A stretch of 64,000 bases of DNA from Schmidtea nova. Lineage: Eukaryota. Positions within the stretch are counted from its first letter, which is position 1, and the number at the start of each line of letters is the position of its first letter. The position numbers and the translations under genes were made by a program. Below, in pieces: positions 1 through 64,000 of this stretch. Below the pieces are notes generated by a model. It saw only the letters and a list, made by a program, of their open reading frames with translations, was not told where the DNA came from and searched no databases. The stretch is taken from NCBI GenBank assembly GCA_044892505.1, contig CM097882.1, positions 163,184,001-163,248,000 on the forward strand, given 5' to 3'.

Positions 1-2
1 TT

Positions 3-1157
3 CAGAATATCTATGCCTAGAATACATTTCCTTTGACATATATCTGCTACTCGGAACACATGATCTATGGTCTGATTTTCAAAGTATACTGTAAGTTTTA
101 CGTTTCCTTTAATAGGTATAGTGTGTGAAGAAAGTGACAATAATTCATCATTTGTTGATGTGATATTTTGAAGTTGTTTTTCTGTTAGTAGATCTTCTTC
201 TATCAATGATGCAGCGGCACCGGTATCTACTAGCGCATTTAGTATTTGATTGTTTATCGTTATTTGGGTTCTTGGCCTCATGTCGTTCGCTTCTTCTCTT
301 TCTTCTAGTCCATAACATCCGTATACTTTCTTTGGTTTTCTTATCAGCGTGTGGGTGTTATAATCTTTTAGAGGTATATTAGTTTCGATCTCATTGCCTA
401 GATTTCTTAATTGATCCATGTGTATAATATATGGTCCTCCTTGCGTTGGTTCCGTGTGATCGAATTCTTCCGTATGATTATTTTCTTGATTGGTATTGTC
501 ATCTATTAGTCTTTCTTCTGTTGTCTTTCTTATTATTCTTTTGATATCTTTATCATGTTTTGCAGTTATTAAATATTTTGCAATAAATGGACATAAACAA
601 GCTAGCATTTTGTATGAATTGCCAAATACTTGTCTCAGCTGTCTTAATGATACTAGTGATGAACATATCATTTTTAGTAGTGCAATAGAATAATAGATGC
701 CGAGTATGGTTGAGAAGGTATTTCCTAGGATTGCAAAGTATCCCCATATACTATATAGAACTCGATAAACTACCTTCTTGAAGTGTTCTTTTGATAACAA
801 GATGTCGAAATTGTATTGTCCATCGTGGCTATTCTCGATAACTTTGCTTGCTATTATTGTTAGTACTTTCTCCTTTTCGTTCGGAAATAATAAATGTTTT
901 CTTGCACTTTCTATGTCTTCCTTTGTATAAAGTCCATTGTTATCAAAATCATTTACTTCTATGAATTCTAGTTTCTTATCTAGTTCTGTCATTTCTAGAT
1001 TTAGTGGTCTTATTGCTACCTTCTTATCTGACATCGTTATCCATGTTTCGTCATCTAATTTATATAGAGGGTCTAATAAGTTTGTACATTTATCTATTCT
1101 CTTAGGTATGTAGTTTTTATCTGTTAGTATCCTTGTTATGGGTTGTAAGTAGACTTT
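3..1157 (-). CDS. Polyprotein part 2, same frame after one TAG: end of glycoprotein, TM segment, aspartic protease
   Basis: Hand translation gives 385 stop-free codons: KVYLQPITRIL...GLYTKEDIE...VLYSIWGYFAILGNTFSTILGIYYSIALL (TM)...NALVDTGAAASLI...CILGIDIL. Not in the ORF track because it is open at the window edge. Confidence 0.88.
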
Positions 1158-4100
1158 CTATCCCTTATAAATAACTGGTAATTCGTTTGTACATTGTTTG
1201 TTCGTAGCTAATGATACACTGACTGGTTTACATTGAAATGTTTGGATTACTTCGCCGACAACTCTAGCAAATGCGCCTCTTTCTGAAAAGAGCATTGGGG
1301 CCATTAGATCCGGATTTGTAATTGCTAATGCCATTTTCGTTCTTAAAATTTCTCGGTTAAGCTTACAATCATTTATTATTGTTTCTTGATATACCCTATC
1401 TAATTGCATTAATTGATGGTGATAAAAATAGTCGATCTTATTATTGAAATATGATGAAAGTTTAATATCGTATTTGTTTACTTTTATTTTCGCATCTTTT
1501 ATTTCATCTCTTCTCAAATATAGACCTTTATAATTGGTTTGTATTATTGACTTTCCACATTTTATAATTTCCCCTTTACTAACAAATCTCAATGCTTCTC
1601 CTGAAGATTCTGTCATATATATTGTGGGTGTATCTTTTTCTTGGATTACAATTGTCTTTCGTTTTCTATCTCTTACTTTAGTTGATTCTGTATTTGTAAA
1701 CTGTTTGCCTTTAATTGCTGTAAATTTTAGCGACTTCAATATTGTTAGAGGACAATCGTATGGATCAACTTTATATATTACTATTGATTCACCAGTGTCA
1801 CAACTTACTTCTTTTGATGTACAGAAAGGGTGTGTCATCATTTTTTGTGTTATGCTGTCAAATGATGCTTTAAACTGTCTAAGTTCGACAATGTATTCTC
1901 GTCTTACAACGGCGTTTTTTATAATGTGTCCCCATATTCTATATTCCCCACCTTGACAATATCCTCCCTGTGAAGACCATCCAATTACATCTACTCGTTG
2001 TTTTACTCGTGCACCTACCTGTGCTTTTAGTTCGATTTCATGTATTTTTATCTTCTTTGATTGAAATGCATTTTCACACTCTTGTGGTGTTATTATAACT
2101 GTGTCTGGTGTAAATGACGGTCGGAGTATCGTCCTTGCTATATTATTACATACAAAGACTTCTTCAGAATATTTTATTACACATTCTTTTGCTTCTGTAT
2201 GTATAAAATCAGATTCTTGATAAACATAAAATATTTTAGGTTCTGTGGTACTTAAAGTGGTTGGATTAGCTTCTGGGCAATTTTCTACATCTAATAGTGA
2301 ATATTTTTGTCCCCATTTTGGATTCTGACAATCATAAGCGATCATACCTGTACTACCCTTTATTAAGTTAAGTAATATTGTTATCATCATTATTATAATA
2401 GGTATTGATAATCCATGATTACTTTTTCCTGATTTCATCATTGTTTTATTTATTATTTTCTTTAATCGTCTTTCAACTTCTTTTTCTTGGGTATCTATTT
2501 CTATGGTAGGTGTCTCTATCGGCACTGTTTTATCGTATAAGATTTGCCACCCACCTTTAGACTGTATCCATGGTATCACTTCGGGTTTAAATTTTATTAA
2601 TATTTGTTCGGCTACTCGATGTACTTGTTTCTCCGCATTTTTTATCAATACATATTCTGATCTATAAATGAGGTATGCCAATGCTGTTACTACTCTATCC
2701 CGATTGATTCCTGTTCTGAATAATATTTTCAAGACAACTTTTTCATTAACATCTTCAGTCACTAAGTTTTTTATATCTGTTGTAATTAGTTTAATTCGAT
2801 TCCCTATGTTATCTGCTAAAGATGATATGTTTGCGTTGGAATATAATCTTGGGTATACAGTTTTAATCAAATCTATAATTATATCTGTATCTTCACTATT
2901 TGTTGACATTTCGCTTGCAATCTCTCTCAATTTTTCCGCCATCCGTTTACTAGTAAACTTATTTGTTATTTCTGACTCTTGTGACTCATCTCCATCTTGT
3001 TTTATCGTTTCAAAATCCTCTGCTTCATATGTTACATCGTTTTTCTGACTCGCATCTGATATAGATATTCTTCTATCATTAGCAATCCATTCATCTAGCA
3101 TTGATTCTAATCCCACTTTAACTGATACGGTTATTATATTGTTATCAATTGAATTTATCCCATAGTCCATTAAAAAATCTTCACTTTGCATCTTTATTCC
3201 GTAAAAGTATAATACTATTTCATCATTGATTCCTATTTCGCTGTACCAATTTGCTCTGGCTATTTGTTTTATCTTTTTCACTTTTGTACAAGTATGTACC
3301 CCTTGTTTATGAATGATGATTTTAGGTGTATCTCCATTTTTTGTTTCTAATGTAATTTCCAAGGGTTCATGTAACTTCTCATTTTTTCGAACAAATTCAC
3401 TATAACATCTCAACATCTCTTTTATCTCAATTTCTAATTCAAACAACTTTGTTTCCTTTTGTCTTTGAGCCAATAGCGGTATCAAGTTTCTCAGATTCTC
3501 AAGATTTATCCCCTCTACATGAATTTTATTTAATATTCTCAATACTTCATTATCATCTATAGGGTACTTTTTTAAAGATTCGTCCAATTCTTGCTTTAAA
3601 ATATTATGTCTATCTATCTCTGCTAGTAATTCTTCATCTCTTTCTCTTTGTTCTCTTAATTCATCATTATCCATCTTAACTTCATTAGTAAAAGTTTTAA
3701 ACTCATTAATCAATACATTAATTTTATTCCTTTCAATTAGTCTCTCATATTTTGTCTTAAATTCTTGTAATTCATCCCTCAGCATCTCGATTTCATTATT
3801 GGGTTCTTTAACCTCCATACCATTTATTTGTTTCACCTCTGGCTCCTTTTTAAACTGCACTCTGTTTGGTGATTCAACTCGTATATTTCTACATGCTTTT
3901 GCCATATGACCATACTTTTGACAATTAAAACATTTTATTTCACCTCGAAAATTAATTTTGTCTCTTCCATCATTATTAAATGGGCTAGGTCTTCTATCTC
4001 GATTATACATTTGTTGATTTGGACTTGGTCGTCTACCTCTAAGATTATCTCTATTTGACCCAAAATTATATCTATTATCATCATATCTATTTCGATCAGA

Positions 4101-5150
4101 ATTGTTCCTTGTATTAAAGTTATCCCTATAGTTCCGATTATCATTAAAACGACTATTTTTATTATATCGATTATTATCAAAATAATTATCCCTATTATAG
4201 TTTAAACGTCTCTCATTATCTTTATTATATTCAAAGTAATTATTTTTATCATTTCTGGTAAATTCTACATAATTGTCATTTCGACTATTCGGTCTACCCC
4301 TTGGGCTATTTGACCTCTTATTATTTTCTGGTGATTGATTTCGACTTGCATTTGGACTCATCCTTTTTCTATTTTTAACAAAATTCAAATATAACTGCTT
4401 CATCTCTTCCCATGGAATATTATCATCTTTATCAGTTACCTCAGATTTCCCTATTTTACTCTCTAATTCTACTGCATCAATTGTTGCGTTAGATCTATCT
4501 CTTTGAATTGCTTCAATTCTTCGAGCTTTCTGAACTAGTTCGTTTAAATCTTCATATTCGACCATTATTAATGCCTTGTATAAATATTTTTGAATTCCAC
4601 TCCAAAATTGATCCTCTATTAATTTCGCAGTATGTTCTCCTACTCCAAAAGCTTTTCGAGCTAACTCGGTCAAATTATACACATATTCTCCAATTGTTTC
4701 TCTGCTACCTTGGTATCTATTTCTAAATTTTTGTACATTAATTTTCTGCAAATCTCGCTCAATTACAATTTCACCTCTTAAATTGTTGACTAAGTCTTCC
4801 CAATTTCTACCCTTACATTCTAAATTATTATATGCCTGCAATGCATAACCCTTTAAATATAATGGAATTCGTCTTTTTAACTCATCTTGTGTCCACCCAC
4901 AAGCCTCTGCGTATTGTGCAATTTCATCAAAAAAATCATCAAATTTCTCAGGTTCCCCTTTATACGGTTCAACTGGTAATGTCTTTATTAAAATATTACG
5001 ATTAACGTTATCAGCATCTCTATTTTGCCAAATATTACGAAGGTTATCATTATTTTCATTATTATTCGCCATTCTATATACTATTCGATTTCTTAGATTA
5101 TGCGCTATCTCTAGATTATTATCAATTTTAGAATTTTTATTATTACGCAA
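1158..5150 (-). CDS. Polyprotein part 1: Gag, zinc knuckle, coiled coil, ubiquitin-like, Bcl-2-like, TM/signal segment, chuvirus-like glycoprotein ectodomain
   Basis: 1330-aa ORF (first ATG at 5072). Ubl ~3111-3329; BH3-like LREIASEM 2907-2930, BH1-like FRTGINRDRVVTALAY 2673-2720, BH2-like WIQSKGGW 2547-2570; hydrophobic segment 2347-2412; glycoprotein starts MIAYDC (2329-2346) and contains GEVIQTFQCKPV and CTNELPV. Confidence 0.85.
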   Translation of the reverse strand: MRNNKNSKIDNNLEIAHNLRNRIVYRMANNNENNDNLRNIWQNRDADNVNRNILIKTLPVEPYKGEPEKFDDFFDEIAQYAEACGWTQDELKRRIPLYLKGYALQAYNNLECKGRNWEDLVNNLRGEIVIERDLQKINVQKFRNRYQGSRETIGEYVYNLTELARKAFGVGEHTAKLIEDQFWSGIQKYLYKALIMVEYEDLNELVQKARRIEAIQRDRSNATIDAVELESKIGKSEVTDKDDNIPWEEMKQLYLNFVKNRKRMSPNASRNQSPENNKRSNSPRGRPNSRNDNYVEFTRNDKNNYFEYNKDNERRLNYNRDNYFDNNRYNKNSRFNDNRNYRDNFNTRNNSDRNRYDDNRYNFGSNRDNLRGRRPSPNQQMYNRDRRPSPFNNDGRDKINFRGEIKCFNCQKYGHMAKACRNIRVESPNRVQFKKEPEVKQINGMEVKEPNNEIEMLRDELQEFKTKYERLIERNKINVLINEFKTFTNEVKMDNDELREQRERDEELLAEIDRHNILKQELDESLKKYPIDDNEVLRILNKIHVEGINLENLRNLIPLLAQRQKETKLFELEIEIKEMLRCYSEFVRKNEKLHEPLEITLETKNGDTPKIIIHKQGVHTCTKVKKIKQIARANWYSEIGINDEIVLYFYGIKMQSEDFLMDYGINSIDNNIITVSVKVGLESMLDEWIANDRRISISDASQKNDVTYEAEDFETIKQDGDESQESEITNKFTSKRMAEKLREIASEMSTNSEDTDIIIDLIKTVYPRLYSNANISSLADNIGNRIKLITTDIKNLVTEDVNEKVVLKILFRTGINRDRVVTALAYLIYRSEYVLIKNAEKQVHRVAEQILIKFKPEVIPWIQSKGGWQILYDKTVPIETPTIEIDTQEKEVERRLKKIINKTMMKSGKSNHGLSIPIIIMMITILLNLIKGSTGMIAYDCQNPKWGQKYSLLDVENCPEANPTTLSTTEPKIFYVYQESDFIHTEAKECVIKYSEEVFVCNNIARTILRPSFTPDTVIITPQECENAFQSKKIKIHEIELKAQVGARVKQRVDVIGWSSQGGYCQGGEYRIWGHIIKNAVVRREYIVELRQFKASFDSITQKMMTHPFCTSKEVSCDTGESIVIYKVDPYDCPLTILKSLKFTAIKGKQFTNTESTKVRDRKRKTIVIQEKDTPTIYMTESSGEALRFVSKGEIIKCGKSIIQTNYKGLYLRRDEIKDAKIKVNKYDIKLSSYFNNKIDYFYHHQLMQLDRVYQETIINDCKLNREILRTKMALAITNPDLMAPMLFSERGAFARVVGEVIQTFQCKPVSVSLATNKQCTNELPVIYKG

Positions 5151-5320
5151 AAATTTCTTTATTGTCCGTTATCAAAAATTATCTCAGTATCCGGATTAGT
5201 TTTCGTTTAAAATACGTGTCCAATAATTTTATATAAATAAATCCCGATATCAATTAATATAATCCTCTGATCGCAATTCTTATCCCCCGAATTCAATTAA
5301 TTTGTTTAAATTTAATTTAG

Positions 5321-5338
5321 TCCCGGTTCGCGGCACCA
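5321..5338 (-). promoter_or_regulatory. Primer-binding site, tRNA-Phe-like or His-like
   Basis: Minus strand reads ...CCTCAACA-TT-TGGTGCCGCGAACCGGGA: LTR-terminal CA, 2-nt spacer, then a TGG-initiated 18-mer. tRNA identity is uncertain. Confidence 0.75.
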
Positions 5339-5340
5339 AA

Positions 5341-5700
5341 TGTTGAGGTTCCAAGAATCTCAACTTGATGAACTTATATAAATAAGTCAAAGACTGGTTC
5401 TTTTCTAAACTTTATTTAAGTTATAACAATTTACAATTTTGATAAAAATTAAACAATTACCTCACAAAATATATGTATCAATTTCAAACTTATATTTTAT
5501 ATATGTATAGATGCGTGTGTGTGTGAATATTTGCAGCTTCCTGAGCTCGGATGTGTAAATAGGTATGCTCAAATTATGTTGTAATATCAATTTATTGAAT
5601 TTACAACTCTTCTTTAAAGCTTTTGATTTTTGGGTGATTTAACTGAAAAATCAGTCAGTTTATATACTAAATTTTAAGGCACTTAATCTGTCAATAATGA
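5341..5700 (-). repeat. 5' LTR of the Bcl-2/Env element; inner boundary at 5341, outer boundary not determined (end coordinate is a placeholder)
   Basis: TGTTG at 5341 (CAACA on minus) next to the PBS; AATAAA on the minus strand at 5411-5416. The second LTR is outside the window. Confidence 0.55.
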
Positions 5701-6530
5701 TTGTTATTTTGCCTCTTGAGTTGATTGAAATTGTTTTTGAAAATAGAGTTGTTTTCAAAACAGAATTGTTTTCAAAATTATTTTTTAACCTTGAGATATT
5801 ATTTCATTTTTCTGACCTTGTAGGTCAGAAATATAATTTATTTAAACAAACAGTAATTTATTTATTTTTAATTTATTTAAACAATCTGTATTATTTATTT
5901 ATTTATTTTATTATTATTATTATTTATTGAATTAAAATATTAAAATATAAATGAAAATATAATCCATTTTCCAAATAGTTAAAAAATTAATTTACATAAA
6001 ATATTTTCAACACAAAATATTTTTTCAAAATTATATAAAATTTTGTCCATCACCATAAAAATGTCAATAAATGTTCGCAATATCACAAATGATAAATTGT
6101 CAAATTATAAATTGTCATGATGATAAATTGTCATTACAAAAATTAATTTTCAACAATATTTTATTAACAGAAACAAAATAAAATTATCCCATAAAAATAA
6201 AAATTGCCAGATAGTCATCACATAAAATATTATCATATAAAATCACTAAAATCATAATGTCATTGAATTTGATATTTTCCATTGTCTATCTATTTTAAAA
6301 AAATACATCAACAAATAAAATCAATTATTCATATCATCAATTATCAAAACCAATAAAATAAAAGAAAATGTTATCACAATCAAATGTAGTTCATCAAGTC
6401 AAATTATTATCATTGTTGGCCTGGGTTCTGATTGTTGTTATCCACATACACATTTAGTCTGTACTTATTTGCCCCTATTGTATAATTTTCATCTATCTCA
6501 AAATTTTCGACTATCTTCCCTGTATCTAAC

Positions 6531-7057
6531 ATTAATTACAAAACACGTGTGCATTACAAACACACCAACAAACTAATTTTATAATCAAGCCATTTTTTAG
6601 GAAATTAAATTTTACTTATACTTTATTACAATGAAAACTCAATAAATTTATTTTATATACACGAAAAATGCAAAATTAATTACAAAACACGTGTGTATTA
6701 CAAACACACTAGCAAACTAATTTTCTAATAAAGCCATTTTGTAGTCATTTAAATTTTATACATATAATATTACAAGGAAAACTCAAAAAAGTTATTTTAT
6801 ATACATGAAAATGTAAAATTAATTACAAAACACGTGTGCATTACAAATACACCAACAAACTAATTTTCTAATCAAGCCATTTTATAGGAAATTAAATTTT
6901 ACTTATACTTTATTACAATGAAAAATACATAAAGTTATTTTATATACATGAAAATGTAAAATTAATTACAAAACACGTGTGCATTACAAACACACCAACA
7001 AACTAATTTTATAATCAAGCCATTTTATAGGAAATTAAATTTTACTTATACTTTTAA
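6531..7057. repeat. Tandem repeat, 143-144 bp unit, about 3.7 copies
   Basis: ATTAATTACAAAACACGTGTG recurs at 6531, 6675, 6818 and 6961. Confidence 0.93.
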
Positions 7058-7441
7058 AATCAATTTTTATTCACATGTTCGAAGCATTTTTAATAATCAT
7101 TGAGCTGTTGTTTTTGAACAAACTTTTGTAATTTTATAATTTTTGAATTCTATGAGTTTCGATTTTAATAAATCAATAGTTATTCACATCTTGGGTCCTG
7201 ATCTAAATGATTATATTGATCGATGAGCCTTTAATTTAACGATTTTCATAATTTCCATTTGGCTTGCAAGTTTTGGCGAGATACGAAGTTGTTGCGAGGC
7301 GAAGATGAGTAACGAGCTGGATAATATTGGATGAAGTATCGATATGTTTTATTGAGTTATAATTTTGCATTTCATTTTGTCCCAGATAATATAATTCAGA
7401 TACATTACAATATTATAGTTCGAAATCATTAATATAAACAT

Positions 7442-7612
7442 CCTTGCCCTTGGCCAAGCCACTGTTCCCCAGTTTGGATGAAGTGAATATGGATGTTTGG
7501 GCGTCACCTTAAGGCGGAAAAATGGGCTGGTCAATTACGAATCGAACAACGATCCGCCCAGGCTACTTCCATCAGTACAGCACGATACCGGACTGATGTC
7601 AGATTGTCTGGG
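7442..7612 (-). other. Module A copy, GC-rich, candidate structured RNA
   Basis: CCTTGCCCTTGGCCAAGCCACTGTTCCCCAG...GGCTACTTCC on +; hairpin TCGATT/AATTGA pairs better on the minus strand. Confidence 0.55.
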
Positions 7613-9253
7613 AGCACAAATAAAATGTTACATATTTATTTAATAAATAATCTATAAATGACATTTTTATGTCTATAATGGAAATCTGTGACAGTGTCGA
7701 AAAGGAATTTCTTAAAAAAATATATAATAATCAAAAGATGAATATAAAATTAATATTTTCATAAAAATTAAATATGTATAACAATAATACTACAATTAAT
7801 AATCAATAAAAAAATTTACTGGGTACCGGGTGATTGAATGGGCATGACTTTTCGATGACCCCGCACTAAATAAGAAAAATCTTTTTACATCCTCTAACGA
7901 ATTGATTGTCTTCTGAATAAAAATCAGGAATCTTTTCTTGAAAATTCTAATCTCTCCTTCTAACAAATGTTTATGGATGTTGTGGAAATCTTTTGCGTAT
8001 CTGATGTCTCCAATAAAACGGAACAAAAATTTTCTTTCTGCAAATTCTTTACGAAAATATGATAAATTATCAGTAGATTCTAAGCAAATTCTGTTCTAGC
8101 GTCATTTTGATGGCCGTATATATACAATTTTTTGCATGCTATTTCCATTGACGTATTAAAACAAATTGTTCTAGAAGGAGTTTCTAATTTTCTTGAAATT
8201 AATTTCAACAATTTTCCGCAAAATCTAATTAATATTTTTACATAAAATTTTCCATAAAACTTTAAATAATTTATTTCAATCCAAAATTTTACTTTTGAAT
8301 TAAAGTTTATTCTAATTTGATTTAATTTGTTACATTTTCGATCAAAATCATTTTCTTTAATATTTTTAAGAAATTTTTTGATAAAATCGCAACTTTCCTT
8401 CTGAAAATTGTTGATCTTTCCACCTTTGAGATTTGGGTTATTATATGGGTTTGCTATGTAAACTTTCAATGTGCTTTTAGTCCATTCTAGTTTTTGGCTT
8501 GGTTCCATTTTGCCACTTTGGTTTTAATTGATGTTTTGGTTAAATTGGAATCTTGCGCGCTCTCTACTTGTGGTGTTACCGCTTCATTTAAACAATATTT
8601 AGTTTTTGTCCAACACCAAGTTTAACCCGTCATTAGCATAATGTTCATATTACTATTACGAGCTACACTCATTTGTAAAATTTCAATTTTTTATCTTAGA
8701 ACCACGATAATTATTAAATTCACAATCACAATACCATACAACAGTAAATAATCACATTTTACACATTGAAAATTAAAAAGTCAGGAAACAAGTTGATATA
8801 TATTTAACTAAATAAATTACAATTATTCTTCAAATAAAAAAGAAAATTGAAAAATAAATTACTCCTTTGCAATTAAGTTTAATAGTAACTCCAAACTTGA
8901 TGAATTTTCGGGAAATTTCCAAATTTTAATTGACCTGAGAAATTGAGTTGAAACCCTGTAAAGCTAAAAGGTAGAATTAATGAAACCTTCAAATATTATT
9001 ATACCGACCATTGCATAAAAATCAAAGCTCGAATAAAGCACATGGGGCTTCCCAGATGAAATTTTTGGACAACGGAAAAGTGATGTCAGAAATCAATAAA
9101 TATATAATGGGATTTGAATTCCCAATATATATATATATAAACGAACCAATAGGAATAAGTTTATTTTTGAAATTCGTCTATATAGATTTCCTAAATTTGC
9201 AAATTTTTCGTTTCAAAGGATGAGGGAGCGGGGGAAAATCTGATTTTGTAGCT

Positions 9254-9490
9254 GGTGGGTTGTTGATCGTCAATATGACCTTGACGTTTCTATGGCTCTC
9301 ATCAACAACTCAACACATAAAACATTTAAACTACCATCTTGTTACCCGTCACTATGTAACGTTGGTACTGTAACAAGTGGGTGGGTATTCGCAATCAGTG
9401 AGCGTCGTCAATACGAAACTATGATTGACCGAATATCTCCTGAGTCCAAGGGCTACCGATAGAAGGTTTAATGCCCGTTTTGTCCCTTCT
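9254..9490. other. Module C copy, multi-hairpin, candidate structured element
   Basis: Stems GGGTTGTTGAT/ATCAACAACTC, CGTCAA/TTGACG, CTTGTTAC/GTAACAAG, CAATCA/TGATTG. Confidence 0.55.
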
Positions 9491-12390
9491 TACCTGATTT
9501 AACTACAAATATCTAGCTTAAAAATGAAATAATTTCACTGACAAAATCTCAATAATTTATCTCAAATCAATCCTTTCACACAATTTTATTTAAATTCACA
9601 GGAATTTTCGCACTTTTATTCTATTCGCAAGCATGCATTCGAAGATATTATCGCAACTCAATTAGGTGATAAATTATTCCTTCAGAAAATGCATATATTT
9701 GGGAATATATAAATTACCCTTATTTAGACCCAAATTTTTATCATCCTCGTGATTTTCTTAAATTATTATGTCTATTATATTTAAAAGTCAAGTAAACTCT
9801 ATTTATATCTTAATCCTATTGTCTATCTTGCAGTTTTTAAAATATATATTTCTGAATAAAAAAAAATTTATTATAATTTTTGAAAATTTTGCCGCGTCCC
9901 TAGCAGCAGACAACAGTTATGACTTTGCAAATTTTCACAATTTGTAGCTATCAAATTTTTTGGAAGAAAAAAAAATCTTTCTATTTATTTAATTCTAAGT
10001 TTAATATTTTCCAACCAGTTTAAATTAATCTGGAACAATGACATAAAATTTAGAAATTATTAATTCTTTTAACGTTGTTTAAACTACTGAAAATTCATCT
10101 CAAACTTTCTGGTCTTTTTAAATATAATTACAATCATTATTGATATTTTTCGCCTGGCTTTATTTATTTAATTGTCCATCTTTTCCTTTGGATGTGGGCA
10201 ATCCATAACATGAGTAAGTAATTTCCACTATTTGTTTAACTTACCCTTTCATCCTACTCATTTAGAGAATTCTCTTGTATTGGAATTTCCATTGTGGGGA
10301 ACCGATCTGGTTTCCTCCCTACCCAATGTTGGCGTTTCAATTTCTCCAGCTTTCCCCGGACTTCGCAATCGAGAAAAATTAAAAAGAAAATGTTTTTCTC
10401 AAAATTTGCGAGCCCTTCATCAGCGTACAGTGGTGAATCCCGTTTCCTGATCACTTTCTTCTCATTGTAATTTAATAAATAATTTTCTTTTATCCGAGTT
10501 TCATTTGTCGTATGCTTGTAAAGTTTACCAAACAATCAAAACCAATATGTATTTATTTTTACCGTAGTCTGGGGAATTTGAAGACATTTTCCAGGTGTAT
10601 TGTTGGAGTAGAGGTAGTTTATCGGTAAATGCCATTATGGATGCTGACCTAGTTTGGAAGTGGCTTGATGATAATCCGAAATGGATGGATTACTACCTTT
10701 ACTTCTGGGAATGTAAGATGCTGACTAGGATGTATGTTTGGTGGATGAAGCGAACTAAATATGTGTAAAAATTTAATTCTCATGTGTAGTGCGTTGGGTA
10801 TGGATGTGTATAGATGGATATGGATGTAGATTACTAGCTAGGTTGATTTGATGAATTTATGGGGCAAGATTGTGAGATATAAGGGGGTCGGATCGATGAA
10901 TGTTGAGCTGAGTGACTATTTATGGTAAGGGGTGTTAAATTTTGCCTCGGTTTGTTAAGATAAAGTGTAGTGCCGATAAGTTTGCGTGTGTGTATACTAT
11001 TGTAGATTTTTTGTGAATTTTTAATGTGGTGATTGTATGTGATTGTATGTTAAATGGATTGTTGGGTGAAATAAGTGATTTAGTGATGGGTGAGACTAAG
11101 TGAGTGCTTGTGAGTGTGATTGGACGCGCAATGCCAACTAATATGTCTGGGTGTAATTTTCGGTATGGTTTGCTTGAGTGTATATGATTGTTGAATGTTA
11201 TTGAATGACACTGTGTATGTGTGTATATGGTATTTTATATGTATGTTGCTTGTGTATTAGTATGGATGATGCTATTGAATGAAAAGGGTGTAATTTTTTG
11301 CAATTAGGGATGTATTATGATTTTTAGATATCGTGGGGGTAATTATAATATACTATATATAAATTATATAAAATATTTTTAAAATTAAAATAATAATAAT
11401 AATTTTTAAATTAAAATAATAATACTAATTTTTATAATACTTTTTACGGATTTCTAATTTAAAATTTTATGAAAATTAAATAATGATAATATCTATAATT
11501 TTTATAATATAGGTTTTTGAGTTTAACTTTTTATATTTTAGAATATATATATTAATCATAAAATTTTCCTAAAAAATTTCGAATTCAGATTTTTATAAGG
11601 TGATAAAAATTATTAATATAATAATAAAATTTCGATCTATAATTTTTATGGGGTTTAATATACCTTTCGACTTGCCAATTCTCTGGAATTTTGTGAAATG
11701 ATAAAATCTTTTATATAATAACAATATTAGGAACATTTTTGGTTTACAATATTTTCATTTTAAAATTTTTGCAGCATAATAAAAAGCAAATTTTTATTCT
11801 TGATCAAAATGAAATAATAATAAATTTTTATCCATAAATTTCGAAATCCAAATAAGCATTCAACCTAAAAAGTTTTATACACTGAATAAAAAATAAAAAT
11901 CATAAATTATAAATTCTTCAAAGAATATTTTTCGATATCGAGCAAAATGAATTTCGGTTTCGTTGAGCATGAATTTCCCAACTAAAGTGCGCGCGAATTT
12001 TTCGGGACGCTTCACTTAGGAACTTCAGGCTCTCGAAAACAAGGTTCACAGGAGAAATTTATTTAGACAATAATGAGTTTAATTCAGATCAAATCAATAC
12101 TTGTTTCACAATTCGTTTCATTTCATGAGCATTATTCTAGCTTTGAGCATTATTTCGAACAATTTTCCTTTCATCATTAGCTTCCATTTTTCTTGCGTTT
12201 TCTCATAAGATGACCATTGTTGAGAGAGTGAAGGTGAAGGCGAGTACGAGTCGATTTTTAATCAGTAATATTTCCTATTTTAGATTTCAAGACATGAGCT
12301 GGAAAATGCTATGTTGTATTACGAACTTGCTTATGTAAGATAATAAAAATATGCTACTCTATTATAATAAAAATCATTAGTATAACAAAT

Positions 12391-12566
12391 CCTTGCTCTT
12401 GGCCATACCACGATTCCCCAGTTGGGATGACGTGATTATGGATGTATGAGCCTCACCTTAAAGTGGAAATATGGGCTGGCCGATTACCAATCAGACAACG
12501 ATCCACCCAGGCTACTAACAGATCCGCACAACGCAATGCTGGACGGATCGTCAGAAGATATGGGAG
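12391..12566 (-). other. Module A copy, diverged
   Basis: Homologous to 7442-7612; the hairpin reads CTGATT/AATCGG on the minus strand. Confidence 0.5.
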
Positions 12567-12954
12567 AAAAAAAATTTTTATTTATTTTCCATGATTTTAT
12601 TCAATTAGCTGTTTACAATAAAAAAATTTAGGTTGGGAATTTAAAGTGACAACAAAAAAAATTCAACAAAAATTAAATATTTTAATATCGACATAATAAT
12701 AATATATAATTTAATAAAATAATAAATAATCAATTAACAAAGAGTGAGTAATTGGATGATCGTCAGGCATGATGGACGACCATTCCAATCCCCAATAAGA
12801 ATAACAAAAATCAAACAAATCCTTACGTTTGTCCAATTAACCTCTGCTGCGATTTCTTTCCAACAAAATATTATTTTCTCAGAAATCTTCAAGATCCTCA
12901 AATTAACTTTCGAAATTAAATTAAATTCTGCTTGGAACAATTTTTCCACAATTT

Positions 12955-13057
12955 TTCTTGAAATCAACTTCTGATATTAACTTTTCTTGAAATCAAATTC
13001 TGATATTAACTTCTTGAAATCAAATTCTGATATTAACTTCTTGAAATCAAATTCTCA
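12955..13057. repeat. Minisatellite, 27-29 bp unit, about 4 copies
   Basis: TTCTTGAAATCAAATTCTGATATTAAC repeated. Confidence 0.85.
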
Positions 13058-14249
13058 AATTAAATTTCTCTGAAAATCTCACAAATTCTGAATTATGCCA
13101 TTTTGATGGCGGTATATATACCATCCATTTTTCGCTATCTTCACTAGTGCAATAAAACAAATTGTTCTAGAATTTTCTCTTAATTTTTTCTAAATTAATT
13201 CTAATGATTTTCCGAAAATTAATTCCATATTTTTGTATAATAATTTTTTATAGACCATAAATAATTTATTTTAATTCAAAATTTTTATGTTTGAATCGAA
13301 ATTTGTTCGATTTGATTTAATTTATGATATTTCGATCAATGTTAATTCTTTCTATTGTTAAATGTGAAATTCTGTGATAAAATCACAATTTTCTTCTAAA
13401 ATTTTGTTAATTTTTCTGTACTGAAGGTTTATGAAAAATTCTGTTCTTTATGGGCATTTTCAATGGGTTTTCCTCCTATTCTAACTTTCAAACATTCCGC
13501 TTCTAACTTTTCTCGAGATTTCAGTGAAAAGACTTACAAATTCGCAGCTAGCGCGTACTCTACCGGTTGATGTGTTTTGATTCCACTTCACCTTTTGGTA
13601 CTTTCCACTTAATTGTTGGATTTTTAATGGGAGCTAGGGTTAAAAATGGAATCTTGCGCGTTCTCTACCTATGGGGTTATCGCTTTATTAAAACAAATTG
13701 CGTTTTGGCCCAACATAGCGTAAAATTAAATTTACTATCTCCTCGCATTTATCTACATGGAAATGCCAAAGTTTAACAAACCCAAGTTTTCCTTTTTAGT
13801 ATTAGCTGTAACCGTTGCCGTTGTCAAGGCCGTGGCAAGAATTTAAAATCTAAAATGTTAAATTTCTAATAAAAATTCTATTATTAATTTAGAGCAAGAT
13901 AGACAATAGAATTAGGATATAAATAAAGTCTACTTACATTTTGAATAGTAAAAATACAAAAAGTCGAAAAATTACGAAAATAATAGTCATTTAGTTAAAA
14001 CATAACGGCTATAGAATATCCTCGAAAATATGTATTTTTACGGGAATATTTGATCCAAATTAAGTTACGATGATATGTTTGAGTAGGAGTTCGTGAACAA
14101 AAGGAAGGCGCGAAAATTTTTGTGTCAATAGATAATACCGTGTATAATGATTGATTGGGACAAATTAATAAATTTCATTGATGCAATCTGTTTTATTTTG
14201 CTAATTTAAATGAATTCCCGCAGTTAAATTGCTGAATAGGCGATAACAA

Positions 14250-14473
14250 TGGTCATTAAACCTTCTATCGGTAGCCATTGGACCCAGGAGATATTCAGTC
14301 AATTATATTTTCGAATTTTCCGACGCTTAATGATTGCGAATACCCATCCATTTGTTGCATTACCAACGTTACATAGTGACGTGTAACAAGATGGTTAATC
14401 TCATGTTTTTATGTTGAGTTGTTGATTTGAGTCATAACAACTTCACAGTCATTCTGACGGTCAACAACCCACC
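14250..14473. other. Module C copy, inverted relative to 9254
   Basis: Reverse-complement homolog of 9254-9490. Confidence 0.55.
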
Positions 14474-15150
14474 ACTAGGAATTATAAATGTGACAGGGCC
14501 GTTAAGTTAATATGTGCATAAGTCATTTGATAGGTAGCAGGAACCCGAAAGAGAGAATATAGTGAGGAGTAGTTCTGGCAACGAAACTGACCTGAGTAAC
14601 TATGGAAACACGAGCGAGTCCGGTTATATTTATGATGAGGTGTGGGGTGTTGTAATTTCTAGAGACCAATAATAATTTTGTAACAGTCGAAATACCCAAC
14701 AACACTGATGATTGAAGATGATCAGACGAAATTCATTAAAATTTTTTTTTAAATAAATTTTTTTTTATTTATAATAAATATAGCATTGTTATTAAAGATG
14801 TCATTTAAATTTATCTGTTTTTCTTTTTTTATAAATATTAATTTACCCAAAATAATAATGACATTTTTATTGAATATGATAAAATAAAATCACATTTTTA
14901 ATTTGTTTAAAAAGATTTTGAATGTTGTGTAATTTAAAATCAGATTTATTTAATTAATAATTATAAATAAATTAGTTTATTTCTATTTTATTATATAATT
15001 TTTTTTATATATTGCATTATTTTTAATAAACATATAATAAATTTGTATATGTAAAATTTATTAATATTTAACTTTTATACACTATAACTCTTACTTTACA
15101 AATTGAGAATTATTATCGAAATATTTTTTTCTGTTATTTCTACTATTGGC

Positions 15151-15779
15151 ATGGAAAATCACATTAAAAATCAGACTCTATTAAAATCTCCAAACAAAAC
15201 ATTTTATAAGTCTTTTATGAAGCATTCAAAAGATGTTAAAATATACTTGCCAAATTCTAATTACTTTACGGTAATAATATGAAAAATCCATATACCTTAT
15301 TAATATAATCTAGGTTCAAGCCAGCAATGGTAAAACGATGAGAGATATATTGAAAAATAAGTTGATATTTTACAATCTTGATATTAAAAATTTGATGCTA
15401 ATCAATTCTGACAACGGGTTTATATTTATTGATAATCTTAATCTTAATTTTTCTTAGGGAGTTAATTAATTGGGATTCACATTCTACCTTGATTTCTAAA
15501 GCAACATCCCAATTAAAGTTAATTTACAGAAAAGACCTCAACGAATCTAAATTTCATTTCAGTCATAAATTTCAAAGAAAAATATGCTTTGATAAATCAT
15601 ATTGTGACCAATGTCATAAATCTGTGTTTACTGGTAATATAAATTTATAAAAATTCGATAAACTTTAAATATTATAAATATCTCATATCAGGAATATTGT
15701 GCAAATTGTGCTATAAATTGTTTCATTACCGATGCATTTCTAGTAAAAATAAAATATGTGATCCATTTCTGCACTTTGA
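15151..15779 (+). CDS. raf: Raf exons 1-4: Ras-binding domain and C1 cysteine-rich domain
   Basis: [12 protein letters not shown]|[17 protein letters not shown]...INWDSH; [24 protein letters not shown]|[14 protein letters not shown]. Introns of 43, 40 and 58 nt. Confidence 0.9.
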
Positions 15780-18700
15780 GTAAATTTTGATATTTACATT
15801 ATAATAAGTATTATTTGATTATCTTTTTATAATTTATTAATTTTTAGTTACCAAATAAATTTTTATGGGTAACTTAAATTTTTTTTTACAAAAAAAATCA
15901 ATAACCTTAAAATATAGAAAAGGAAGCAGATAGATATCTGTACGTTTATTGTTATTTTTAGAAGAACAACTTTGTCATAAGCTTATTATTAACAAAAAAT
16001 ATATATTACGTCATACATATGCTTATGTAATCATTTAATATTTAGATCACGTTAATATTTTATTCTTAACTGCGATTAGTTATTATAATGAACATTGTTG
16101 GAACATTAATTAATTATTCAACACAATTATTTTAAAAACAATATTTTAAACAATTTGATTTGTTTAAATATGATGTGTTAGAGAAAATAAAAACTTTTAA
16201 ATTAAAAAGCGTGCTTCTTTTATGAATCTTATAAATGGTGTCAGCAACTCCCAAGTTGACCATGTTTCGGTCAAAATTCCAGCAATTTTTCAGAACCAGA
16301 GTCTGTGGTTCAAACAAGTGGAGGCTAGTTTCAAGATATCAAGAATTACAGAAGAAACTACAAAATATTTTTATTTAATTTCAAATCTTCCAACAACAAT
16401 GCTATCAAAATACGAACATCTATTGGACTCAGAAACCGAGCTTCCGTACTCAACTCTGAAAGAAGCAATCCTAGCAGAATTTGAGCTATCAAGAAAAATA
16501 TCGATAACAGAATTGATGAGAGAAGAATGCCTTGGAGATCGATCTCCATCAGAAGCACTTCAGCACATTACGGGGCAAATACAAAGAATAGATACAGCCA
16601 TGGATCCATTCAACAGTCCTATATCTCGGGAATTGTTCATGCGACTATTACCAAGCTCTGTTCAGGACATCCTATTATCGATGCCAACGACGGACCTTCG
16701 AAAATTAGCAGTCACAGCAGACAGAATAATGTTATCAAAGCGGCAATCAGTAAAGACAGTTGAACACGAAAATTGCAATACTCAAGAGTTAGGAGATAAG
16801 ACGAGAACAATTATGGAACTACAGGAAGAAATCAATGTAATACGTCAACAATTGAGGAATAAAAGCACCAGTAAGTTATGTTTTTATCATAGTAAATTTG
16901 GGCATAGGGCGAGGAAATGTCAGCCGCCATGTGATTGGAATGCAAATCAGAACGACAACTATCGATCAGAAAAATACATCAGAGAGAAATATCAAAATCT
17001 TGAACCGTCAAACATATCCTCAATGAACAACAACAATTTCAACAACAACAACAAATTCAACAACAACAACCAATTCAACAACAACAACAAATTCAACAAC
17101 AACAACACTTTTAACAACAACAGAGAGAACCAGGGAAACGAGAGAAGGTTTCATTGAACCCGAACAGTGAAACCTACAAAATCATATCCTCTTTCTCGGG
17201 ACAAAGCAACTCACAAATATTCGAAATACCAGCAATCATAAATGGAGAACAAGTTAATTTTCTCATAGATACAGGCGCTGATCTCAGTATCCTTCCCGCA
17301 AACCGTTTCAAGCCTGATAGAAATGGAGAACATCGATCTTTAGTATCCGCCAACAATTCATCAATCACATACCACGGGCAGAAAACAATTGAATTTACTA
17401 TTGAAGGATTCAGAACTAAATTTATATGGTCTTTTGCCATAGCCGGCATATCTCGTCCAATCTTGGGTGCAGATTTCCTGGCCCGTCACAAAATCGATGT
17501 TAGTTGTAATTCCAGATCAATATGTTGCCCTAGCAGTAACGAAAGGGCAGAAGCGCGGAAAAGACTATGCGATAAGATTTGTGCTACAATCAACAATCAA
17601 ACTACATTAACCACGAAACTACAAATTATCACCAACGGTTCCCCTGTAGCCCAAAGACAAAGACCACTTTTTGGAGAAAAATTAGTTGCAACAAAGAAAG
17701 AATTTGACAGACTCTTAAATGAAGGTGTAATTCGGGCAAGCAAGAGTGACTGGGCATCTCCATTAGTAGTAATTAAGAAGCCGGATGGGTCATGGCGGCC
17801 TTGTGGAGACTACAGAATGTTAAATGAAATAACCCAGCCTGACAGATATCCACTTCCGAGGATTCAAGACTTACTGAACAAGATCAACAACCCTCATATA
17901 TTCACTAAGTTAGATCTGGAAAAGGCATATCATCAAATTCCGATTTGTGACGAAGACATTTCAAAGACAGCAGTCATAACACCGTTTGGATTGTTCGAAT
18001 ATACAAAGATGCCTTTTGGACTTAGAAACGCCTCTCAAACGTTTCAGAGACACATGGACAACGTACTCCGAGAACATCAAGAACATTCCTTATCCTATAT
18101 TGATGATGTTTTGATATTCTCCAAGACTGAAGCAGAGCATAAAGCACACGTGTCGAGTGTGATGGCCAGTCTTCAAGCAGCTGGTCTCATAGTCAACCAG
18201 AGCAAATGCGAATTCCAAACCGAAAAGGTAAATTTTTTGGGTTTCGAATTAACAAAACAGGGAATCAAACCATCGAAGGAATGCACCTTAGCAATTAGCA
18301 ATTTAAAGAAGCCAACCAATAGTCAAGATTTACGACGTTTTATTGGTGGCATCGGCTATTATCACTGGCTAATTCCAAGACTGTCAGATACACTGAGTCC
18401 ACTGCATGACTTGTTACAAAAATCGGCCGATAAAAAGGAAGATCTCTTATGGCAAGACTGCCATACACAGGCCTTCATGAATGCCAAAAATTCCGTACGC
18501 GAAATCAGCAACGTCTCATACCCTAACCCATCCAAGCCATTCCTATTATGCACTGACGCATCGTCTAAAGCAATTGGAGCAAGTCTAAGTCAAATCAACG
18601 AAGAAAATAAATCATTTCCTATTGCCTTCTTTTCCAGGAAATTAAATTTAACCGAACAGAAGTATTCTACTTTCGACAGGGAGTTATTGGCAATATTCTT

Positions 18701-21700
18701 ATCTATAAAACATTTTAAGCATTTCTTAGACGGTTCTCATTTTACAGTCATGACGGACCACAAACCTTTACTACGAGCTAGACATATGAAAGATCCATCG
18801 CCAAGACAATGGCGAATAATCGAATACCTTGATCAATTTGATTTCACCATCGAATTCATAAAAGGGGAAGACAATGTAGTTGCCGATCTCTTGTCCAGAC
18901 AATGCAGTAATCAAGACCTACAAGTATCAACTGTGGAGATTAATTTCGTTGAATTCACTAAAGAAAGTTTAAAAGAAGAACAAAGGAAAGATCAGACCTT
19001 ATCTACACTGAAAAATGCAAGTCTCCAGTTATGTAGTACTATAGATGATATCCTCATTGACAACTCTACGGGGGAGACCAGAATAGTACTGCCAAAAATA
19101 TTCCGATATCAAGAATTTCTAAGAATTCATAACATATCTCATCCAGCATCCAAACCAACGATAGAATTGATCAAAGCGAGATATGTGTGGCCACAGATGA
19201 AAAGTGACATCAGAGAGTGGTGTAGACAATGTCAAAGATGTCAAGGTGCAAAGATAACAAGACACACACATGCTCCGTTAGGTACCATAGAAACCAAAGG
19301 AAGGTTTATCACAGTTCATCTAGATATAGTGGGTCCTCTGCCGAGCGTCAACAACAAAAGATATATCATGACTATGATAGACCGAGGAACGTCATGGGTT
19401 GAAGCAATTCCTATATATGATATCACAACAGATATGATAGTAAGAACGTTTGAAAGAGAGTAGATCAGTCGTTTTGGTGTTCCAGAAATTGTTATAACAG
19501 ATCAAGGAGCACAGTTTGAATCAGAAAAATTCTCCAATTTCTGTAAGGTAATGGGAATCGAAAGGAAGCGAACAACAGCATATCACCCTCAATCCAATGG
19601 GAAGATAGAAAGATGGCACAGAGCCATGAAAAACTCGATAAGAGCAGCATCAGAAAACTCATCCAAGACGTGGGCCCATGATCTCCCCAAGATTCTACTC
19701 AGTTTAAGAAACTGCACGAAGTCTAATGCGTCTCCATCGGCAGCGCAACTCACATTTGGTTGTCGAGCCAGATTACCCGGAGATTTTGTTATTAGTGAAC
19801 CAATATTAACCAATATCGAAGACAATTTAGCATCGATTCAAGAGGAAATCGACTCACAACTAAGTAACAAAAAAACAAGCCAACCAAAACAACATAGTTT
19901 TGTAAGCAAACTATTTGTTAATTGCAAAAAAGTGTGGCTTCGAGCTGAATTTAGGAAGTCGTTAGAAGATCCGTACACTGGACCATACGACGTTATAGAA
20001 AGATCCGATGACAATAAAACGTTAAAAATCAAAATTGGAGACCAAATAAAGAATGTTAGCATCGACCGTCTTAAGCCATGGATTGGAGCTGATGAATTTG
20101 CTCCGCAATCTTAAGGGGGAGTTGTGTTGGAACATTAATTAATTATTCAACACAATTATTTTAAAAACAATATTTTAAACAATTTGATTTGTTTAAATAT
20201 GATGTGTTAGAGAAAATAAAAACTTTTAAATTAAAAAGCGTGCTTCTTTTATGAATCTTATAAACATTAATGTCTATTCGTAATAAATAGTAACGTAAAT
20301 GACAATAAATAAAAATAATTATCTTTTTGTTTCACCTTTTATCTCTTTTTATTTATATAAATAATTTCCATAATGGTATGACTATAGATCAAAATTTTTT
20401 GGGGGTTTCGTTGGGTTGTTAAGTACACGGTATTTTGGCACAGCCTTTATCTAGTTTTCGATGACTAAGCGGCAGTTCCAGTAGTTTCATTGATATGTGA
20501 GTGCGGAAGCGAGTGCAAATGTAAGTGATTAAACTTACATTTTGCTTTTGAAAATAATGTTGTGTCGCTTTTTAACCTTTAACCGGACAGAAGAGTCTTT
20601 TGGATTCTTTTTTAACCATACGTAAACCAAAATTAAAATACTAATTCAAATTTAATTTTTTGCACATTTTTTTAACGAATCATGAATTTTCTTAAAACAA
20701 ATTTAAAAGGGGGATTCCCCGATAATGCGAAAATAGTAAAGTAGCTTTTAATTTCTCATTTTATGTGAGTAATTTGTCGAGTACAGTGGTTTTGTTCTTT
20801 CTAAATCTAAGTAGTTATATTGAAAAAGCATACTTGAATTACGGCAAAGTTTTTTATCAAAATATAAAAGTAAGTAATAAATATAACGATTAAATATTAA
20901 TTTAGTACTAAAATAATAATTATAAAATAGCAAAATGGGCTCAAGACAAAATATGAATAGAGGTTTGAATGAGGAACAAATTCGTCTTGCAATTGAAGTA
21001 GCATCAGATTTATAAAATTAAGATACTATTGCAGAAGAAAATTCTGATGTGGATTCGGTATCAGATAGAGAATCCAACTATACGGAAACAGATTCCGAGG
21101 AAGATGACACGTTATATTACGAAGATGAATCGATTAATGGAGAACAAAATGAAAGTTAAATCTTTATGGGAAAGGATAGGACTTAATGGGAATCGAGACC
21201 AACACTAAATCACAGACGGCCACCTCCATTCAAAAACCCACGCAAAAAAGTGAAGCTCCCTCCTGGTTATAAAATCGACAGACCTGTTGATTGTTTTTCG
21301 TTATTTTTCAACGACGAAGTAATTGAAATAATTGTGAAACATACAAATATTGAAGCTACAAGAAAAATTGGTGGTAAATGGAAAAATACTACCCCAATAG
21401 AAATCGGTGCATTCATTGAACTCTTACTTACCGCAGGTGGTAATAAGCAAGGAAATGTGAATTATGAAGATTTTTGTGATTCTCTTTTTGGAAGTCCTAT
21501 ATTTTGCGCTACTATTGGTATACGGCGTTTCAAGTTAATTTTGAGATTTCAACGATTTGATGACAAGGATACTCGGTCAGTGCATAGATCCAATGATAAA
21601 TGGGCTCCAATTAGGGATGTTTGGGAAATCATAAATAAAACTTCCTTAAAATAATATATACCAGGCCAAAACTTAACAATTGATGAACAGTTGGTTCCTT

Positions 21701-24700
21701 TCCGTGGACGAGTAAGTTTCAAGCAATACATACCCAGTAAACCAGATAAATATGGAATAAAAATTTGGTGGATTGTTGAAAATGAAACGGCTTATCCTTT
21801 GAAAGGAATTCCATATTTGGGCAAAGAGGGTAACACGAGAGTATTAAATTTAGCCCAAAATGTTGTTAAAGAACTATGCATACCGTTTCATCGTTCAAAT
21901 CGAAACATAACATTCGATAACTATTTCACAAACTACGAACTAGTCAACTCTTTTTGTCTAAAGGCTTAACTACTGTTGGAACACTTCGCAAAAATAAGAC
22001 ATGTATACCTCAATCATTTTTGCCACATCCATCTAGAGAAGTTGAAATCACAAGTTTCGGATTTAGAAACACAATGTCAATAATTTCGTACGTACCACAA
22101 AAAATAGATGCGTCTTATTGTTATTTACGAGACGTCACACAATAAATGTTGATACTGAAAATAAAGGAAAACCTGATCAAATTTTGTTTTATAAAGCTAC
22201 AAAAAGAGGAGTAGATACAATGGACAAATTATGTCATGCTTTTACTGTCAGACGAAAAGCTAATAGGTGGCCTTCAGAATTTCATTAATGTTAGCGGCGT
22301 AGCTGCGCTTGCAATTTGGAGAAATTTTTACAATGAGAAAAAGTGTGATTCTAAATTAAAGCGTTTATTAAGGAAACCACATACGATTTAGTAAGGCCTG
22401 TTTTATATGTGAACCAAGAGTTAGAGTATGTTTTATGATTGTTTTCGTGCGGGGGGGGGCTTATTTGCCAATCCGAATTCCTGATGAATTTGCTAATCGC
22501 TTAATTGGGAATCACAATCAGCGTTTGCCTCATAAATTATATTTCCATCAATATAAACAATAATTGACTTTAACCTTCAAGTGTTGAGTCCCATTTTATT
22601 CGCATATTTGGCTCCAGGATCTACTATTGCTATGTGATTAAGGATGTGCCGAAATATCGTGTACTTAACAACTGAAAAACCCAAAATGAATTTTGATATA
22701 TAGTCATACAATTATGAAAATTATTGATATAAATGAAAACTTCAATAACATATAAAAAACTTGCCTATGATGAAAGTGTATGCGTGTGGTAAACAAATCT
22801 GGCAATAAATAATAATCTACACCGTGTTTCAAAATGTAAAGTACACCAGGTCTGAATTTGCAATATTAATTTGTTTCTATTTTAGATAATTGTTCTTGTT
22901 AAACGCAACAATTTTATTATTTTTTAACATGTTATATCCGGCCTATCAAAAGTCTCCAGTCAGTATTCGTGTGTGATTGTGATATTTGTTCCCATTGCTT
23001 TTCATTGTAAACTGAAATATATAAATAACTGCCGGATTGGAGACTTTTGGTAGGCCGGGGTTATATAAAATTTTAGAATTAGACTTTATATTTGAATTTA
23101 TTTTATCTTAAATGTAAGTTATTTTTTATTGTTTTGTTCAATGTTTTTTCTTCAATTGATTATACAAATTCAAGCAATATCACAGGTGATTTTTCAGTAA
23201 ATTTATAAAGTTTTCCCCCATTATATATGACCTGGATTAGTTTTCATTTGGATTTAAGAGAAATTCTTGAAAAATAGTTTTAATTTAATTAGAAAAAGTT
23301 TAGATTTTCCAGTATATTATTATTCGTTAAAGGGTAATGCCTAAACCGTCAGTGCATTAAGAAATTTTTAATTTATCTTTATTTGGAATATTTTTTATCT
23401 TATCGTTTTTAAATTTACCTTAATTTAGAAATTTCTTTAATTGATTGTCCGCAATGCTTGTATATTTTATTTTAGGAAATGTTTGTTGAGTAAACACGCT
23501 GTACTTGCTCGTTTTTCTATCTTATCTTTGTATTTCTACATTAAAATCTCCTCTGTACCTTAGATTTTCAAATGAGACGGGAAACTGTATCTTACTATGT
23601 ATTAATTCCATTTATATTATAGGCGGAACTTAATATTTCGGTATTAATTTTTAACTTTTTTGAGCTCTTATTTTAAATCAATCAAACCACACAACACAAT
23701 AACTTTTTTCTAATCTAGCACAATGATTTACACTTGTCAATAACACTCCTGGCTGAACTTACTGTCGATTTCTTACCTTTTTATTCTGAAAGTTTTTGAA
23801 AATCTTTTCGACCAACTTGTAAGAATAATGAATTTGTTTCCTTTTTTTATAGTATTTTTTAGTTGAATATCTATCCAATTTCGATTGAATTACTGGCCGG
23901 TGTCTCAATCAATTTACCTAAAACTTATTTATTCATCTAAGATTCGGGTTCCGTTACCGCTCGGGTTTTCCTTTTTACTACGGGGTTTTCCGATAGTTAA
24001 TTTGCTTGGGGTAATTGGGTTACTTGTTGGCACATGAGCTTCTTCTAAACTACCCAATTTTCATTTTTAATTAAATAATTTTGTAGATGACCTTGGTTTT
24101 CCATACCTTTCAATTTCCCATTGATTCTGGCTTCCCATTAAATAATTGATTTTTTTAATTAGTTTGAGTTTTAATATTTATTTCTGAGGACCCTCTTTTG
24201 ATTTTATATTATTATATTTGGATTCGTTTGACATTGTTTGGCATTCGCATATATCACTTTCTCCGCAAAATATTTGCTTTTTAATTTTTCTAAATTTTAA
24301 TTAATTTTTTGCATTATGATGTTGTTATTGTTTTGCACTTAGTTTTTGACTTTTCATTTTACTGTGTGCTTGTTCAGTGCCCCAACAGTATTTAATCGAG
24401 AGTTTGGAATGTGTTAAAGTAAAAGCCTAATAATCGATGTATGCGTTTTGACAGAGTTAAATACGGTTTTTAAAAAAGTTTTCAAATGTCAATTTTTAAA
24501 ATTTATTTTGATATTTTAATTTATTATATTTGATTTCTATTTTTCATAGAAATTTGAATGTAAGTGCATTTGTGAATATTAAATGCCTCAAAACAAAAAA
24601 TCAGGTTAATGTGAAAGATGAAAACAGAATATCTAAATCTCTTAGCAAATCAAACTACTCGTTAAAATCTAATTCTTTGAAATCATTTTCTTCTAAAATA

Positions 24701-27543
24701 TTTAGAAAATTTAGTCAAAATAAAGTATCCAGTGTAAATTCTTCTCATTTATCAATGACTAATTTTCCAATTTCTAAAGTGATAAAATCCTCAAATGTGA
24801 TTTTTAATATTTCTGAATGTGAAGTCAATTCATCGAACTTTAGCAACACTGATTCAAATAAAGTTATTAATTTGAAACGAAGTCAATCTGACAGTACAAG
24901 GCAAAACATTGAAAAAACAGTAAAATCTTCATATGATGATAGAAATAGATTTTTCTCTGAAAACCAAAATTCTTTATTTCCCCCAGATATAGAATTATTT
25001 GATTTTGAAAAGAATACAAATAATAATAATAATATTTCGAATTCATTTACCAACTCATTAGATTCCATTTTAATGAATATGGACAAAGTTCCGTCAGTGC
25101 CAAACATGAAACCCACTTTATCACAATATCCAGAATATCAAATTAACAATAAAAACAACGATGTACGTGGTTATATTATTCTAGTAATATTGGTGATGGT
25201 GATTTAAGTTGATTCATCTTACAACATTGATGTTTACGATTCAGGTTATTCCATTTATCATATATTTTTAATTTAACATTTTATTTTATAATTTAATATG
25301 TTCTAATTTATTTTAGTTTAACGTTTAGGTTATTCAAATAGAAAGCGTCTTACGATGCTAAATATAATTCTATAACATGGTTGTTTTGGATTTACTGGCT
25401 TTATCAGACATATTCCAGACGATTACTATAGACAGGGCGTACATTAAGTGTTCATAAACTTTGATCGATTTGGTTCCAATTCTCAGAGGTCGGGACTTCG
25501 GGAATTTTTCCCGAGGCCCTGCACTTTCATATTCTAACAATTATTAGTAGCTAAGCAAAAACTTTTTTTACAAGTCGGATGTTAACGCAGGTCTTTTTCT
25601 GCATTTTAATATCAATGAATTGTAATATCTTGACTCTAATACGCACTTGTTTCACATTTTAGTCAGAAAAAATAAGGATGCATATTATACTCGTATACAA
25701 AAAAAGTATTGAATTTAATTCTTTTTCTTAATTCTATTTAATTCTCAGCTATAAAGATAGGACATTTTTTCACAATATAAAGTGGACAAACAAAATATAT
25801 TAAAAAACAATGTGTTGTAATAGCATTCTCAATTTTTAAAGAACTGTAGCCATTGTAACTATAGACACAGAAAGTAATGAAAAGACTTTAAAAAACAGAT
25901 GGCTTTGGATCAAAGCACGGCGTCTACAAATGTGTAGGGCCTTTTCAATAAAATAACAAACCAAATAATAAATGCAAATAAATAATTATGTTCATGTATC
26001 ATTTTTGGGAAGGGGCCCCGCATATAATAATTTCTCAAGCCCCCGCAAAACCCAGAGCCGGTCCTGCCGATACTCAAACTGCCATCAGCAAATTCTCAAA
26101 CCAAAATGAGCAAATAATTGAGAATTTTTTAACTACAAGAATGGAACCCCGTACAGGATCAACTGCATTTGAATTAGTTCCATTAAGGTCATCTTGGATT
26201 ATTTGATATTAAAATTGATAAAAGCAAATATTTTGATCGGCAATACCATCACTAAGCTTCTTTTAACCAATTATCATATCAATCCATTAATTTAAATTAG
26301 CTAAAAAGAATTAACACGCTAAAGGTTTTCTATGAAGTCTAATAAATTCTCTCGAATCTCTTATCCAAACAAAGTCAATAAGATATCATTAGACGCCAAT
26401 TCATAAATAAAACTTAATTTTTCCTAATTATTCGAGATTGTTTATGATCGTCAATCCCATAAGTAATGAATTTCAAATCAGTAAATCAACAAATATATTA
26501 TTTCAATAATGAAAATTCACGAAGTACTTTTCTTTTTTTTCTTTCTCCTGAATTCAGGAGAAAGAAAATATCTAGAAAGAAGTAGGAAGTTAATTGGAAA
26601 GAATTTTGTATTGGAGTGATCAGGATCTTTTTAAGATCGAAATATTTTATTTAAATAAACATTGCGGAGAAGGCTTAACGTTGTTAACTTATTATTACAT
26701 AATAATTATTATAGTAATAAATATTAATAATGATAATAATAATAATAATAATAATAATAATTATTATTATTATTATGATAATAATAATANNNNNNNNNNN
26801 NNNNNNNNNNNNNNNNNNNNNNNNNNNNNNNNNNNNNNNNNNNNNNNNNNNNNNNNNNNNNNNNNNNNNNNNNNNNNNNNNNNNNNNNNNNNNNNNNNNN
26901 NNNNNNNNNNNNNNNNNNNNNNNNNNNNNNNNNNNNNNNNNNNNNNNNNNNNNNNNNNNNNNNNNNNNNNNNNNNNNNNNNNNNNNNNNNNNNNNNNNNN
27001 NNNNNNNNNNNNNNNNNNNNNNNNNNNNNNNNNNNNNNNNNNNNNNNNNNNNNNNNNNNNNNNNNNNNNNNNNNNNNNNNNNNNNNNNNNNNNNNNNNNN
27101 NNNNNNNNNNNNNNNNNNNTCAACTTTGATCTTTTTTTATTATTAATATCAATAATTCCCATAATGGATGACTATAGATCAAAATATCTCTAAATAAGTA
27201 CACAATATTTCGGCACAGCCTTTATCAAGTGTGTATTTAATAATAATAATAAACTATTAAATAAAAATGGCAATTTATTCAAATATATAAAAAAACACCA
27301 TTTTTTAAAATATATTAATGCAATATATTTCAACAGCTCAGCTGTCATCATCAAACTCTAAATAAATTTAAAATGTTTTTATTATATTTATAATTTTTTT
27401 AATTAAAAGAAAATTCTTTTTAGAAAAATCAACATCCTACCATTATCGATTCATTCAAAAAAAGTAAATTTTAATTTATTAAATGAAACTTAAAGATAAT
27501 TATTTTTATGGAACATTCGTCCATACTCATTGTAGTGCCTCCG

Positions 27544-27609
<66 letters not shown>

Positions 27610-30600
27610 AAAAAACGTGGCAATGATTTAATAATAGAAAAACGCCAACTAAATAAATTCAACATAAACGCGATATATTTCGATTGTATAACAATATTCG
27701 TCAGGCAGCAATCAGGACAATCAATAATTAAATAGAAAATATGCAATATCTAAACAAATTAACTAATAATAATCATCTCTATACTATATATTTATACTAT
27801 CAAAATTTAATTTAATTTTTTTATTAGATAAAATTTAAAAAATTATGTAAAACAACATTTTTGATAATTCAACATACATTTTTTTAAAAAATAAAATAAA
27901 ATTTTACAATTCAGCATTCAATTTACAAATTTAAAAAAATGAAAATGTCGTTGGACATTAATTAGTGAACATACTGCTAACTTTGCAAGACGTGGAAACA
28001 ATTCTAAATTGATCCTTGTCGACATGTTTGAGAATCTTATGCTTAAATTCTCTGAAGCCCTCAGAATAAGGCAATACCAACACATATTTCGGCTCCGTGC
28101 GATTAGATCGATTTTTGTCACTTTCCGAAATTAACAAAGTACTTTTATCAGAATCAATAGGTGCATTGCATTCAGACGCACGCATACCAAGATCATTAGC
28201 ATTCAACCTTAACTTATTCACGGTCACTTTCGTCATTTTCTCAAGAAAAGATTTAGAGTAACCATTTTTAAGTAACTGATAGTGGTCTGTATACAACGCC
28301 TGAGACTTTTTGTGACTTTAAATATAAGAGGAATATGCTGAGAGGATTAGTGTTTCGTGCTTGGTCACTATCTTCTACGTTTGTGAATTCAGTAAACAGT
28401 ATTGATGCCTTGGTTGAATTGTTACTGACATGAAACATCCCGGAAGTCGAGACTGCTTGGCAAACAAATTCCCTCTGTCTCACCAACCTGAATCCAATTC
28501 GACAGACTTCAGTCACTCTATATTCACATTTACCTGAAAGATCCATAGTAATGACAAGTTCAGAAGACAAAACGTTATCTGTAGGTCATAGATTGAAATT
28601 GAGAGATTCGGCAAATGGAGAATCAGAAGCTGTCATGCTTTCATTAACATAACTGTCGTTATTCTCATCCATATTTAATTGAAGAATTTCGAATGAAAAA
28701 GGAACACAATCAGATTAAATTTTAAATCAGCTTTAATCCTTTATTAATTTAAAAAATCCAATTACAAATACATTACAAATTCCAATTCAAAAACCCTTTT
28801 TTAAACCCACAATTACCAATTAAAATTTAAAATTCTGATAAACCCCGTATTATTTAAACAACCTTTTTTAAACAAGTAAATTAGCCATTAATTAATAGTT
28901 TTTTTTATAATTACCAAATATAATTTCCTAGAATCAAAATTTCATAAAAAAAATTAATTTTGAATATCAACAAATATATTTACAGACTTCGTTTTGGAAT
29001 CTTCATTTTATTACTTTATCGACTATTTCAAGAGCAACCATTTAAAAATAATGTTATTTTAATAATTAAAAGGCAATATTGTTTAAAACATCTATGTTGA
29101 AAGTAATAGATCTGGCTTGTTCATCATTGATATGTGCAAGTTACCCATATATCGAAATTACAGTTAAGTTTCTATCATATTTTAATAATTTTATATTCTC
29201 AATTGTTACGTAAATAATAAGTAAAATTAACAATCAAAATTAAAAATCAAAATTTTTATATAATAGTTAAAAGATGCGATCTCTCGCAGTTCTTGCTAAT
29301 TTTTCAGATTACTGAATTTATTTTAAAGCATTTTTTTAATAAATTATAAAAATATGTTTTACAGTTAAAAGAAATTCAAAGTCCAAATCTGTTAATGACA
29401 ATGACCGATTATTTACCAATGATTTTGAAACTGTAAGAAAATGCTTTTATTCTCCAACATTAAGTGTTAGCCAAATAAATGAATCTAAGGAATCAAGAAT
29501 TAAAATAAAAAGAGTTGCAATCAGAGCAAAAAGTGAACCACGTCAGCTAAAAATATCACGAATACAAGTACATNNNNNNNNNNNNNNNNNNNNNNNNNNN
29601 NNNNNNNNNNNNNNNNNNNNNNNNNNNNNNNNNNNNNNNNNNNNNNNNNNNNNNNNNNNNNNNNNNNNNNNNNNNNNNNNNNNNNNNNNNNNNNNNNNNN
29701 NNNNNNNNNNNNNNNNNNNNNNNNNNNNNNNNNNNNNNNNNNNNNNNNNNNNNNNNNNNNNNNNNNNNNNNNNNNNNNNNNNNNNNNNNCCTTTGATCTT
29801 TTTTTATTATTATTATCAATAATTCTCATAATGACTATAGATCAAAATTTTTTTTTATATAAACAATAACACAATTTTAATTTTAACACAATTAATTTTA
29901 GAAGTTCTAAAATTAGCAATAAATTCAGATACTGTCATAATTAAAGAAAAACCATTCAAACAAATTCATGGATTAGCCATGGGTAATAACCTTTCTCCCA
30001 TCTTAGCCATCTTCTACATGAACTTTATAGAATCTAAGATCATATCTTTTTTTGGGGACAAAATACTTTTCTGGAAACGATACATCGACGACATCTTCAT
30101 AGTCTCCACAATCCCTCTCAATCAAATCCTATCACACGCAAATTCTACTAACACCAACATACAATTTACTTTTGAAACACCGAACACAGAAGGTAAAATA
30201 CCGTTTTTAGATACCATGGTAAGTTTCACAAAAGGCCAAGATACACTAAATGCAAACACCGAGCTATATTCTAAAGGTTTACATAGCGGTCATATCCTCC
30301 CATGGAAAAGCCACGTTCCACTTCAACGCAAAATCGCATTACTAATAGGAGAAAGAAAAAGAGCCATAAGAAACTGTTCAGACGCAAACAAAATACAAGA
30401 AACATTAGAAAACTTCAAAATACGATTCCTCCAAAATGGATACCCTGAAGACTTTGTAAAGAAACACTTCCTTAACGAACCATACCACAATAAACGCAAC
30501 AATAGAAAACGCCAGAAACACAATAACAATAACAAACACACAACATATCTAAGATTACCTTTCCTAAATGACACTACAGCCAACAAAATCACCAACATTT

Positions 30601-32890
30601 TTAATCAAACAGATTTGCCTATCCACATCCGTCCAACGTTCATAACCTCCGCACCGTTAAAATCACAACTCCGAAAGCCACCAATTTCCAACATCTCCAA
30701 ACATAAATGTCTTTGTCGTTCCACAACCCGATGCTTTTGCTTTTCCAAAAATATAGTATATAAACTTTCTTGTCAAAAATGTGACGCTACTTACATAGGA
30801 GAAACACATAGAACTTTTCGCACCCGACTTAATGAACATACTAAAATCAAAACCAGTAATTATTACGAACACTGGGAAAAAGTACATAAAACAACTCCAT
30901 CTATAGAAGAAACAAAATGCCAGATCCTACAAGAGGGATTCAAAAATTCATTACAAAGATTAGCTTCCGAGACTTTTTTCATAAAAAAATACAAACCGTC
31001 CATCAACATTCAATTCGCACAAAAAAATTAAAATAAAATAAATTTTTTCATCCAATAAAATCATTATAAAATATTAAAAAAATAATTAAGGCTACTATTT
31101 AGGATTAAGTAAATATAACGATAGAAATACACACTTGATAAAGGCTGTGCCGAAATATTGTGTTATTGTTTATAAAAAAAAAATTTTGATCTATAGTCAT
31201 NNNNNNNNNNNNNNNNNNNNNNNNNNNNNNNNNNNNNNNNNNNNNNNNNNNNNNNNNNNNNNNNNNNNNNNNNNNNNNNNNNNNNNNNNNNNNNNNNNNN
31301 NNNNNNNNNNNNNNNNNNNNNNNNNNNNNNNNNNNNNNNNNNNNNNNNNNNNNNNNNNNNNNNNNNNNNNNNNNNNNNNNNNNNNNNNNNNNNNNNNNNN
31401 NNNNNNNNNNNNNNNNNNNNNNNNNNNNNNNNNNNNNNNNNNNNNNNNNNNNNNNNNNNNNNNNNNNNNNNNNNNNNNNNNNNNNNNNNNNNNNNNNNNN
31501 NNNNNNNNNNNNNNNNNNNNNNNNNNNNNNNNNNNNNNNNNNNNNNNNNNNNNNNNNNNNNNNNNNNNNNNNNNNNNNNNNNNNNNAAAAAACACAAATT
31601 GCGCACACAGACTACAAAGTCTGGTGCAACAGACGAACAACCAGTGTCAAAACATGGGTTTATGAATACAAACAAAATATCAATTGAGTCAATGACAATC
31701 TCCGGATAAGCCATTGCCCAAAATAACACGTCAATTTTAGTTTAAAATGAAGGTTTTGACCACTGTTTTTTTGTTCATTATGAATTTCTTCCGAAAGACA
31801 AAACGACCAAGAGTATTACATCGGTGTTATGAAATTTTTGCGTGAAGCTGTGCATTTGAAAAGAAAAAATGGAAATTTTAGTGATTTTTTCTTGTCCAGC
31901 AGACTCAAAAAGCTACTTTGAGGAACTTATTTTAATAGCATTGATGTAATAAAAGACAAATTGAAGTCTCTCATGGCTATGCCGAAGATTGATTATGAAA
32001 AAAACATTCGAGCACTGGATTAAACGTTGTCACAAATATATTGCTTAGGGTGAGGATTAATTTAAAGGGTAACTTCGAAGGATTAATTTGCCGCCTGTCA
32101 ACTGTTTTTTTAATTATTTCACTATGATGATTTATCGTTGAACCGGTAAGTCATACCCTTTTGAGCTAGGCTATTCAGATCTCGTATTTTGGTAAAATTG
32201 TTAATGCTATCTCGTTTACAAACATTGAGACTAATAACAATTATTAATTTTTAAGATTCGAAACTCTGGAAAGTGGGAAATTCCTAAATCTGACATTACT
32301 AAGAGCTATAGAATAGGCTCCGGCTCATATGGTACTGTATATAAAGGCTATTGGCATGGAAATGTTGCAATTAAAGAATTAAATGTCTTTAATCCATCTT
32401 CAAGTCAGCTTCGAGCATTTATAAATGAAGTGTCTGTTTTAAGAAAAACTAGACACGTTAATATTGTTTTATTCATGGGGTATATTATCAAACCGAAATT
32501 AGCAATTGTGACTCAGTGGTGTGAAGGTTCAAGTCTTCATAAACATATCCATGTTTTGGAAAAGAGTTTTAATTTCCATGATATTATTGATATCTGTAGA
32601 CAAATATCTCAAGGAATGGAGTAAGATTTTAGTATTGATTTTAAAAAAATATCAGTTTTTTTGATCATTTAAATTCTGAATTTTTTCAATAAATGATGGA
32701 GAACTTTTAGAATCATTATTAATTTTGACCCTAAAATTATTTTATGAAAAATATTATTAAATTACAATTTTATTTTCTTAATCTTTTAATGCTTACTTTT
32801 TCTAAATTACACTTTAAATATATATATATATATATATATATAAACAAGCATTCATATACTAAAACCATATATGTTAGAACAATAGTCAAG

Positions 32891-32932
<42 letters not shown>

Positions 32933-32981
32933 AAACAAGCATTCATATACTAAAACCATATATTTTAGAACAATAGTCAAG

Positions 32982-33054
<73 letters not shown>

Positions 33055-33101
33055 TTCTTGACTATTGTTCTAAAATATATGGTTTTAGTATATGAATGCT
33101 T

Positions 33102-33172
<71 letters not shown>

Positions 33173-36100
33173 TATATGAATATATATGAATATACCATAT
33201 ATTTTNNNNNNNNNNNNNNNNNNNNNNNNNNNNNNNNNNNNNNNNNNNNNNNNNNNNNNNNNNNNNNNNNNNNNNNNNNNNNNNNNNNNNNNNNNNNNNN
33301 NNNNNNNNNNNNNNNNNNNNNNNNNNNNNNNNNNNNNNNNNNNNNNNNNNNNNNNTTTTCAAAAAATTGTAATTCAACTTGCACAACTACGATTTAAAAA
33401 TAAACTTGTAATATGTCACTGTCTAATCTGCATGAGCATGTCATTCAAAACTTTGAATGAAATGACCTTTGTAATTCATTATTTTTCTTATTCACAGGAG
33501 AATGTGAGAACCTCAAATAGATTTTATTTCATATTTTTTGGAACCATCAAGAAATTGTTGTACAGTAGTGAACTTCGTTATAAAACAAAGTTGTCTGTTT
33601 ATTTCGATGATTTTAACAAAAGTTCTTGTCGTGATTTACAACGATTTCACATAAAATACAGAATGGTTCATTATTCGGCGACTTTTTAAATTTTTTTAGA
33701 AACATTCGCATGATTTCATAAATTTTTGATGCATTACTTTAAACAACTTCGCACATGCTATTTAAACTTAAAACTTAGACCTGAAGTTTACTTAATTCAA
33801 AGATAAAATATAAAAAGTATAAAATAAAATTACCTATCTAAGGATACAGCGTACTATTGACTTGTAATACATATTTATATATTATTGTTATATTGTTTAT
33901 ACATTCTGTTTGGTAAAATGCTAAAGCAATATAATAAATTTAGCAAATTGAATAAACGAATAAAATTAAATATGATCAATTATACTGAACTGACTAAGGG
34001 GCCTCGAAGTAAATCCATATACCTAAAGTTTATATACAATAAGAACTTGTTGGTCAACGACAGAAATGTTAAAAAACAAAAGTTTATTAAGTTTACTTTG
34101 AAAAATGTTTTAAATTATAAACAAATAAATAATAATTTTTTCTTTAAAATTAGGCGCCTTGTGTAAATTACTTAGTAAAATGTACTTAAGATTGATTTTG
34201 ATTACTTACAATTAAACCTGCTATAATTTGTCATCTCTCATTTTTATCAGCAAGATTTCAGTCCACTAATTTCATTATATAAGTACTGATCTGTTAGCGA
34301 AATATAATTTATTTATTAAAATTTATTTCTAATTCGCTTTTTCTCAAGTAAAAATATTGTAAAATACAGTTGGTACTCACTTTAATGTGATTTAAGAATA
34401 ATTACAATCTGTGGATAATTTGGACTGATTTTCGATATACTAAGTTTTCACTTTTTCCGTAATTCTGTATTTTTATTTTAGAAATTATGATTTAATAATA
34501 AAAAGGATAAGTAATAACTAGAACGTATAACTAACGCATAATAAATGTATAAAATATTCTCATTCGAAAATGAATTTAAGACGAGCTCTAGATCGTTTTT
34601 ATATAATGTAAATGTTAGCGTTAGGACTAGGTTTTATTAATTTTTTAATCTACAAGTATTTTACCTTGTTCTTAATTGATTAATATATTAATTTAATACA
34701 ATACTGTTTCGTTTATTTAAAATAAAAATTCTGAATATTTTATTTTTACTTAAGATATTTACATGCTAAATCAATTATTCACCGAGATTTAAAATCAAGC
34801 AACATATTTTTACACGAAAAAATAATCAAAATTGGTGATTTTGGTCTATCTACAGTTAAGTGCTCATGGTCAAAATATAGATCTCAACACCCAACTGGGT
34901 CGATTTTATGGATGGTAGAAATTTTACTTTTATATATAATAAATTAATATTGTAATAATTTTTTTAAATAATTTTATTATTTAAAAATATATATGTTTAA
35001 CTATTTAACTATAAAGCCCGTTAAATGATGGTCGAAATTTTTTAAAATGACTTCTAAAATTATATAACCAATACCACAAGCTGTCACTTATTACGAGCAA
35101 ATGAGACATATTTTAAGTGCAATTGGCACTAATTTAGTAAATTTTTGTCTTATTTTGATGTTTAAATGTATTTTATTTCTTAAATTAAATATAATTATGC
35201 ATTTATATAAATATTTGAGGATTTTTCTTATTATTTTGTTAAAGGGTAATATTTTAATAATGATTATTTTAGCGTAAATATTATCTAAATGATAATTTAT
35301 GTCTTTCAATGATATATTATTCGACACGTAAAACATTCAAAATATCCGTAAAAATCTTTTTTTTTAAATTTTAAGTGTCCGTAATTAGCTGATTTTTACT
35401 TAATTTATGTCCATATGTGTGTATTTTTATTAAAGGTTCTTGTATGTTTTTTGACTTTTTATTCTTCTGGTTTACTTTACTAATTGTACGTATTTTTGAC
35501 TGCTCACTTAATTTTTGTCCTTATTTGAAGTAAGTATATACTTTAAAGTAAGTATATACTTGTTCTTTTGCAGTGTTACATTAAGTAGCATCACCTATAA
35601 TATAAAAAAATCAAAAAGCTTACCGTATAGAAAAATGCACACCTACCGTTACACTATTCATTGCTGGTTTACTCAGCAAAGCATTTGTCGTAGAATAAGA
35701 GATTAAAAAATTTAAGCACACACAAAAACAAAACATAGAAAAAACAGATGCAAACATTCAGACGCCTTAAACGTTTCAATTGGTAAAAGCACCATATTGT
35801 TGGGGTTAGTATAAAAATCACAAAAGTAACAAGAAATAATAGTAAAAAGCAAAGAAATATCAAAATAAATAAAAGATTTATTAAAATTTATCAAGAATTT
35901 AAAATTAATATTCATCGGGGGAAATGGGTATGGTTGAATGCCAAATCAAGACGAACCCAAAAATAATAATAGAAATTTAGTAAGGGGTCTCCAGAGAAAG
36001 TTATATAGTAAAAACAAACTAATTGAAATTAATTAATCGTTCAATGGGAAGCCTGAGGCAATGGGAAACCCAAACGCAGTAGAGACCGTGAGATCAAAGG

Positions 36101-39100
36101 AGGGAGATTGCGCAGGGCAATTAGGAAAATCCACCCGAGCGCAATCATAATAATAAGCCCGATATTGGGTAACTTTTAATTGTTGATATAATTTAATTGT
36201 CATTTGCGAGATGTATAAAAGGCAACGCAAAGTAATGGACGAGGCCCGAGAAACTGAGAGCTTAAAAAGACGAAGTATTAAAATTTAGTGAAAATTAACA
36301 AAGAGAGATCTTGCGGAATTAGAAAGAGACAAAGTGAGGAAAGATATTTTTTTAACCGTTCTAACTAGAGGATCAAATCCGAATTAGGCAGAAAGTGCAA
36401 ATTGTCAAGTGTGTACTTCCTAGTGATTAAAAGAAGTTGTAATTTGTGGTGATCGTCTAATAAATTGTTCTGTGTTGGGTTTCATTGATTTTCGATAATA
36501 TAAAGGACACGAGGAGTCAGGTCATTAAACCGATTTTAAACAGAATAATAACCCAACAATATTATTGAAATTACGATGGCGCATGCAATTTTTTAAGTGT
36601 TTTATAGCAATTTACTCTGAGTTTTTGAGAAGTAAATGGAGCATGCAGAAGTCTGTCAAGGAATCATATATTTTTGAAAGAAAACCTTTAGATCTTAACC
36701 GCAATCGACAAGTGCCTAAACCTCAATGAAAAGTTTTTATTTTCAAAGAATTTCGGAATATTTTTCACAAAAAACTATTGCGTTTTGCAAACCTGATGTA
36801 CTATGGGATGAATTATTTTTAATTGTAAAAATATTTTACCTTTCATATTTTCCATGTACGCTCACCGATTACACAGCATTCGATACCCGAAAAAAATGTT
36901 CGAAGGTCGAAAATCGAAAGTTGAAATAATATATATTTAAAAAAAATATTATATGGTGATAGGATTTCAGATATTGACATGCCATCGAAAATAATCATGA
37001 CTAAATTCATTTGGAAAGTCCACTTGGAATACCAAAAAAATTTCAATCAGAAATATGATTTTAAAATATAAAAAATATGGTAATCTATCAAAAAGCAGAA
37101 AAGGTGGTAACAAGTCTCGAAGATTAATTTTTATAAATAAATTTTAGTTAAAAATGATTTTAACTTTGATTGTAAATAATTCCAAAAATAATAAAAAAAA
37201 TAATAATTTCTATAGAAATAGTAATTTCCTTCAAAGTAATTCTATTATATATTTCCGCTCATCAATGACTTATTGTGTAACGCTATGATAATTAATATAG
37301 AAATACTTTTTTCAAGAGGCTCTTCATTAAAAACAATTTTTGTCAAATATTTTTCATTGTTATTCATTTGCCTAATATTAAAAGAAATTGAATTTTTAAT
37401 AAATATTTCGCGTATATTTAATTAAAGTATTTGTTGTATTTCAATTAACTTTTTTTCAACTGATTAGTTAAAAATAAATTTGTAGAAGATAGATAATCTT
37501 TTAAAGCTTTTATAGTGATCTCATATCATTACTAGATCAAAATAAAAGCCTTAAAAGTTATCCTAATAAATTAAATTACATGAAAGCCATTTTAAAATAG
37601 CTAATACATAAAATTAAAATAAATGATTACAAATAACCTCGGATGTGCCACACTCACGTGTATAGCTAATGCTACTAAGTGAAACACAGTTTAGATAACT
37701 TAAATTGTTGTCTATCTCGCCCGTAATTTATGCTCTTTCATTATATAATTGTTTCTATTAAATAATCAATTTCTTTTAATTTTTCTGTTGTAATTCGTTA
37801 TGTTTGTTTTTACCAGATCAAGATGTTATAAAAATTTAAGAATAAACCCTGCAATTTTTGCATACCATTGGATTTTGCTTCGATCATAGTTCATGAAATT
37901 TTCAGTCATTGCAACACTGGGCATTAACTTTGTATAGTTGCTACATCGATTAGCATATTCTTACTGAATATTATCACCCAGGTTCTTTGACTGAAATCAG
38001 CATTAAATTTTACAATATAATAACCAAATGTTTCTCAAAGAGTGTTTCGACAAAATCTCCAATTGTGCTACGAAATCTTAAAAAATAAATTTTACATTTG
38101 TACAAACGCCAATCCAAATATATATTCTGAACAATATATTTCGAGAACTTAATTCTCTTCATCAGGTGCTACTCAATCTTCCATTCAAATATAAATCAAA
38201 TAAATCGATTTTTCAAACGAATTAATATTAATTTTTAAAATAAAATGCATTTTATAAATTTTATAAAACAAGTCAAAAAATTTTAAACGATTAAAAATTT
38301 TTTAATTTAAATAAATTTATCTTAAAAATATAATATTCTTTTCTTACAAAAAAATATTTTTTTTAAGAATATATTATAAATATTTTCATATTTATAAACA
38401 ATAGAAGGATTGAAAACAAAATCCATAATCCCCAATAGAAAATGCTCTAATACTCGAATACATAAATGACTTGTCCAAAGTATGTGGCATTTCGCCCATG
38501 AAATTTGAAAAATTAAACGAGTATAGAACACAAATCAAAAGAAAAAAATAAACATCATCAACAACCACATCAGTTAATTTACTTAAACCGCAAAAAATGA
38601 GGCAAACACACGCACTCAAAACTCTTACACTCACATATTCACAAACATCGATATGACTGATAACAACGTCAAATCCCATTAATTGACTCCGCTCTGAAAC
38701 TCGAATACAGAGAAGACTTTTCCAATGTATGTATTTTCCAACCCATGACGTTTGAAAATATAAACGAGAACAGAGCAAAGAGCAATACAGAAAACTTAGA
38801 ATCGCCAACAATCACACCAATTAATTCATAAATAAGAGAATAAGAGAAGGAATCAGCATGAATGTAAACCTCATAATTAAATCGAAATACTAATTTGACA
38901 AAACTATGCATTTAGAATTATAAAAATTAAATACAAACTTTTTCCTAGACAAACTTTCACAGGATACCGGCACAACTGAAGGAAAATTATTTTTCTTCAA
39001 TACTTAACACACACACACACCTGCGCACGCACACACCTGCGCACACACACACCTGCGCACACACACATATATATTTGTACAAATGTTAATAACTGAAAGT

Positions 39101-41292
39101 TTATTTATGTATTAAATAATTTATGATTTACTTTTCTGTTTAATAGTGCAATTCATTATGGCTTCTACCTCAAAATAAAAGTTATGTTTAAATTATCTCT
39201 TGTTTTCATTTATTTAAAAGTTAATTGTTTACTATAATATTTTTACTATNNNNNNNNNNNNNNNNNNNNNNNNNNNNNNNNNNNNNNNNNNNNNNNNNNN
39301 NNNNNNNNNNNNNNNNNNNNNNNNNNNNNNNNNNNNNNNNNNNNNNNNNNNNNNNNNNNNNNNNNNNNNNNNNNNNNNNNNNNNNNNNNNNNNNNNNNNN
39401 NNNNGCCAGGCGACCTAGGCCATAGCCTAGGGCCCTTTTTTTTAGAGGGCGCCAAAATTTATTATAAACAATCAAAGAAAATTATAAAATAAGCCTCCAA
39501 AACTTTGTATTTTGAAATTTATCTATGAAACCAACCGTTTTAAAAAAATTTGAAAATAATAAAAAACAAAAAAAAAGTACATGCAAAATATACGAATTTC
39601 CAATTCTGAGAAATTCTGATGTATTGAAATAAAAAAAATTTATATGTATTACAAAAACTGATGTGCGAGTTAAATTAACAGCTATAGCTACCAGTTTTTT
39701 TTTGCGAGTGTGGCGAGTGGTGAAAGAAGTTTTAGTAAATTAAAACTAATAAAAACGTATTTGCGATCTACTATGACGGAAGATAGGTTGAATAATTTGG
39801 CCATTATTTCAATTGAAAATAATGTTGTAGCAAACCTAAATTTGGAGGCAGCAATAGAAAAATTTGCAGACATGAAAGCCAGGAAAAAATCATTCTTATA
39901 AATTCTGTTTTTTTATATATATGTAAATCAATCGAAAAAAATGAAATGAAGTAATAAATATATATTTTATTTTATATTTTTAAGATTGATTTATTTAAAT
40001 TTTTAAATTTTTAATCGATATAAATTTTTTGACTATAATAGAATTTAAAATATATATTTTATTTTAAAAATTAATACTAATTTGTTCGAATAAATCGATT
40101 TAAGTGATTTATATTTCGATGTAAGATTGGGTAGCACCTGATGAAGAGAATTAAGTTCTCGAAATATATTGTGCAAAATATATATTTGGATTTTGGTTTG
40201 TTGTTAATAATATTTGTGCCATGCTGGTTGTGTTATGTATTAAAGAAAGATAATAATCCGTCAGTTGTTCCGGTATTCTGTGAAAGTTTGTCTAGGAAAA
40301 TGTTTGTATTTAATTTTTATTATTCTAAATGTATAGAGTTTTATATTGTCAAATTAGTATTTCGATTTAATGATGAGGTTTACACTTGTGCTGATTCCTT
40401 CTCTTATTCTATTGTTTATGAATTAATTGATGTGATTGTTGGCGATTCTAAGTTTTCTGTATTGCTCTTTGCTCTGTTCTCGTTTATATTTTCAAACGTC
40501 ATGGGTGAAATGCCACATACATTGGAAAAGACTGCCCGTCTTCTCTGTATTCGAGTTTCAGAGCGGAGTCAATTAATGGGATTTAGCGTTGTTTTCAGTC
40601 ATATCGTTGTTTGTGAATATGTGAGTATGAGAGTTTTGAGTCCGTGTGTTTGCCTCATTTTTTGCGGTTTAAGTAAATTAACTGATGTGGTTGTTGATGG
40701 TGTTTATTTTCTTCTTTTGATTTGTGTTCTATACTCGTTTAATTTTTCAAATGTCATGGGCGTAATGCCACATACTTTGGACAAGACTGACCGTCTTTTC
40801 TGTACTCGAGTTTTAGAGCATTTTCAATTGGGGATTATGGATTTCGTTTTCAATCATTCTGTTGTTTATAAATATGAAAATATTTATAATATATTCTTAA
40901 AAAAAAATATTTTTTTGTATAAAAATAAAAGAATATTATATTTTTAAGATTGATTTATTTAAATTTTTAAATTTTTAATCGATATAAATTTTTTGACTAT
41001 AATAGAATTTAAAATATATATTTTATTTTAAAAATTAATACTAATTTGTTCGAATAAATCGATTTAAGTGATTTATATTTCGATGTAAGATTGGGTAGCA
41101 CCTGATGAAGAGAATTAAGTTCTCGAAATATATTGTGCAAAATATATATTTGGATTTTGGTTTGTTGTTAAGTAATAAATAGATTGTTTTTTGTTAATCT
41201 TTTTTATTTTATCATAATTTTTGTACCAAATTTTTAAAATAGGGCGCTTTTTATAATTTTCGCCTGGGGCGTATAATTATCTCGAACCGGCG

Positions 41293-41380
<88 letters not shown>

Positions 41381-41657
41381 CTATGTTTAGGCCCCAGAAG
41401 TTATAAGAATGGATACAATAAATCCTTATACTGAGAAATCAGATGTGTATTCATTTGGAATAATTATATATGAAATTGTTGCAATGAAATTACCATATAA
41501 TCACATTAATAATAAAGAACGGATCCTATTCATGGTTGGCAAAGGATTTCTATCTCCAGATTTAAGTCTTATTAAAATAACTTTACCACATCAGTTTAAA
41601 CATCTCATGATTGATTGCCTTAACTTCGATCGTGAATGTCGTCCAGGATTTACCCAG
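15151..41657 (+). CDS. raf: Raf-family Ser/Thr kinase gene, multi-exon; last exon not identified
   Basis: GT-AG exons with consistent phases: 15151-15270, 15314-15417, 15458-15633, 15692-15779, 24550-25162, 29365-29567, 32256-32620, 34755-34914, 41391-41657. Junction between 25162 and 29365 probably needs one more small exon (~25209-25244), unresolved. Confidence 0.92.
16222..17157 (+). CDS. gag: Gag with Asn-rich tail
   Basis: VSVKIPAIF...WFKQVEASF; [18 protein letters not shown]; (NNNNK/QF)n near the C-terminus. Confidence 0.92.
   Translation: MNLINGVSNSQVDHVSVKIPAIFQNQSLWFKQVEASFKISRITEETTKYFYLISNLPTTMLSKYEHLLDSETELPYSTLKEAILAEFELSRKISITELMREECLGDRSPSEALQHITGQIQRIDTAMDPFNSPISRELFMRLLPSSVQDILLSMPTTDLRKLAVTADRIMLSKRQSVKTVEHENCNTQELGDKTRTIMELQEEINVIRQQLRNKSTSKLCFYHSKFGHRARKCQPPCDWNANQNDNYRSEKYIREKYQNLEPSNISSMNNNNFNNNNKFNNNNQFNNNNKFNNNNTFNNNRENQGNERRFH
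17133..17139 (+). promoter_or_regulatory. -1 ribosomal frameshift slippery site G GGA AAC
   Basis: Heptamer is in the correct phase in gag (CAG GGA AAC) and the -1 frame is continuous with pol. Confidence 0.8.
17154..20114 (+). CDS. pol: Pol: protease, RT, RNase H, integrase; one in-frame TAG at 19461-19463
   Basis: FLIDTGAD; YIDD; LCTDAS; HISHP/CRQCQRC; VHLDIVGP; ERE*ISRFGVP (Trp position) continues in frame through TDQG and NGKIERWH. Confidence 0.95.
20415..20455 (-). ncRNA. Degenerate hammerhead motif in a Penelope pLTR fragment
   Basis: Minus strand ACTAGATAAAGGCTGTGCCAAAATACCGTGTA; core mutated; adjacent to the ATGACTATAGATCAAAA pLTR tag. Confidence 0.4.
22631..22663 (+). ncRNA. Degenerate hammerhead motif, Penelope family
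   Basis: GTGATTAAGGATGTGCCGAAATATCGTGTA; 3' half intact, 5' core decayed. Confidence 0.4.
22938..23058. mobile_element. Small MITE-like inverted-repeat element
   Basis: CCGGCCTATCAAAAGTCTCCA ... TGGAGACTTTTGGTAGGCCGG. Confidence 0.7.
24550..25162 (+). CDS. raf: Raf Ser-rich hinge exon
   Basis: Acceptor at 24548-49 in phase 2 matches exon 4; Ser-rich 225-aa ORF frame; KRSQSD and KVPSVPN resemble CR2-type sites. Confidence 0.7.
27200..27232 (-). ncRNA. Minimal type I hammerhead ribozyme, U3-A8 variant, in a solo pLTR
   Basis: ACAC-TTGATAA-A-GGC(TGT)GCC-GAA-ATAT-T-GTGT, identical to 31131-31163. Confidence 0.7.
27668..27707 (-). ncRNA. Hammerhead-like motif, third family, probably degenerate
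   Basis: GC-CTGACGA-A-T-ATTGT(TAT)ACAAT-C-GAA-ATATAT-C-GC; T.C mismatch at the base of stem II and short stem I; lies 3' of the Penelope-like fragment in the sense orientation. Confidence 0.45.
27900..28700 (-). pseudogene. Internally deleted Penelope-like element fragment
   Basis: [13 protein letters not shown] and [10 protein letters not shown] resemble the post-RT linker of the intact Penelope ORF ([17 protein letters not shown]). Confidence 0.55.
29365..29567 (+). CDS. raf: Raf exon preceding the kinase domain
   Basis: Open exon KRNSKSKS...[19 protein letters not shown] ending in phase 0, matching the phase-0 acceptor at 32256. Confidence 0.6.
29979..31031 (+). CDS. Penelope RT C-terminal half plus GIY-YIG endonuclease
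   Basis: [57 protein letters not shown]. Confidence 0.95.
   Translation: MGNNLSPILAIFYMNFIESKIISFFGDKILFWKRYIDDIFIVSTIPLNQILSHANSTNTNIQFTFETPNTEGKIPFLDTMVSFTKGQDTLNANTELYSKGLHSGHILPWKSHVPLQRKIALLIGERKRAIRNCSDANKIQETLENFKIRFLQNGYPEDFVKKHFLNEPYHNKRNNRKRQKHNNNNKHTTYLRLPFLNDTTANKITNIFNQTDLPIHIRPTFITSAPLKSQLRKPPISNISKHKCLCRSTTRCFCFSKNIVYKLSCQKCDATYIGETHRTFRTRLNEHTKIKTSNYYEHWEKVHKTTPSIEETKCQILQEGFKNSLQRLASETFFIKKYKPSINIQFAQKN
31131..31163 (+). ncRNA. Minimal type I hammerhead ribozyme, U3-A8 variant, in the Penelope 3' pLTR
   Basis: ACAC-TTGATAA-A-GGC(TGT)GCC-GAA-ATAT-T-GTGT; predicted cleavage after 31159; palindromic stem III. Confidence 0.75.
31590..32080 (+). pseudogene. Mariner transposase remnant
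   Basis: [43 protein letters not shown] with frameshifts and a central deletion. Confidence 0.75.
32256..32620 (+). CDS. raf: Raf kinase exon, subdomains I-VIa
   Basis: WEIP...[21 protein letters not shown]...[19 protein letters not shown]...TQWCEGSSL...QISQGME. Confidence 0.97.
32810..33205. repeat. (TA)n microsatellites interleaved with a ~60-bp unit, two direct copies and one inverted copy
   Basis: AACAAGCATTCATATACTAAAACCATATA...GTCAAGAAAT at ~32842 and ~32934; reverse complement at ~33050-33108. Confidence 0.85.
34755..34914 (+). CDS. raf: Raf kinase exon, catalytic loop and activation segment
   Basis: [19 protein letters not shown]...[15 protein letters not shown]...GSILWM. Confidence 0.97.
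35600..37680 (+). mobile_element. Decayed IS630/Tc1-like transposon, homolog of 61235-62645
   Basis: 35630-35760 matches 61295-61420; 36960-37110 matches 61830-61990; 37490-37610 matches 62445-62560. Boundaries approximate. Confidence 0.65.
38107..39072 (-). mobile_element. Non-autonomous hammerhead-bearing retroelement, single-repeat copy
   Basis: Reverse-complement homolog of 40237-41170; flanked by direct ATTTGTACAAA (38096-38106, 39073-39083); (CA)-rich tract at one end. Confidence 0.75.
38129..38169 (-). ncRNA. Hammerhead ribozyme motif with one stem I mismatch
   Basis: GCAC-CTGATGA-A-GAGAAT(TAA)GTTCTC-GAA-ATATAT-T-GTTC. Confidence 0.55.
40134..40174 (+). ncRNA. Type I hammerhead ribozyme
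   Basis: GCAC-CTGATGA-A-GAGAAT(TAA)GTTCTC-GAA-ATATAT-T-GTGC; predicted cleavage after 40170. Confidence 0.75.
41098..41138 (+). ncRNA. Type I hammerhead ribozyme, second tandem copy
   Basis: Identical to 40134-40174, 964 nt downstream. Confidence 0.75.
41391..41657 (+). CDS. raf: Raf kinase exon, APE to subdomain XI
   Basis: APEVIRM...SDVYSFGII...[25 protein letters not shown]...RPGFTQ. Confidence 0.97.
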
Positions 41658-41796
41658 GTTTATAAATTATTATATAAATGTTTTTTTGTTATTAAATAAA
41701 TTCAAAAATTTAGCTTTTAGTGCAAATTTATAAATAAGAGTTACAATTTATTTTTAAAAATAGCACCCATATACGAATCCAAGTCAATTATACATA

Positions 41797-43155
41797 CAGT
41801 CCCTTAAAAAAGTCGTGAACAGTTAAATTTATTCATAATTTCTTAACAAATTTCGTAACAACCCGAATAAAGTGAAAGGCATTTACAATTTGAAACATTA
41901 TAATTAACTAATGTCCAGAGGGTTCCAATAATCAATTCAATATGACGTTGGACCACTGCCTTGCTTGATACATTCCTGTAGCCGTTTCGTCATTGACAGC
42001 GCAAGATTTTCAAAGAAAATGTTAGGTAACTGATAAACCAAGTATTGAGTATTGCGGCTTTTAAGTCAATTATGTTATCAAATTTCTATTTCCCAATTTG
42101 GTATTTCAGCAGGGACCACGCATTTTCAATGGGGTTAAGGTCTGGTGACTGAGGGGACAATCCAGCACAGTCCATCGTTGTTTATGGATCCATTCTTTTA
42201 CTATTTCTTGCGGTGACATGGTGCACCATCATACTGTAGAACCCAATCTTTATTATTACCAAACGCCTCTCTAACGGAACTGCGTACTTCATTGTTCAGA
42301 ACCTTTAAATATCACTGGGAGTTGCATCTGTCGTCATTGCACAAGAACCGAACCTTTCCAGGCCCAGAAGCAGTGAAACTCCCCCATAACATAATAGAGG
42401 ATGGATGTTTGAGTGTAGGGACTGTAAACTTTAATTTATCATCCTTTTTCGCCACACACGCTGGCGTCTTGAATTATTTACCACAGATATTCTTGTTTCA
42501 TCAGTGAACAGCACTTCTTTCCGAAATTCTGAAGGCTCGTTGACATACTTCTTTGCAAACTTTAATCTCATTTGTCTGTGCCTTTTTGTTAACAGTGACT
42601 TCTTGAGCGGTAACGAGGATCTAAATCCCATTCTAGCCAAATAATTCCTGACAGTTTGATTGCCGATGTTTATATTCATGTGATTATCAAGAAATGCCTT
42701 CAAATACTCGCCGGTAACGGCCGAATTCCTTGCGATTTCTAATATCAAGTGTCGTTGAACTCTGCTTGAAAGTATCTTCTTTCGACCACAATTTCAATAT
42801 TTGTTAGGCAAATCATTCGTTGTTTTGTACTGCTTTACCACTTTCGAAATTACTCTAACAGAAATATTGAGGTTCCTCGCAATTTTTCGAAAATTTTCCC
42901 CAGTTTTCAATTTATTGATGATTAAAGATCGAACTCTTCTATTCAAGACAGTGTTTTGTGCCATGTGTATTCTCAAAAACACGTGGCATAAAAATAAATG
43001 GAGTTTAGACAAAATAATGATTTCGTTGATATGAAATAAATGAAACAACATATTGGAATTATGTTAACATTTTCTCCTTGAGTACACTAACAACAAACAT
43101 TTAGACTTTTACATACAGAAAACTATAGGTGTTCACGACTTTTATTGGGTGACTG
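41797..43155 (-). mobile_element. Tc1-family DNA transposon, frameshifted
   Basis: TIRs CAGTC...AAAAGTCGTGAACA; HTH MAQN...KIARNLNISVRVISKVVK; VLFTDET, LQYDGAPCH, PQSPDLNPIENAW. Confidence 0.92.
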
Positions 43156-43869
43156 TCTATTGTGCGAAAAAGTGATTGGTATATAAATAGGTATATAAGG
43201 TATATAAATAATGGGCTAATGAAAAAGATAAGCGTGAAAAAATGCTGTAAAGATCAATCCATCGTAATATTTAAAGATTAAAAAAAATTTACTCTCAAAA
43301 ATGCGAAATTTTCTATTAATGAAATATAAATTTTTATATTTAAACAAATTGCATAAAAATGAATTTTGTCTTAATTGTTTGTTTTAGTTTTATGAAAATT
43401 TTGCTACAATTGAAATTTAATCTCTCTGAAAAGACCGCTGACTAAATATTGTTTGTAATTATTGTAATTAACGCCGCCTATTTTTCCGAGCAGCTATTCA
43501 AAAAATTACAGGGAACGTCGGCTGTAACCCGTGAAAAATCACGCCAACTATTGTCACAATTTCGATTATATTTCTCATAGATCAAGAATTATCTCTTAAT
43601 TATATTTTATAAGTACTACAATATCGGCAAACAATAAGAACATGAAAACGACAAACTAAATTAATAATAAAGATATTTCAAATATATTTCCTCGGTCTGC
43701 CATCATAATCTGTGTCACATGTTATATACGGAAACAATAATGATATAATAGTAATGAATTAATAAGTTAATTATATATTCTAGATAAGTTCTTTGCTGAT
43801 TGAATGTTAATTTTAAGGGATTGTGATATTTAAATCTGTCATTTCTTTACATATTTTCCATTCTCAATA

Positions 43870-43960
43870 ATATGACTCACGACATCCAATCGGCTGTTAC
43901 TGAACTCGTGTGCGAAGTCTGTCCGATGTATGTAACATTGCACCCTTTACATTATTACTT
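43870..43960 (-). pseudogene. Possible GIY-YIG (Penelope-like) remnant
   Basis: Minus-strand peptide CNVTYIGQTS resembles CDATYIGET; short match only. Confidence 0.4.
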
Positions 43961-44700
43961 ATACACTTGATTAGAAACTAAACCCATTGGGGTTTGTGAT
44001 TTATTCGTTAAACAAATTTTAAACTTCTTATGTGAGGCAATGATGAGAAATATATCTGTTATAATGATCGATAATACCTCATGTGTATTTTTCTCTATTG
44101 AATGTTTCTTTCATTGGTCCACGTGTATCAATATAATTCTTTTCATGAAGTTCTGTATTTACAATTGTTTAGGTTTCTTCTTTAGTAAATGTCTTTGTTT
44201 TCTATCACGCAATTCAGTTTGAAATTACTAAATTTATTTAATCGCAATTAAAATTTGTATTAAATAACAATGACTTACAAAGTTTATCCCGGATTACAAA
44301 TATGTTCTGTTGAAATCAAAGAATCGTCTAAGAACTGATAGTAGCAAAGATGTGTAAATTTAAGTTCAAAACTGTAAGTAAGCTAGTTAATAATGTATAG
44401 TGAACAGTTAATGGTAGTTGTTGTTAAAAAGTGACTGATTTGGCCGGGCTTATATAGTAATTTGGTTGGTTGCCTTAGCCAATCAGATTCTTTCGTTATT
44501 TTATTTAGCGATTTGATTTGATTGGTTTATCCAATCAAAGTTTGGGTTTCTCCAATAATTGGTTTGTATTTATATTTATTATTTTATTATTCAATTTCTT
44601 CAACCTAAATTTCAAAACGGGGTTATTCATCGGCAATCATTTATTTTCTTTCCTCTTAGTTATTTAAATTTTCCCTTTTATTTTGTAATTGCTTTTATAT

Positions 44701-46111
44701 TCCTTTTAAGTATTTTATTTAAATCATATTTTTAGTGGTTTTGCTAACACAACATAATTATGAAGGGGTTTAACTGACGGATATATCAGACTGGAAAAGG
44801 GCGAGCGAAGATTCGAGAAAAAGCGGCTATTCACATGGGACCCAACCATGTAACAGTGTAAGGGGAGTAAAACAAATACTCTTGAAAAAATTCCGTCGCT
44901 CAACTGATCAGACAACGCTCTGTTCTTAACTACACATTTTTTAGTAGACAGTATTAATGTTTCAGTAATAGTATAGAAGTCTTTAAGTAATTATTTTTTG
45001 TTATGAATAATGACGTTCTCTTTTAGATATGGGTTTTTCTTCTCCCTGGTAACTTAAAGATATTTTTTTAGTGTTTAACCAATTACTCCTCACTAAAGCA
45101 GTAATAATCCACAAAGTGCAACCCAGACTTAGAAATATAAATCATGCTTTAATAAAATCTCCGTGAAACCGTAACAACTGCTAGCATAAAATATTTTATT
45201 GGTATAAATTGAAGAAAATTTTGAGTGCGAACAATTTTAAAATCTTAATTTCAAATTTATTTATCAATGTTAGCATATTATAGAAACAGAGTGTAGTAAA
45301 CAAGCCAGGAATCGGGGGAAATTTTGGAAATCCATAAAATCAGTGTTTTGCCCCCTTTTAAAAAAATTAACAGTCCCAGGTATTGAAAACAAAATTTTAT
45401 TAAAATCCTTTTAAGTATTTTATTTAAATCATATTTTTAGTGGTTTTGCTAACACAACATAATTATGAAGGGGTTTAACTGACGGATATATCAGACTGGA
45501 AAAGGGCGAGCGAAGATTCGAGAAAAAGCGGCTATTCACATGGGACCCAACCATGTAACAGTGTAAGGGGAGTAAAACAAATACTCTTGAAAAAATTCCG
45601 TCGCTCAACTGATCAGACAACGCTCTGTTCTTAACTACACATTTTTTAGTAGACAGTATTAATGTTTCAGTAATAGTATAGAAGTCTTTAAGTAATTATT
45701 TTTTGTTATGAATAATGACGTTCTCTTTTAGATATGGGTTTTTCTTCTCCCTGGTAACTTAAAGATATTTTTTTAGTGTTTAACCAATTACTCCTCACTA
45801 AAGCAGTAATAATCCACAAAGTGCAACCCAGACTTAGAAATATAAATCATGCTTTAATAAAATCTCCGTGAAACCGTAACAACTGCTAGCATAAAATATT
45901 TTATTGGTATAAATTGAAGAAAATTTTGAGTGCGAACAATTTTAAAATCTTAATTTCAAATTTATTTATCAATGTTAGCATATTATAGAAACAGAGTGTA
46001 GTAAACAAGCCAGGAATCGAGGGAAATTTTGGAAATCCATAAAATCAGTGTTTTGCCCCCTTTTAAAAAAATTAACAGTCCCAGGTATTGAAAACAAAAT
46101 TTTATTAAAAT
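44701..46111. repeat. Near-perfect 705-bp tandem duplication
   Basis: Identical ORFs at 44724 and 45429; only one difference noticed (G45315 vs A46020). Confidence 0.93.
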
Positions 46112-46567
46112 CAACAAATATGCAATGATCTGCAACTTAACAGTTCAATGGCGCGCTGCTTTTTAGTCATTGGTTTTTTTGTTATTTTATTGCAATTTGT
46201 TTATCAAATATATTATTCTGTGAAACAATATTTTAATAGATTATATTTAGATACATTCAAAACTGGAGAACTTTGAAAAATCACATTTGAGAATTAAGAA
46301 ATGCACTTCAGAACCAAATATATCAATTAGACATATACCATATTCTGATGAAGAAAGTAGTGTTTCAATAAAACGATAGATAACGACAATTTGTTTTGGA
46401 GTAGGACATTTTATAATAAATTGCTTGAAATTCACTACGTTCTGATTTTTATAATTATGTTTAACAAGGCAAACTAAACAGTATAATATTAAAATTAACA
46501 ACAAATAAAAACTAATATAATCAATGTTATTGTACAGCTGAATGAAGATATTGATTAATTGAGAATA

Positions 46568-46937
46568 TTAGGATGAACACAATTTCTCAATTAACACTAA
46601 TGATTTATTACGAAGTTCACTAGACCATCTCTTTGGATTAAGAGCCTTTTCATCGGGTCCTTGTAATCTGATAACCAAACTTTTTTGCATGATTCTAAAT
46701 TGATCTCTAAAACGATTTTGGTATAAATTATAAAGATTAATAAAAAATTGACCTCATTTCGTTTCTTTGTTGATATGATTTTGTTAAAGTGATTTTTTTC
46801 TCAATTATTTGATTTTGTAATCTTTTTAATTCTAATTTTAATTTATCTTTCTGTTGAAGTTTTTGTGTCCGACAACGAGTCGCAGCGCGTCTATTGATAT
46901 ATCGTCGCCTTGCATTCGTTATTGCCGATATCTTCAT
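46568..46937 (-). CDS. bZIP transcription factor, CNC/Nrf2-like C-terminal region; exons 46937-46753 and 46706-46568
   Basis: Basic region RRRYINRRAATRCRTQK plus heptads; a 46-nt GT-AG intron joins in phase to DQFRIMQKSLVIRLQGPDEKALNPKRWSSELRNKSLVLIE, resembling the CNC post-zipper tail. 5' end uncertain. Confidence 0.7.
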
Positions 46938-47357
46938 GTCAAAAGAAATTTTTAATTTTTTACAATAAATTAATTTTTATCAATATTTTCACAATGAAAT
47001 GGATTATTTTTATATTTTGTCTGTTTTTGATGAAAAAGTTTACAATGAAATATTTATTATCTTATATTATGTAAAAATTAACTCAATTTTTTATATAAAC
47101 ATTTCACTGCAACGGATTTATTCTAACAGACCCATCAAATAAACTTTTCAGTAACTGAAATACTTAATATTAGAAAAGTGCTACCTCCGTTCCACAATAG
47201 TTGTCACATTTGGATATTTTTGGTCCGATTATTGAAAATGTATGCTATTTGAGTAATTTTGTTAAACTTGTACTGTTTTAATTATTTTCTAAAAGTGCAA
47301 ATTTAAGGGAAAAAAATTAGTAGTATTTAGTTAAAAAATTAATGAAATAAAGTACTA

Positions 47358-47837
47358 CCGTCTTAACCCGAAAATAACACCACTTTAAATATAACACCAT
47401 GGTTTTTTATTTAATATTTAAACATTAATATAATGCTAATTAACCAAGCATATGTATCCCAAAATACTGATCAATTTCTACCATTACCACAGTTTGAATT
47501 GGATTTGATACTAGATATTCAAATGAAGTTTTAGTATTTGCATTTTTTATTATAATGTTCCAATTTTCTTTAATGGACACAGCAAAAATCTCGTTTTCAG
47601 GTGCAGGTATGTCATCATTCTGAATATTTTCAAAATAATTAGAATCTACTAAATCAGATTATTCATGCAGAGACTGCATAAATAAAATTAATTGATTTTT
47701 ATACTCCTTCCAAGTATTTTCAGCTTGATTACCATATTTCTTGTGGTGTACACACATAAAAGCTTGCAGTATTTGAAACTGCAGAGTGGTCTTATATTCA
47801 AACATAACACCATGGTGTTATTTTCGGGTTAAGACGG
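47358..47837. mobile_element. MITE or deletion derivative, pogo/Tc1-mariner type
   Basis: 24-bp perfect TIR CCGTCTTAACCCGAAAATAACACC with TA flanks. Confidence 0.85.
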
Positions 47838-47929
47838 TAGTAGTATTACTCATAACACAATACTAGTTGAATTACAGTGTAAATGTACCTTTCTTAAAAT
47901 TTGTACACGCGCATGCTCAGAAGGAACAC

Positions 47930-49200
47930 TGAGTGTGATCTGTCAAACCTCCGAATAGTCCAGATCTAAAAATTTGGATCTTGGGTTTTTTAATTCAACA
48001 CAAGCATTGCAACATCAGATAGTCACTAAAAATATTGATGATTTAATTAGTTCAGTAGAAACAGCTTTCCAACAATGGGATCGAGACATACAATATCATC
48101 ACATCAAACGGAAACAACTTTTATAAGATTACTCATATAAATAAAGAAAAACTTCGAAGAGAAAGTCGACTCCCCATAAATTTTAAATGTAATTTTTAAT
48201 GTAATATAATTTATTTCTGACTCGCAATTTTTTATTCACCTATTGATCACCTACTTTTTAAGTGCGCAAGCTTGTTATAATGCCTTGAGTAACCCTTTTC
48301 AACAAGCTATTACTTTTGAAAATCGGTCTAACACAAGCGAAGCTATAGCTATAAAAGTTTTATCAAGTGGGACAAGCATTGTGGAACAAAATTTATGCAT
48401 GAAATGTGACAACTATTGTGGAATAGAGGTAGTATTATTTAAGTGAAACTTCTAATAAAGTTACTGTACCATCTGATTTGGTAACCACTGTACTAGAGTT
48501 AATTATAGCAAAAATTATAGCAAAATATCAAAAAAATAAAACTACGTGAAGCTTTTTTACAACATTTTCACGAAGGACATGCTTGATCATCTTTTGATTT
48601 ATCTTAGATTTTAACAAAGATTAATTGTAATGATTTTAAAGAGATATTTCGATTTTTATAGCTGAGTATTAACAAGTTTGTATTGGGTTCTTAATTAATT
48701 TAGTCGGATATTTGTTGATTTCTGACTTGTGAGTTTTTAATATTACCTCAGTCCCATAATAATAGTAGCAAGTGAATATTAAGCGGGAATTATTGGCGAC
48801 TGCAGCTGTAAGTTATATTGTAGTGAAGATTTGTGAATCATTCAAACAAAATCAATGCTCCATGGCATCTGTCATTTGTTTTGCGACATTATTGCGAATT
48901 ATATCTCTTTTTTATATTTCATCCGCTGATCGAAATCAATTACTTTATTTCGGTTGAATATCAAGCCATTGTAAAAGTAAGAATTTGGAAACATGTTTCC
49001 GAAAATCATTGTCAAGGTGATACTTATGGTAATGCTGATTCTGTGAAAAAACAAAACTGAGGAATGGATTGAAATCCTTAGAGATATTCCTCATAGCAGA
49101 AGAGACACCTTAAGATCAGCAGCTCACGCCATTGGTGTTCCCAATTCTACATTATTCCGAATTTTGAAAAAAGGAAAAGCCACAAAACGAGTTTCAAGCA
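47930..49200 (+). pseudogene. Mariner-like transposase remnants; C-terminal piece ~47930-48110, N-terminal piece ~48990-49200
   Basis: PPNSPDL..DLGFFNS.QALQHQ...IDDLISSVE and IPHSRRDTLRSAAHAIGVPNSTLFRIL. Confidence 0.7.
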
Positions 49201-49548
49201 CATAAATGGAAAAGAAAACTTCGCAGCAAAGAAATCCTACCTACGAGTTTAAAATGCAGTGATGAAATTATTGAAAAAATGCATAAACTATCTAAAATAA
49301 TACTCATAATTACGAGTAATATTTTATATGTATTGTTTAATTATATCTACTTTTTGATAATAAATGTTGCGTTCAATATTTACTTTCCTTTGCTACTGTT
49401 ATTATGAGACAAATTAAATTCACCAACTGCTACTATTATTATGGGACGGATGGAGTAATAGATAATTAACTAAATTTTTAATTAATCAAATATATTAACG
49501 TTTTCATCAATAATACAAATAATTTCGAAAACCAAATAAAAATATTAT

Positions 49549-50590
49549 GGTAATCTTTTACTTTACCGGTCCCGTGCACGTAGTCTATGGGAACACACCT
49601 ATTTTACTTAACCGGTCCCACATAGAAATATATTATCTTAATAATTTATATGCTAATTTATATTTTAACAATTTTGTTTTACTACACTTATTAAGCCATG
49701 TTGATTACGGACTTAATGCCTCTCATTCATGTTTTCACGTCGAATTTCACGTCAAATTCCGCCAAATTGTCATACATGCAATGGCCTCATGACTGAAGTT
49801 CGATGCTCTGATCGTAAAGATGGCTTGTTGTATCGTTGTCCCAAGCACAAGGGAAACAAAGAATCTATCCGAAAAGGAAGTTTCATTCAGAATTCACATT
49901 TATCTTTACGGGAATTTACATTACTCGCTTACTTCTGGTCTTATCGTATGCCATTATCGTCTGTTAGTTCTATTGTTGGTATAACACCAAAAACTATCTG
50001 CGTCTGGAATAATTTCTTTCGTGATGTTTGCGTGCGCATTGTATTGAGCAACATCCTGTAGTGATTGGTGGACCAGGGATTATTGTGGAGATATACGAGT
50101 CAGTGGTATCCAAACGTAAATATCAAGTTGGACGTGTGGCGCCTCAACGCTGGGTATTCGGTGGTTACGACACTGTTCGTAAGATAAGATTTCTGCGTCT
50201 AGTTCCTGATCGAAGTGCTGAAACTCTGCTACCCATCATCAAAGAATGCATTGCTCCAGGTTCTGTGATCCATTCAGATTGTTGTCCAGCTTATGGGGGA
50301 ATTAAGAGTCTTCCTGTCATTCCTCCATATGTTCACTACACGGTTAATCACTCGGAGAATTTTGTAGATCCTGAAAGTGGAGCTACGACAAACCACGCTG
50401 AGCGAATCCCAAGTCAATGAGTGGAACAAGTGAAGAACTACTGTCATCTCATCTTTCAGAGTTTCAGTGGCGTTCTGTACGTGAGGGATGTGTATTTGAC
50501 TGATATTGCTAATTGGTATGTTGTTTGAATCATTCAAAATTATATTGGAATACTTTGAATTTTGGGACCGGTAAAGTAAAATAGGTTTCG
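49549..50590 (+). mobile_element. Merlin (IS1595/ISXO2-like) DNA transposon, inactive
   Basis: TIR core TTTTACTTTACCGGTCCC (49556-49573 and 50564-50581); Zn ribbon; VEIYES (first catalytic D replaced by Y), WVFGG, IHSD, TVNHSENFVDP; frameshifted. Confidence 0.9.
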
Positions 50591-51099
50591 GAACCGGTAA
50601 TTATTATTTCACAAATTTTTGGTAAAAATCTTTATCAAATACTTCAATAAATATTACAATCGCTCCCCTGTCTACTCATTTATGTATAAGTGCTTCTCAT
50701 TAATCATTTTAAGGGATTTTTCCTATCTCAGGTTATTTCTAAGAAACTCGTTCGACTTCGAATTTTAATCCCTTTATATACCTCGCGTGTCAATATAAAT
50801 CCTTCAACTCTCAAAAGAGTTTTTGTTTTCTTTTTACACGATGAGTTGATTTAATTTTAATTAACAAGTTGGTATTTTTACATTTATACTTCCTAGGAAT
50901 CCCCTTTCAATTTGATAATATTTTATATGCATTTATATTTTCAAATGCACCGATATTCTGTATTATATTTGTTACTAGTTTTTTCAAAGAAATTTCTTGA
51001 AAGTATCCTATGTTAGTTAGATATATTAAGAAGCAACCCGTTCACTGTCCAGAAGTAAAAAAATGATTCATGGAAAGTGAACACGAAAGAAATGTGCAT

Positions 51100-52367
51100 T
51101 GAAATCAGTTTTATTTGTTAATAACATGAGAAAAAAACATTGTTTATAGCTGTGTAACCCGGTGATTGTATTTTGCAAATATTGTTTGAACAATGAAAGT
51201 GAAATTACTGTTACATCAATAAAATCATTTGTAATAAATTAATTGTAATTTACGAAATTTGTTTAGATTTATTACTATAGGAAATAAAAAATATTTTAAT
51301 ATAACCTGAGTCTTTGTGAGGTCTGCTCTTGATTTCATAGTTTTAAATACTTCATGAGATGATTGGGTTATATCATAATAATCAAATGGTATCCTTAACA
51401 TTTTCAATTGATATATTTCCCTTTTAATTGGTTTAGGCAGAGATGTGACGTTATTTAATGAAATTCTATCGTCGTTTAAATTGTAACTTGAACAATCTGA
51501 TTCACAATCGGAAAACGAATTTTCTTTATCACCTGATTCTTCGTATGAATTTTCTGTAATTGATGCTTCGGTAAAACTTGATGTATCGTATGAATTCCAA
51601 TCCCATGCCTTCTTAAAAAAGATGTCAAATAACAAAATCTAAATAAAATATATATTACTAATTCCACATTTTCAGGAGATTCGTTATAATTTTCTTTTTT
51701 AATTTCATTTGTTTGTATTTCACAAATTGAAGATATTGAATAATCTGATGATAAACTGACTTGTAAAAGATATTCTGGATTAATTTGATTGTCAATATTT
51801 TCATCGTTATATAAATTAGCTTCCAATATTTTTGATTCCTCTTTAACACATTCTAAATTATTATCTAATACTGAATATTCGAAAATATTTTCGTTATTTG
51901 AGATTGGCGCATCATAATGCATATAATAGTTGTCATCAAAATTATCATCATTGTATGAGAAATTGTTTATATAGTTAAAATTTTTTAAATTATCTTGACT
52001 CTCCTAAAACTTACTTTTAATTATTTATTTGATTAAATATCCTTACCGGATTCAGCAATTCAGTACATGCAGCACCTACATTTGACTCCTGCAAGTTATT
52101 TAACAAAAGTATATTTATTTTACAAATTACCAAATCAGCAATTAATACTAATACATTGGAAATATATCTTCGTGAACGAATTCCAAAAAATCTATTATAC
52201 AGATTTAACGGAGAACTTTTAATATCCAAAAAAACATCATCGTATAAAACTAATTTTTTTATTCCATTTAAAATTTCTTTCAAATAGTTTAATGGAAAAA
52301 TAAATCTAGATTTTTTAAAATTAAAATTGTAAAGTTCTGAAAAATCAAATGAGTCAGACATATTCAA
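51100..52367 (-). CDS. Multi-exon host gene of unknown function
   Basis: Three long open segments (52367-52045, ~52000-51660, ~51615-51310) separated by short AT-rich GT-AG introns; acidic Ser/Asn-rich middle; no motif recognised; 3' end uncertain. Confidence 0.55.
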
Positions 52368-52798
52368 ATATGAATCTTAATTAGTTGGAACTCCAATATT
52401 TAATTGTGTTATAGTATCACTTATTCAAACAAAAACAACTGGAAATTTCTGTTAAAAAAGAGTATTTTAATTTATTATTAAAAAGAGATATATGTTTTAA
52501 AGTTAAAAATTAAAGAACTTTATAATTTAACATTGACTAATAATGTAATGAATAAATTAAGAAAATTAATAAAAGTTTATATTTTAGTTAAATGTAAATG
52601 ATTGAATTTAAATAGAAATCATATTAATGGTCACATGTTTTTATCAAAATTTTATTACCAAATCTAAAAATTATTTTTCAGTTAGGACAACAAATGTTTT
52701 AACGCAGCAATAACAATAATAAGAGTAACGCCGAATTTAAATAAATGGTACCAAAAAACGGTTAAAAAGTAAAAGAAATAATATTGTTGGTTCCTATT

Positions 52799-53035
52799 GG
52801 TGGGTTGCTGATCGTCAATATGACCTTGACGTTGCTATGGCTCTCATCAACAACTCAACACATAAAACATTAGATTTAACCAATTTGTTGCCCGTCACTA
52901 TGTAACGCTGGTAATGCAACAAATGGGTGGGTATTCGCAATCAGTGAGCGTCGTCAATACGAAACTATGATTGACCGAATATCTCCTGGGTTCAAGGGCT
53001 ACCGATAGAAAGTTTAATGCCCATTTCCGTCCCTT
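52799..53035. other. Module C copy
   Basis: Stem reads TTTGTTGC/GCAACAAA here versus CTTGTTAC/GTAACAAG at 9338-9377. Confidence 0.55.
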
Positions 53036-53699
53036 GTTCAACGATTTAACTACGGGTATTCGTTTCAATTTAAAAGAAAACATAAATAGTTTCATCAATA
53101 TAAATTTATTAATTTTTTTCCCACTTAATCATTATACATAGTATTATCCAAACGCACAGGAGTTTTCGCGTATCTACTTTTATTTGCAAGCTCATGCTTA
53201 AGCATATAATCACAAACTCAATTCGGGGATTGAAAAATCCTTGATCATCCCTATGCTCAGGGTATTTGATTTCTGACGATTTTAACTAAACTTTATTATT
53301 TTCTAGGCTTTTTAAATTTGTATATTTTTGTGTCAGTAAATTAATCTAAATTTTACTTATCCCCTATACCTAATGTCTGACTTGCTTTATATTATGGATT
53401 TAATTTTTAATTTAAAATTTAACATTATAGCTTTTGAATTCTTGCCATGGCCTTGACAACGGCAACGGCTGCAATGTTGGATATTTAAACAAACTTAAAT
53501 GTCTTGGTTATTTCGTCTATCCATTCAAAGCCGTTTCTGTATAAAAAAATTTTTGTTATATTAAAATTTATTTTCTGGACTTTAAAATGTTATATAATGT
53601 TGGGCAAAAACTACAAATCGTTTTAAAAAAGCGATAACCCCATAAGTAGAGAGCGCGCAAGATTCCATTTTAACCCAAGCATCCATTGAAAATCCAAAT

Positions 53700-53935
53700 T
53701 GGTGGGTTGTTGATCGTCAATATGACCTTGACGTTGCTATGGCTCGCATCAACAACTCAACACATAAAACATTGAAATTACCATCTTGTTACCCGTCACT
53801 ATGTAACGTTGGTACTGTAACAAGTGGGTGGGTATTCGCAATCAGTGAGCGTCGTCAATACGAAACTATGATTGACCGAATATCTCCTGGGTCCAAGGGC
53901 TACCGATAGAAGGTTTATTGCCCATTTTGTCCCTT
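53700..53935. other. Module C copy
   Basis: Near-identical to 9254-9490. Confidence 0.55.
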
Positions 53936-56046
53936 CTTTGACGATTTATCTATAAGCATTCAACAAAATTTTATCGGAAATTCAACATAAACACTCTACA
54001 TAACTATAAATTCATTATTGCATCCAAATAAATTATTTCGAGCATCAAAAACACTAATATAACCCTATTTTTACCAATATTGCATTTTATGATAATTAAT
54101 ACATAAAATATTATATTTTTATAGAAAAATTTTAATCTGCATTTGAAATTCAAGAAAAATTTTAATTATTACCGTAATTTTATCAAGTTTAGAAATAATA
54201 AAAATAAAATTTCCGTTTGTTTAAAATTGCTAATTTAATCAAAAGGACAAATTTACTCAATTTAAAAATTATATTAATTTTAAATGTAATTTTCTGAATT
54301 TTTCGCTAAATTGATTAATTAACGATTTCTATAGTTCAGATCAACAAGAAATGGACCTCTTCAGAAACTACGAAGCCAGAGGAAAATTCTCCCACCCCAA
54401 ACGGGTCAATCCAATTAGAACTCGAGCTCCTATGAAGCAAAATAGCCCGCTCTACCAACCAAGTAAAATTTTGATTATTTCAGAATTATAATTTATTTTG
54501 AACAATTTTAGAAAATTTCTTGAAGAGAATATGTTAGAACTGGCCCTTCAAGCACTGTAAACCGTAAAAATCTTTGCCGGGGACTCTTATCCCTCAAACT
54601 GAATGACCATCAATTTTTATCAATAAATTTTTATATAAATTTTTTTCCGTCTTTACTCTTTTTCGTTTGAGTTTTTATTATTTTTATGAAATTTTGTAAA
54701 TGGGAAATTAAAAATAAACTGTAATGTAAATGGCCTATTTGATTGTACTAAGTTTGGCTGGGTATATTTAATTTTATATGGTATTGTTGAATGATAGATA
54801 TAAGTGAATGAAATTTTGTATGGTTTTTCTGGATGTATGTTGCCGACTAACATAACTGTGTAGAATTTTCAGTATGGTTTGCTTGTGTGTATATAACTAT
54901 TGAATGCTAATAAATGATACTGTGTATGTGTGTATATTGTATTTTAAATATAAGTCGCTTGTGTATTATTATGGAAAATGTTATTGAATGAAATGGATGT
55001 AAATTTTTGCAAATAGGGATGCGTTATGATTTTTGAGATATCGTGGGGGTATTTATAATATACTATATATAAATTATATAAAATATTTTTAAAATTAAAA
55101 TAATAATAATAATTTTTATATTAAAATAATAATAATAATTTTTATAATACTTTTGACAAATTTTAAATTTATAATTTTATGAAAATATAATAATAAAATT
55201 TCTAATTTTTATAATATAAGTTTTTATAATACTTTTTATAAATTTTGAATTTATAATTTTATGAAAGTAATATAATAATAAAATTTCTAATTTTTATAAT
55301 ATGAATTTTTATATTCGAATTTTTATATTTTAAGTGTATATATATATAGTAAAAAAATTTCCTATAAAATTTTGAAATTTTGGATTTTTTAAAATGATAA
55401 AATTTTCAATATACTAATAATATTTTCGATTTAAAATTTTTATGGGTTTCAATATAAGTTTTGATTTATAAATTCTTAGGAATTTTATAAAATGACAAAA
55501 TCTTTTATATCATAACAATATTCGGAGAATTTTTGGTTCACAATTTTTCATTATAAAAATTTTCAATATAATAAAAAGTAAATTTTTATTTTTTGATCGA
55601 AACGAAATCCACATCATAATAAATTTCCCATCCATAGATTTCGAAATCTAAATAAGCATTAATTCTAAAAAATTTTTATATGCTAAATAAAAATAAAATA
55701 AAAAATAAGTTATAAATTTTTCAACGAAATTTTTTCGACATCGAGTAAAGTTAATTTCGGTTTCCTTGTTATTCCATCGGATTTGAGCATTAATTCGAAC
55801 GATTTACTTTTTGATATCGGTTTTTAATATTCTGGCTCTTGGATGAGAAGAAAATTATTGTGAAGGTGAAGGCGAAGGACGAGTAAAATGTTTTTGCATA
55901 ATTATTTTTCCTAATGGAAAAGACATTTCTGGAGACATTCGTTTTTACGTTTTCATGTAGTATTAATTTTTAGATGATAAATATGTCGGAAATTATAAAT
56001 TCAAATAAACTACATTTATTATAAATTAAATATCATTAATATAACA

Positions 56047-56225
56047 CCTTGCCTTTGGCCAAGCCACTGTTCCCCAGTTGGGATGAAGTGATCATGGATG
56101 GTGAGGCTATTCACCTGAACTCGGAGAAATGGACTGATCGATTTACGTATCGAACCAGCGATCCGCTCAGGCTACTTCCACCCGATCGGCACAAGGCCAG
56201 ACACAGGCTTCAGGGGGTAAGGAAG
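56047..56225 (-). other. Module A copy
   Basis: Homologous to 7442-7612. Confidence 0.55.
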
Positions 56226-58199
56226 TAAAAAAAAATTTATTTATTTATGTAATAGTTTATGTTTGAGTTACTAAAAAATTTTTTGTTTGATTATGGGAAT
56301 TTGTGATATATAAAATAATAATAATAATAAAAAAAAATTTATTAGATATAATCCTATATTATTAGTAATAAAAATAAAAGAATACAACTAATGAATTAAA
56401 TAACATAAAAATAAATAAGAACTGTGTCGACATGGGATGTCCAAAGGGCATGACTTTTTTGGGCATTCCATGCCGATAACGCATATATAAAAATTAAAAC
56501 AATAAAAAAAATATAAACCTTACGCTTCGTGTGGTTCCTAGTCTTCTCAAAGATGTTGATAAAATTTAATAAAATTTTCTCGCAAAATTTTTAAACAGAA
56601 AATATTTTACAAATTCTGAACAAATTCTAATTCTTGCCATTTTGATGGCGGTATATATACCGTCGATTTTCGTCACCTTCACCAGTGTAATAAAACAAAT
56701 TGTTCTAGAATTTTCCATTTAATTTTTCTAAATTAATTCTAATGATTTTCCGAAAATTAAATCCATATTTTTGTGTAATAATTTTTTTCAAAACACAAAT
56801 AATTTATTTTAATTCCAAATTTTTGTTTTTGAATCGAAATTTGTTCGATTTGATTTAATTTACGATATTTCGATTAATATTAATTCTTTTTATGGTTAAT
56901 GTGAAATATTTTGATAAAATCACAATTTTCGGCTAAAATTTTGTCAATTTTTTTCTGCATGAAGGTTTTATAACACAATTTCGTTTTTTATGGGTATTTT
57001 CAATGGGTTTTCCGCCTATTCTAACTTTTAAACGTTCTTCTTTTGATGGCATTTGATTTTTCTCGAGGTTTCAGTGTAAGGGCTTTCAGACTCACAGCTA
57101 GCGCGTTCTCTACTGGTTGATGTGTTTTGAGTCCACTTCCTTTTTGTTGTTTTTCACTTAATTGCTTGGATTTTTAATGGATTTTTGGGTTAAAACTGAA
57201 TCTTGCGCGCTCTCTACCTATGGGGTTATCGTTTGTTTAAAACAATTTGTGGTTTTTGCCCAACAAAATGATTAAGTGGAAAACACCAAAAAGTGAAGTG
57301 GACTCAAAACACATCAATCAGTAGAGAACGCGCTAGCTGTGAGTCTGAAAGCCCTTACACTGAAACCTCGAGAAAAATCAAATGCCATCAAAAGAAGAAC
57401 GTTTGAAAGTTAGAATAGGCGGAAAACCCATTGAAAATACCCATAAAAAACGGAATTGTGTTATAAAACCTTCAGTGCAGGAAAAATTAAAAAATGTTTT
57501 AGCCGAAAATTGTGATTTTATCAAAATATTTCACATTAACAATAAAAAGAACTAATATTGATCGAAATATCGTAAATTAAATCAAATCGAACAAATTTCG
57601 ATTCAAAAATAAAAATTTTGAATTAAAATAAATTATTTGTGTTTTATAAAAAATTATTACACAAAAATATGGATTTAATTTTCGGAAAATCATTAGAATT
57701 AAATTAGAAAAATTAAAAAGAAAATTCTGGAACAATTTGTTTTATTACACTTGTGAAGGTAACGCAAAATCGATGGCAATAATCAGAATTTATGAGAAGT
57801 TAAGAGAATTTATGAGAATTTACGAGATTTTGTGAAATTTACGTGAATTTTTGAAAGAATTTTGTGAAATTTGTGAAAATCATTTTTTTTAAAAATTCTT
57901 GAACTCCAATTTTCGGAAGAATTGGTAAGTAGCATTCTTTTGTTCGGTGCGGGGTCACTGAAATTCATGCCCTTTCAGTTACCCCGTACCTGGTATTATT
58001 TTATTTTTGTAAATTTTATGTTATTGATGATATACTTATATTTATCAATTTTAATTATTATCTAAAATATTAAATGAAAGTTATTTTTTTTTCTTGTTTA
58101 CATTATTTTGGATTTAATCATGTTATAAATTCCCAGACATAACTGAAATTTATTTTAATATTTACTGCACAAAAATAAAATTAATAATTTTCTTTTGTT

Positions 58200-58375
58200 T
58201 CCGTACCCTCTGAAGCCTGTTTCTGGCCTTGTGCCGAGCGGGTGGAAGTAGCCTGAGTGGATCGCTGGTTCGATTCGTAATCGATCAGCCTATATTTCCG
58301 AGTCCAGGTGAATAGCCGAAACATCCATGATCACTTCATCCCAACTGGGGAACAGTGGCTTGGCCAAGGGCAAGG
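58200..58375 (+). other. Module A copy, inverted
   Basis: Hairpins TCGATT(CGT)AATCGA at 58270-58284 and ACTG(GGGAA)CAGT; palindrome CTTGGCCAAG. Confidence 0.55.
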
Positions 58376-59918
58376 TGTTATATTAATGATATTTATTTAT
58401 AAAAAATGTAGCTTATCCGAATTTATAATTTTTAATATATTGAAAATTAATACTACATGAAAACGTGAAGACGAATCTATCCAGTAACGTCTTTTCCATT
58501 AGGAAAACTAATTGTACAAGGACAGTTTACTCGTCGTCGCCTTCACTCTCGCAACATCTATCATCTTATCCGAATTTGATAAGGAGGGCAGTATAGTCAT
58601 TATGAGAATTATTGATAATAATAATAAAAAAAGATCAAAGGTGAAAAAAGATAATTATGATATTATGGAATATATTTAAAATTAATCCTAATATCATAAA
58701 AATATTTAATATTACAAAAACACTCGAAATGAACCTTAAGATAGAAAAATACGAACACCAGATTTATTTAGAAATTTCTGTCATAAACTGCTTTGCTGAA
58801 AGAGAATGCTGTGGAACGTCACTGAAATCTAATCACCGTATGAATAAAAAATCCAAGTTGGCTCTGGCGAGAGAAAGAAAATTGTTAGTTGAACAAACAT
58901 CAGATTTGGACGAGGTCGATAGTAAATTCCAAAAATGATCTGCTCTAGGCTTTGCAAAGCGAATAAACCGAAGATTTCATTTCATAAGCGAGTTCATTTT
59001 GTCTAAAATATGAGAAAAAATAAGAAAAGCCGAATTAAAAATTTAATAATTTACTTGTCATTTGAAGATACTCATTCTTTAATTAGAGAATCTTAGCATT
59101 GAGAAGTTGTCCAAATTTTCTGTGTTAGGGGCGATCCAACTAGTAGATTTTCCTTGGTATGATAGAATAAATGATTTGATTTTAAAATTTCATCCAAAAA
59201 CATGTCTAAAGAAAATTAAATTAAATCGATAATTCTATTAAAGAAATCAAAATTACATACTGTAGATTAACCAATCAAAATTCGAGAATTTTTGTTTCCC
59301 CTTTATATAGTTTTCTTCTTATAGGGGGTCCGTGGATATTCCTGACTGGAGAATGATCAGGATTGGATTTTGTAAATAAGAGTAAGAATTGGAGTTCGGA
59401 AATCATCCCCAAAGTTCTTGAAAAACCTAAATGAATTTTCAAAAATAATATATGAAATTAATGAAATAATTGTATAGATACCGTTGCTAAGGCCTCGGCA
59501 AGAAATCAAATGTTAAAATTATCAAATTTTAATAAAAGTATAATTAAACTTATAAAGCAATTTAGACATTAGGTATAGGGACTAAATAGAGTTTAATTAA
59601 AATATCTGACACAAAAATATACAAATTTAAAAAGCCTAGAAAATAATAAAGTTTAGTTAAAATCGTCAGAAATCAAATACCCTGAACATAGGGATGATCA
59701 AGGATTTTTCAATCCCCGAATTGAGTTTGTGATTATATGCTTAAGCATGAGCTTGCAAATAAAAGTAGATACGCGAAAACTCCTGTGCGTTTGGATAATA
59801 CTATGTATAATGATTAAGCGGGAGAAAAATTAATAAATTTGTATTGATGAACCTATTTATGTTTTCTTTTAAATTGAAATGAATATCCGTAGTTAAGTCA
59901 TGTAAGAAGGGACAAAAT

Positions 59919-60128
59919 GGGCATTAAACCTTCTATCGGTAGCCCTTGGACCCAGGAAATATTCGGTCAATCATAGTTTTGTATTGACGACGCTCACTGA
60001 TTGCGAATATCCACCCATTTGTTGCATTACCAACGTTACATTGTGACGGGCAACAAGATTGTTATTTCAATGTTTTGTATGTTGAGTTGTGGATACGAGC
60101 CATAGTAACGTCAAGGTCATTGACGACC
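59919..60128. other. Module C copy, inverted
   Basis: Reverse-complement homolog of 52799-53035. Confidence 0.55.
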
Positions 60129-61234
60129 AATAATAATATTACCCAAAAATAAAAAATTAAAAAAAAAACATTTGTTTAATCGCATAAAAACTCGCGACCT
60201 AATTGGTTAACTCTTATATTATAGTAATTAATTTTCATGTATTTATAAATATTGATTTTCTTTTTCTACTTTCAGGTTGTCAGAATCCCGGACGCTTGGT
60301 GAAAAATCCTATTAGTCAAGCTATTTGTTGTAAGTATTTTATTTTCTCCTTATTATTATACGACATTTTCAATTTAGAATCGCTACATGGAACTATCATT
60401 CACTTCAACTGGAACCTATCAGCGAATTCTATTGTAGATCTCACATTTATTTCTAACTCCGATTCTCACCGTCAGTGATCCCCATATGGCATCAATGTTT
60501 CAGGGCTATTGGGTGGTCATCCTATTTTAACACAAAAAAATGTGTTGGGATTTCTCTTTCATTTGGCCCCTGTGAAAAAAAATTATCAATTACACTCGTC
60601 TGATCGTCTGCATACTTCCATGTTTCTCGGAGTATAACAATCTCATTATAGTGGACTCTAATCACTTGACAATAGTCAATCGTCATATTGCAAGGCTTTT
60701 TCATCGGATTTACCAAATCTATTTATGTTGGTTAATTTTTACACTTTATGTCGATAGTTATGGTAACAAATTTAAGTTTTAATAAAAAATTCACTAGATA
60801 ATGTTTCTTTCTTTTGTTGCTTTTCGATAGTATGCATGATTTATTTTTTTTTTATTTATTAAATTTTTTCTTGTTGTGTGGTTGGGTGATGTCACAGACT
60901 TATAACTATTAAACGGGGTTATGCTCGGATAGCGCTGCGTAATATTTGGGCAAGACGTCTGGGTATAGGATGCTGTAGATGAAGGTAGTAATGAGTGCGA
61001 TGAAGTATATTGTGGGAAGGTAGATTTCTGATTATAGTAATCAGGTGAGACTTGTGAACAAAAGGGGTTGTGAATTTCGATGGGAATTTTGTATGGATGC
61101 GAATTAATGATTGCAATATTCAGGGGAATTTGCGAGTTGGCTTGTTGAATTTTATGATGAAATTTTTATATGGTATGTGGTATGTTGTTATGATTTAGTG
61201 AGGTGAGATGGAATGATTGTGTGTAATATTGTTA

Positions 61235-62645
61235 CACCGTGTTTCACTGGATATGGCGACCTATAATAATCAAATAGCTTATATTATAGAAAAATACACA
61301 CCTACCTGTACCCAATTCATTGCTGTTTTACTGAAAATGGCCATTTATTATGTCGTAGACAAAGAGATAGAAAAAAAATAATTACACACAAACACAAAAC
61401 ATAGAAAAAAACAGATGGTAACTTTCATGGGTGCGTTTTGTTTTATTCAATCTGGCTACCATATATAATTTTTATCAACAGAAATATTGAAAATTAAAAT
61501 GGAAAATAAAATTTCAATAATTGGATCTGATGAATCTACATTGAGTTTTCGTGAAAATGATGAAATATCATCGTAAGTAATGTAAATTAAGTCATAAAAT
61601 TTTTATACTTTCCCAGATTTTCAGAAAATTCACTGGAAACAATGGCATTTCTTGAAGATGAAGTAGGAAAATGGTATCACTTTTTTATTTATTAATATAT
61701 TTATTATGGTCTTAGCCTTTCAGATATTCCAGATACATCGTACAACTGCATTTCGTCCGATACCCTAAAAAAATGTTCGAAAATCGTAAGATGAAATAAT
61801 AAATATTTAAAAAGTTATTTGACTTTTATAGGATTTCAGATATTGACAAAGCCAGAATCATAAACGCAAAGGAAAATACTTCCATTTGGGAAGCTTACTT
61901 GGCCTACCAAAAAATTCTATAAGAAAAATAATTTACAAATATGAAAAATATGACCACCTACCAGAAAGCACAAGAGGTGGTATCAAGCCTCGAATTTCAG
62001 AAGAAACTGGGATTAAGTTATTAGATTTTGTAGAAAACAATGTTGGTGCAACCTTGGAGGAAATGAGAAAATTCATCAATGAACTAAACCCAATCGAAAG
62101 TTTATTTAGCAAGATCAAATGCAATTTAAGGAAGACAATATCAAGATCAAATGGCTTCTCCACAATGTCTTTCCAAGACAGATTTTGTTTGGTGAAAACT
62201 ACTCTTGAAGACGAATTAAATAAAGATGAATATAAAGATTTGGAAAACTTTTCCTTACATGTTCGACGATTTTTTTCTAAATGTTTTCAAAAAATTGAAA
62301 TATTTGGAGATTAATGTATTTATCAAATAAATATTAGTTAGAATTGAATTTTTACTTACCTTTGATGTTAATAATTCCAATATCATAAACATTTTCTACT
62401 AATTATTTAAAAATTAAATAAAAATAAAATTGATGAATAAAGATAACATTTTAAAGCTTTTATAGTGATCTCATATCATTATGAGATGAAAATAAAAGAC
62501 TTAAAAGTTATCCTAATTACAAAAATTACCTGAAAGCCATTTTAAAATGGCTAATTCTAACAAATTTTGAAAAATGACTAATAATAACCCGTGATGTATC
62601 TCACTCACCTGCATTATAGGCGAACGGATTCATTTAAACACGGTG
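61235..62645 (+). mobile_element. IS630/Tc1-like transposon, internally deleted, with intron-like segments, inserted into the modular repeat
   Basis: TA-CACCGTGTTT...AAACACGGTG-TA termini; HTH LGLPKNSIRKII...RGGIKPRIS fused directly to ELNPIESLFSKIK. Confidence 0.85.
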
Positions 62646-64000
62646 TATAGGTTTAGATGATTTTATTATTGTTGTGTTTGCGTGTGTTTTCATGATGAGT
62701 GACTGAAACTAATTGAGTGCCTGTGAGTTTGACTGGATGTATGATGCTAACTAACCTAGCTGTGCAGATTTCTTTTTTGTATGAATTGTTTGGGGTGTAT
62801 GTTGCTAATGAATGTTATTGAGTTATACGGTGTGGGGCGTGTGAATTGTATTTTGGTGGGTGTTGCATGTGGTATTAGTATGGATGGTGTTATTGAATGG
62901 TACGGGTATTATGACTTGTAATTAGGGTAGTAGGTGATTTTAGGGGGCATTTTATAAAATAATACACAAAACATATAAAATATTTTCAGAATTAAAATAC
63001 TAACAATAATTTTATAATAATTTTTACAAATTTTAAATTTATAATTCTTTTTAAGAGTTATATAATAATAAAATTTCTAATTTTATAATATAAATTTTTG
63101 GATTCGACTTTTTATATTTTAAGAATATATATATTAATTGTAAAATTTTTTATGTAATCTTGAATTGGGAATTTTATAAAATGAAAAATTTTAATATAAC
63201 AATACTAATTTTGATTTAAAATCCTCATGCGTTCGATATAATTTGATTCAAAAATTTCTAAGAAAAATTCTACATTTATAATTTTTTCATTATAAATTTT
63301 TCGTAATATGGTATTTCCAAAAGTAAATTTTATTTTTATGATCGAATACGAAATCTACATAATAATAAATCTTTATCCACAAATTTCGCAATCCAAATAA
63401 GAATTCAATCTAAAAAATCTCATATACTAAATAAAATAAAAGTAAAATAAATTATAAAATTTTTTTTTTCAAAGAATAGTTTTCGACCTCAAGTAAGGTG
63501 AATTTCGGTTTCGTTTAAGCATGAATTTCCGAACCAAAGTGCGCGCGAATTTTTCGAGACACTTCACTTTGGAACTTCAGGCTCCTGAAAACAAGGTTCA
63601 CTGGAGAAAAATTATTTAGATAATTAATGAGGTTTAATTCAAATCGATCAATACTTGTCTCCATAATTCGTTTCGTTTCGTGATCATTTTATCAGCTTTG
63701 AGCATTATTTCGAACGATTCTCTTTTCAATATTAGTTTTTATTCTACTTGTGTTTTCGGATAAGATGACAATTGTTGTGAGAGTGAAGGCGAACGACAAG
63801 TAAATTAATCTTGCACAGATAAATTCTATAATGGAAAAGACATCGATGGATGAATTGACATTTACGTCTTTAAGTGCACATTATGTTAAAAAATATAATT
63901 CAAATAAAAATACACTACTATAAATTATAGATCATTAATATAACACCTTGCCCTTGGCCAAGCCACTGTTCCCCAGTTGGGATGAAGTGATCATGGATGT
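62646..64000. mobile_element. Continuation of the modular repeat; module A from 63946 to the window end
   Basis: Colinear with 11100-12450 and 54780-56100. Confidence 0.75.

Follow-up and report, generated by a model that had tools for sequence, protein, structure and literature searches.

The window analysed here, a stretch of 64,000 nucleotides from Schmidtea nova, contains on its minus strand the 5′ half of a 13,256-bp Ty3/Gypsy LTR element. This element probably (with a rough probability of 0.7) functions as an endogenous virus with an envelope; four passages of its polyprotein through the ER membrane are predicted. The order Gag-Ubl-Bcl2-Env-protease, offered as possibly new by an earlier sequence-only reading, is a rediscovery, since the same order, with env in-frame between gag and pol, has been published for the planarian Burro elements (PMC6431247). 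Added to the Burro description of that paper are three predicted features: the class III fold of Env, the four-pass topology and a membrane protein encoded behind the integrase.

The element is a young, many-copy Ty3/Gypsy LTR retrotransposon (features in Table 1). As in Metaviridae, paired TG...CA LTRs, a tRNA primer-binding site (PBS), a polypurine tract (a purine run preceding the 3′ LTR, present but short) and a short target-site duplication were found, together with the gypsy-type PR-RT-RNase H-IN order. Between the two LTRs of the window copy there are 2 mismatches and a single 2-bp indel, and family-A LTR pairs were 99.6-99.9% identical. From 422 candidates, 40 copies were scored, and all 40 showed at least 99% identity over 1,100 bases. 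Target-site duplications of 4 bp were present in 14 of the 16 copies examined, the remaining two being without their 5′ end in the retrieved DNA. Stop-free frames of 2,992/2,993 codons occurred in 15 of 73 family-A matches and 16 of 33 family-B matches. The window copy is inserted in a 143-bp tandem repeat. The host genome (1.25 Gb) is AT-rich.

Table 1. Features of the element, with window positions unless stated otherwise
Feature	Position	Strand	Remarks
Target-site duplication TTAA, 4 bp	6532..6535	.	second copy beyond 3′ LTR
5′ LTR	5341..6531	-	TG...CA ends; 1,191 bp
Splice-donor-like site in 5′ LTR	5455..5462	-	pattern scan; candidate partner of acceptor before ORF2
Primer-binding site	5321..5338	-	complementary to 3′ end of host tRNA-Phe(GAA)
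Gag capsid-like region	4473..5000	-	weak PNMA match; Retrotrans_gag in relatives; dN/dS 0.03
CCHC zinc knuckle, single	3891..3932	-	Pfam zf-CCHC E 1e-4
Ubiquitin/SUMO-like domain (Ubl)	3108..3365	-	profile link to relatives; model; dN/dS 0.15
Bcl-2-like helical domain	2535..2957	-	Pfam Bcl-2; 4-sequence profile; model
Internal signal peptide	2346..2408	-	predicted cleavage before MIAYDC; would stay as Gag-Ubl-Bcl-2 tail anchor
Env ectodomain	768..2345	-	PF24664; class III predicted fold (herpes gB / chuvirus G); no N-sequons
TAG stop inside Env	1158..1160	-	sole break of ORF1 frame in window; private to window copy
Env membrane-proximal region and transmembrane helix	645..767	-	
Retropepsin (DTG)	3..281	-	Pfam retroviral protease E 7e-6
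3′ LTR	G000:C1:163177276-163178468		outside window

In the window, ORF1 occupies a minus-strand frame running from 5168 to the window edge, with its first ATG at 5072; the sequence-only reading had rightly seen a single TAG in this frame but had made it begin at 5150. In sibling copies ORF1 is one frame of 2,960 codons, ordered Gag-CCHC-Ubl-Bcl-2-like-Env-PR-(dUTPase-like)-RT-RNase H-IN. The earlier assignments of an LTR end and PBS upstream, of Gag, a CCHC knuckle, a Ubl and a Bcl-2 fold, of env in-frame between gag and pol, and of a DTG protease after the Env transmembrane segment (TM) were all borne out, and the RT presumed to follow the protease was found beyond the window, continuing in the same frame with RNase H and integrase. 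The complete order there (locus L001) is a dUTPase-like region, RT, RNase H, IN and a post-integrase unit, then ORF2 and the 3′ LTR. The dUTPase-like region, a conserved domain of ~105 aa between PR and RT in 25 sequences, was named after PMC6431247 and gave no Pfam dUTPase match.

The direct Pfam match of Gag was weak (PNMA, E 0.05), and its relatives match Retrotrans_gag. The Ubl of the window element gave no direct Pfam match; an iterated profile, whose E-value is inflated because the profile includes the query, connected it with the segment at the corresponding place of public relatives, some of which match Pfam ubiquitin (E 4e-5 in one of them) or Rad60-SLD. The predicted Ubl model has a beta-grasp-like order of strands and helix.

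The Bcl-2-like domain matched Pfam Bcl-2 at E 1e-4, below the curated cut-off, and a 4-sequence profile gave Bcl-xL as its best match (E 9e-8). As in anti-apoptotic Bcl-2 proteins, a helical bundle and BH2 ('PWIQSKGGW') are present, and the position of the signal peptide suggests a C-terminal anchor. The BH1 motif NWGR is not intact: it reads NRDR in this element family, has other variants in relatives, and was found in none of the 11 aligned element domains. Anti-apoptotic activity is unproven because the canonical NWGR is absent and the domain evolves fast (42% and 48% identity in two subfamily pairs, in both of which it is the least conserved identified folded domain; dN/dS 0.32 in the first pair). 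The chances are nearly even that it acts, like Bcl-2-fold proteins of poxviruses, as a rapidly evolving scaffold or antagonist of innate immunity and not as a BH3-binding apoptosis inhibitor. The loss of NWGR and the low conservation point that way, but an altered BH1 does not keep several viral Bcl-2 homologues from blocking apoptosis, BH2 is retained, Bcl-xL is the best match, and the predicted tail anchor lies at the end of the domain, as in cellular Bcl-2 proteins. Detection in just 11 of the 40 sequences searched, many of them partial, also fits a scaffold or antagonist, as does the attribution of the anti-apoptotic function of Burro1 to its RING/BIR region (PMC13465017, second-hand), which is missing here. 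Such a role would be a matter of this domain alone and does not conflict with the element being an enveloped virus.

Env matched Pfam Monjiviricetes_fusion on both sides of the TAG (E 3e-44 and 7e-38). When its predicted model (mean pLDDT 79) was compared with PDB and BFVD, the best matches were herpes gB (E 3e-14) and glycoproteins of chu-like viruses (E 1e-38). The model has the gB/G-type fold, with a long central helix and PH-like beta domains, and Env is predicted from its fold to be a class III, herpes-gB-like fusogen; a search of PDB with the Env sequence returned one chance-level match and nothing else. Env is under strong purifying selection: its dN/dS was 0.04 (family A versus B) and 0.03 (C versus D), that of RT being 0.02, and its identity 85-89% at near-saturated dS, which makes the dN/dS values rough. 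The segment had been described as a Cys-rich glycoprotein. The identification as Env stands, and its conserved cysteines are shared with viral glycoproteins, but the name glycoprotein needs correction: the family-A ectodomain has 0 N-glycosylation sequons against ~3.2 expected, and that of family B has 1. In the comparison group, 78 rows made up almost entirely of stand-alone glycoproteins, every row has at least one. No furin-type site (R-x-K/R-R) was found in Env. In a FastTree phylogeny that took in 45 of 93 stand-alone candidates, one branch (support 96) separated 27 polyproteins from the 45 stand-alone glycoproteins, and the groups mirrored those of the RT tree.

The membrane-threaded polyprotein proposed earlier fits the topology derived from hydropathy, motifs and homology. 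The hydrophobic segment before (A/G)YDC takes the position of the N-terminal signal peptide of stand-alone glycoproteins, with a flanking charge of +3 before and 0 after it; both internal signals show a clear positive-inside charge, which is less marked at the two TMs (+1/+3, +2/+7). The unit behind the integrase comprises a signal, an ectodomain, a TM and a tail, and its signal and C-terminal TM recur in 21 of the 24 relatives whose sequence extends far enough. The fast-evolving ectodomain carries an L-x-P-x-T-x-Y motif and may be fibronectin-III-like (FN3), as weak but concordant matches suggest (profile-profile probability 66%; PDB E 0.045-1.8; Atlas 0.76-0.80). A hold-out profile built from public relatives alone failed to detect the domain of families A and B, its single sequence found no match in PDB, and the model of the region (pLDDT <50) was too poor for structural search. 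This predicted second membrane protein may help particles attach to cells. In a pattern scan, no splice-acceptor-like site preceded either internal signal.

With this topology, signal peptidase would cut after the two internal signals, giving equal amounts of three membrane-bound pieces. In the first, Gag-Ubl-Bcl-2, the first signal would act as the tail anchor. The second would be Env together with PR-RT-RH-IN, the latter forming a cytosolic loop attached to the membrane at either end. The third would be the small type I protein, whose ectodomain evolves fast and is probably FN3-like. Gag and Pol would thereby meet on the membrane of Env, with neither a frameshift nor a separate env message. 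Retropepsin would release the enzymes, and particles would enter the secretory pathway by budding before fusing with other cells; production of infectious particles by the family is likely. The Bcl-2-like, Ubl and dead-nuclease (ORF2) modules would most likely be host-interaction factors. In flavivirus and hepacivirus polyproteins, which are processed by signal peptidase on the ER, the glycoprotein that follows the capsid supplies, with its signal peptide, the capsid's membrane anchor. These unrelated positive-strand RNA viruses have other fusogens, and the shared capsid-anchor design is an analogy only. A wider proposal, tentative and somewhat doubtful, is that of a clade of infectious reverse-transcribing viruses with a flavivirus-like polyprotein and an entry machinery in two parts. 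One part would be an anciently captured class III fusogen that separates Gag from Pol, the other a fast-evolving protein of FN3/Ig type, encoded after the integrase and serving for attachment or as a decoy. Pol would form a cytosolic loop fixed to the envelope at either end and would be packaged through the membrane and not via a Gag-Pol fusion.

Intracellular replication, with Env serving as a membrane scaffold or in local cell-cell fusion or transfer without free infectious particles, is unlikely. The lack of sequons and of a furin-type site in Env would suit it, and because Pol is covalently tied to the Env tail, the need to preserve the frame would by itself keep stop codons out of the region; this constraint, however, fails to explain the dN/dS of 0.03-0.04 with 85-89% identity at near-saturated dS, the conserved cysteines, or the confidently predicted full class III fold. 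An enveloped virus remains the preferred explanation.

The window copy itself is defective and would depend on sibling copies acting in trans. All 15 other copies carrying the anchor (10 of them picked for open frames) have a sense codon in place of its TAG. That stop codon is all that supports the highly improbable alternative of a nested insertion, an assembly artefact or a programmed read-through site, which the sibling copies rule out: the Ubl-Bcl-2-Env block is retained in a single frame across many independent insertions, Env precedes the protease in three further families of the genome and in ~20 public proteins, the 15 sense codons speak against read-through, and contigs of three runs (library type unspecified; depth left unused) reach every one of the 30 bins, and no joint across the block is supported by them.

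In a quick RT tree (row P0249 left out for short coverage; no named Burro1-4 sequence included), the window element grouped with env-in-polyprotein elements, including P0241, which bears ankyrin and ubiquitin domains (support 95); one outgroup clade was unseparated from two basal env-bearing rows. As described in PMC6431247, Burro1-4/GYPSM1 of Schmidtea mediterranea and the Burro-like element of Dugesia tigrina share with it the single ORF, Gag, CCHC, Ubi/SUMO-like and BCL-2-like domains and an Env before PR; Burro elements have a dUTPase-like region between PR and RT, the place taken here by the conserved ~105-aa domain; RT-RH-IN then follow in both, and Burro elements are likewise gypsy-like and of high copy number. 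The window element is smaller (13.3 kb against >30 kb), with a shorter ORF1 (2,960 against 4,873-5,140 aa) and one CCHC knuckle instead of 2-3, and neither family A nor family B gave a Pfam match (E<=0.5) to the MATH, BIR/RING and ankyrin domains of Burro. Since it lacks the Burro size and the MATH/BIR/ankyrin domains, it is regarded as a compact Burro relative. The Burro text of PMC6431247 links Env to gypsy Env and mononegavirus glycoproteins, in contrast with the gB/chuvirus G fold match seen here, and mentions no signal peptides, post-integrase membrane protein, class III fold or nuclease ORF. The family has been active recently, has many open copies and does not reach half the Burro size; it thus displays the design reduced to its core. 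With it, the idea put forward in 2019 that Burro-like elements are proviruses can be tested by observation of RNA, proteins and particles in their native state. Cleavage sites and three membrane-bound products are predicted from the class III assignment, the four-pass topology and the conserved post-integrase protein; if these predictions hold, the assembly route would be unlike that of retroviruses or errantiviruses.

Among other LTR elements, Anakin also has a chuvirus-type glycoprotein, but belongs to the BEL/Pao lineage of mosquitoes, and its account in PMC7642597 describes neither in-frame gag-pol placement nor Bcl-2/Ubl domains; in Roo, Tas and Cer-7, env lies downstream of pol (PMC7642597). 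Rotifer LTR elements, according to PMC5408684, have a dUTPase in pol, comparable to the dUTPase-like region here, and likewise a DEDD-family nuclease ORF downstream of pol, but their ORF3 is a DEDDy exonuclease, whereas ORF2 resembles ISG20/ISG20L2 (DEDDh; family C, E 2.5e-7). The catalytic motifs are lost in families A and B, and by its sequence the nuclease is dead in the family of the window element. ORF2 found no usable match in Atlas, and that of families B, C and E nothing meaningful in Pfam. The first 110 codons of its frame look non-coding (dN/dS 0.91), and ORF2 is predicted to be expressed, likely, from a spliced message.

The element runs on the minus strand (see the table). Within the ORF1 frame, Pfam matched the CCHC knuckle and the retropepsin, and recognised the Monjiviricetes fusion glycoprotein (PF24664) on either side of the TAG (E = 3e-44 and 7e-38); the Bcl-2 match (E = 1e-4) fell under the cut-off. 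The description given by the sequence-only reading holds. The leftward extension it called for was made: in the neighbouring stretch (L001) the same frame continues through RT, RNase H and integrase, and is followed by ORF2 and a 3′ LTR that shows 2 mismatches and one 2-bp indel relative to its 5′ counterpart. The window spans G000:C1:163184001-163248000. In all, the element measures 13,256 bp; it has TTAA on both flanks and is inserted in a 143-bp tandem repeat. Genes for its primer, tRNA-Phe, form a tandem array of 240-bp period near 566.9 Mb of the same contig (L052, G000:C1); the tRNA 3′-end pattern has 2,591 matches across the genome.

Positions of the element's features in the window
Feature	Position	Strand	Remark
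ORF1 frame	opens 5168, first ATG 5072, to window edge	minus	single TAG at 1160-1158
5′ LTR	6531-5341	minus	
PBS	5338-5321	minus	complementary to 3′ end of host tRNA-Phe

A DNA search for further copies gave 422 candidates, and all 40 that were scored were at least 99% identical. When the genome was searched with Env, 106 of 3,344 candidates were scored: 73 belonged to the element's own family (A; identity at least 95%), 15 of them within stop-free frames of 2,992 codons, and 33 to a near subfamily (B; 88-89%), 16 of them within frames of 2,992 or 2,993 codons. Of 16 copies examined, 14 showed a TSD of four bases. All 15 other copies carrying the anchor sequence (10 picked for open frames, 5 not) have a sense codon at the position of the TAG, which is a mutation private to the window copy. 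Siblings lacking the Ubl-Bcl-2-Env block would, according to the earlier reading, have told against its domain order; the block is kept in siblings with open 2,992/2,993-codon frames, and these rule out a nested insertion or an artefact. The element is real, well conserved and recently active. One near-identical copy (L003, G000:C3 near 68.748 Mb) seems to be interrupted or truncated inside gag and retains the block.

The Gag-Ubl-Bcl2-Env-protease order itself is not new, having been published for Burro, whose ORF1 contains Gag with CCHC knuckles, a Ubi2/SUMO-like domain, BCL-2, an Env between BCL2 and PR that matches mononegavirus fusion glycoproteins, and a dUTPase-like domain between PR and RT (PMC6431247). 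This core order is common to both, whereas the size and the MATH/BIR/ankyrin domains that define Burro are not found in the window element, which is a compact relative. PMC13465017, citing Lee 2026, gives the RING/BIR region of Burro1 as anti-apoptotic. In listings and passages from the literature, gathered mostly with other questions in view (PMC7642597, PMC12440569, PMC8532177, PMC11410931, PMC13238120, PMC5408684), neither a membrane protein behind integrase nor a class III Env is described for elements of this kind; Grohme 2018 and Lee 2026 may already cover these details.

A model of Ubl-Bcl-2-Env, predicted for a sibling with an intact frame (alignment of 86 rows; mean pLDDT 79), matched gB of herpesviruses (E = 3e-14 in Foldseek) and the glycoproteins of chu-like viruses (E = 1e-38), because of which Env is, by predicted fold, a class III fusogen. 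The Ubl is supported by relatives with Pfam ubiquitin and SUMO-like matches at the same position. A profile of the Bcl-2-like domain matched Bcl-xL (E = 9e-8), and the domain retains BH2; in BH1, NWGR has become NRDR, and NWGR was found in none of 11 aligned element domains. The chances that this putative apoptosis blocker acts as such are close to even. Families A and B are 78% identical, with dS mostly 1-1.7. Between them dN/dS, by Nei-Gojobori estimates near saturation, came to 0.02 in RT, 0.03 in Gag, 0.04 in Env, 0.15 in both the Ubl and the post-integrase part, and 0.32 in the Bcl-2-like domain (42% identity). An independent pair of families, C and D, repeats this pattern (identities: Env 85%, RT 93%, Bcl-2 48%, post-integrase ectodomain 60%).

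About 20 long unnamed public proteins also carry PF24664 ahead of the protease; in some, Env directly follows Gag and Bcl-2 was not detected, and others have added ankyrins (P0241) or additional retropepsin-like domains, placed either behind integrase or in the interval from Env to PR (P0002-P0004, P0006, P0250, P0261, P0268). P0003 bears C2H2 fingers. An Env-Pol polyprotein of this clade, P0009 (HBK71150.1), is deposited under a Flavobacteriaceae MAG, and is likely host DNA binned there by mistake. The host genome holds further env-bearing families of ~3,400 codons. Those at L032-L037 and L050-L051 (3,393-3,401 codons) have four CCHC knuckles and a pair of Ubl domains, besides Bcl-2-like and Env domains, an ORF2 with intact DEDDh motifs, and a different PBS, which we take to be tRNA-Trp-like. 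In the Env tree, one branch (support 96) separates 27 polyproteins from 45 stand-alone glycoproteins; a quick RT tree groups 25 env-bearing polyprotein rows (support 95) and leaves two more unresolved beside an outgroup clade. Both trees would fit a single ancient capture of Env, inherited thereafter with RT.

ORF1 has four hydrophobic segments. That near 886-904 ends right before (A/G)YDC, the position of the N-terminal signal peptide in stand-alone glycoproteins, and the relatives inspected have a comparable one; that near 1456-1474 is probably the Env anchor; those near 2752-2770 and 2910-2928 lie behind integrase. Among 26 sequences surveyed, two were truncated and left out; a post-integrase signal-like segment plus C-terminal TM was present in 21 of the remaining 24, partial or ambiguous in 2 and absent from 1. 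The position and topology of this unit are well supported. Its ectodomains consist of ~85-aa repeats with an L-x-P-x-T-x-Y motif, and their fold is tentatively FN3: all 18 PDB matches of their profile were cell-surface receptors known to carry FN3 domains (E = 0.045-1.8), and those Atlas neighbours of the family-A domain that have names were FN3 membrane proteins (lead-level scores). Against FN3, a profile from which families A and B had been withheld failed to detect their domain, the profile-profile probability was 66%, and fold prediction gave no usable model. In P0269 a clear Ig domain occupies the same place. The last 30 ORF1 residues (stretch L012, 333-422), a predicted tyrosine-rich cytosolic tail partly overlapping the ORF2 frame ahead of its translated part, are 87% identical between A and B, and the ectodomain 47%.

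We put at about 0.7 the probability of the following scheme. One polyprotein would be translated at the ER, where signal peptidase would release Gag-Ubl-Bcl-2 with a tail anchor and, by the same cleavages, Env-Pol anchored at each end plus a small type I protein; these would assemble on that membrane, be matured by retropepsin and leave as enveloped particles. That replication is instead intracellular, with Env in another role, is the main rival; it is favoured by the lack of N-sequons in Env (0 against 3.2 expected, with zero in none of 78 comparison rows), and we consider it unlikely. The boldest reading, a flavivirus-like polyprotein bearing a two-part entry machine, is possible, if rather doubtful.

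The ORF2 of family C matches ISG20L2 (E = 2.5e-7) and ISG20 (E = 1e-5); those of A and B are homologous to it (E about 1e-13) and lack the catalytic motifs. The ORF2 message is likely spliced, since four of four families have, 3-26 nt 5′ of the ATG, a T-rich AG site resembling an acceptor (L001 4980-4954; stretches L038, L033 and L037), and a donor-like site lies within the 5′ LTR; the strict acceptor pattern occurs 0 times within 8.9 kb of ORF1.

Elsewhere in the window, 16201-20114 (+) holds an ordinary gag and pol Gypsy-type element; by eye, pol has a stop near 19463 and ends directly after integrase, without a membrane extension. A 396-aa frame at 29841-31031 (+) resembles a Penelope-type RT (YIDD) with a GIY-YIG nuclease.

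Follow-up and report, generated by a model that had tools for sequence, protein, structure and literature searches.

Retroelements with the order GAG-ENV-POL and a gB-type Env were described from Nematoda, Bryozoa and Platyhelminthes by Chary and Hayashi (PMC13524379), and all of them were assigned to Ty3/gypsy using GyDB profiles. In the excerpts of that paper considered here, nine flatworm entries are listed and an ancient origin or association is favoured over recent viral capture. The same excerpts cite Sacco et al. 2022 for nematode non-canonical ERVs, in which an RNA-virus glycoprotein was captured by a metavirus. According to the parts of PMC7642597 used, Anakin is a mosquito BEL/Pao element with a chuvirus glycoprotein. 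Background on extra ORFs is given in sections of PMC12440569 and PMC5408684. The chu-like, xinmovirus and qin-like glycoproteins and herpesvirus gB possess a class III fold and conserved cysteines, and are encoded by stand-alone genes with an N-terminal signal, not within a Gag-Pol polyprotein. A viral Bcl-2 is a strategy familiar from large DNA viruses, as in the Bcl-2-fold proteins of poxviruses, adenovirus (E1B-19K) and herpesviruses.

We analysed a stretch of 64,000 nucleotides from Schmidtea nova (contig CM097882.1), referred to as the window. Very probably it holds the 5′ half of an LTR retrotransposon of Ty3/gypsy type that carries an envelope and belongs to the known GAG-ENV-POL HSV/gB-type kind, following the operational definition of “errantivirus” given in PMC13524379. 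The GC content of 30% and the closest catalogued relative make a triclad flatworm the probable host. The predicted features were the following.

5341..5700, minus strand: probable U5 end (3′ part) of the 5′ LTR; reads CA and, after a 2-nt spacer, the primer-binding site; the upper limit of 5700 is a placeholder
5321..5338, minus strand: primer-binding site, 18 nt, beginning TGG two bases after CA; tRNA-Phe/His-like
3..5072, minus strand: single polyprotein frame Gag-cargo-Env-PR; 1,690 codons with one TAG, running off the window edge
4488..5000, minus strand: Gag capsid domain, Ty3/gypsy type; best PDB sequence match the dArc2 capsid, E 0.0012
3891..3932, minus strand: single CCHC zinc knuckle (nucleocapsid); PF00098 E 1e-4, above the cut-off; the one CCHC in the frame
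3384..3605, minus strand: four-helix domain, no family match; model pLDDT about 75-87; paired with the ubiquitin-like domain
3111..3368, minus strand: ubiquitin-like (beta-grasp) domain, a fold match; no C-terminal di-glycine
2529..2960, minus strand: Bcl-2-like domain; degenerate BH1 at 2705-2685, clear BH2 at 2570-2547
2346..2417, minus strand: putative internal signal segment before Env; hydropathy 2.12, predicted cleavage site
753..2345, minus strand: predicted class III fusogen ectodomain (HSV/gB-type, chu-like Env); PF24664; TAG at 1158-1160
645..752, minus strand: membrane-proximal region and transmembrane anchor; hydropathy peak 1.81 at aa 1456-1474 (707-651)
282..644, minus strand: cytosolic tail and linker to the protease; the PF24664 match extends to aa 1538
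3..281, minus strand: aspartic protease, cut by the window edge; DTGA motif at 233-216; PF00077 E 6.8e-6, above the cut-off

Read from 5072 to 3 on the minus strand, the frame passes through Gag, a helical and ubiquitin-like module, the Bcl-2-like domain, the signal segment, the class III ectodomain, the transmembrane segment and the protease. Its sole stop was the TAG at 1158-1160, in mid-ectodomain. Base shuffles of the same stretch (n=200) contained 149.6 stops on average and 118 at minimum, versus the 1 observed. A near-stopless frame of 1,690 codons with these domain matches is far beyond chance.

A chu-like fusogen located before pol in a gypsy backbone is of a kind already published, as the excerpts of PMC13524379 make plain, and is not new. 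Taken by itself, this finding is minor and adds one defective family to the published catalogue. Like Smed_errantivirus_3 and the other flatworm GAG-ENV-POL elements in those excerpts, the element has a Ty3/gypsy-type Gag, a gB-type Env between gag and pol, no furin site and flanking hydrophobic segments. It forms a distinct family, about 32% divergent from Smed_errantivirus_3 over Env domains I-II (166/245 identical, about 68%, by a hand count), and unlike that element the window copy has a nonsense codon. The nematode ERVs of Sacco et al. 2022, as reported in PMC13524379, share with it an Env before Pol in a metavirus and differ in their nematode hosts. In the portions of PMC7642597 considered, Anakin likewise combines an LTR element with this glycoprotein family, though with a BEL/Pao backbone and in insect hosts.

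The Gag was of the Ty3/gypsy type at modest score, judged from the dArc2 match and the single CCHC. A Pfam scan of the capsid against PNMA gave E 0.02-0.06. Gag was 25-32% identical to that of the window in five of 16 relatives tested, and the window protease was 42% identical to the protease of relative P0007. Behind the 5′ LTR lay a tRNA primer-binding site (5338-5321). Its reverse complement ends in CGGCACCA, and so do two tRNA ends listed in supplementary file 1 of PMC13524379, His_GUG and Phe_GAA_His_GUG; no exact 9-nt match was present there. A tRNA scan detected no tRNA genes in the window. No second copy of the 5′ LTR region was found within the 64-kb window using blastn, and the 3′ LTR would lie, as do the RT and integrase of this copy, beyond base 1, so that the Ty3 class leans on the Pol of relatives.

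From a series of motifs, the preliminary description had proposed a glycoprotein homologous to chuvirus (Jingchuvirales-like) G and expected a class III fusogen. The whole series was present on the minus strand in one frame, from 2342 to 909: IAYDC (2342-2328), YSLLDVENC (2303-2277), GEVIQTFQCKPV (1256-1221), CTNELPV (1193-1173), YLQPITRIL (1151-1125) and GLYTKEDIE (935-909). The span proposed for it, 650-2412, corresponds to the signal segment through the transmembrane segment, and both hydrophobic segments were recovered by hydropathy, at 2417-2346 and with a peak at 707-651. The suggested HMM search upheld the homology: the Pfam family PF24664 (Monjiviricetes_fusion) matched the two halves separately (E 3.1e-44 and 7.4e-38) and the whole, with TAG read as X, at E 4.8e-88.

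The ectodomain model (pLDDT 91.1, pTM 0.74; 115 aligned sequences) contained long strands and a 48-residue central helix. Its top matches among the viral models of BFVD (Foldseek) were chu-like, xinmovirus and qin-like glycoproteins (E 1e-37 to 1e-29, TM up to 0.76, 17-20% identity). Among the matches listed for solved structures, every one was a herpesvirus gB (E 2e-14 to 2e-11, TM 0.39-0.50). The sequence profile matched only gB among PDB sequences, and weakly (best E 0.049); the class III assignment was settled by the fold search. On this model Env is a class III fusogen, which agrees with the earlier expectation, and its ectodomain is of the class III (gB-type) form of GAG-ENV-POL errantiviruses, flanked on both sides by segments that are hydrophobic by hydropathy.

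All 14 ectodomain cysteines were conserved in 13/13 or 14/14 of the clade members covering them (see the tree below), and each was kept in at least 113 of 121 aligned homologues, most in 100%. Judged by eye, window cysteines line up over domains I-II with those of Smed_errantivirus_3, an entry labelled C1a. The viral glycoproteins share the fold and conserved cysteines with the window Env at about 20% identity (10-12% for gB). Two observations weigh against the overall reading: the window ectodomain had no N-glycosylation sequons, versus 1-4 in 14 relatives, and in the alignment it departs from its family at a probable fusion-loop position. The first ~40 aa of the cytosolic tail were conserved in five of 16 relatives. 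A comparison of Env with phage genomes gave no match. A solo chuvirus endogenous element was considered and ruled out, as the glycoprotein is in frame with Gag and protease.

All eight matches to Env in a search among long proteins were themselves long proteins with the same Env (37-41% identity). The representative library yielded 1,218 matches at E 0.001 or better, from which the best 150 were taken. Of the 18 top relatives scanned, two (P0009 and P0020) were single predicted proteins with the series Gag-Env-PR-RT-RNase H-integrase, and three (P0002, P0006 and P0019) covered Env through integrase. The gag-env-pol order is thus represented by Gag-Env-protease in the window and extends through integrase in relatives. 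Two scans of bacterial and archaeal genome contigs detected no relatives of the window Env part or of P0006.

For the tree, 126 of the 152 fetched proteins aligned with the window Env; 13 rows with less than 75% coverage were dropped and three partial rows were kept. In the resulting FastTree phylogeny of 114 rows, which is unrooted (midpoint-rooted), the window Env clustered with all 14 polyproteins of at least 1,100 aa and 5 shorter rows in one clade with SH-like support of 0.999. The clade stood apart from 94 unlabelled rows, mostly glycoproteins of 600-760 aa, which could belong to viruses (G) or be Env proteins of Pao or insect gypsy elements. The phylogeny proposed in the preliminary description placed Env with retroelement polyproteins and names neither donor nor direction, the tree being unrooted and the 94 rows unlabelled. 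A recent independent capture from chuviruses (independent capture had also been put forward) gains no support from the unrooted tree or from the identity of about 20% to viral G, and the excerpts of PMC13524379 argue for an ancient association.

The sequence data support a Ty3/gypsy-type and not a BEL/Pao backbone, as had been anticipated from Gag and protease. The alternative would be a BEL/Pao retrotransposon of the Anakin kind with a chuvirus glycoprotein. In its favour, the same Env family is reported from mosquito Pao elements (PMC7642597, in part), and the RT of the window copy does lie beyond the window. However, one CCHC and a dArc-like capsid argue against it, and no BEL/Pao-type Pfam family was listed for the window protein or for the 18 top relatives scanned. 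In addition, the best PDB match of the P0009 Pol was Ty3 Gag-Pol (E 1.5e-127), and the RT cores of six relatives were 41-44% identical to another gypsy RT present in the window. We consider a BEL/Pao element extremely unlikely. Even less weight, close to none, can be given to the chance insertion of a chuvirus-derived endogenous fragment into a gypsy copy that lacked env. Arthropod genomes commonly contain inserted chuvirus glycoproteins, according to the parts of PMC7642597 used, but here the fusion is in frame on both sides and Env is far nearer to retroelement Envs (37-42% identity) than to viral G (about 20%). The same arrangement also recurs in many divergent relatives, a conserved architecture that already contradicts such an insertion.

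Between Gag and Env the frame carries two kinds of cargo. Residues 490-654 were modelled with a pLDDT of about 80 as four helices followed by a ubiquitin fold. The latter resembled SUMO1/ubiquitin (Foldseek E 1e-4; VIA Z 11.7, rmsd 1.6 over 74 residues) and was an Atlas lead at 0.83; it had no Pfam match in the window copy. For the four-helix domain no family match was found in Pfam or in the PDB sequence search, and two PDB sequence matches to the helical and ubiquitin-like part (E 0.6 and 1.2) were rejected. Using leave-one-out profiles among 153 proteins, the module was detected in five of 14 relatives, namely P0003, P0007, P0017 and P0018 (E 2e-30 to 2e-6) and, weakly, P0006 (0.003).

The second cargo is the Bcl-2-like domain (residues about 705-848). 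PF00452 matched it at E 8e-6 with 26.8 bits, under the gathering cut-off of 31.4, and Bcl-xL matched at E 0.002 from the single sequence and at 7e-6 with a 5-row profile. Its Atlas score was 0.92 with 214 shared features, at a recognition of 1864, which is below the 2300 reliability mark. In BH1, the window NRDR aligned to the NWGR of Bcl-xL, a motif kept in 0/5 element copies. The W..GGW of BH2 was present, with GGW invariant in 5/5 and the preceding aromatic W in four and Y in one. The region was modelled as all-helical with pLDDT mostly under 50, folded as part of the longer cargo. No Bcl-2 structures appeared in the cargo fold-search lists, which were filled by the ubiquitin-like domain, the Bcl-2-like region being of low confidence. 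Leave-one-out profiles detected the domain in four of 14 relatives besides the window (P0004, P0010, P0017 and P0018; E 1e-23 to 3e-5). No host donor was found in word-based homologue searches of the cargo (0/4,700 and 0/949), which are weak negatives.

This cargo probably acts on the host cell. Tentatively, and at somewhat less than an even chance, it may be a Bcl-2-fold adaptor damping death or immune signalling. A fuller scenario is more doubtful than that and on balance unlikely: an envelope-carrying gypsy lineage would have acquired and kept host-type Bcl-2-fold and helical and ubiquitin-like genes in one Gag-Env-Pol polyprotein, the Env signal holding on membranes the Bcl-2-fold part, which would there suppress death or innate signalling in infected stem cells. 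The recurrence of Bcl-2-like and ubiquitin-like cargo suggests manipulation of host cell death or signalling, which is relevant in a stem-cell-rich planarian. The viral Bcl-2-fold proteins of poxviruses, adenovirus (E1B-19K) and herpesviruses are alike in placing a Bcl-2-like domain on a virus-like element, and the Atlas neighbour clusters include such members. Unlike them, the window domain sits inside a retroelement polyprotein, has a degenerate BH1 and is predicted from sequence. If correct, a retrotransposon would here carry a Bcl-2 of the viral type, a strategy found for no LTR element in the literature searched. Neither Bcl-2-like nor ubiquitin-like cargo in LTR elements is reported in that literature, which omits most subscription journals and Repbase. 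The text and supplement parts of PMC13524379 considered contain no mention of a single polyprotein or of Bcl-2 or ubiquitin-like cargo. In the literature searched, then, what has no previous report is the cargo, Bcl-2-like and ubiquitin-like, together with the layout as one polyprotein.

The segment that follows the Bcl-2-like domain had been proposed to serve as both a tail anchor and an internal signal, and it might have come from a host bcl-2 gene that was captured together with its tail anchor, the anchor then taking on the role of Env signal. Its spacing would suit this: it lies ~45 residues after BH2 in the window, and in the five carriers BH2 precedes AYDC by 49-79 residues. However, an apolar stretch preceded AYDC in 15/15 proteins examined; by hydropathy, on which the topology rests, 12 were above our own threshold of 1.6 and three were visible but below it. 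Five of these proteins have a Bcl-2-like domain. The other ten have none detected, two of them (P0002 and P0005) with only ~150 upstream residues to inspect, and they include P0016, P0019 and P0020, which branch deeper in the midpoint-rooted tree. Since the stretch occurs in all 15 proteins with or without Bcl-2, the segment would be Env's by origin. The most fitting reading is an internal signal that belongs to Env; the proposed signal role is retained and a tail-anchor origin is improbable. Until cleavage by the protease, the signal segment could still hold Gag and the cargo, which lie upstream of it, at the membrane. The TAG also admits other explanations. As a programmed read-through codon it would lower anchored Env and Pol relative to Gag in an active copy; no other stop interrupts the 1,690 codons, and an element with one frame must set its stoichiometry somehow. 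Against this, it lies in mid-ectodomain, and 17 related predicted proteins span the position uninterrupted, though interrupted relatives would be under-sampled as fragments. Because the position is open in those proteins, a recent lesion or a sequence error is likelier, and read-through is very unlikely. Marginally less probable again is co-option of the copy by the host for Gag-cargo and a secreted truncated Env blocking entry of related elements. The stop does remove the anchor and Pol while leaving the upstream frame whole, and a decoy role was proposed for solo glycoproteins in mosquitoes (PMC7642597, in part), but the 385 codons still open downstream of the TAG fit a recent lesion or sequence error better than an old co-option. 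Judged from its sequence, then, the window element is a defective copy of its family owing to one nonsense codon in Env, and it lacks the uninterrupted ORF of an intact, catalogue-grade copy (TAG 1158-1160).

For an intact member of the Ty3/gypsy family described here, standard membrane-protein biogenesis suggests the following route. Gag and cargo would be synthesised in the cytosol, the internal signal segment would open ER translocation, and signal peptidase, cutting near AYDC, would free the N-terminus of Env. The ectodomain, held by disulphide bonds, would trimerise in the lumen, and the transmembrane segment would stop transfer and return protease and Pol to the cytosol, where the element protease may release Gag, cargo and Pol. 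With an internal signal and a transmembrane segment in this topology, the Gag and Pol precursors would be tethered beside Env, which would favour budding of enveloped particles able to fuse with neighbouring stem or germ cells. If Gag, Env and Pol form one membrane-threaded polyprotein, their processing should differ from that in retroviruses with a spliced env. One argument against this scheme is that Gag, Env and Pol read from one frame should be made in equal amounts, unless the ratio is altered by splicing or decay. In the window copy, translation would end inside the ectodomain, so that neither the anchor nor Pol would be made.

The Env ectodomain of the main element (753-2345, minus strand) contained 0 N-glycosylation sequons over 540 aa. 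The Envs of 14 relatives have 1-4 sequons each; among 91 homologues that are stand-alone proteins the number is 1-7, with a median of 4. The window Env also departs from the family at what is probably a fusion-loop position:

about 2130-2150 (-): Env residues 66-72, sequence CNNIAR

Elsewhere, among the proteins listed, these residues are CG followed mostly by H, S, W or R (13 clade relatives and five stand-alone homologues). Smed_errantivirus_3, the closest catalogued relative and a planarian GAG-ENV-POL element (PMC13524379), shows the same departure.

The TAG that breaks the Env ectodomain (1158-1160) may be a single-base sequence error. Such an error is conceivable because runs of N mark the source assembly as a gapped draft:

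26790-27119, 29574-29789, 31201-31586, 33206-33355 and 39250-39404: five N runs, 1,237 bases in total

Among the related polyproteins carrying the same Env, P0002, P0003, P0004, P0005, P0007, P0009, P0011 and P0016 had two to four protease-like domains each, some of them lying C-terminal to the integrase. More hydrophobic segments followed the integrase in frame in P0002, P0006, P0009 and P0019, which suggests that a second membrane protein ends these polyproteins. P0006 is labelled as a Flavobacteriaceae MAG protein; its content is an animal-type retroelement polyprotein, and it is probably a contaminant of that MAG bin.

A second Ty3/gypsy element and several other repeats were identified in the window:

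6524-7097: tandem array in which a 143-144-nt unit occurs four times (identity to the first copy, 73-93%)
16096-20264 (+): env-less Ty3/gypsy element with direct repeats, gag and PR-RT-RH-IN
21187-21654 (+): transposase fragment (DDE_Tnp_1_7, E 3e-16)
29841-31031 (+): RT fragment (RVT_1, E 1e-5)
38470-40785, 53010-60120 and 56667-57768: long inverted repeats, 190-400 nt at 87-97%

The direct repeats of the env-less element (16096-16235 and 20125-20264) are 140 nt long and 100% identical. Its gag is DUF7041, and its integrase is interrupted by a TAG at 19461-19463. We take the transposase fragment to be piggyBac-like, and the inverted repeats are probably DNA-transposon or MITE ends. The RT fragment, with a C-terminus that appeared GIY-YIG-like by eye, probably belongs to a Penelope-like element.

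What the first reader, a model, noticed from the sequence alone, without database searches (positions are those of the whole stretch)
39961..41169. Retrozyme-like element: two tandem hammerheads 964 nt apart with a 12-bp TSD
Seen: identical ~230-bp direct repeats each contain GCAC-CTGATGA-A-GAGAAT(TAA)GTTCTC-GAA-ATATAT-T-GTGC; the insertion is flanked by AAGTAATAAATA; a second copy at 38107-39072 (-) has its own 11-bp flanking duplication. No RT, PBS or PPT is visible. Established: retrozymes are non-autonomous hammerhead retroelements that yield circular RNAs; as I recall, animal examples are mostly a few hundred nt. Inference: a ~964-nt monomer or circle mobilised by target-primed reverse transcription, probably by Penelope-like elements, and larger than typical animal retrozymes.
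Basis: partly seen in the sequence, partly recalled or inferred. Interest (0 to 1): 0.75.

Follow-up and report, generated by a model that had tools for sequence, protein, structure and literature searches.

The report
Penelope-dependent ribozyme retroelement in planarian
A 964-base piece of mobile DNA in a flatworm gene intron carries a self-cutting RNA motif, folds into long hairpins and appears to be copied around the genome by a helper retrotransposon; this is a known kind of element, here unusually large and with an unexplained long reading frame.

Summary
There are two minimal type I hammerheads 964 nt apart in 236-nt identical repeats, inside a 12-bp target duplication, and a second copy (88.6% identical, 11-bp duplication) on the other strand. 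Both sit in one intron of a planarian Raf gene. The element has no RT or endonuclease but has Penelope-like (PLE) geometry: a PLE-type ribozyme, both 3' ends 26-37 nt past the cut site (the PLE 'tail'), and an AUG inside the ribozyme. New here: the unit is strongly self-paired on the ribozyme strand (z about -8), with compensatory changes between two duplicated hairpin arms. Copy 2 is almost exactly one unit, opened at the reverse-transcription start, as a circular template would give. Copy 1 has a 268-codon open frame starting in the ribozyme core, longer than in any shuffle, but with no homologues, no amino-acid conservation, and frameshifts in copy 2. Best reading: a non-autonomous PLE-mobilised element that works like an animal non-LTR retrozyme. 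Its size is at the top of, not beyond, the published range (51-972 bp). Cleavage, circles, translation and the helper PLE were not testable.

The parts
39949..39960 (+). Left target-site duplication of copy 1 (12 bp, AT-rich)
39961..41169 (+). Copy 1: 1.25 units (1209 bp), sense to the Raf gene
39961..39968 (+). 8 nt at the 5' junction that mostly do not match the repeat (7 of 8 differ)
39969..40205 (+). 5' pseudo-LTR-like partial unit
40134..40174 (+). Minimal type I hammerhead 1; predicted cut after 40170
40141..40947 (+). 268-codon open frame; its AUG lies in the ribozyme core and its stop at the start of the 3' repeat; no homologues, function unshown
40171..41134 (+). Predicted 964-nt monomer between the cut sites; about 70% paired, branched fold
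40410..40625 (+). Hairpin arm A of the internal 255-nt duplication
40665..40880 (+). Hairpin arm B, 72-75% identical to arm A over the core, same structure with compensatory changes
40933..41169 (+). 3' pseudo-LTR-like repeat with tail
41098..41138 (+). Minimal type I hammerhead 2; predicted cut after 41134
41135..41169 (+). 35-nt tail from the cut site to the 3' end (inferred start of reverse transcription)
41170..41181 (+). Right target-site duplication of copy 1
38096..38106 (-). Target-site duplication at the 3' end of copy 2 (11 bp); its first 5 nt on the element strand match the element's tail
38107..39072 (-). Copy 2: about one unit, permuted at the 3' end; 88.6% identical to copy 1; frame broken by indels
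38129..38169 (-). Hammerhead of copy 2, with one mismatch in stem I
39010..39072 (-). TG-rich 16-nt minisatellite at the 5' end of copy 2
39073..39083 (-). Target-site duplication at the 5' end of copy 2
34915..41390 (+). Host Raf kinase intron holding both copies; one assembly gap (39250-39404) lies between them
29844..31163 (+). Context, a different family: 5'-truncated PLE (RT plus GIY-YIG-like C-terminus) followed by a U3-A8 minimal hammerhead at 31131-31163; shows that helper-type PLEs exist in this genome

Best explanation
A non-autonomous retroelement with a 964-nt unit, mobilised in trans by a Penelope-like element (PLE), that works like an animal non-LTR retrozyme. (1) Inferred: a more-than-unit copy such as copy 1 is transcribed by RNA polymerase II, from its own repeat or by read-through (copy 1 is sense in a Raf intron). 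(2) Inferred from architecture: the two minimal hammerheads cut weakly, as a dimer through their palindromic helix III or with protein help, and release the 40171-41134 monomer, which a host RtcB-type ligase may close. (3) Shown by computation: this strand folds into a compact branched structure that has been under selection. (4) Inferred from both junctions: a PLE GIY-YIG endonuclease nicks AT-rich DNA, and the PLE RT starts inside the RNA about 30 nt past the cut site, copies back through the ribozyme and goes round the circle (or along a tandem precursor). Stopping after about one turn gave copy 2, and after 1.25 turns copy 1, each with an 11-12-bp TSD. The long frame occupies the position of a PLE ORF; it is either kept open for the sake of translation itself or is a relic, and a specific protein function is unlikely.
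For: The ribozyme has the features of PLE minimal hammerheads listed in PMC4209133: short helix I, long helix II, extra base between positions 9 and 10.1, G10.1-C11.1, palindromic helix III. In the energy model the fold with helix III costs 6.4 kcal/mol as a monomer (-1.3 vs -7.7) and nothing as a dimer (-15.4 = 2 x -7.7). The 3' ends lie 35-37 nt (copy 1) and 26-31 nt (copy 2) past the cut, while the 5' ends differ; PLE tails are 30-40 bp and mark RT start sites (PMC11167929). AUG to 3' end is 65 nt, about 22 codons, the figure given for pLTR plus tail in an Adineta Penelope, where TSDs are 8-10 bp (PMC3846280). Circular fold -243.0 vs -184.5 +/- 7.3 kcal/mol in 40 shuffles (z -8.0); opposite strand z -2.7 (20 shuffles); 14 control folds of other window stretches differ from their shuffles by -13 to +18 kcal/mol; copy 2 z -5.5 (20 shuffles). 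Arms A and B in both copies: 97.8% of 232 cells paired, 9 of 58 pairs with double changes, slid controls 37-45%. The 70 substitutions between the copies break 16 confident pairs vs 27.0 +/- 3.5 at random (5 of 5000 as low), and refolding gives -222.4 vs -194.2 +/- 9.3 (best of 30: -218.0). No RT/EN relic by a profile of 22 PLE proteins (best E 0.64; positive control 1.5e-112). A PLE with a related minimal hammerhead lies 9 kb away.
Against: No RNA data: cleavage, ligation and expression are unshown. In published tests only 1 of 9 Xenopus retrozyme dimers cleaved in vitro, and for an anole PLE the uncleaved RNA was the dominant template and cleavage was not needed. Here the cleavage triplet is AUU (recalled as slow), the helix III duplex is only -0.8 kcal/mol, and stem I forms with probability 0.06 in local context. 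The linear monomer folds as well as the circle (-248.0 vs -243.0), so folding does not favour circularity. 26 of the 41 changed MFE pairs are broken in copy 2, and only 181 of 339 pairs are shared with its own fold. The covariation rests on 4 related sequences from which the structure was itself derived. The PLE in the window shares no blastn similarity with the element, so the helper is unidentified. Only two copies could be examined. The long frame does not fit the description of retrozymes as non-coding.
Confidence: 0.8

Rival explanations
1. Same element and helper, but no circle: uncleaved linear tandem transcripts are the template and the hammerhead is a weak or vestigial part of a pLTR. 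It is then a PLE deletion derivative or pLTR-cargo-pLTR unit rather than a retrozyme in the circRNA sense. This overlaps with the best explanation in all steps but 2.
For: Cleavage was dispensable and unprocessed RNA dominant for an anole PLE in vitro. pLTRs alone can move unrelated cargo in trans (PMC3846280). Weak ribozyme features here. The linear fold is as stable as the circular one.
Against: Copy 2 starts at or before the position matching 40229, within about 30 nt of its own 3'-end position on a 964-nt unit. Random truncation would give that about 3% of the time (rough estimate, one copy). The 31-nt core is identical in copies that differ by 11%. The interior is a structured, selected RNA, not passive cargo.
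Confidence: 0.35
2. The element is a coding circular RNA. The 268-aa hydrophobic protein is made and used, and because its AUG lies 30 nt upstream of the cut, only uncleaved or re-ligated RNA can make it full length.
For: 0 stops in this frame vs 19 and 27 in the other two over 40135-40944. The longest frame in 1500+1500 block shuffles is 171 and 161 codons, and 229 in 4000+4000 shuffles that keep an internal duplication. The duplication period (255) is in frame. Start in the ribozyme and stop at the next repeat copy the PLE layout. A plant retrozyme has a ribozyme-containing ORF with signs of translation (PMC12029980).
Against: No homologue in Pfam, among 307 word-sharing candidates, in 1.84 billion representatives or in the Atlas (best score 0.75). 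Arms A vs B: pN 0.26, pS 0.24 over 53 codons. Copy 1 vs 2: 30 amino-acid changes vs 31.0 +/- 2.6 at random. Copy 2 has indels of 7, 8, 8, 1 and 5 nt and one stop. Stop avoidance since the duplication is not significant (P 0.12), and codon periodicity is explained by the lack of stops (258 of 2000). Single-sequence model pLDDT 40.8, uninformative.
Confidence: 0.15
3. The 5' repeat is an assembly artefact: a short-read assembler walked repeat, interior, repeat at a locus that holds only a shorter copy.
For: The repeats are identical over 236 nt. The assembly has 5 gaps in the window and a 713-bp, 99.6% identical tandem duplication at 44695-46112 that may be such an artefact.
Against: The TSD encloses both repeats and the 5' junction has its own extra bases. 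Identity is expected for a recent insertion. A misjoin needs the repeat-to-interior junction to exist elsewhere in the genome, so the tandem unit would still be real for the family. Copy 2 is independent.
Confidence: 0.1
4. A decayed remnant of an autonomous PLE whose interior is degenerate RT/EN coding sequence.
For: One of 22 PLE proteins gave a minus-strand match to its RT region at E 0.005 (copy 1) and 0.022 (copy 2), slightly better than the best of 30 shuffles (0.017).
Against: A profile of all 22 finds nothing (best E 0.64). A profile of the PLE N-terminal motif from 12 of the 22 does not score the ORF, while held-out members score 23-92 bits. The interior is a duplicated hairpin under structural selection.
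Confidence: 0.05

Closest known systems
Animal non-LTR retrozymes (Cervera and de la Pena 2020, PMC7229834; Li et al., bioRxiv 10.64898/2026.07.22.740005)
   Same: Type I hammerheads in head-to-tail repeats, no RT, TSD longer than 4 bp, low GC, highly self-paired unit, PLEs in the same genome.
   Different: Unit of 964 nt vs 170-400 nt typical (but 51-972 reported); PLE-type minimal ribozyme without visible loop-loop contacts; 1.25 and 1 units rather than arrays; internal duplicated arm; 268-codon frame.
Penelope-like elements with C-terminal GIY-YIG endonuclease, and their pLTR hammerheads (PMC4209133, PMC11167929, PMC3846280)
   Same: Minimal hammerhead in a ~200-240-bp terminal repeat, partial tandem, ORF start inside the ribozyme, 30-40-nt tail, AT-rich target, TSD of about 10 bp.
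   Different: No RT or endonuclease; unit of 964 nt rather than about 3 kb; strongly folded interior.
pLTR-flanked cargo of Adineta Penelope (PMC3846280) and non-autonomous Chlamys elements such as MRC1 (PMC8557442)
   Same: Non-autonomous, partial tandem repeats, moved in trans by PLE proteins.
   Different: The interior here is a conserved, structured family sequence rather than captured host DNA; canonical hammerheads were not found in most Chlamys elements.
Plant LTR retrozymes, e.g. NbRZ1 with the RZprot ORF (PMC7761336, PMC12029980)
   Same: Two hammerheads in direct repeats around a 600-1000-nt unit; precedent for an ORF that contains the ribozyme.
   Different: Those have type III ribozymes, 4-bp TSDs, PBS and PPT, and use Ty3/gypsy proteins.
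Obelisks and other ~1-kb coding viroid-like circles (seen only as search listings)
   Same: About 1 kb, self-paired, one long ORF.
   Different: This element is integrated with TSDs, is branched, and its ORF has no homologue in any search run.

Membership tests
Animal non-LTR retrozyme | Type I hammerhead in each repeat unit | tested here: met
   minimal type, which Li et al. include
Animal non-LTR retrozyme | Head-to-tail tandem with at least two consecutive ribozyme-bearing units | tested here: inconclusive
   Copy 1 has two ribozymes but only 1.25 units, copy 2 one unit; other loci not available
Animal non-LTR retrozyme | No RT or endonuclease encoded | tested here: met
Animal non-LTR retrozyme | No protein-coding region | tested here: inconclusive
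   268-codon frame beyond chance but no sign of amino-acid selection
Animal non-LTR retrozyme | TSD longer than 4 bp | tested here: met
   12 and 11 bp
Animal non-LTR retrozyme | Low GC, highly self-paired unit RNA | tested here: met
   30% GC over 40135-40944; 70% paired, z -8.0
Animal non-LTR retrozyme | Unit size within the known range | tested here: met
   964 vs 51-972 bp; outside the typical 170-400 nt
Animal non-LTR retrozyme | No PBS or PPT | not tested
   No tRNA comparison was run
Animal non-LTR retrozyme | Self-cleavage and expression as linear and circular monomer | not testable with these tools
   Needs RNA data
Animal non-LTR retrozyme | PLEs in the same genome | tested here: met
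   PLE at 29844-31031 with its own hammerhead; not shown to be the helper
Autonomous PLE | ORF with telomerase-like RT and GIY-YIG endonuclease | tested here: not met
Autonomous PLE | Partial-tandem pLTRs with a minimal hammerhead | tested here: met
Autonomous PLE | 30-40-nt tail, 3' end downstream of the ribozyme, ORF start within the ribozyme | tested here: met
   35-37 and 26-31 nt; AUG at 40141
Plant LTR retrozyme | Type III hammerhead and 4-bp TSD | tested here: not met
   Type I; 11-12 bp
Obelisk | Oblin protein, rod-like fold, no genomic DNA stage (features recalled, and from abstract starts) | tested here: not met
   No homologues; branched fold; integrated with TSDs

The most novel reading that the evidence does not exclude
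An animal retrozyme-like element that is a miniature PLE with its own protein: a 964-nt structured circle whose 268-codon ORF starts inside the hammerhead core, so that self-cleavage removes the start codon and ligation restores it. This would be a ribozyme-gated coding circRNA that still retrotransposes, an intermediate between non-coding retrozymes and coding viroid-like agents. In addition, unit-length permuted insertions like copy 2 would be direct genomic evidence that PLE RTs copy circular templates.
Probability: 0.17. Interest if true: 0.8.

Novelty: new variant of a known kind. Interest (0 to 1): 0.5.

Why it matters
That PLEs mobilise animal retrozymes through circular RNA is a standing hypothesis, supported so far mainly by co-occurrence and pLTR similarity. 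This element shows the PLE tail geometry at two independent insertions, one of them a near-exact permuted monomer. A survey of copy ends in the host genome would therefore test directly whether the template is circular and where RT starts, in a laboratory flatworm group. The open frame, if translated, bears on how protein coding arises in viroid-like RNAs (PMC8781251). If neither holds, it is one more large retrozyme-like family.

Tried and rejected
Rfam: nothing relevant. Homologues of the 268-aa product: none (only proteins of 147-469 aa were candidates; longer and shorter forms were not searched with that tool); blastp against 22 PLE proteins gave a best E of 0.38. The structure model was too poor to search (pLDDT 40.8), so no fold search was run. 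A resemblance of residues 29-40 to a PLE N-terminal motif was tested and rejected. A weak minus-strand RT-like match was rejected. Synonymous bias and codon periodicity do not support coding. The ribozyme was not found in prokaryotic genomes (0 matches); that collection cannot hold eukaryotic copies. A bacterial promoter scan was at chance level (11 vs 10.2) and is not applicable. Polymerase III transcription was judged unlikely from 8 runs of 5 or more T in the unit (inference). The first constrained-fold attempt was mis-indexed and was redone; the copy 2 ribozyme slice was offset and its fold is not used. The first hammerhead scan missed copy 2 and the U3-A8 family, and the relaxed scan also missed copy 2; 3 of its 7 hits look like chance. 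Literature: searches for planarian or Schmidtea hammerheads and for coding animal retrozymes listed no description of this family or of a coding animal retrozyme; the library lacks most subscription papers and Repbase. The supplements of PMC7229834 and of the bioRxiv preprint could not be seen and may list flatworm or ~1-kb families. No host genome, reads, metagenome or viral contigs were available, so copy number, expression and the helper element stayed unchecked.

Full report
Observation. Copy 1 (39961-41169, +) has terminal repeats with period 964 that are exactly identical over 236 nt. Each holds a type I hammerhead with a 4-bp stem I, the CUGAUGA core, one extra A, a 6-bp stem II, GAAA and a palindromic 6-nt helix III segment; the predicted cuts are after 40170 and 41134. 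The 31-nt core occurs three times in the window and never in 100 shuffles. TSDs are 12 bp for copy 1 and 11 bp for copy 2; chance rates are 4 and 10 of 19052. Copy 2 (38107-39072, -) is 88.6% identical and has one hammerhead with a stem I mismatch. Rfam does not detect these ribozymes.

Host and position. A kinase exon at 32256-32621 is 91% identical to a Dugesia japonica kinase, and named non-planarian hits are at most 71%, so the host is most likely a dugesiid planarian (inference). Both copies lie in one Raf intron, 34915-41390, copy 1 sense and copy 2 antisense, with an assembly gap between them. Host transcription would therefore run through both ribozymes of copy 1.

PLE signature. The ribozyme matches the minimal PLE type described in PMC4209133 (parts 1-2 of 4 read). 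In part 1 of 3 of its supplement, 4 of the 12 alignment rows visible also appear to have U at the cleavage position. In the energy model helix III costs 6.4 kcal/mol in a monomer and nothing in a dimer, but the dimer helix is weak (-0.8) and stem I forms rarely in local context (0.06), so cleavage is probably slow or assisted. The 3' ends lie 35-37 nt (copy 1) and 26-31 nt (copy 2) past the cut; the ranges come from 2 and 5 nt of identity between tail and target. PMC11167929 (parts 1-2 of 4) shows that PLE RT starts inside the RNA downstream of the ribozyme at AT-rich nicks, that this gives the 30-40-bp tail, and that the ORF begins within the ribozyme. PMC3846280 (passages and section 9) reports pLTRs of about 200 bp, 8-10-bp TSDs, 22 codons of ORF in pLTR plus tail, and cargo moved in trans. 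Here AUG to 3' end is 65 nt. The window also holds a truncated PLE (29844-31031; 22 relatives at E<=1e-10) followed 103 nt later by a U3-A8 minimal hammerhead. It shares the architecture but no blastn similarity, so it is not shown to be the helper. The element itself has no RT/EN relic.

RNA structure. The monomer 40171-41134 folds at -243.0 kcal/mol as a circle, against -184.5 +/- 7.3 for 40 shuffles, and at -248 as a line (z -7.6, 0 of 20). The other strand is much weaker (z -2.7), and 14 control folds differ from their shuffles by -13 to +18. Copy 2 gives z -5.5. The interior has two long hairpin arms from a 255-nt duplication (72-75% identical over the core). Across both arms of both copies 97.8% of 232 cells pair, 9 of 58 pairs show double changes (14 of 500 shuffles) and 15 cells do (0 of 500), and slid controls give 37-45%; the structure came from these four related sequences, so this is supportive, not a probability. 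The 70 substitutions between copies break 16 confident pairs vs 27.0 +/- 3.5 at random (5 of 5000) and 27 of all MFE pairs vs 34.5 (115 of 5000). Against: 26 of 41 changed pairs are broken, and only 181 of 339 pairs recur in copy 2's own fold. The family has thus evolved under selection on the fold of the ribozyme strand, which implies an RNA stage.

Template. Copy 1 is 1.25 units. Copy 2 aligns from the position matching 40229 to its 3' end at about 41160-41165, so it is one unit short by about 30 nt, and its TG-rich 5' stretch may be an expansion of part of that gap. A reverse transcriptase that goes once round a circle and meets its own start would give this; random truncation would do so about 3% of the time (rough estimate, n = 1). 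Folding does not discriminate circle from line.

The open frame. 40141-40947 encodes 268 codons from an AUG in the ribozyme core to a stop at the start of the 3' repeat, 157 nt before the next AUG: the place of a PLE ORF. The frame has 0 stops against 19 and 27 in the others; no shuffle reached its length (0 of 3000; 0 of 8000 with an internal duplication, maximum 229). It was noticed after the fact, so these figures overstate significance somewhat. There are no homologues, pN equals pS between the arms (0.26 vs 0.24), amino-acid changes between copies are as random (30 vs 31.0), copy 2 is frameshifted and has one stop, and the model is uninformative. My reading (inference): the frame is older than copy 2's indels, because both arms are in register only in copy 1's spacing. 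It is either kept open for translation itself, for example to escape nonsense-mediated decay, or a relic; a functional protein is less likely (0.15). A plant retrozyme with a ribozyme-containing ORF is a precedent (PMC12029980, passages), and ribozyme cleavage can promote cap-independent translation (PMC13725137, abstract and passages).

Comparison. It works like an animal non-LTR retrozyme (PMC7229834, parts 2-4 of 6; PMC7761336, passages). Membership is provisional: no defining feature failed, but full tandem units, non-coding status and circRNA expression are open. It is not an autonomous PLE, a plant LTR retrozyme or an Obelisk. Other papers seen as passages only: PMC8557442, PMC6431247, PMC8781251, PMC11722881. 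Searches listed no planarian retrozyme and no coding animal retrozyme; two supplements that might list them were not visible.

Verdict. A real feature and a new variant of a known kind. Its value lies in the clear PLE tail geometry, the selected fold, the unit-length permuted copy and the unexplained frame, all testable with a genome-wide copy survey. Interest 0.5.

Noticed in passing
window 31131-31163 (+), 27200-27232 (-), 29790-29880 (-), 20332-20455, 22635-22739, 58592-58644: A second PLE hammerhead family with the U3-A8 core: intact after the RT/GIY-YIG ORF at 29844-31031 and at 27200, decayed or tail-only elsewhere, with an inverted tail at the 5' end of the truncated PLE; three copies abut assembly gaps.
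   Followed up: partly
window 40530-40537 and 40785-40792 versus copy 2: The same 8-nt segment of a small side hairpin is present in both arms of copy 1 and absent from both arms of copy 2, which suggests conversion between arms or a repeated structure-driven deletion.
   Followed up: partly
window 38107-39011 and 40229-41165: The two copies form a ~930-bp, 89% inverted repeat inside one Raf intron, a possible double-stranded RNA in the pre-mRNA; an assembly gap lies between them.
   Followed up: no
window 1158-5168 (-): 1336-codon frame with gag-like zinc knuckle, Bcl-2-like and mononegavirus-type fusion glycoprotein domains, matching the description of planarian Burro giant LTR elements; cut by the window start.
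   Followed up: partly
window 16096-20264 (+): Ty3/gypsy element with identical 140-bp terminal repeats, gag and pol, one in-frame stop in the integrase region, inside the Raf gene.
   Followed up: no
window 15314-46373 (+): Raf kinase gene exons (weak matches at 15314-15765; 29409-29570, 32253-32621, 34750-34914, 41391-41660, 46251-46373), spread over about 31 kb of transposon-rich introns.
   Followed up: partly
window 21187-21969, 42431-42793, 49717-50420, 61847-62314: Broken DNA transposons: piggyBac-type, Tc1-type and ISXO2-like transposase fragments; the last stretch looks Tc1-like by eye but had no Pfam match.
   Followed up: no
window 44695-46112: 713-bp tandem duplication at 99.6% identity; a possible assembly artefact.
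   Followed up: no
window 27958-28317 (-), 24512-25207 (+): Open frames of 119 and 231 codons without Pfam matches; the first looks by eye like a PLE thumb/linker fragment, the second may be a host exon.
   Followed up: no
window 6524-7059; 9253-14490 and 52796-64000: A ~144-nt tandem repeat and several dispersed repeat families at 70-95% identity, unclassified.
   Followed up: no
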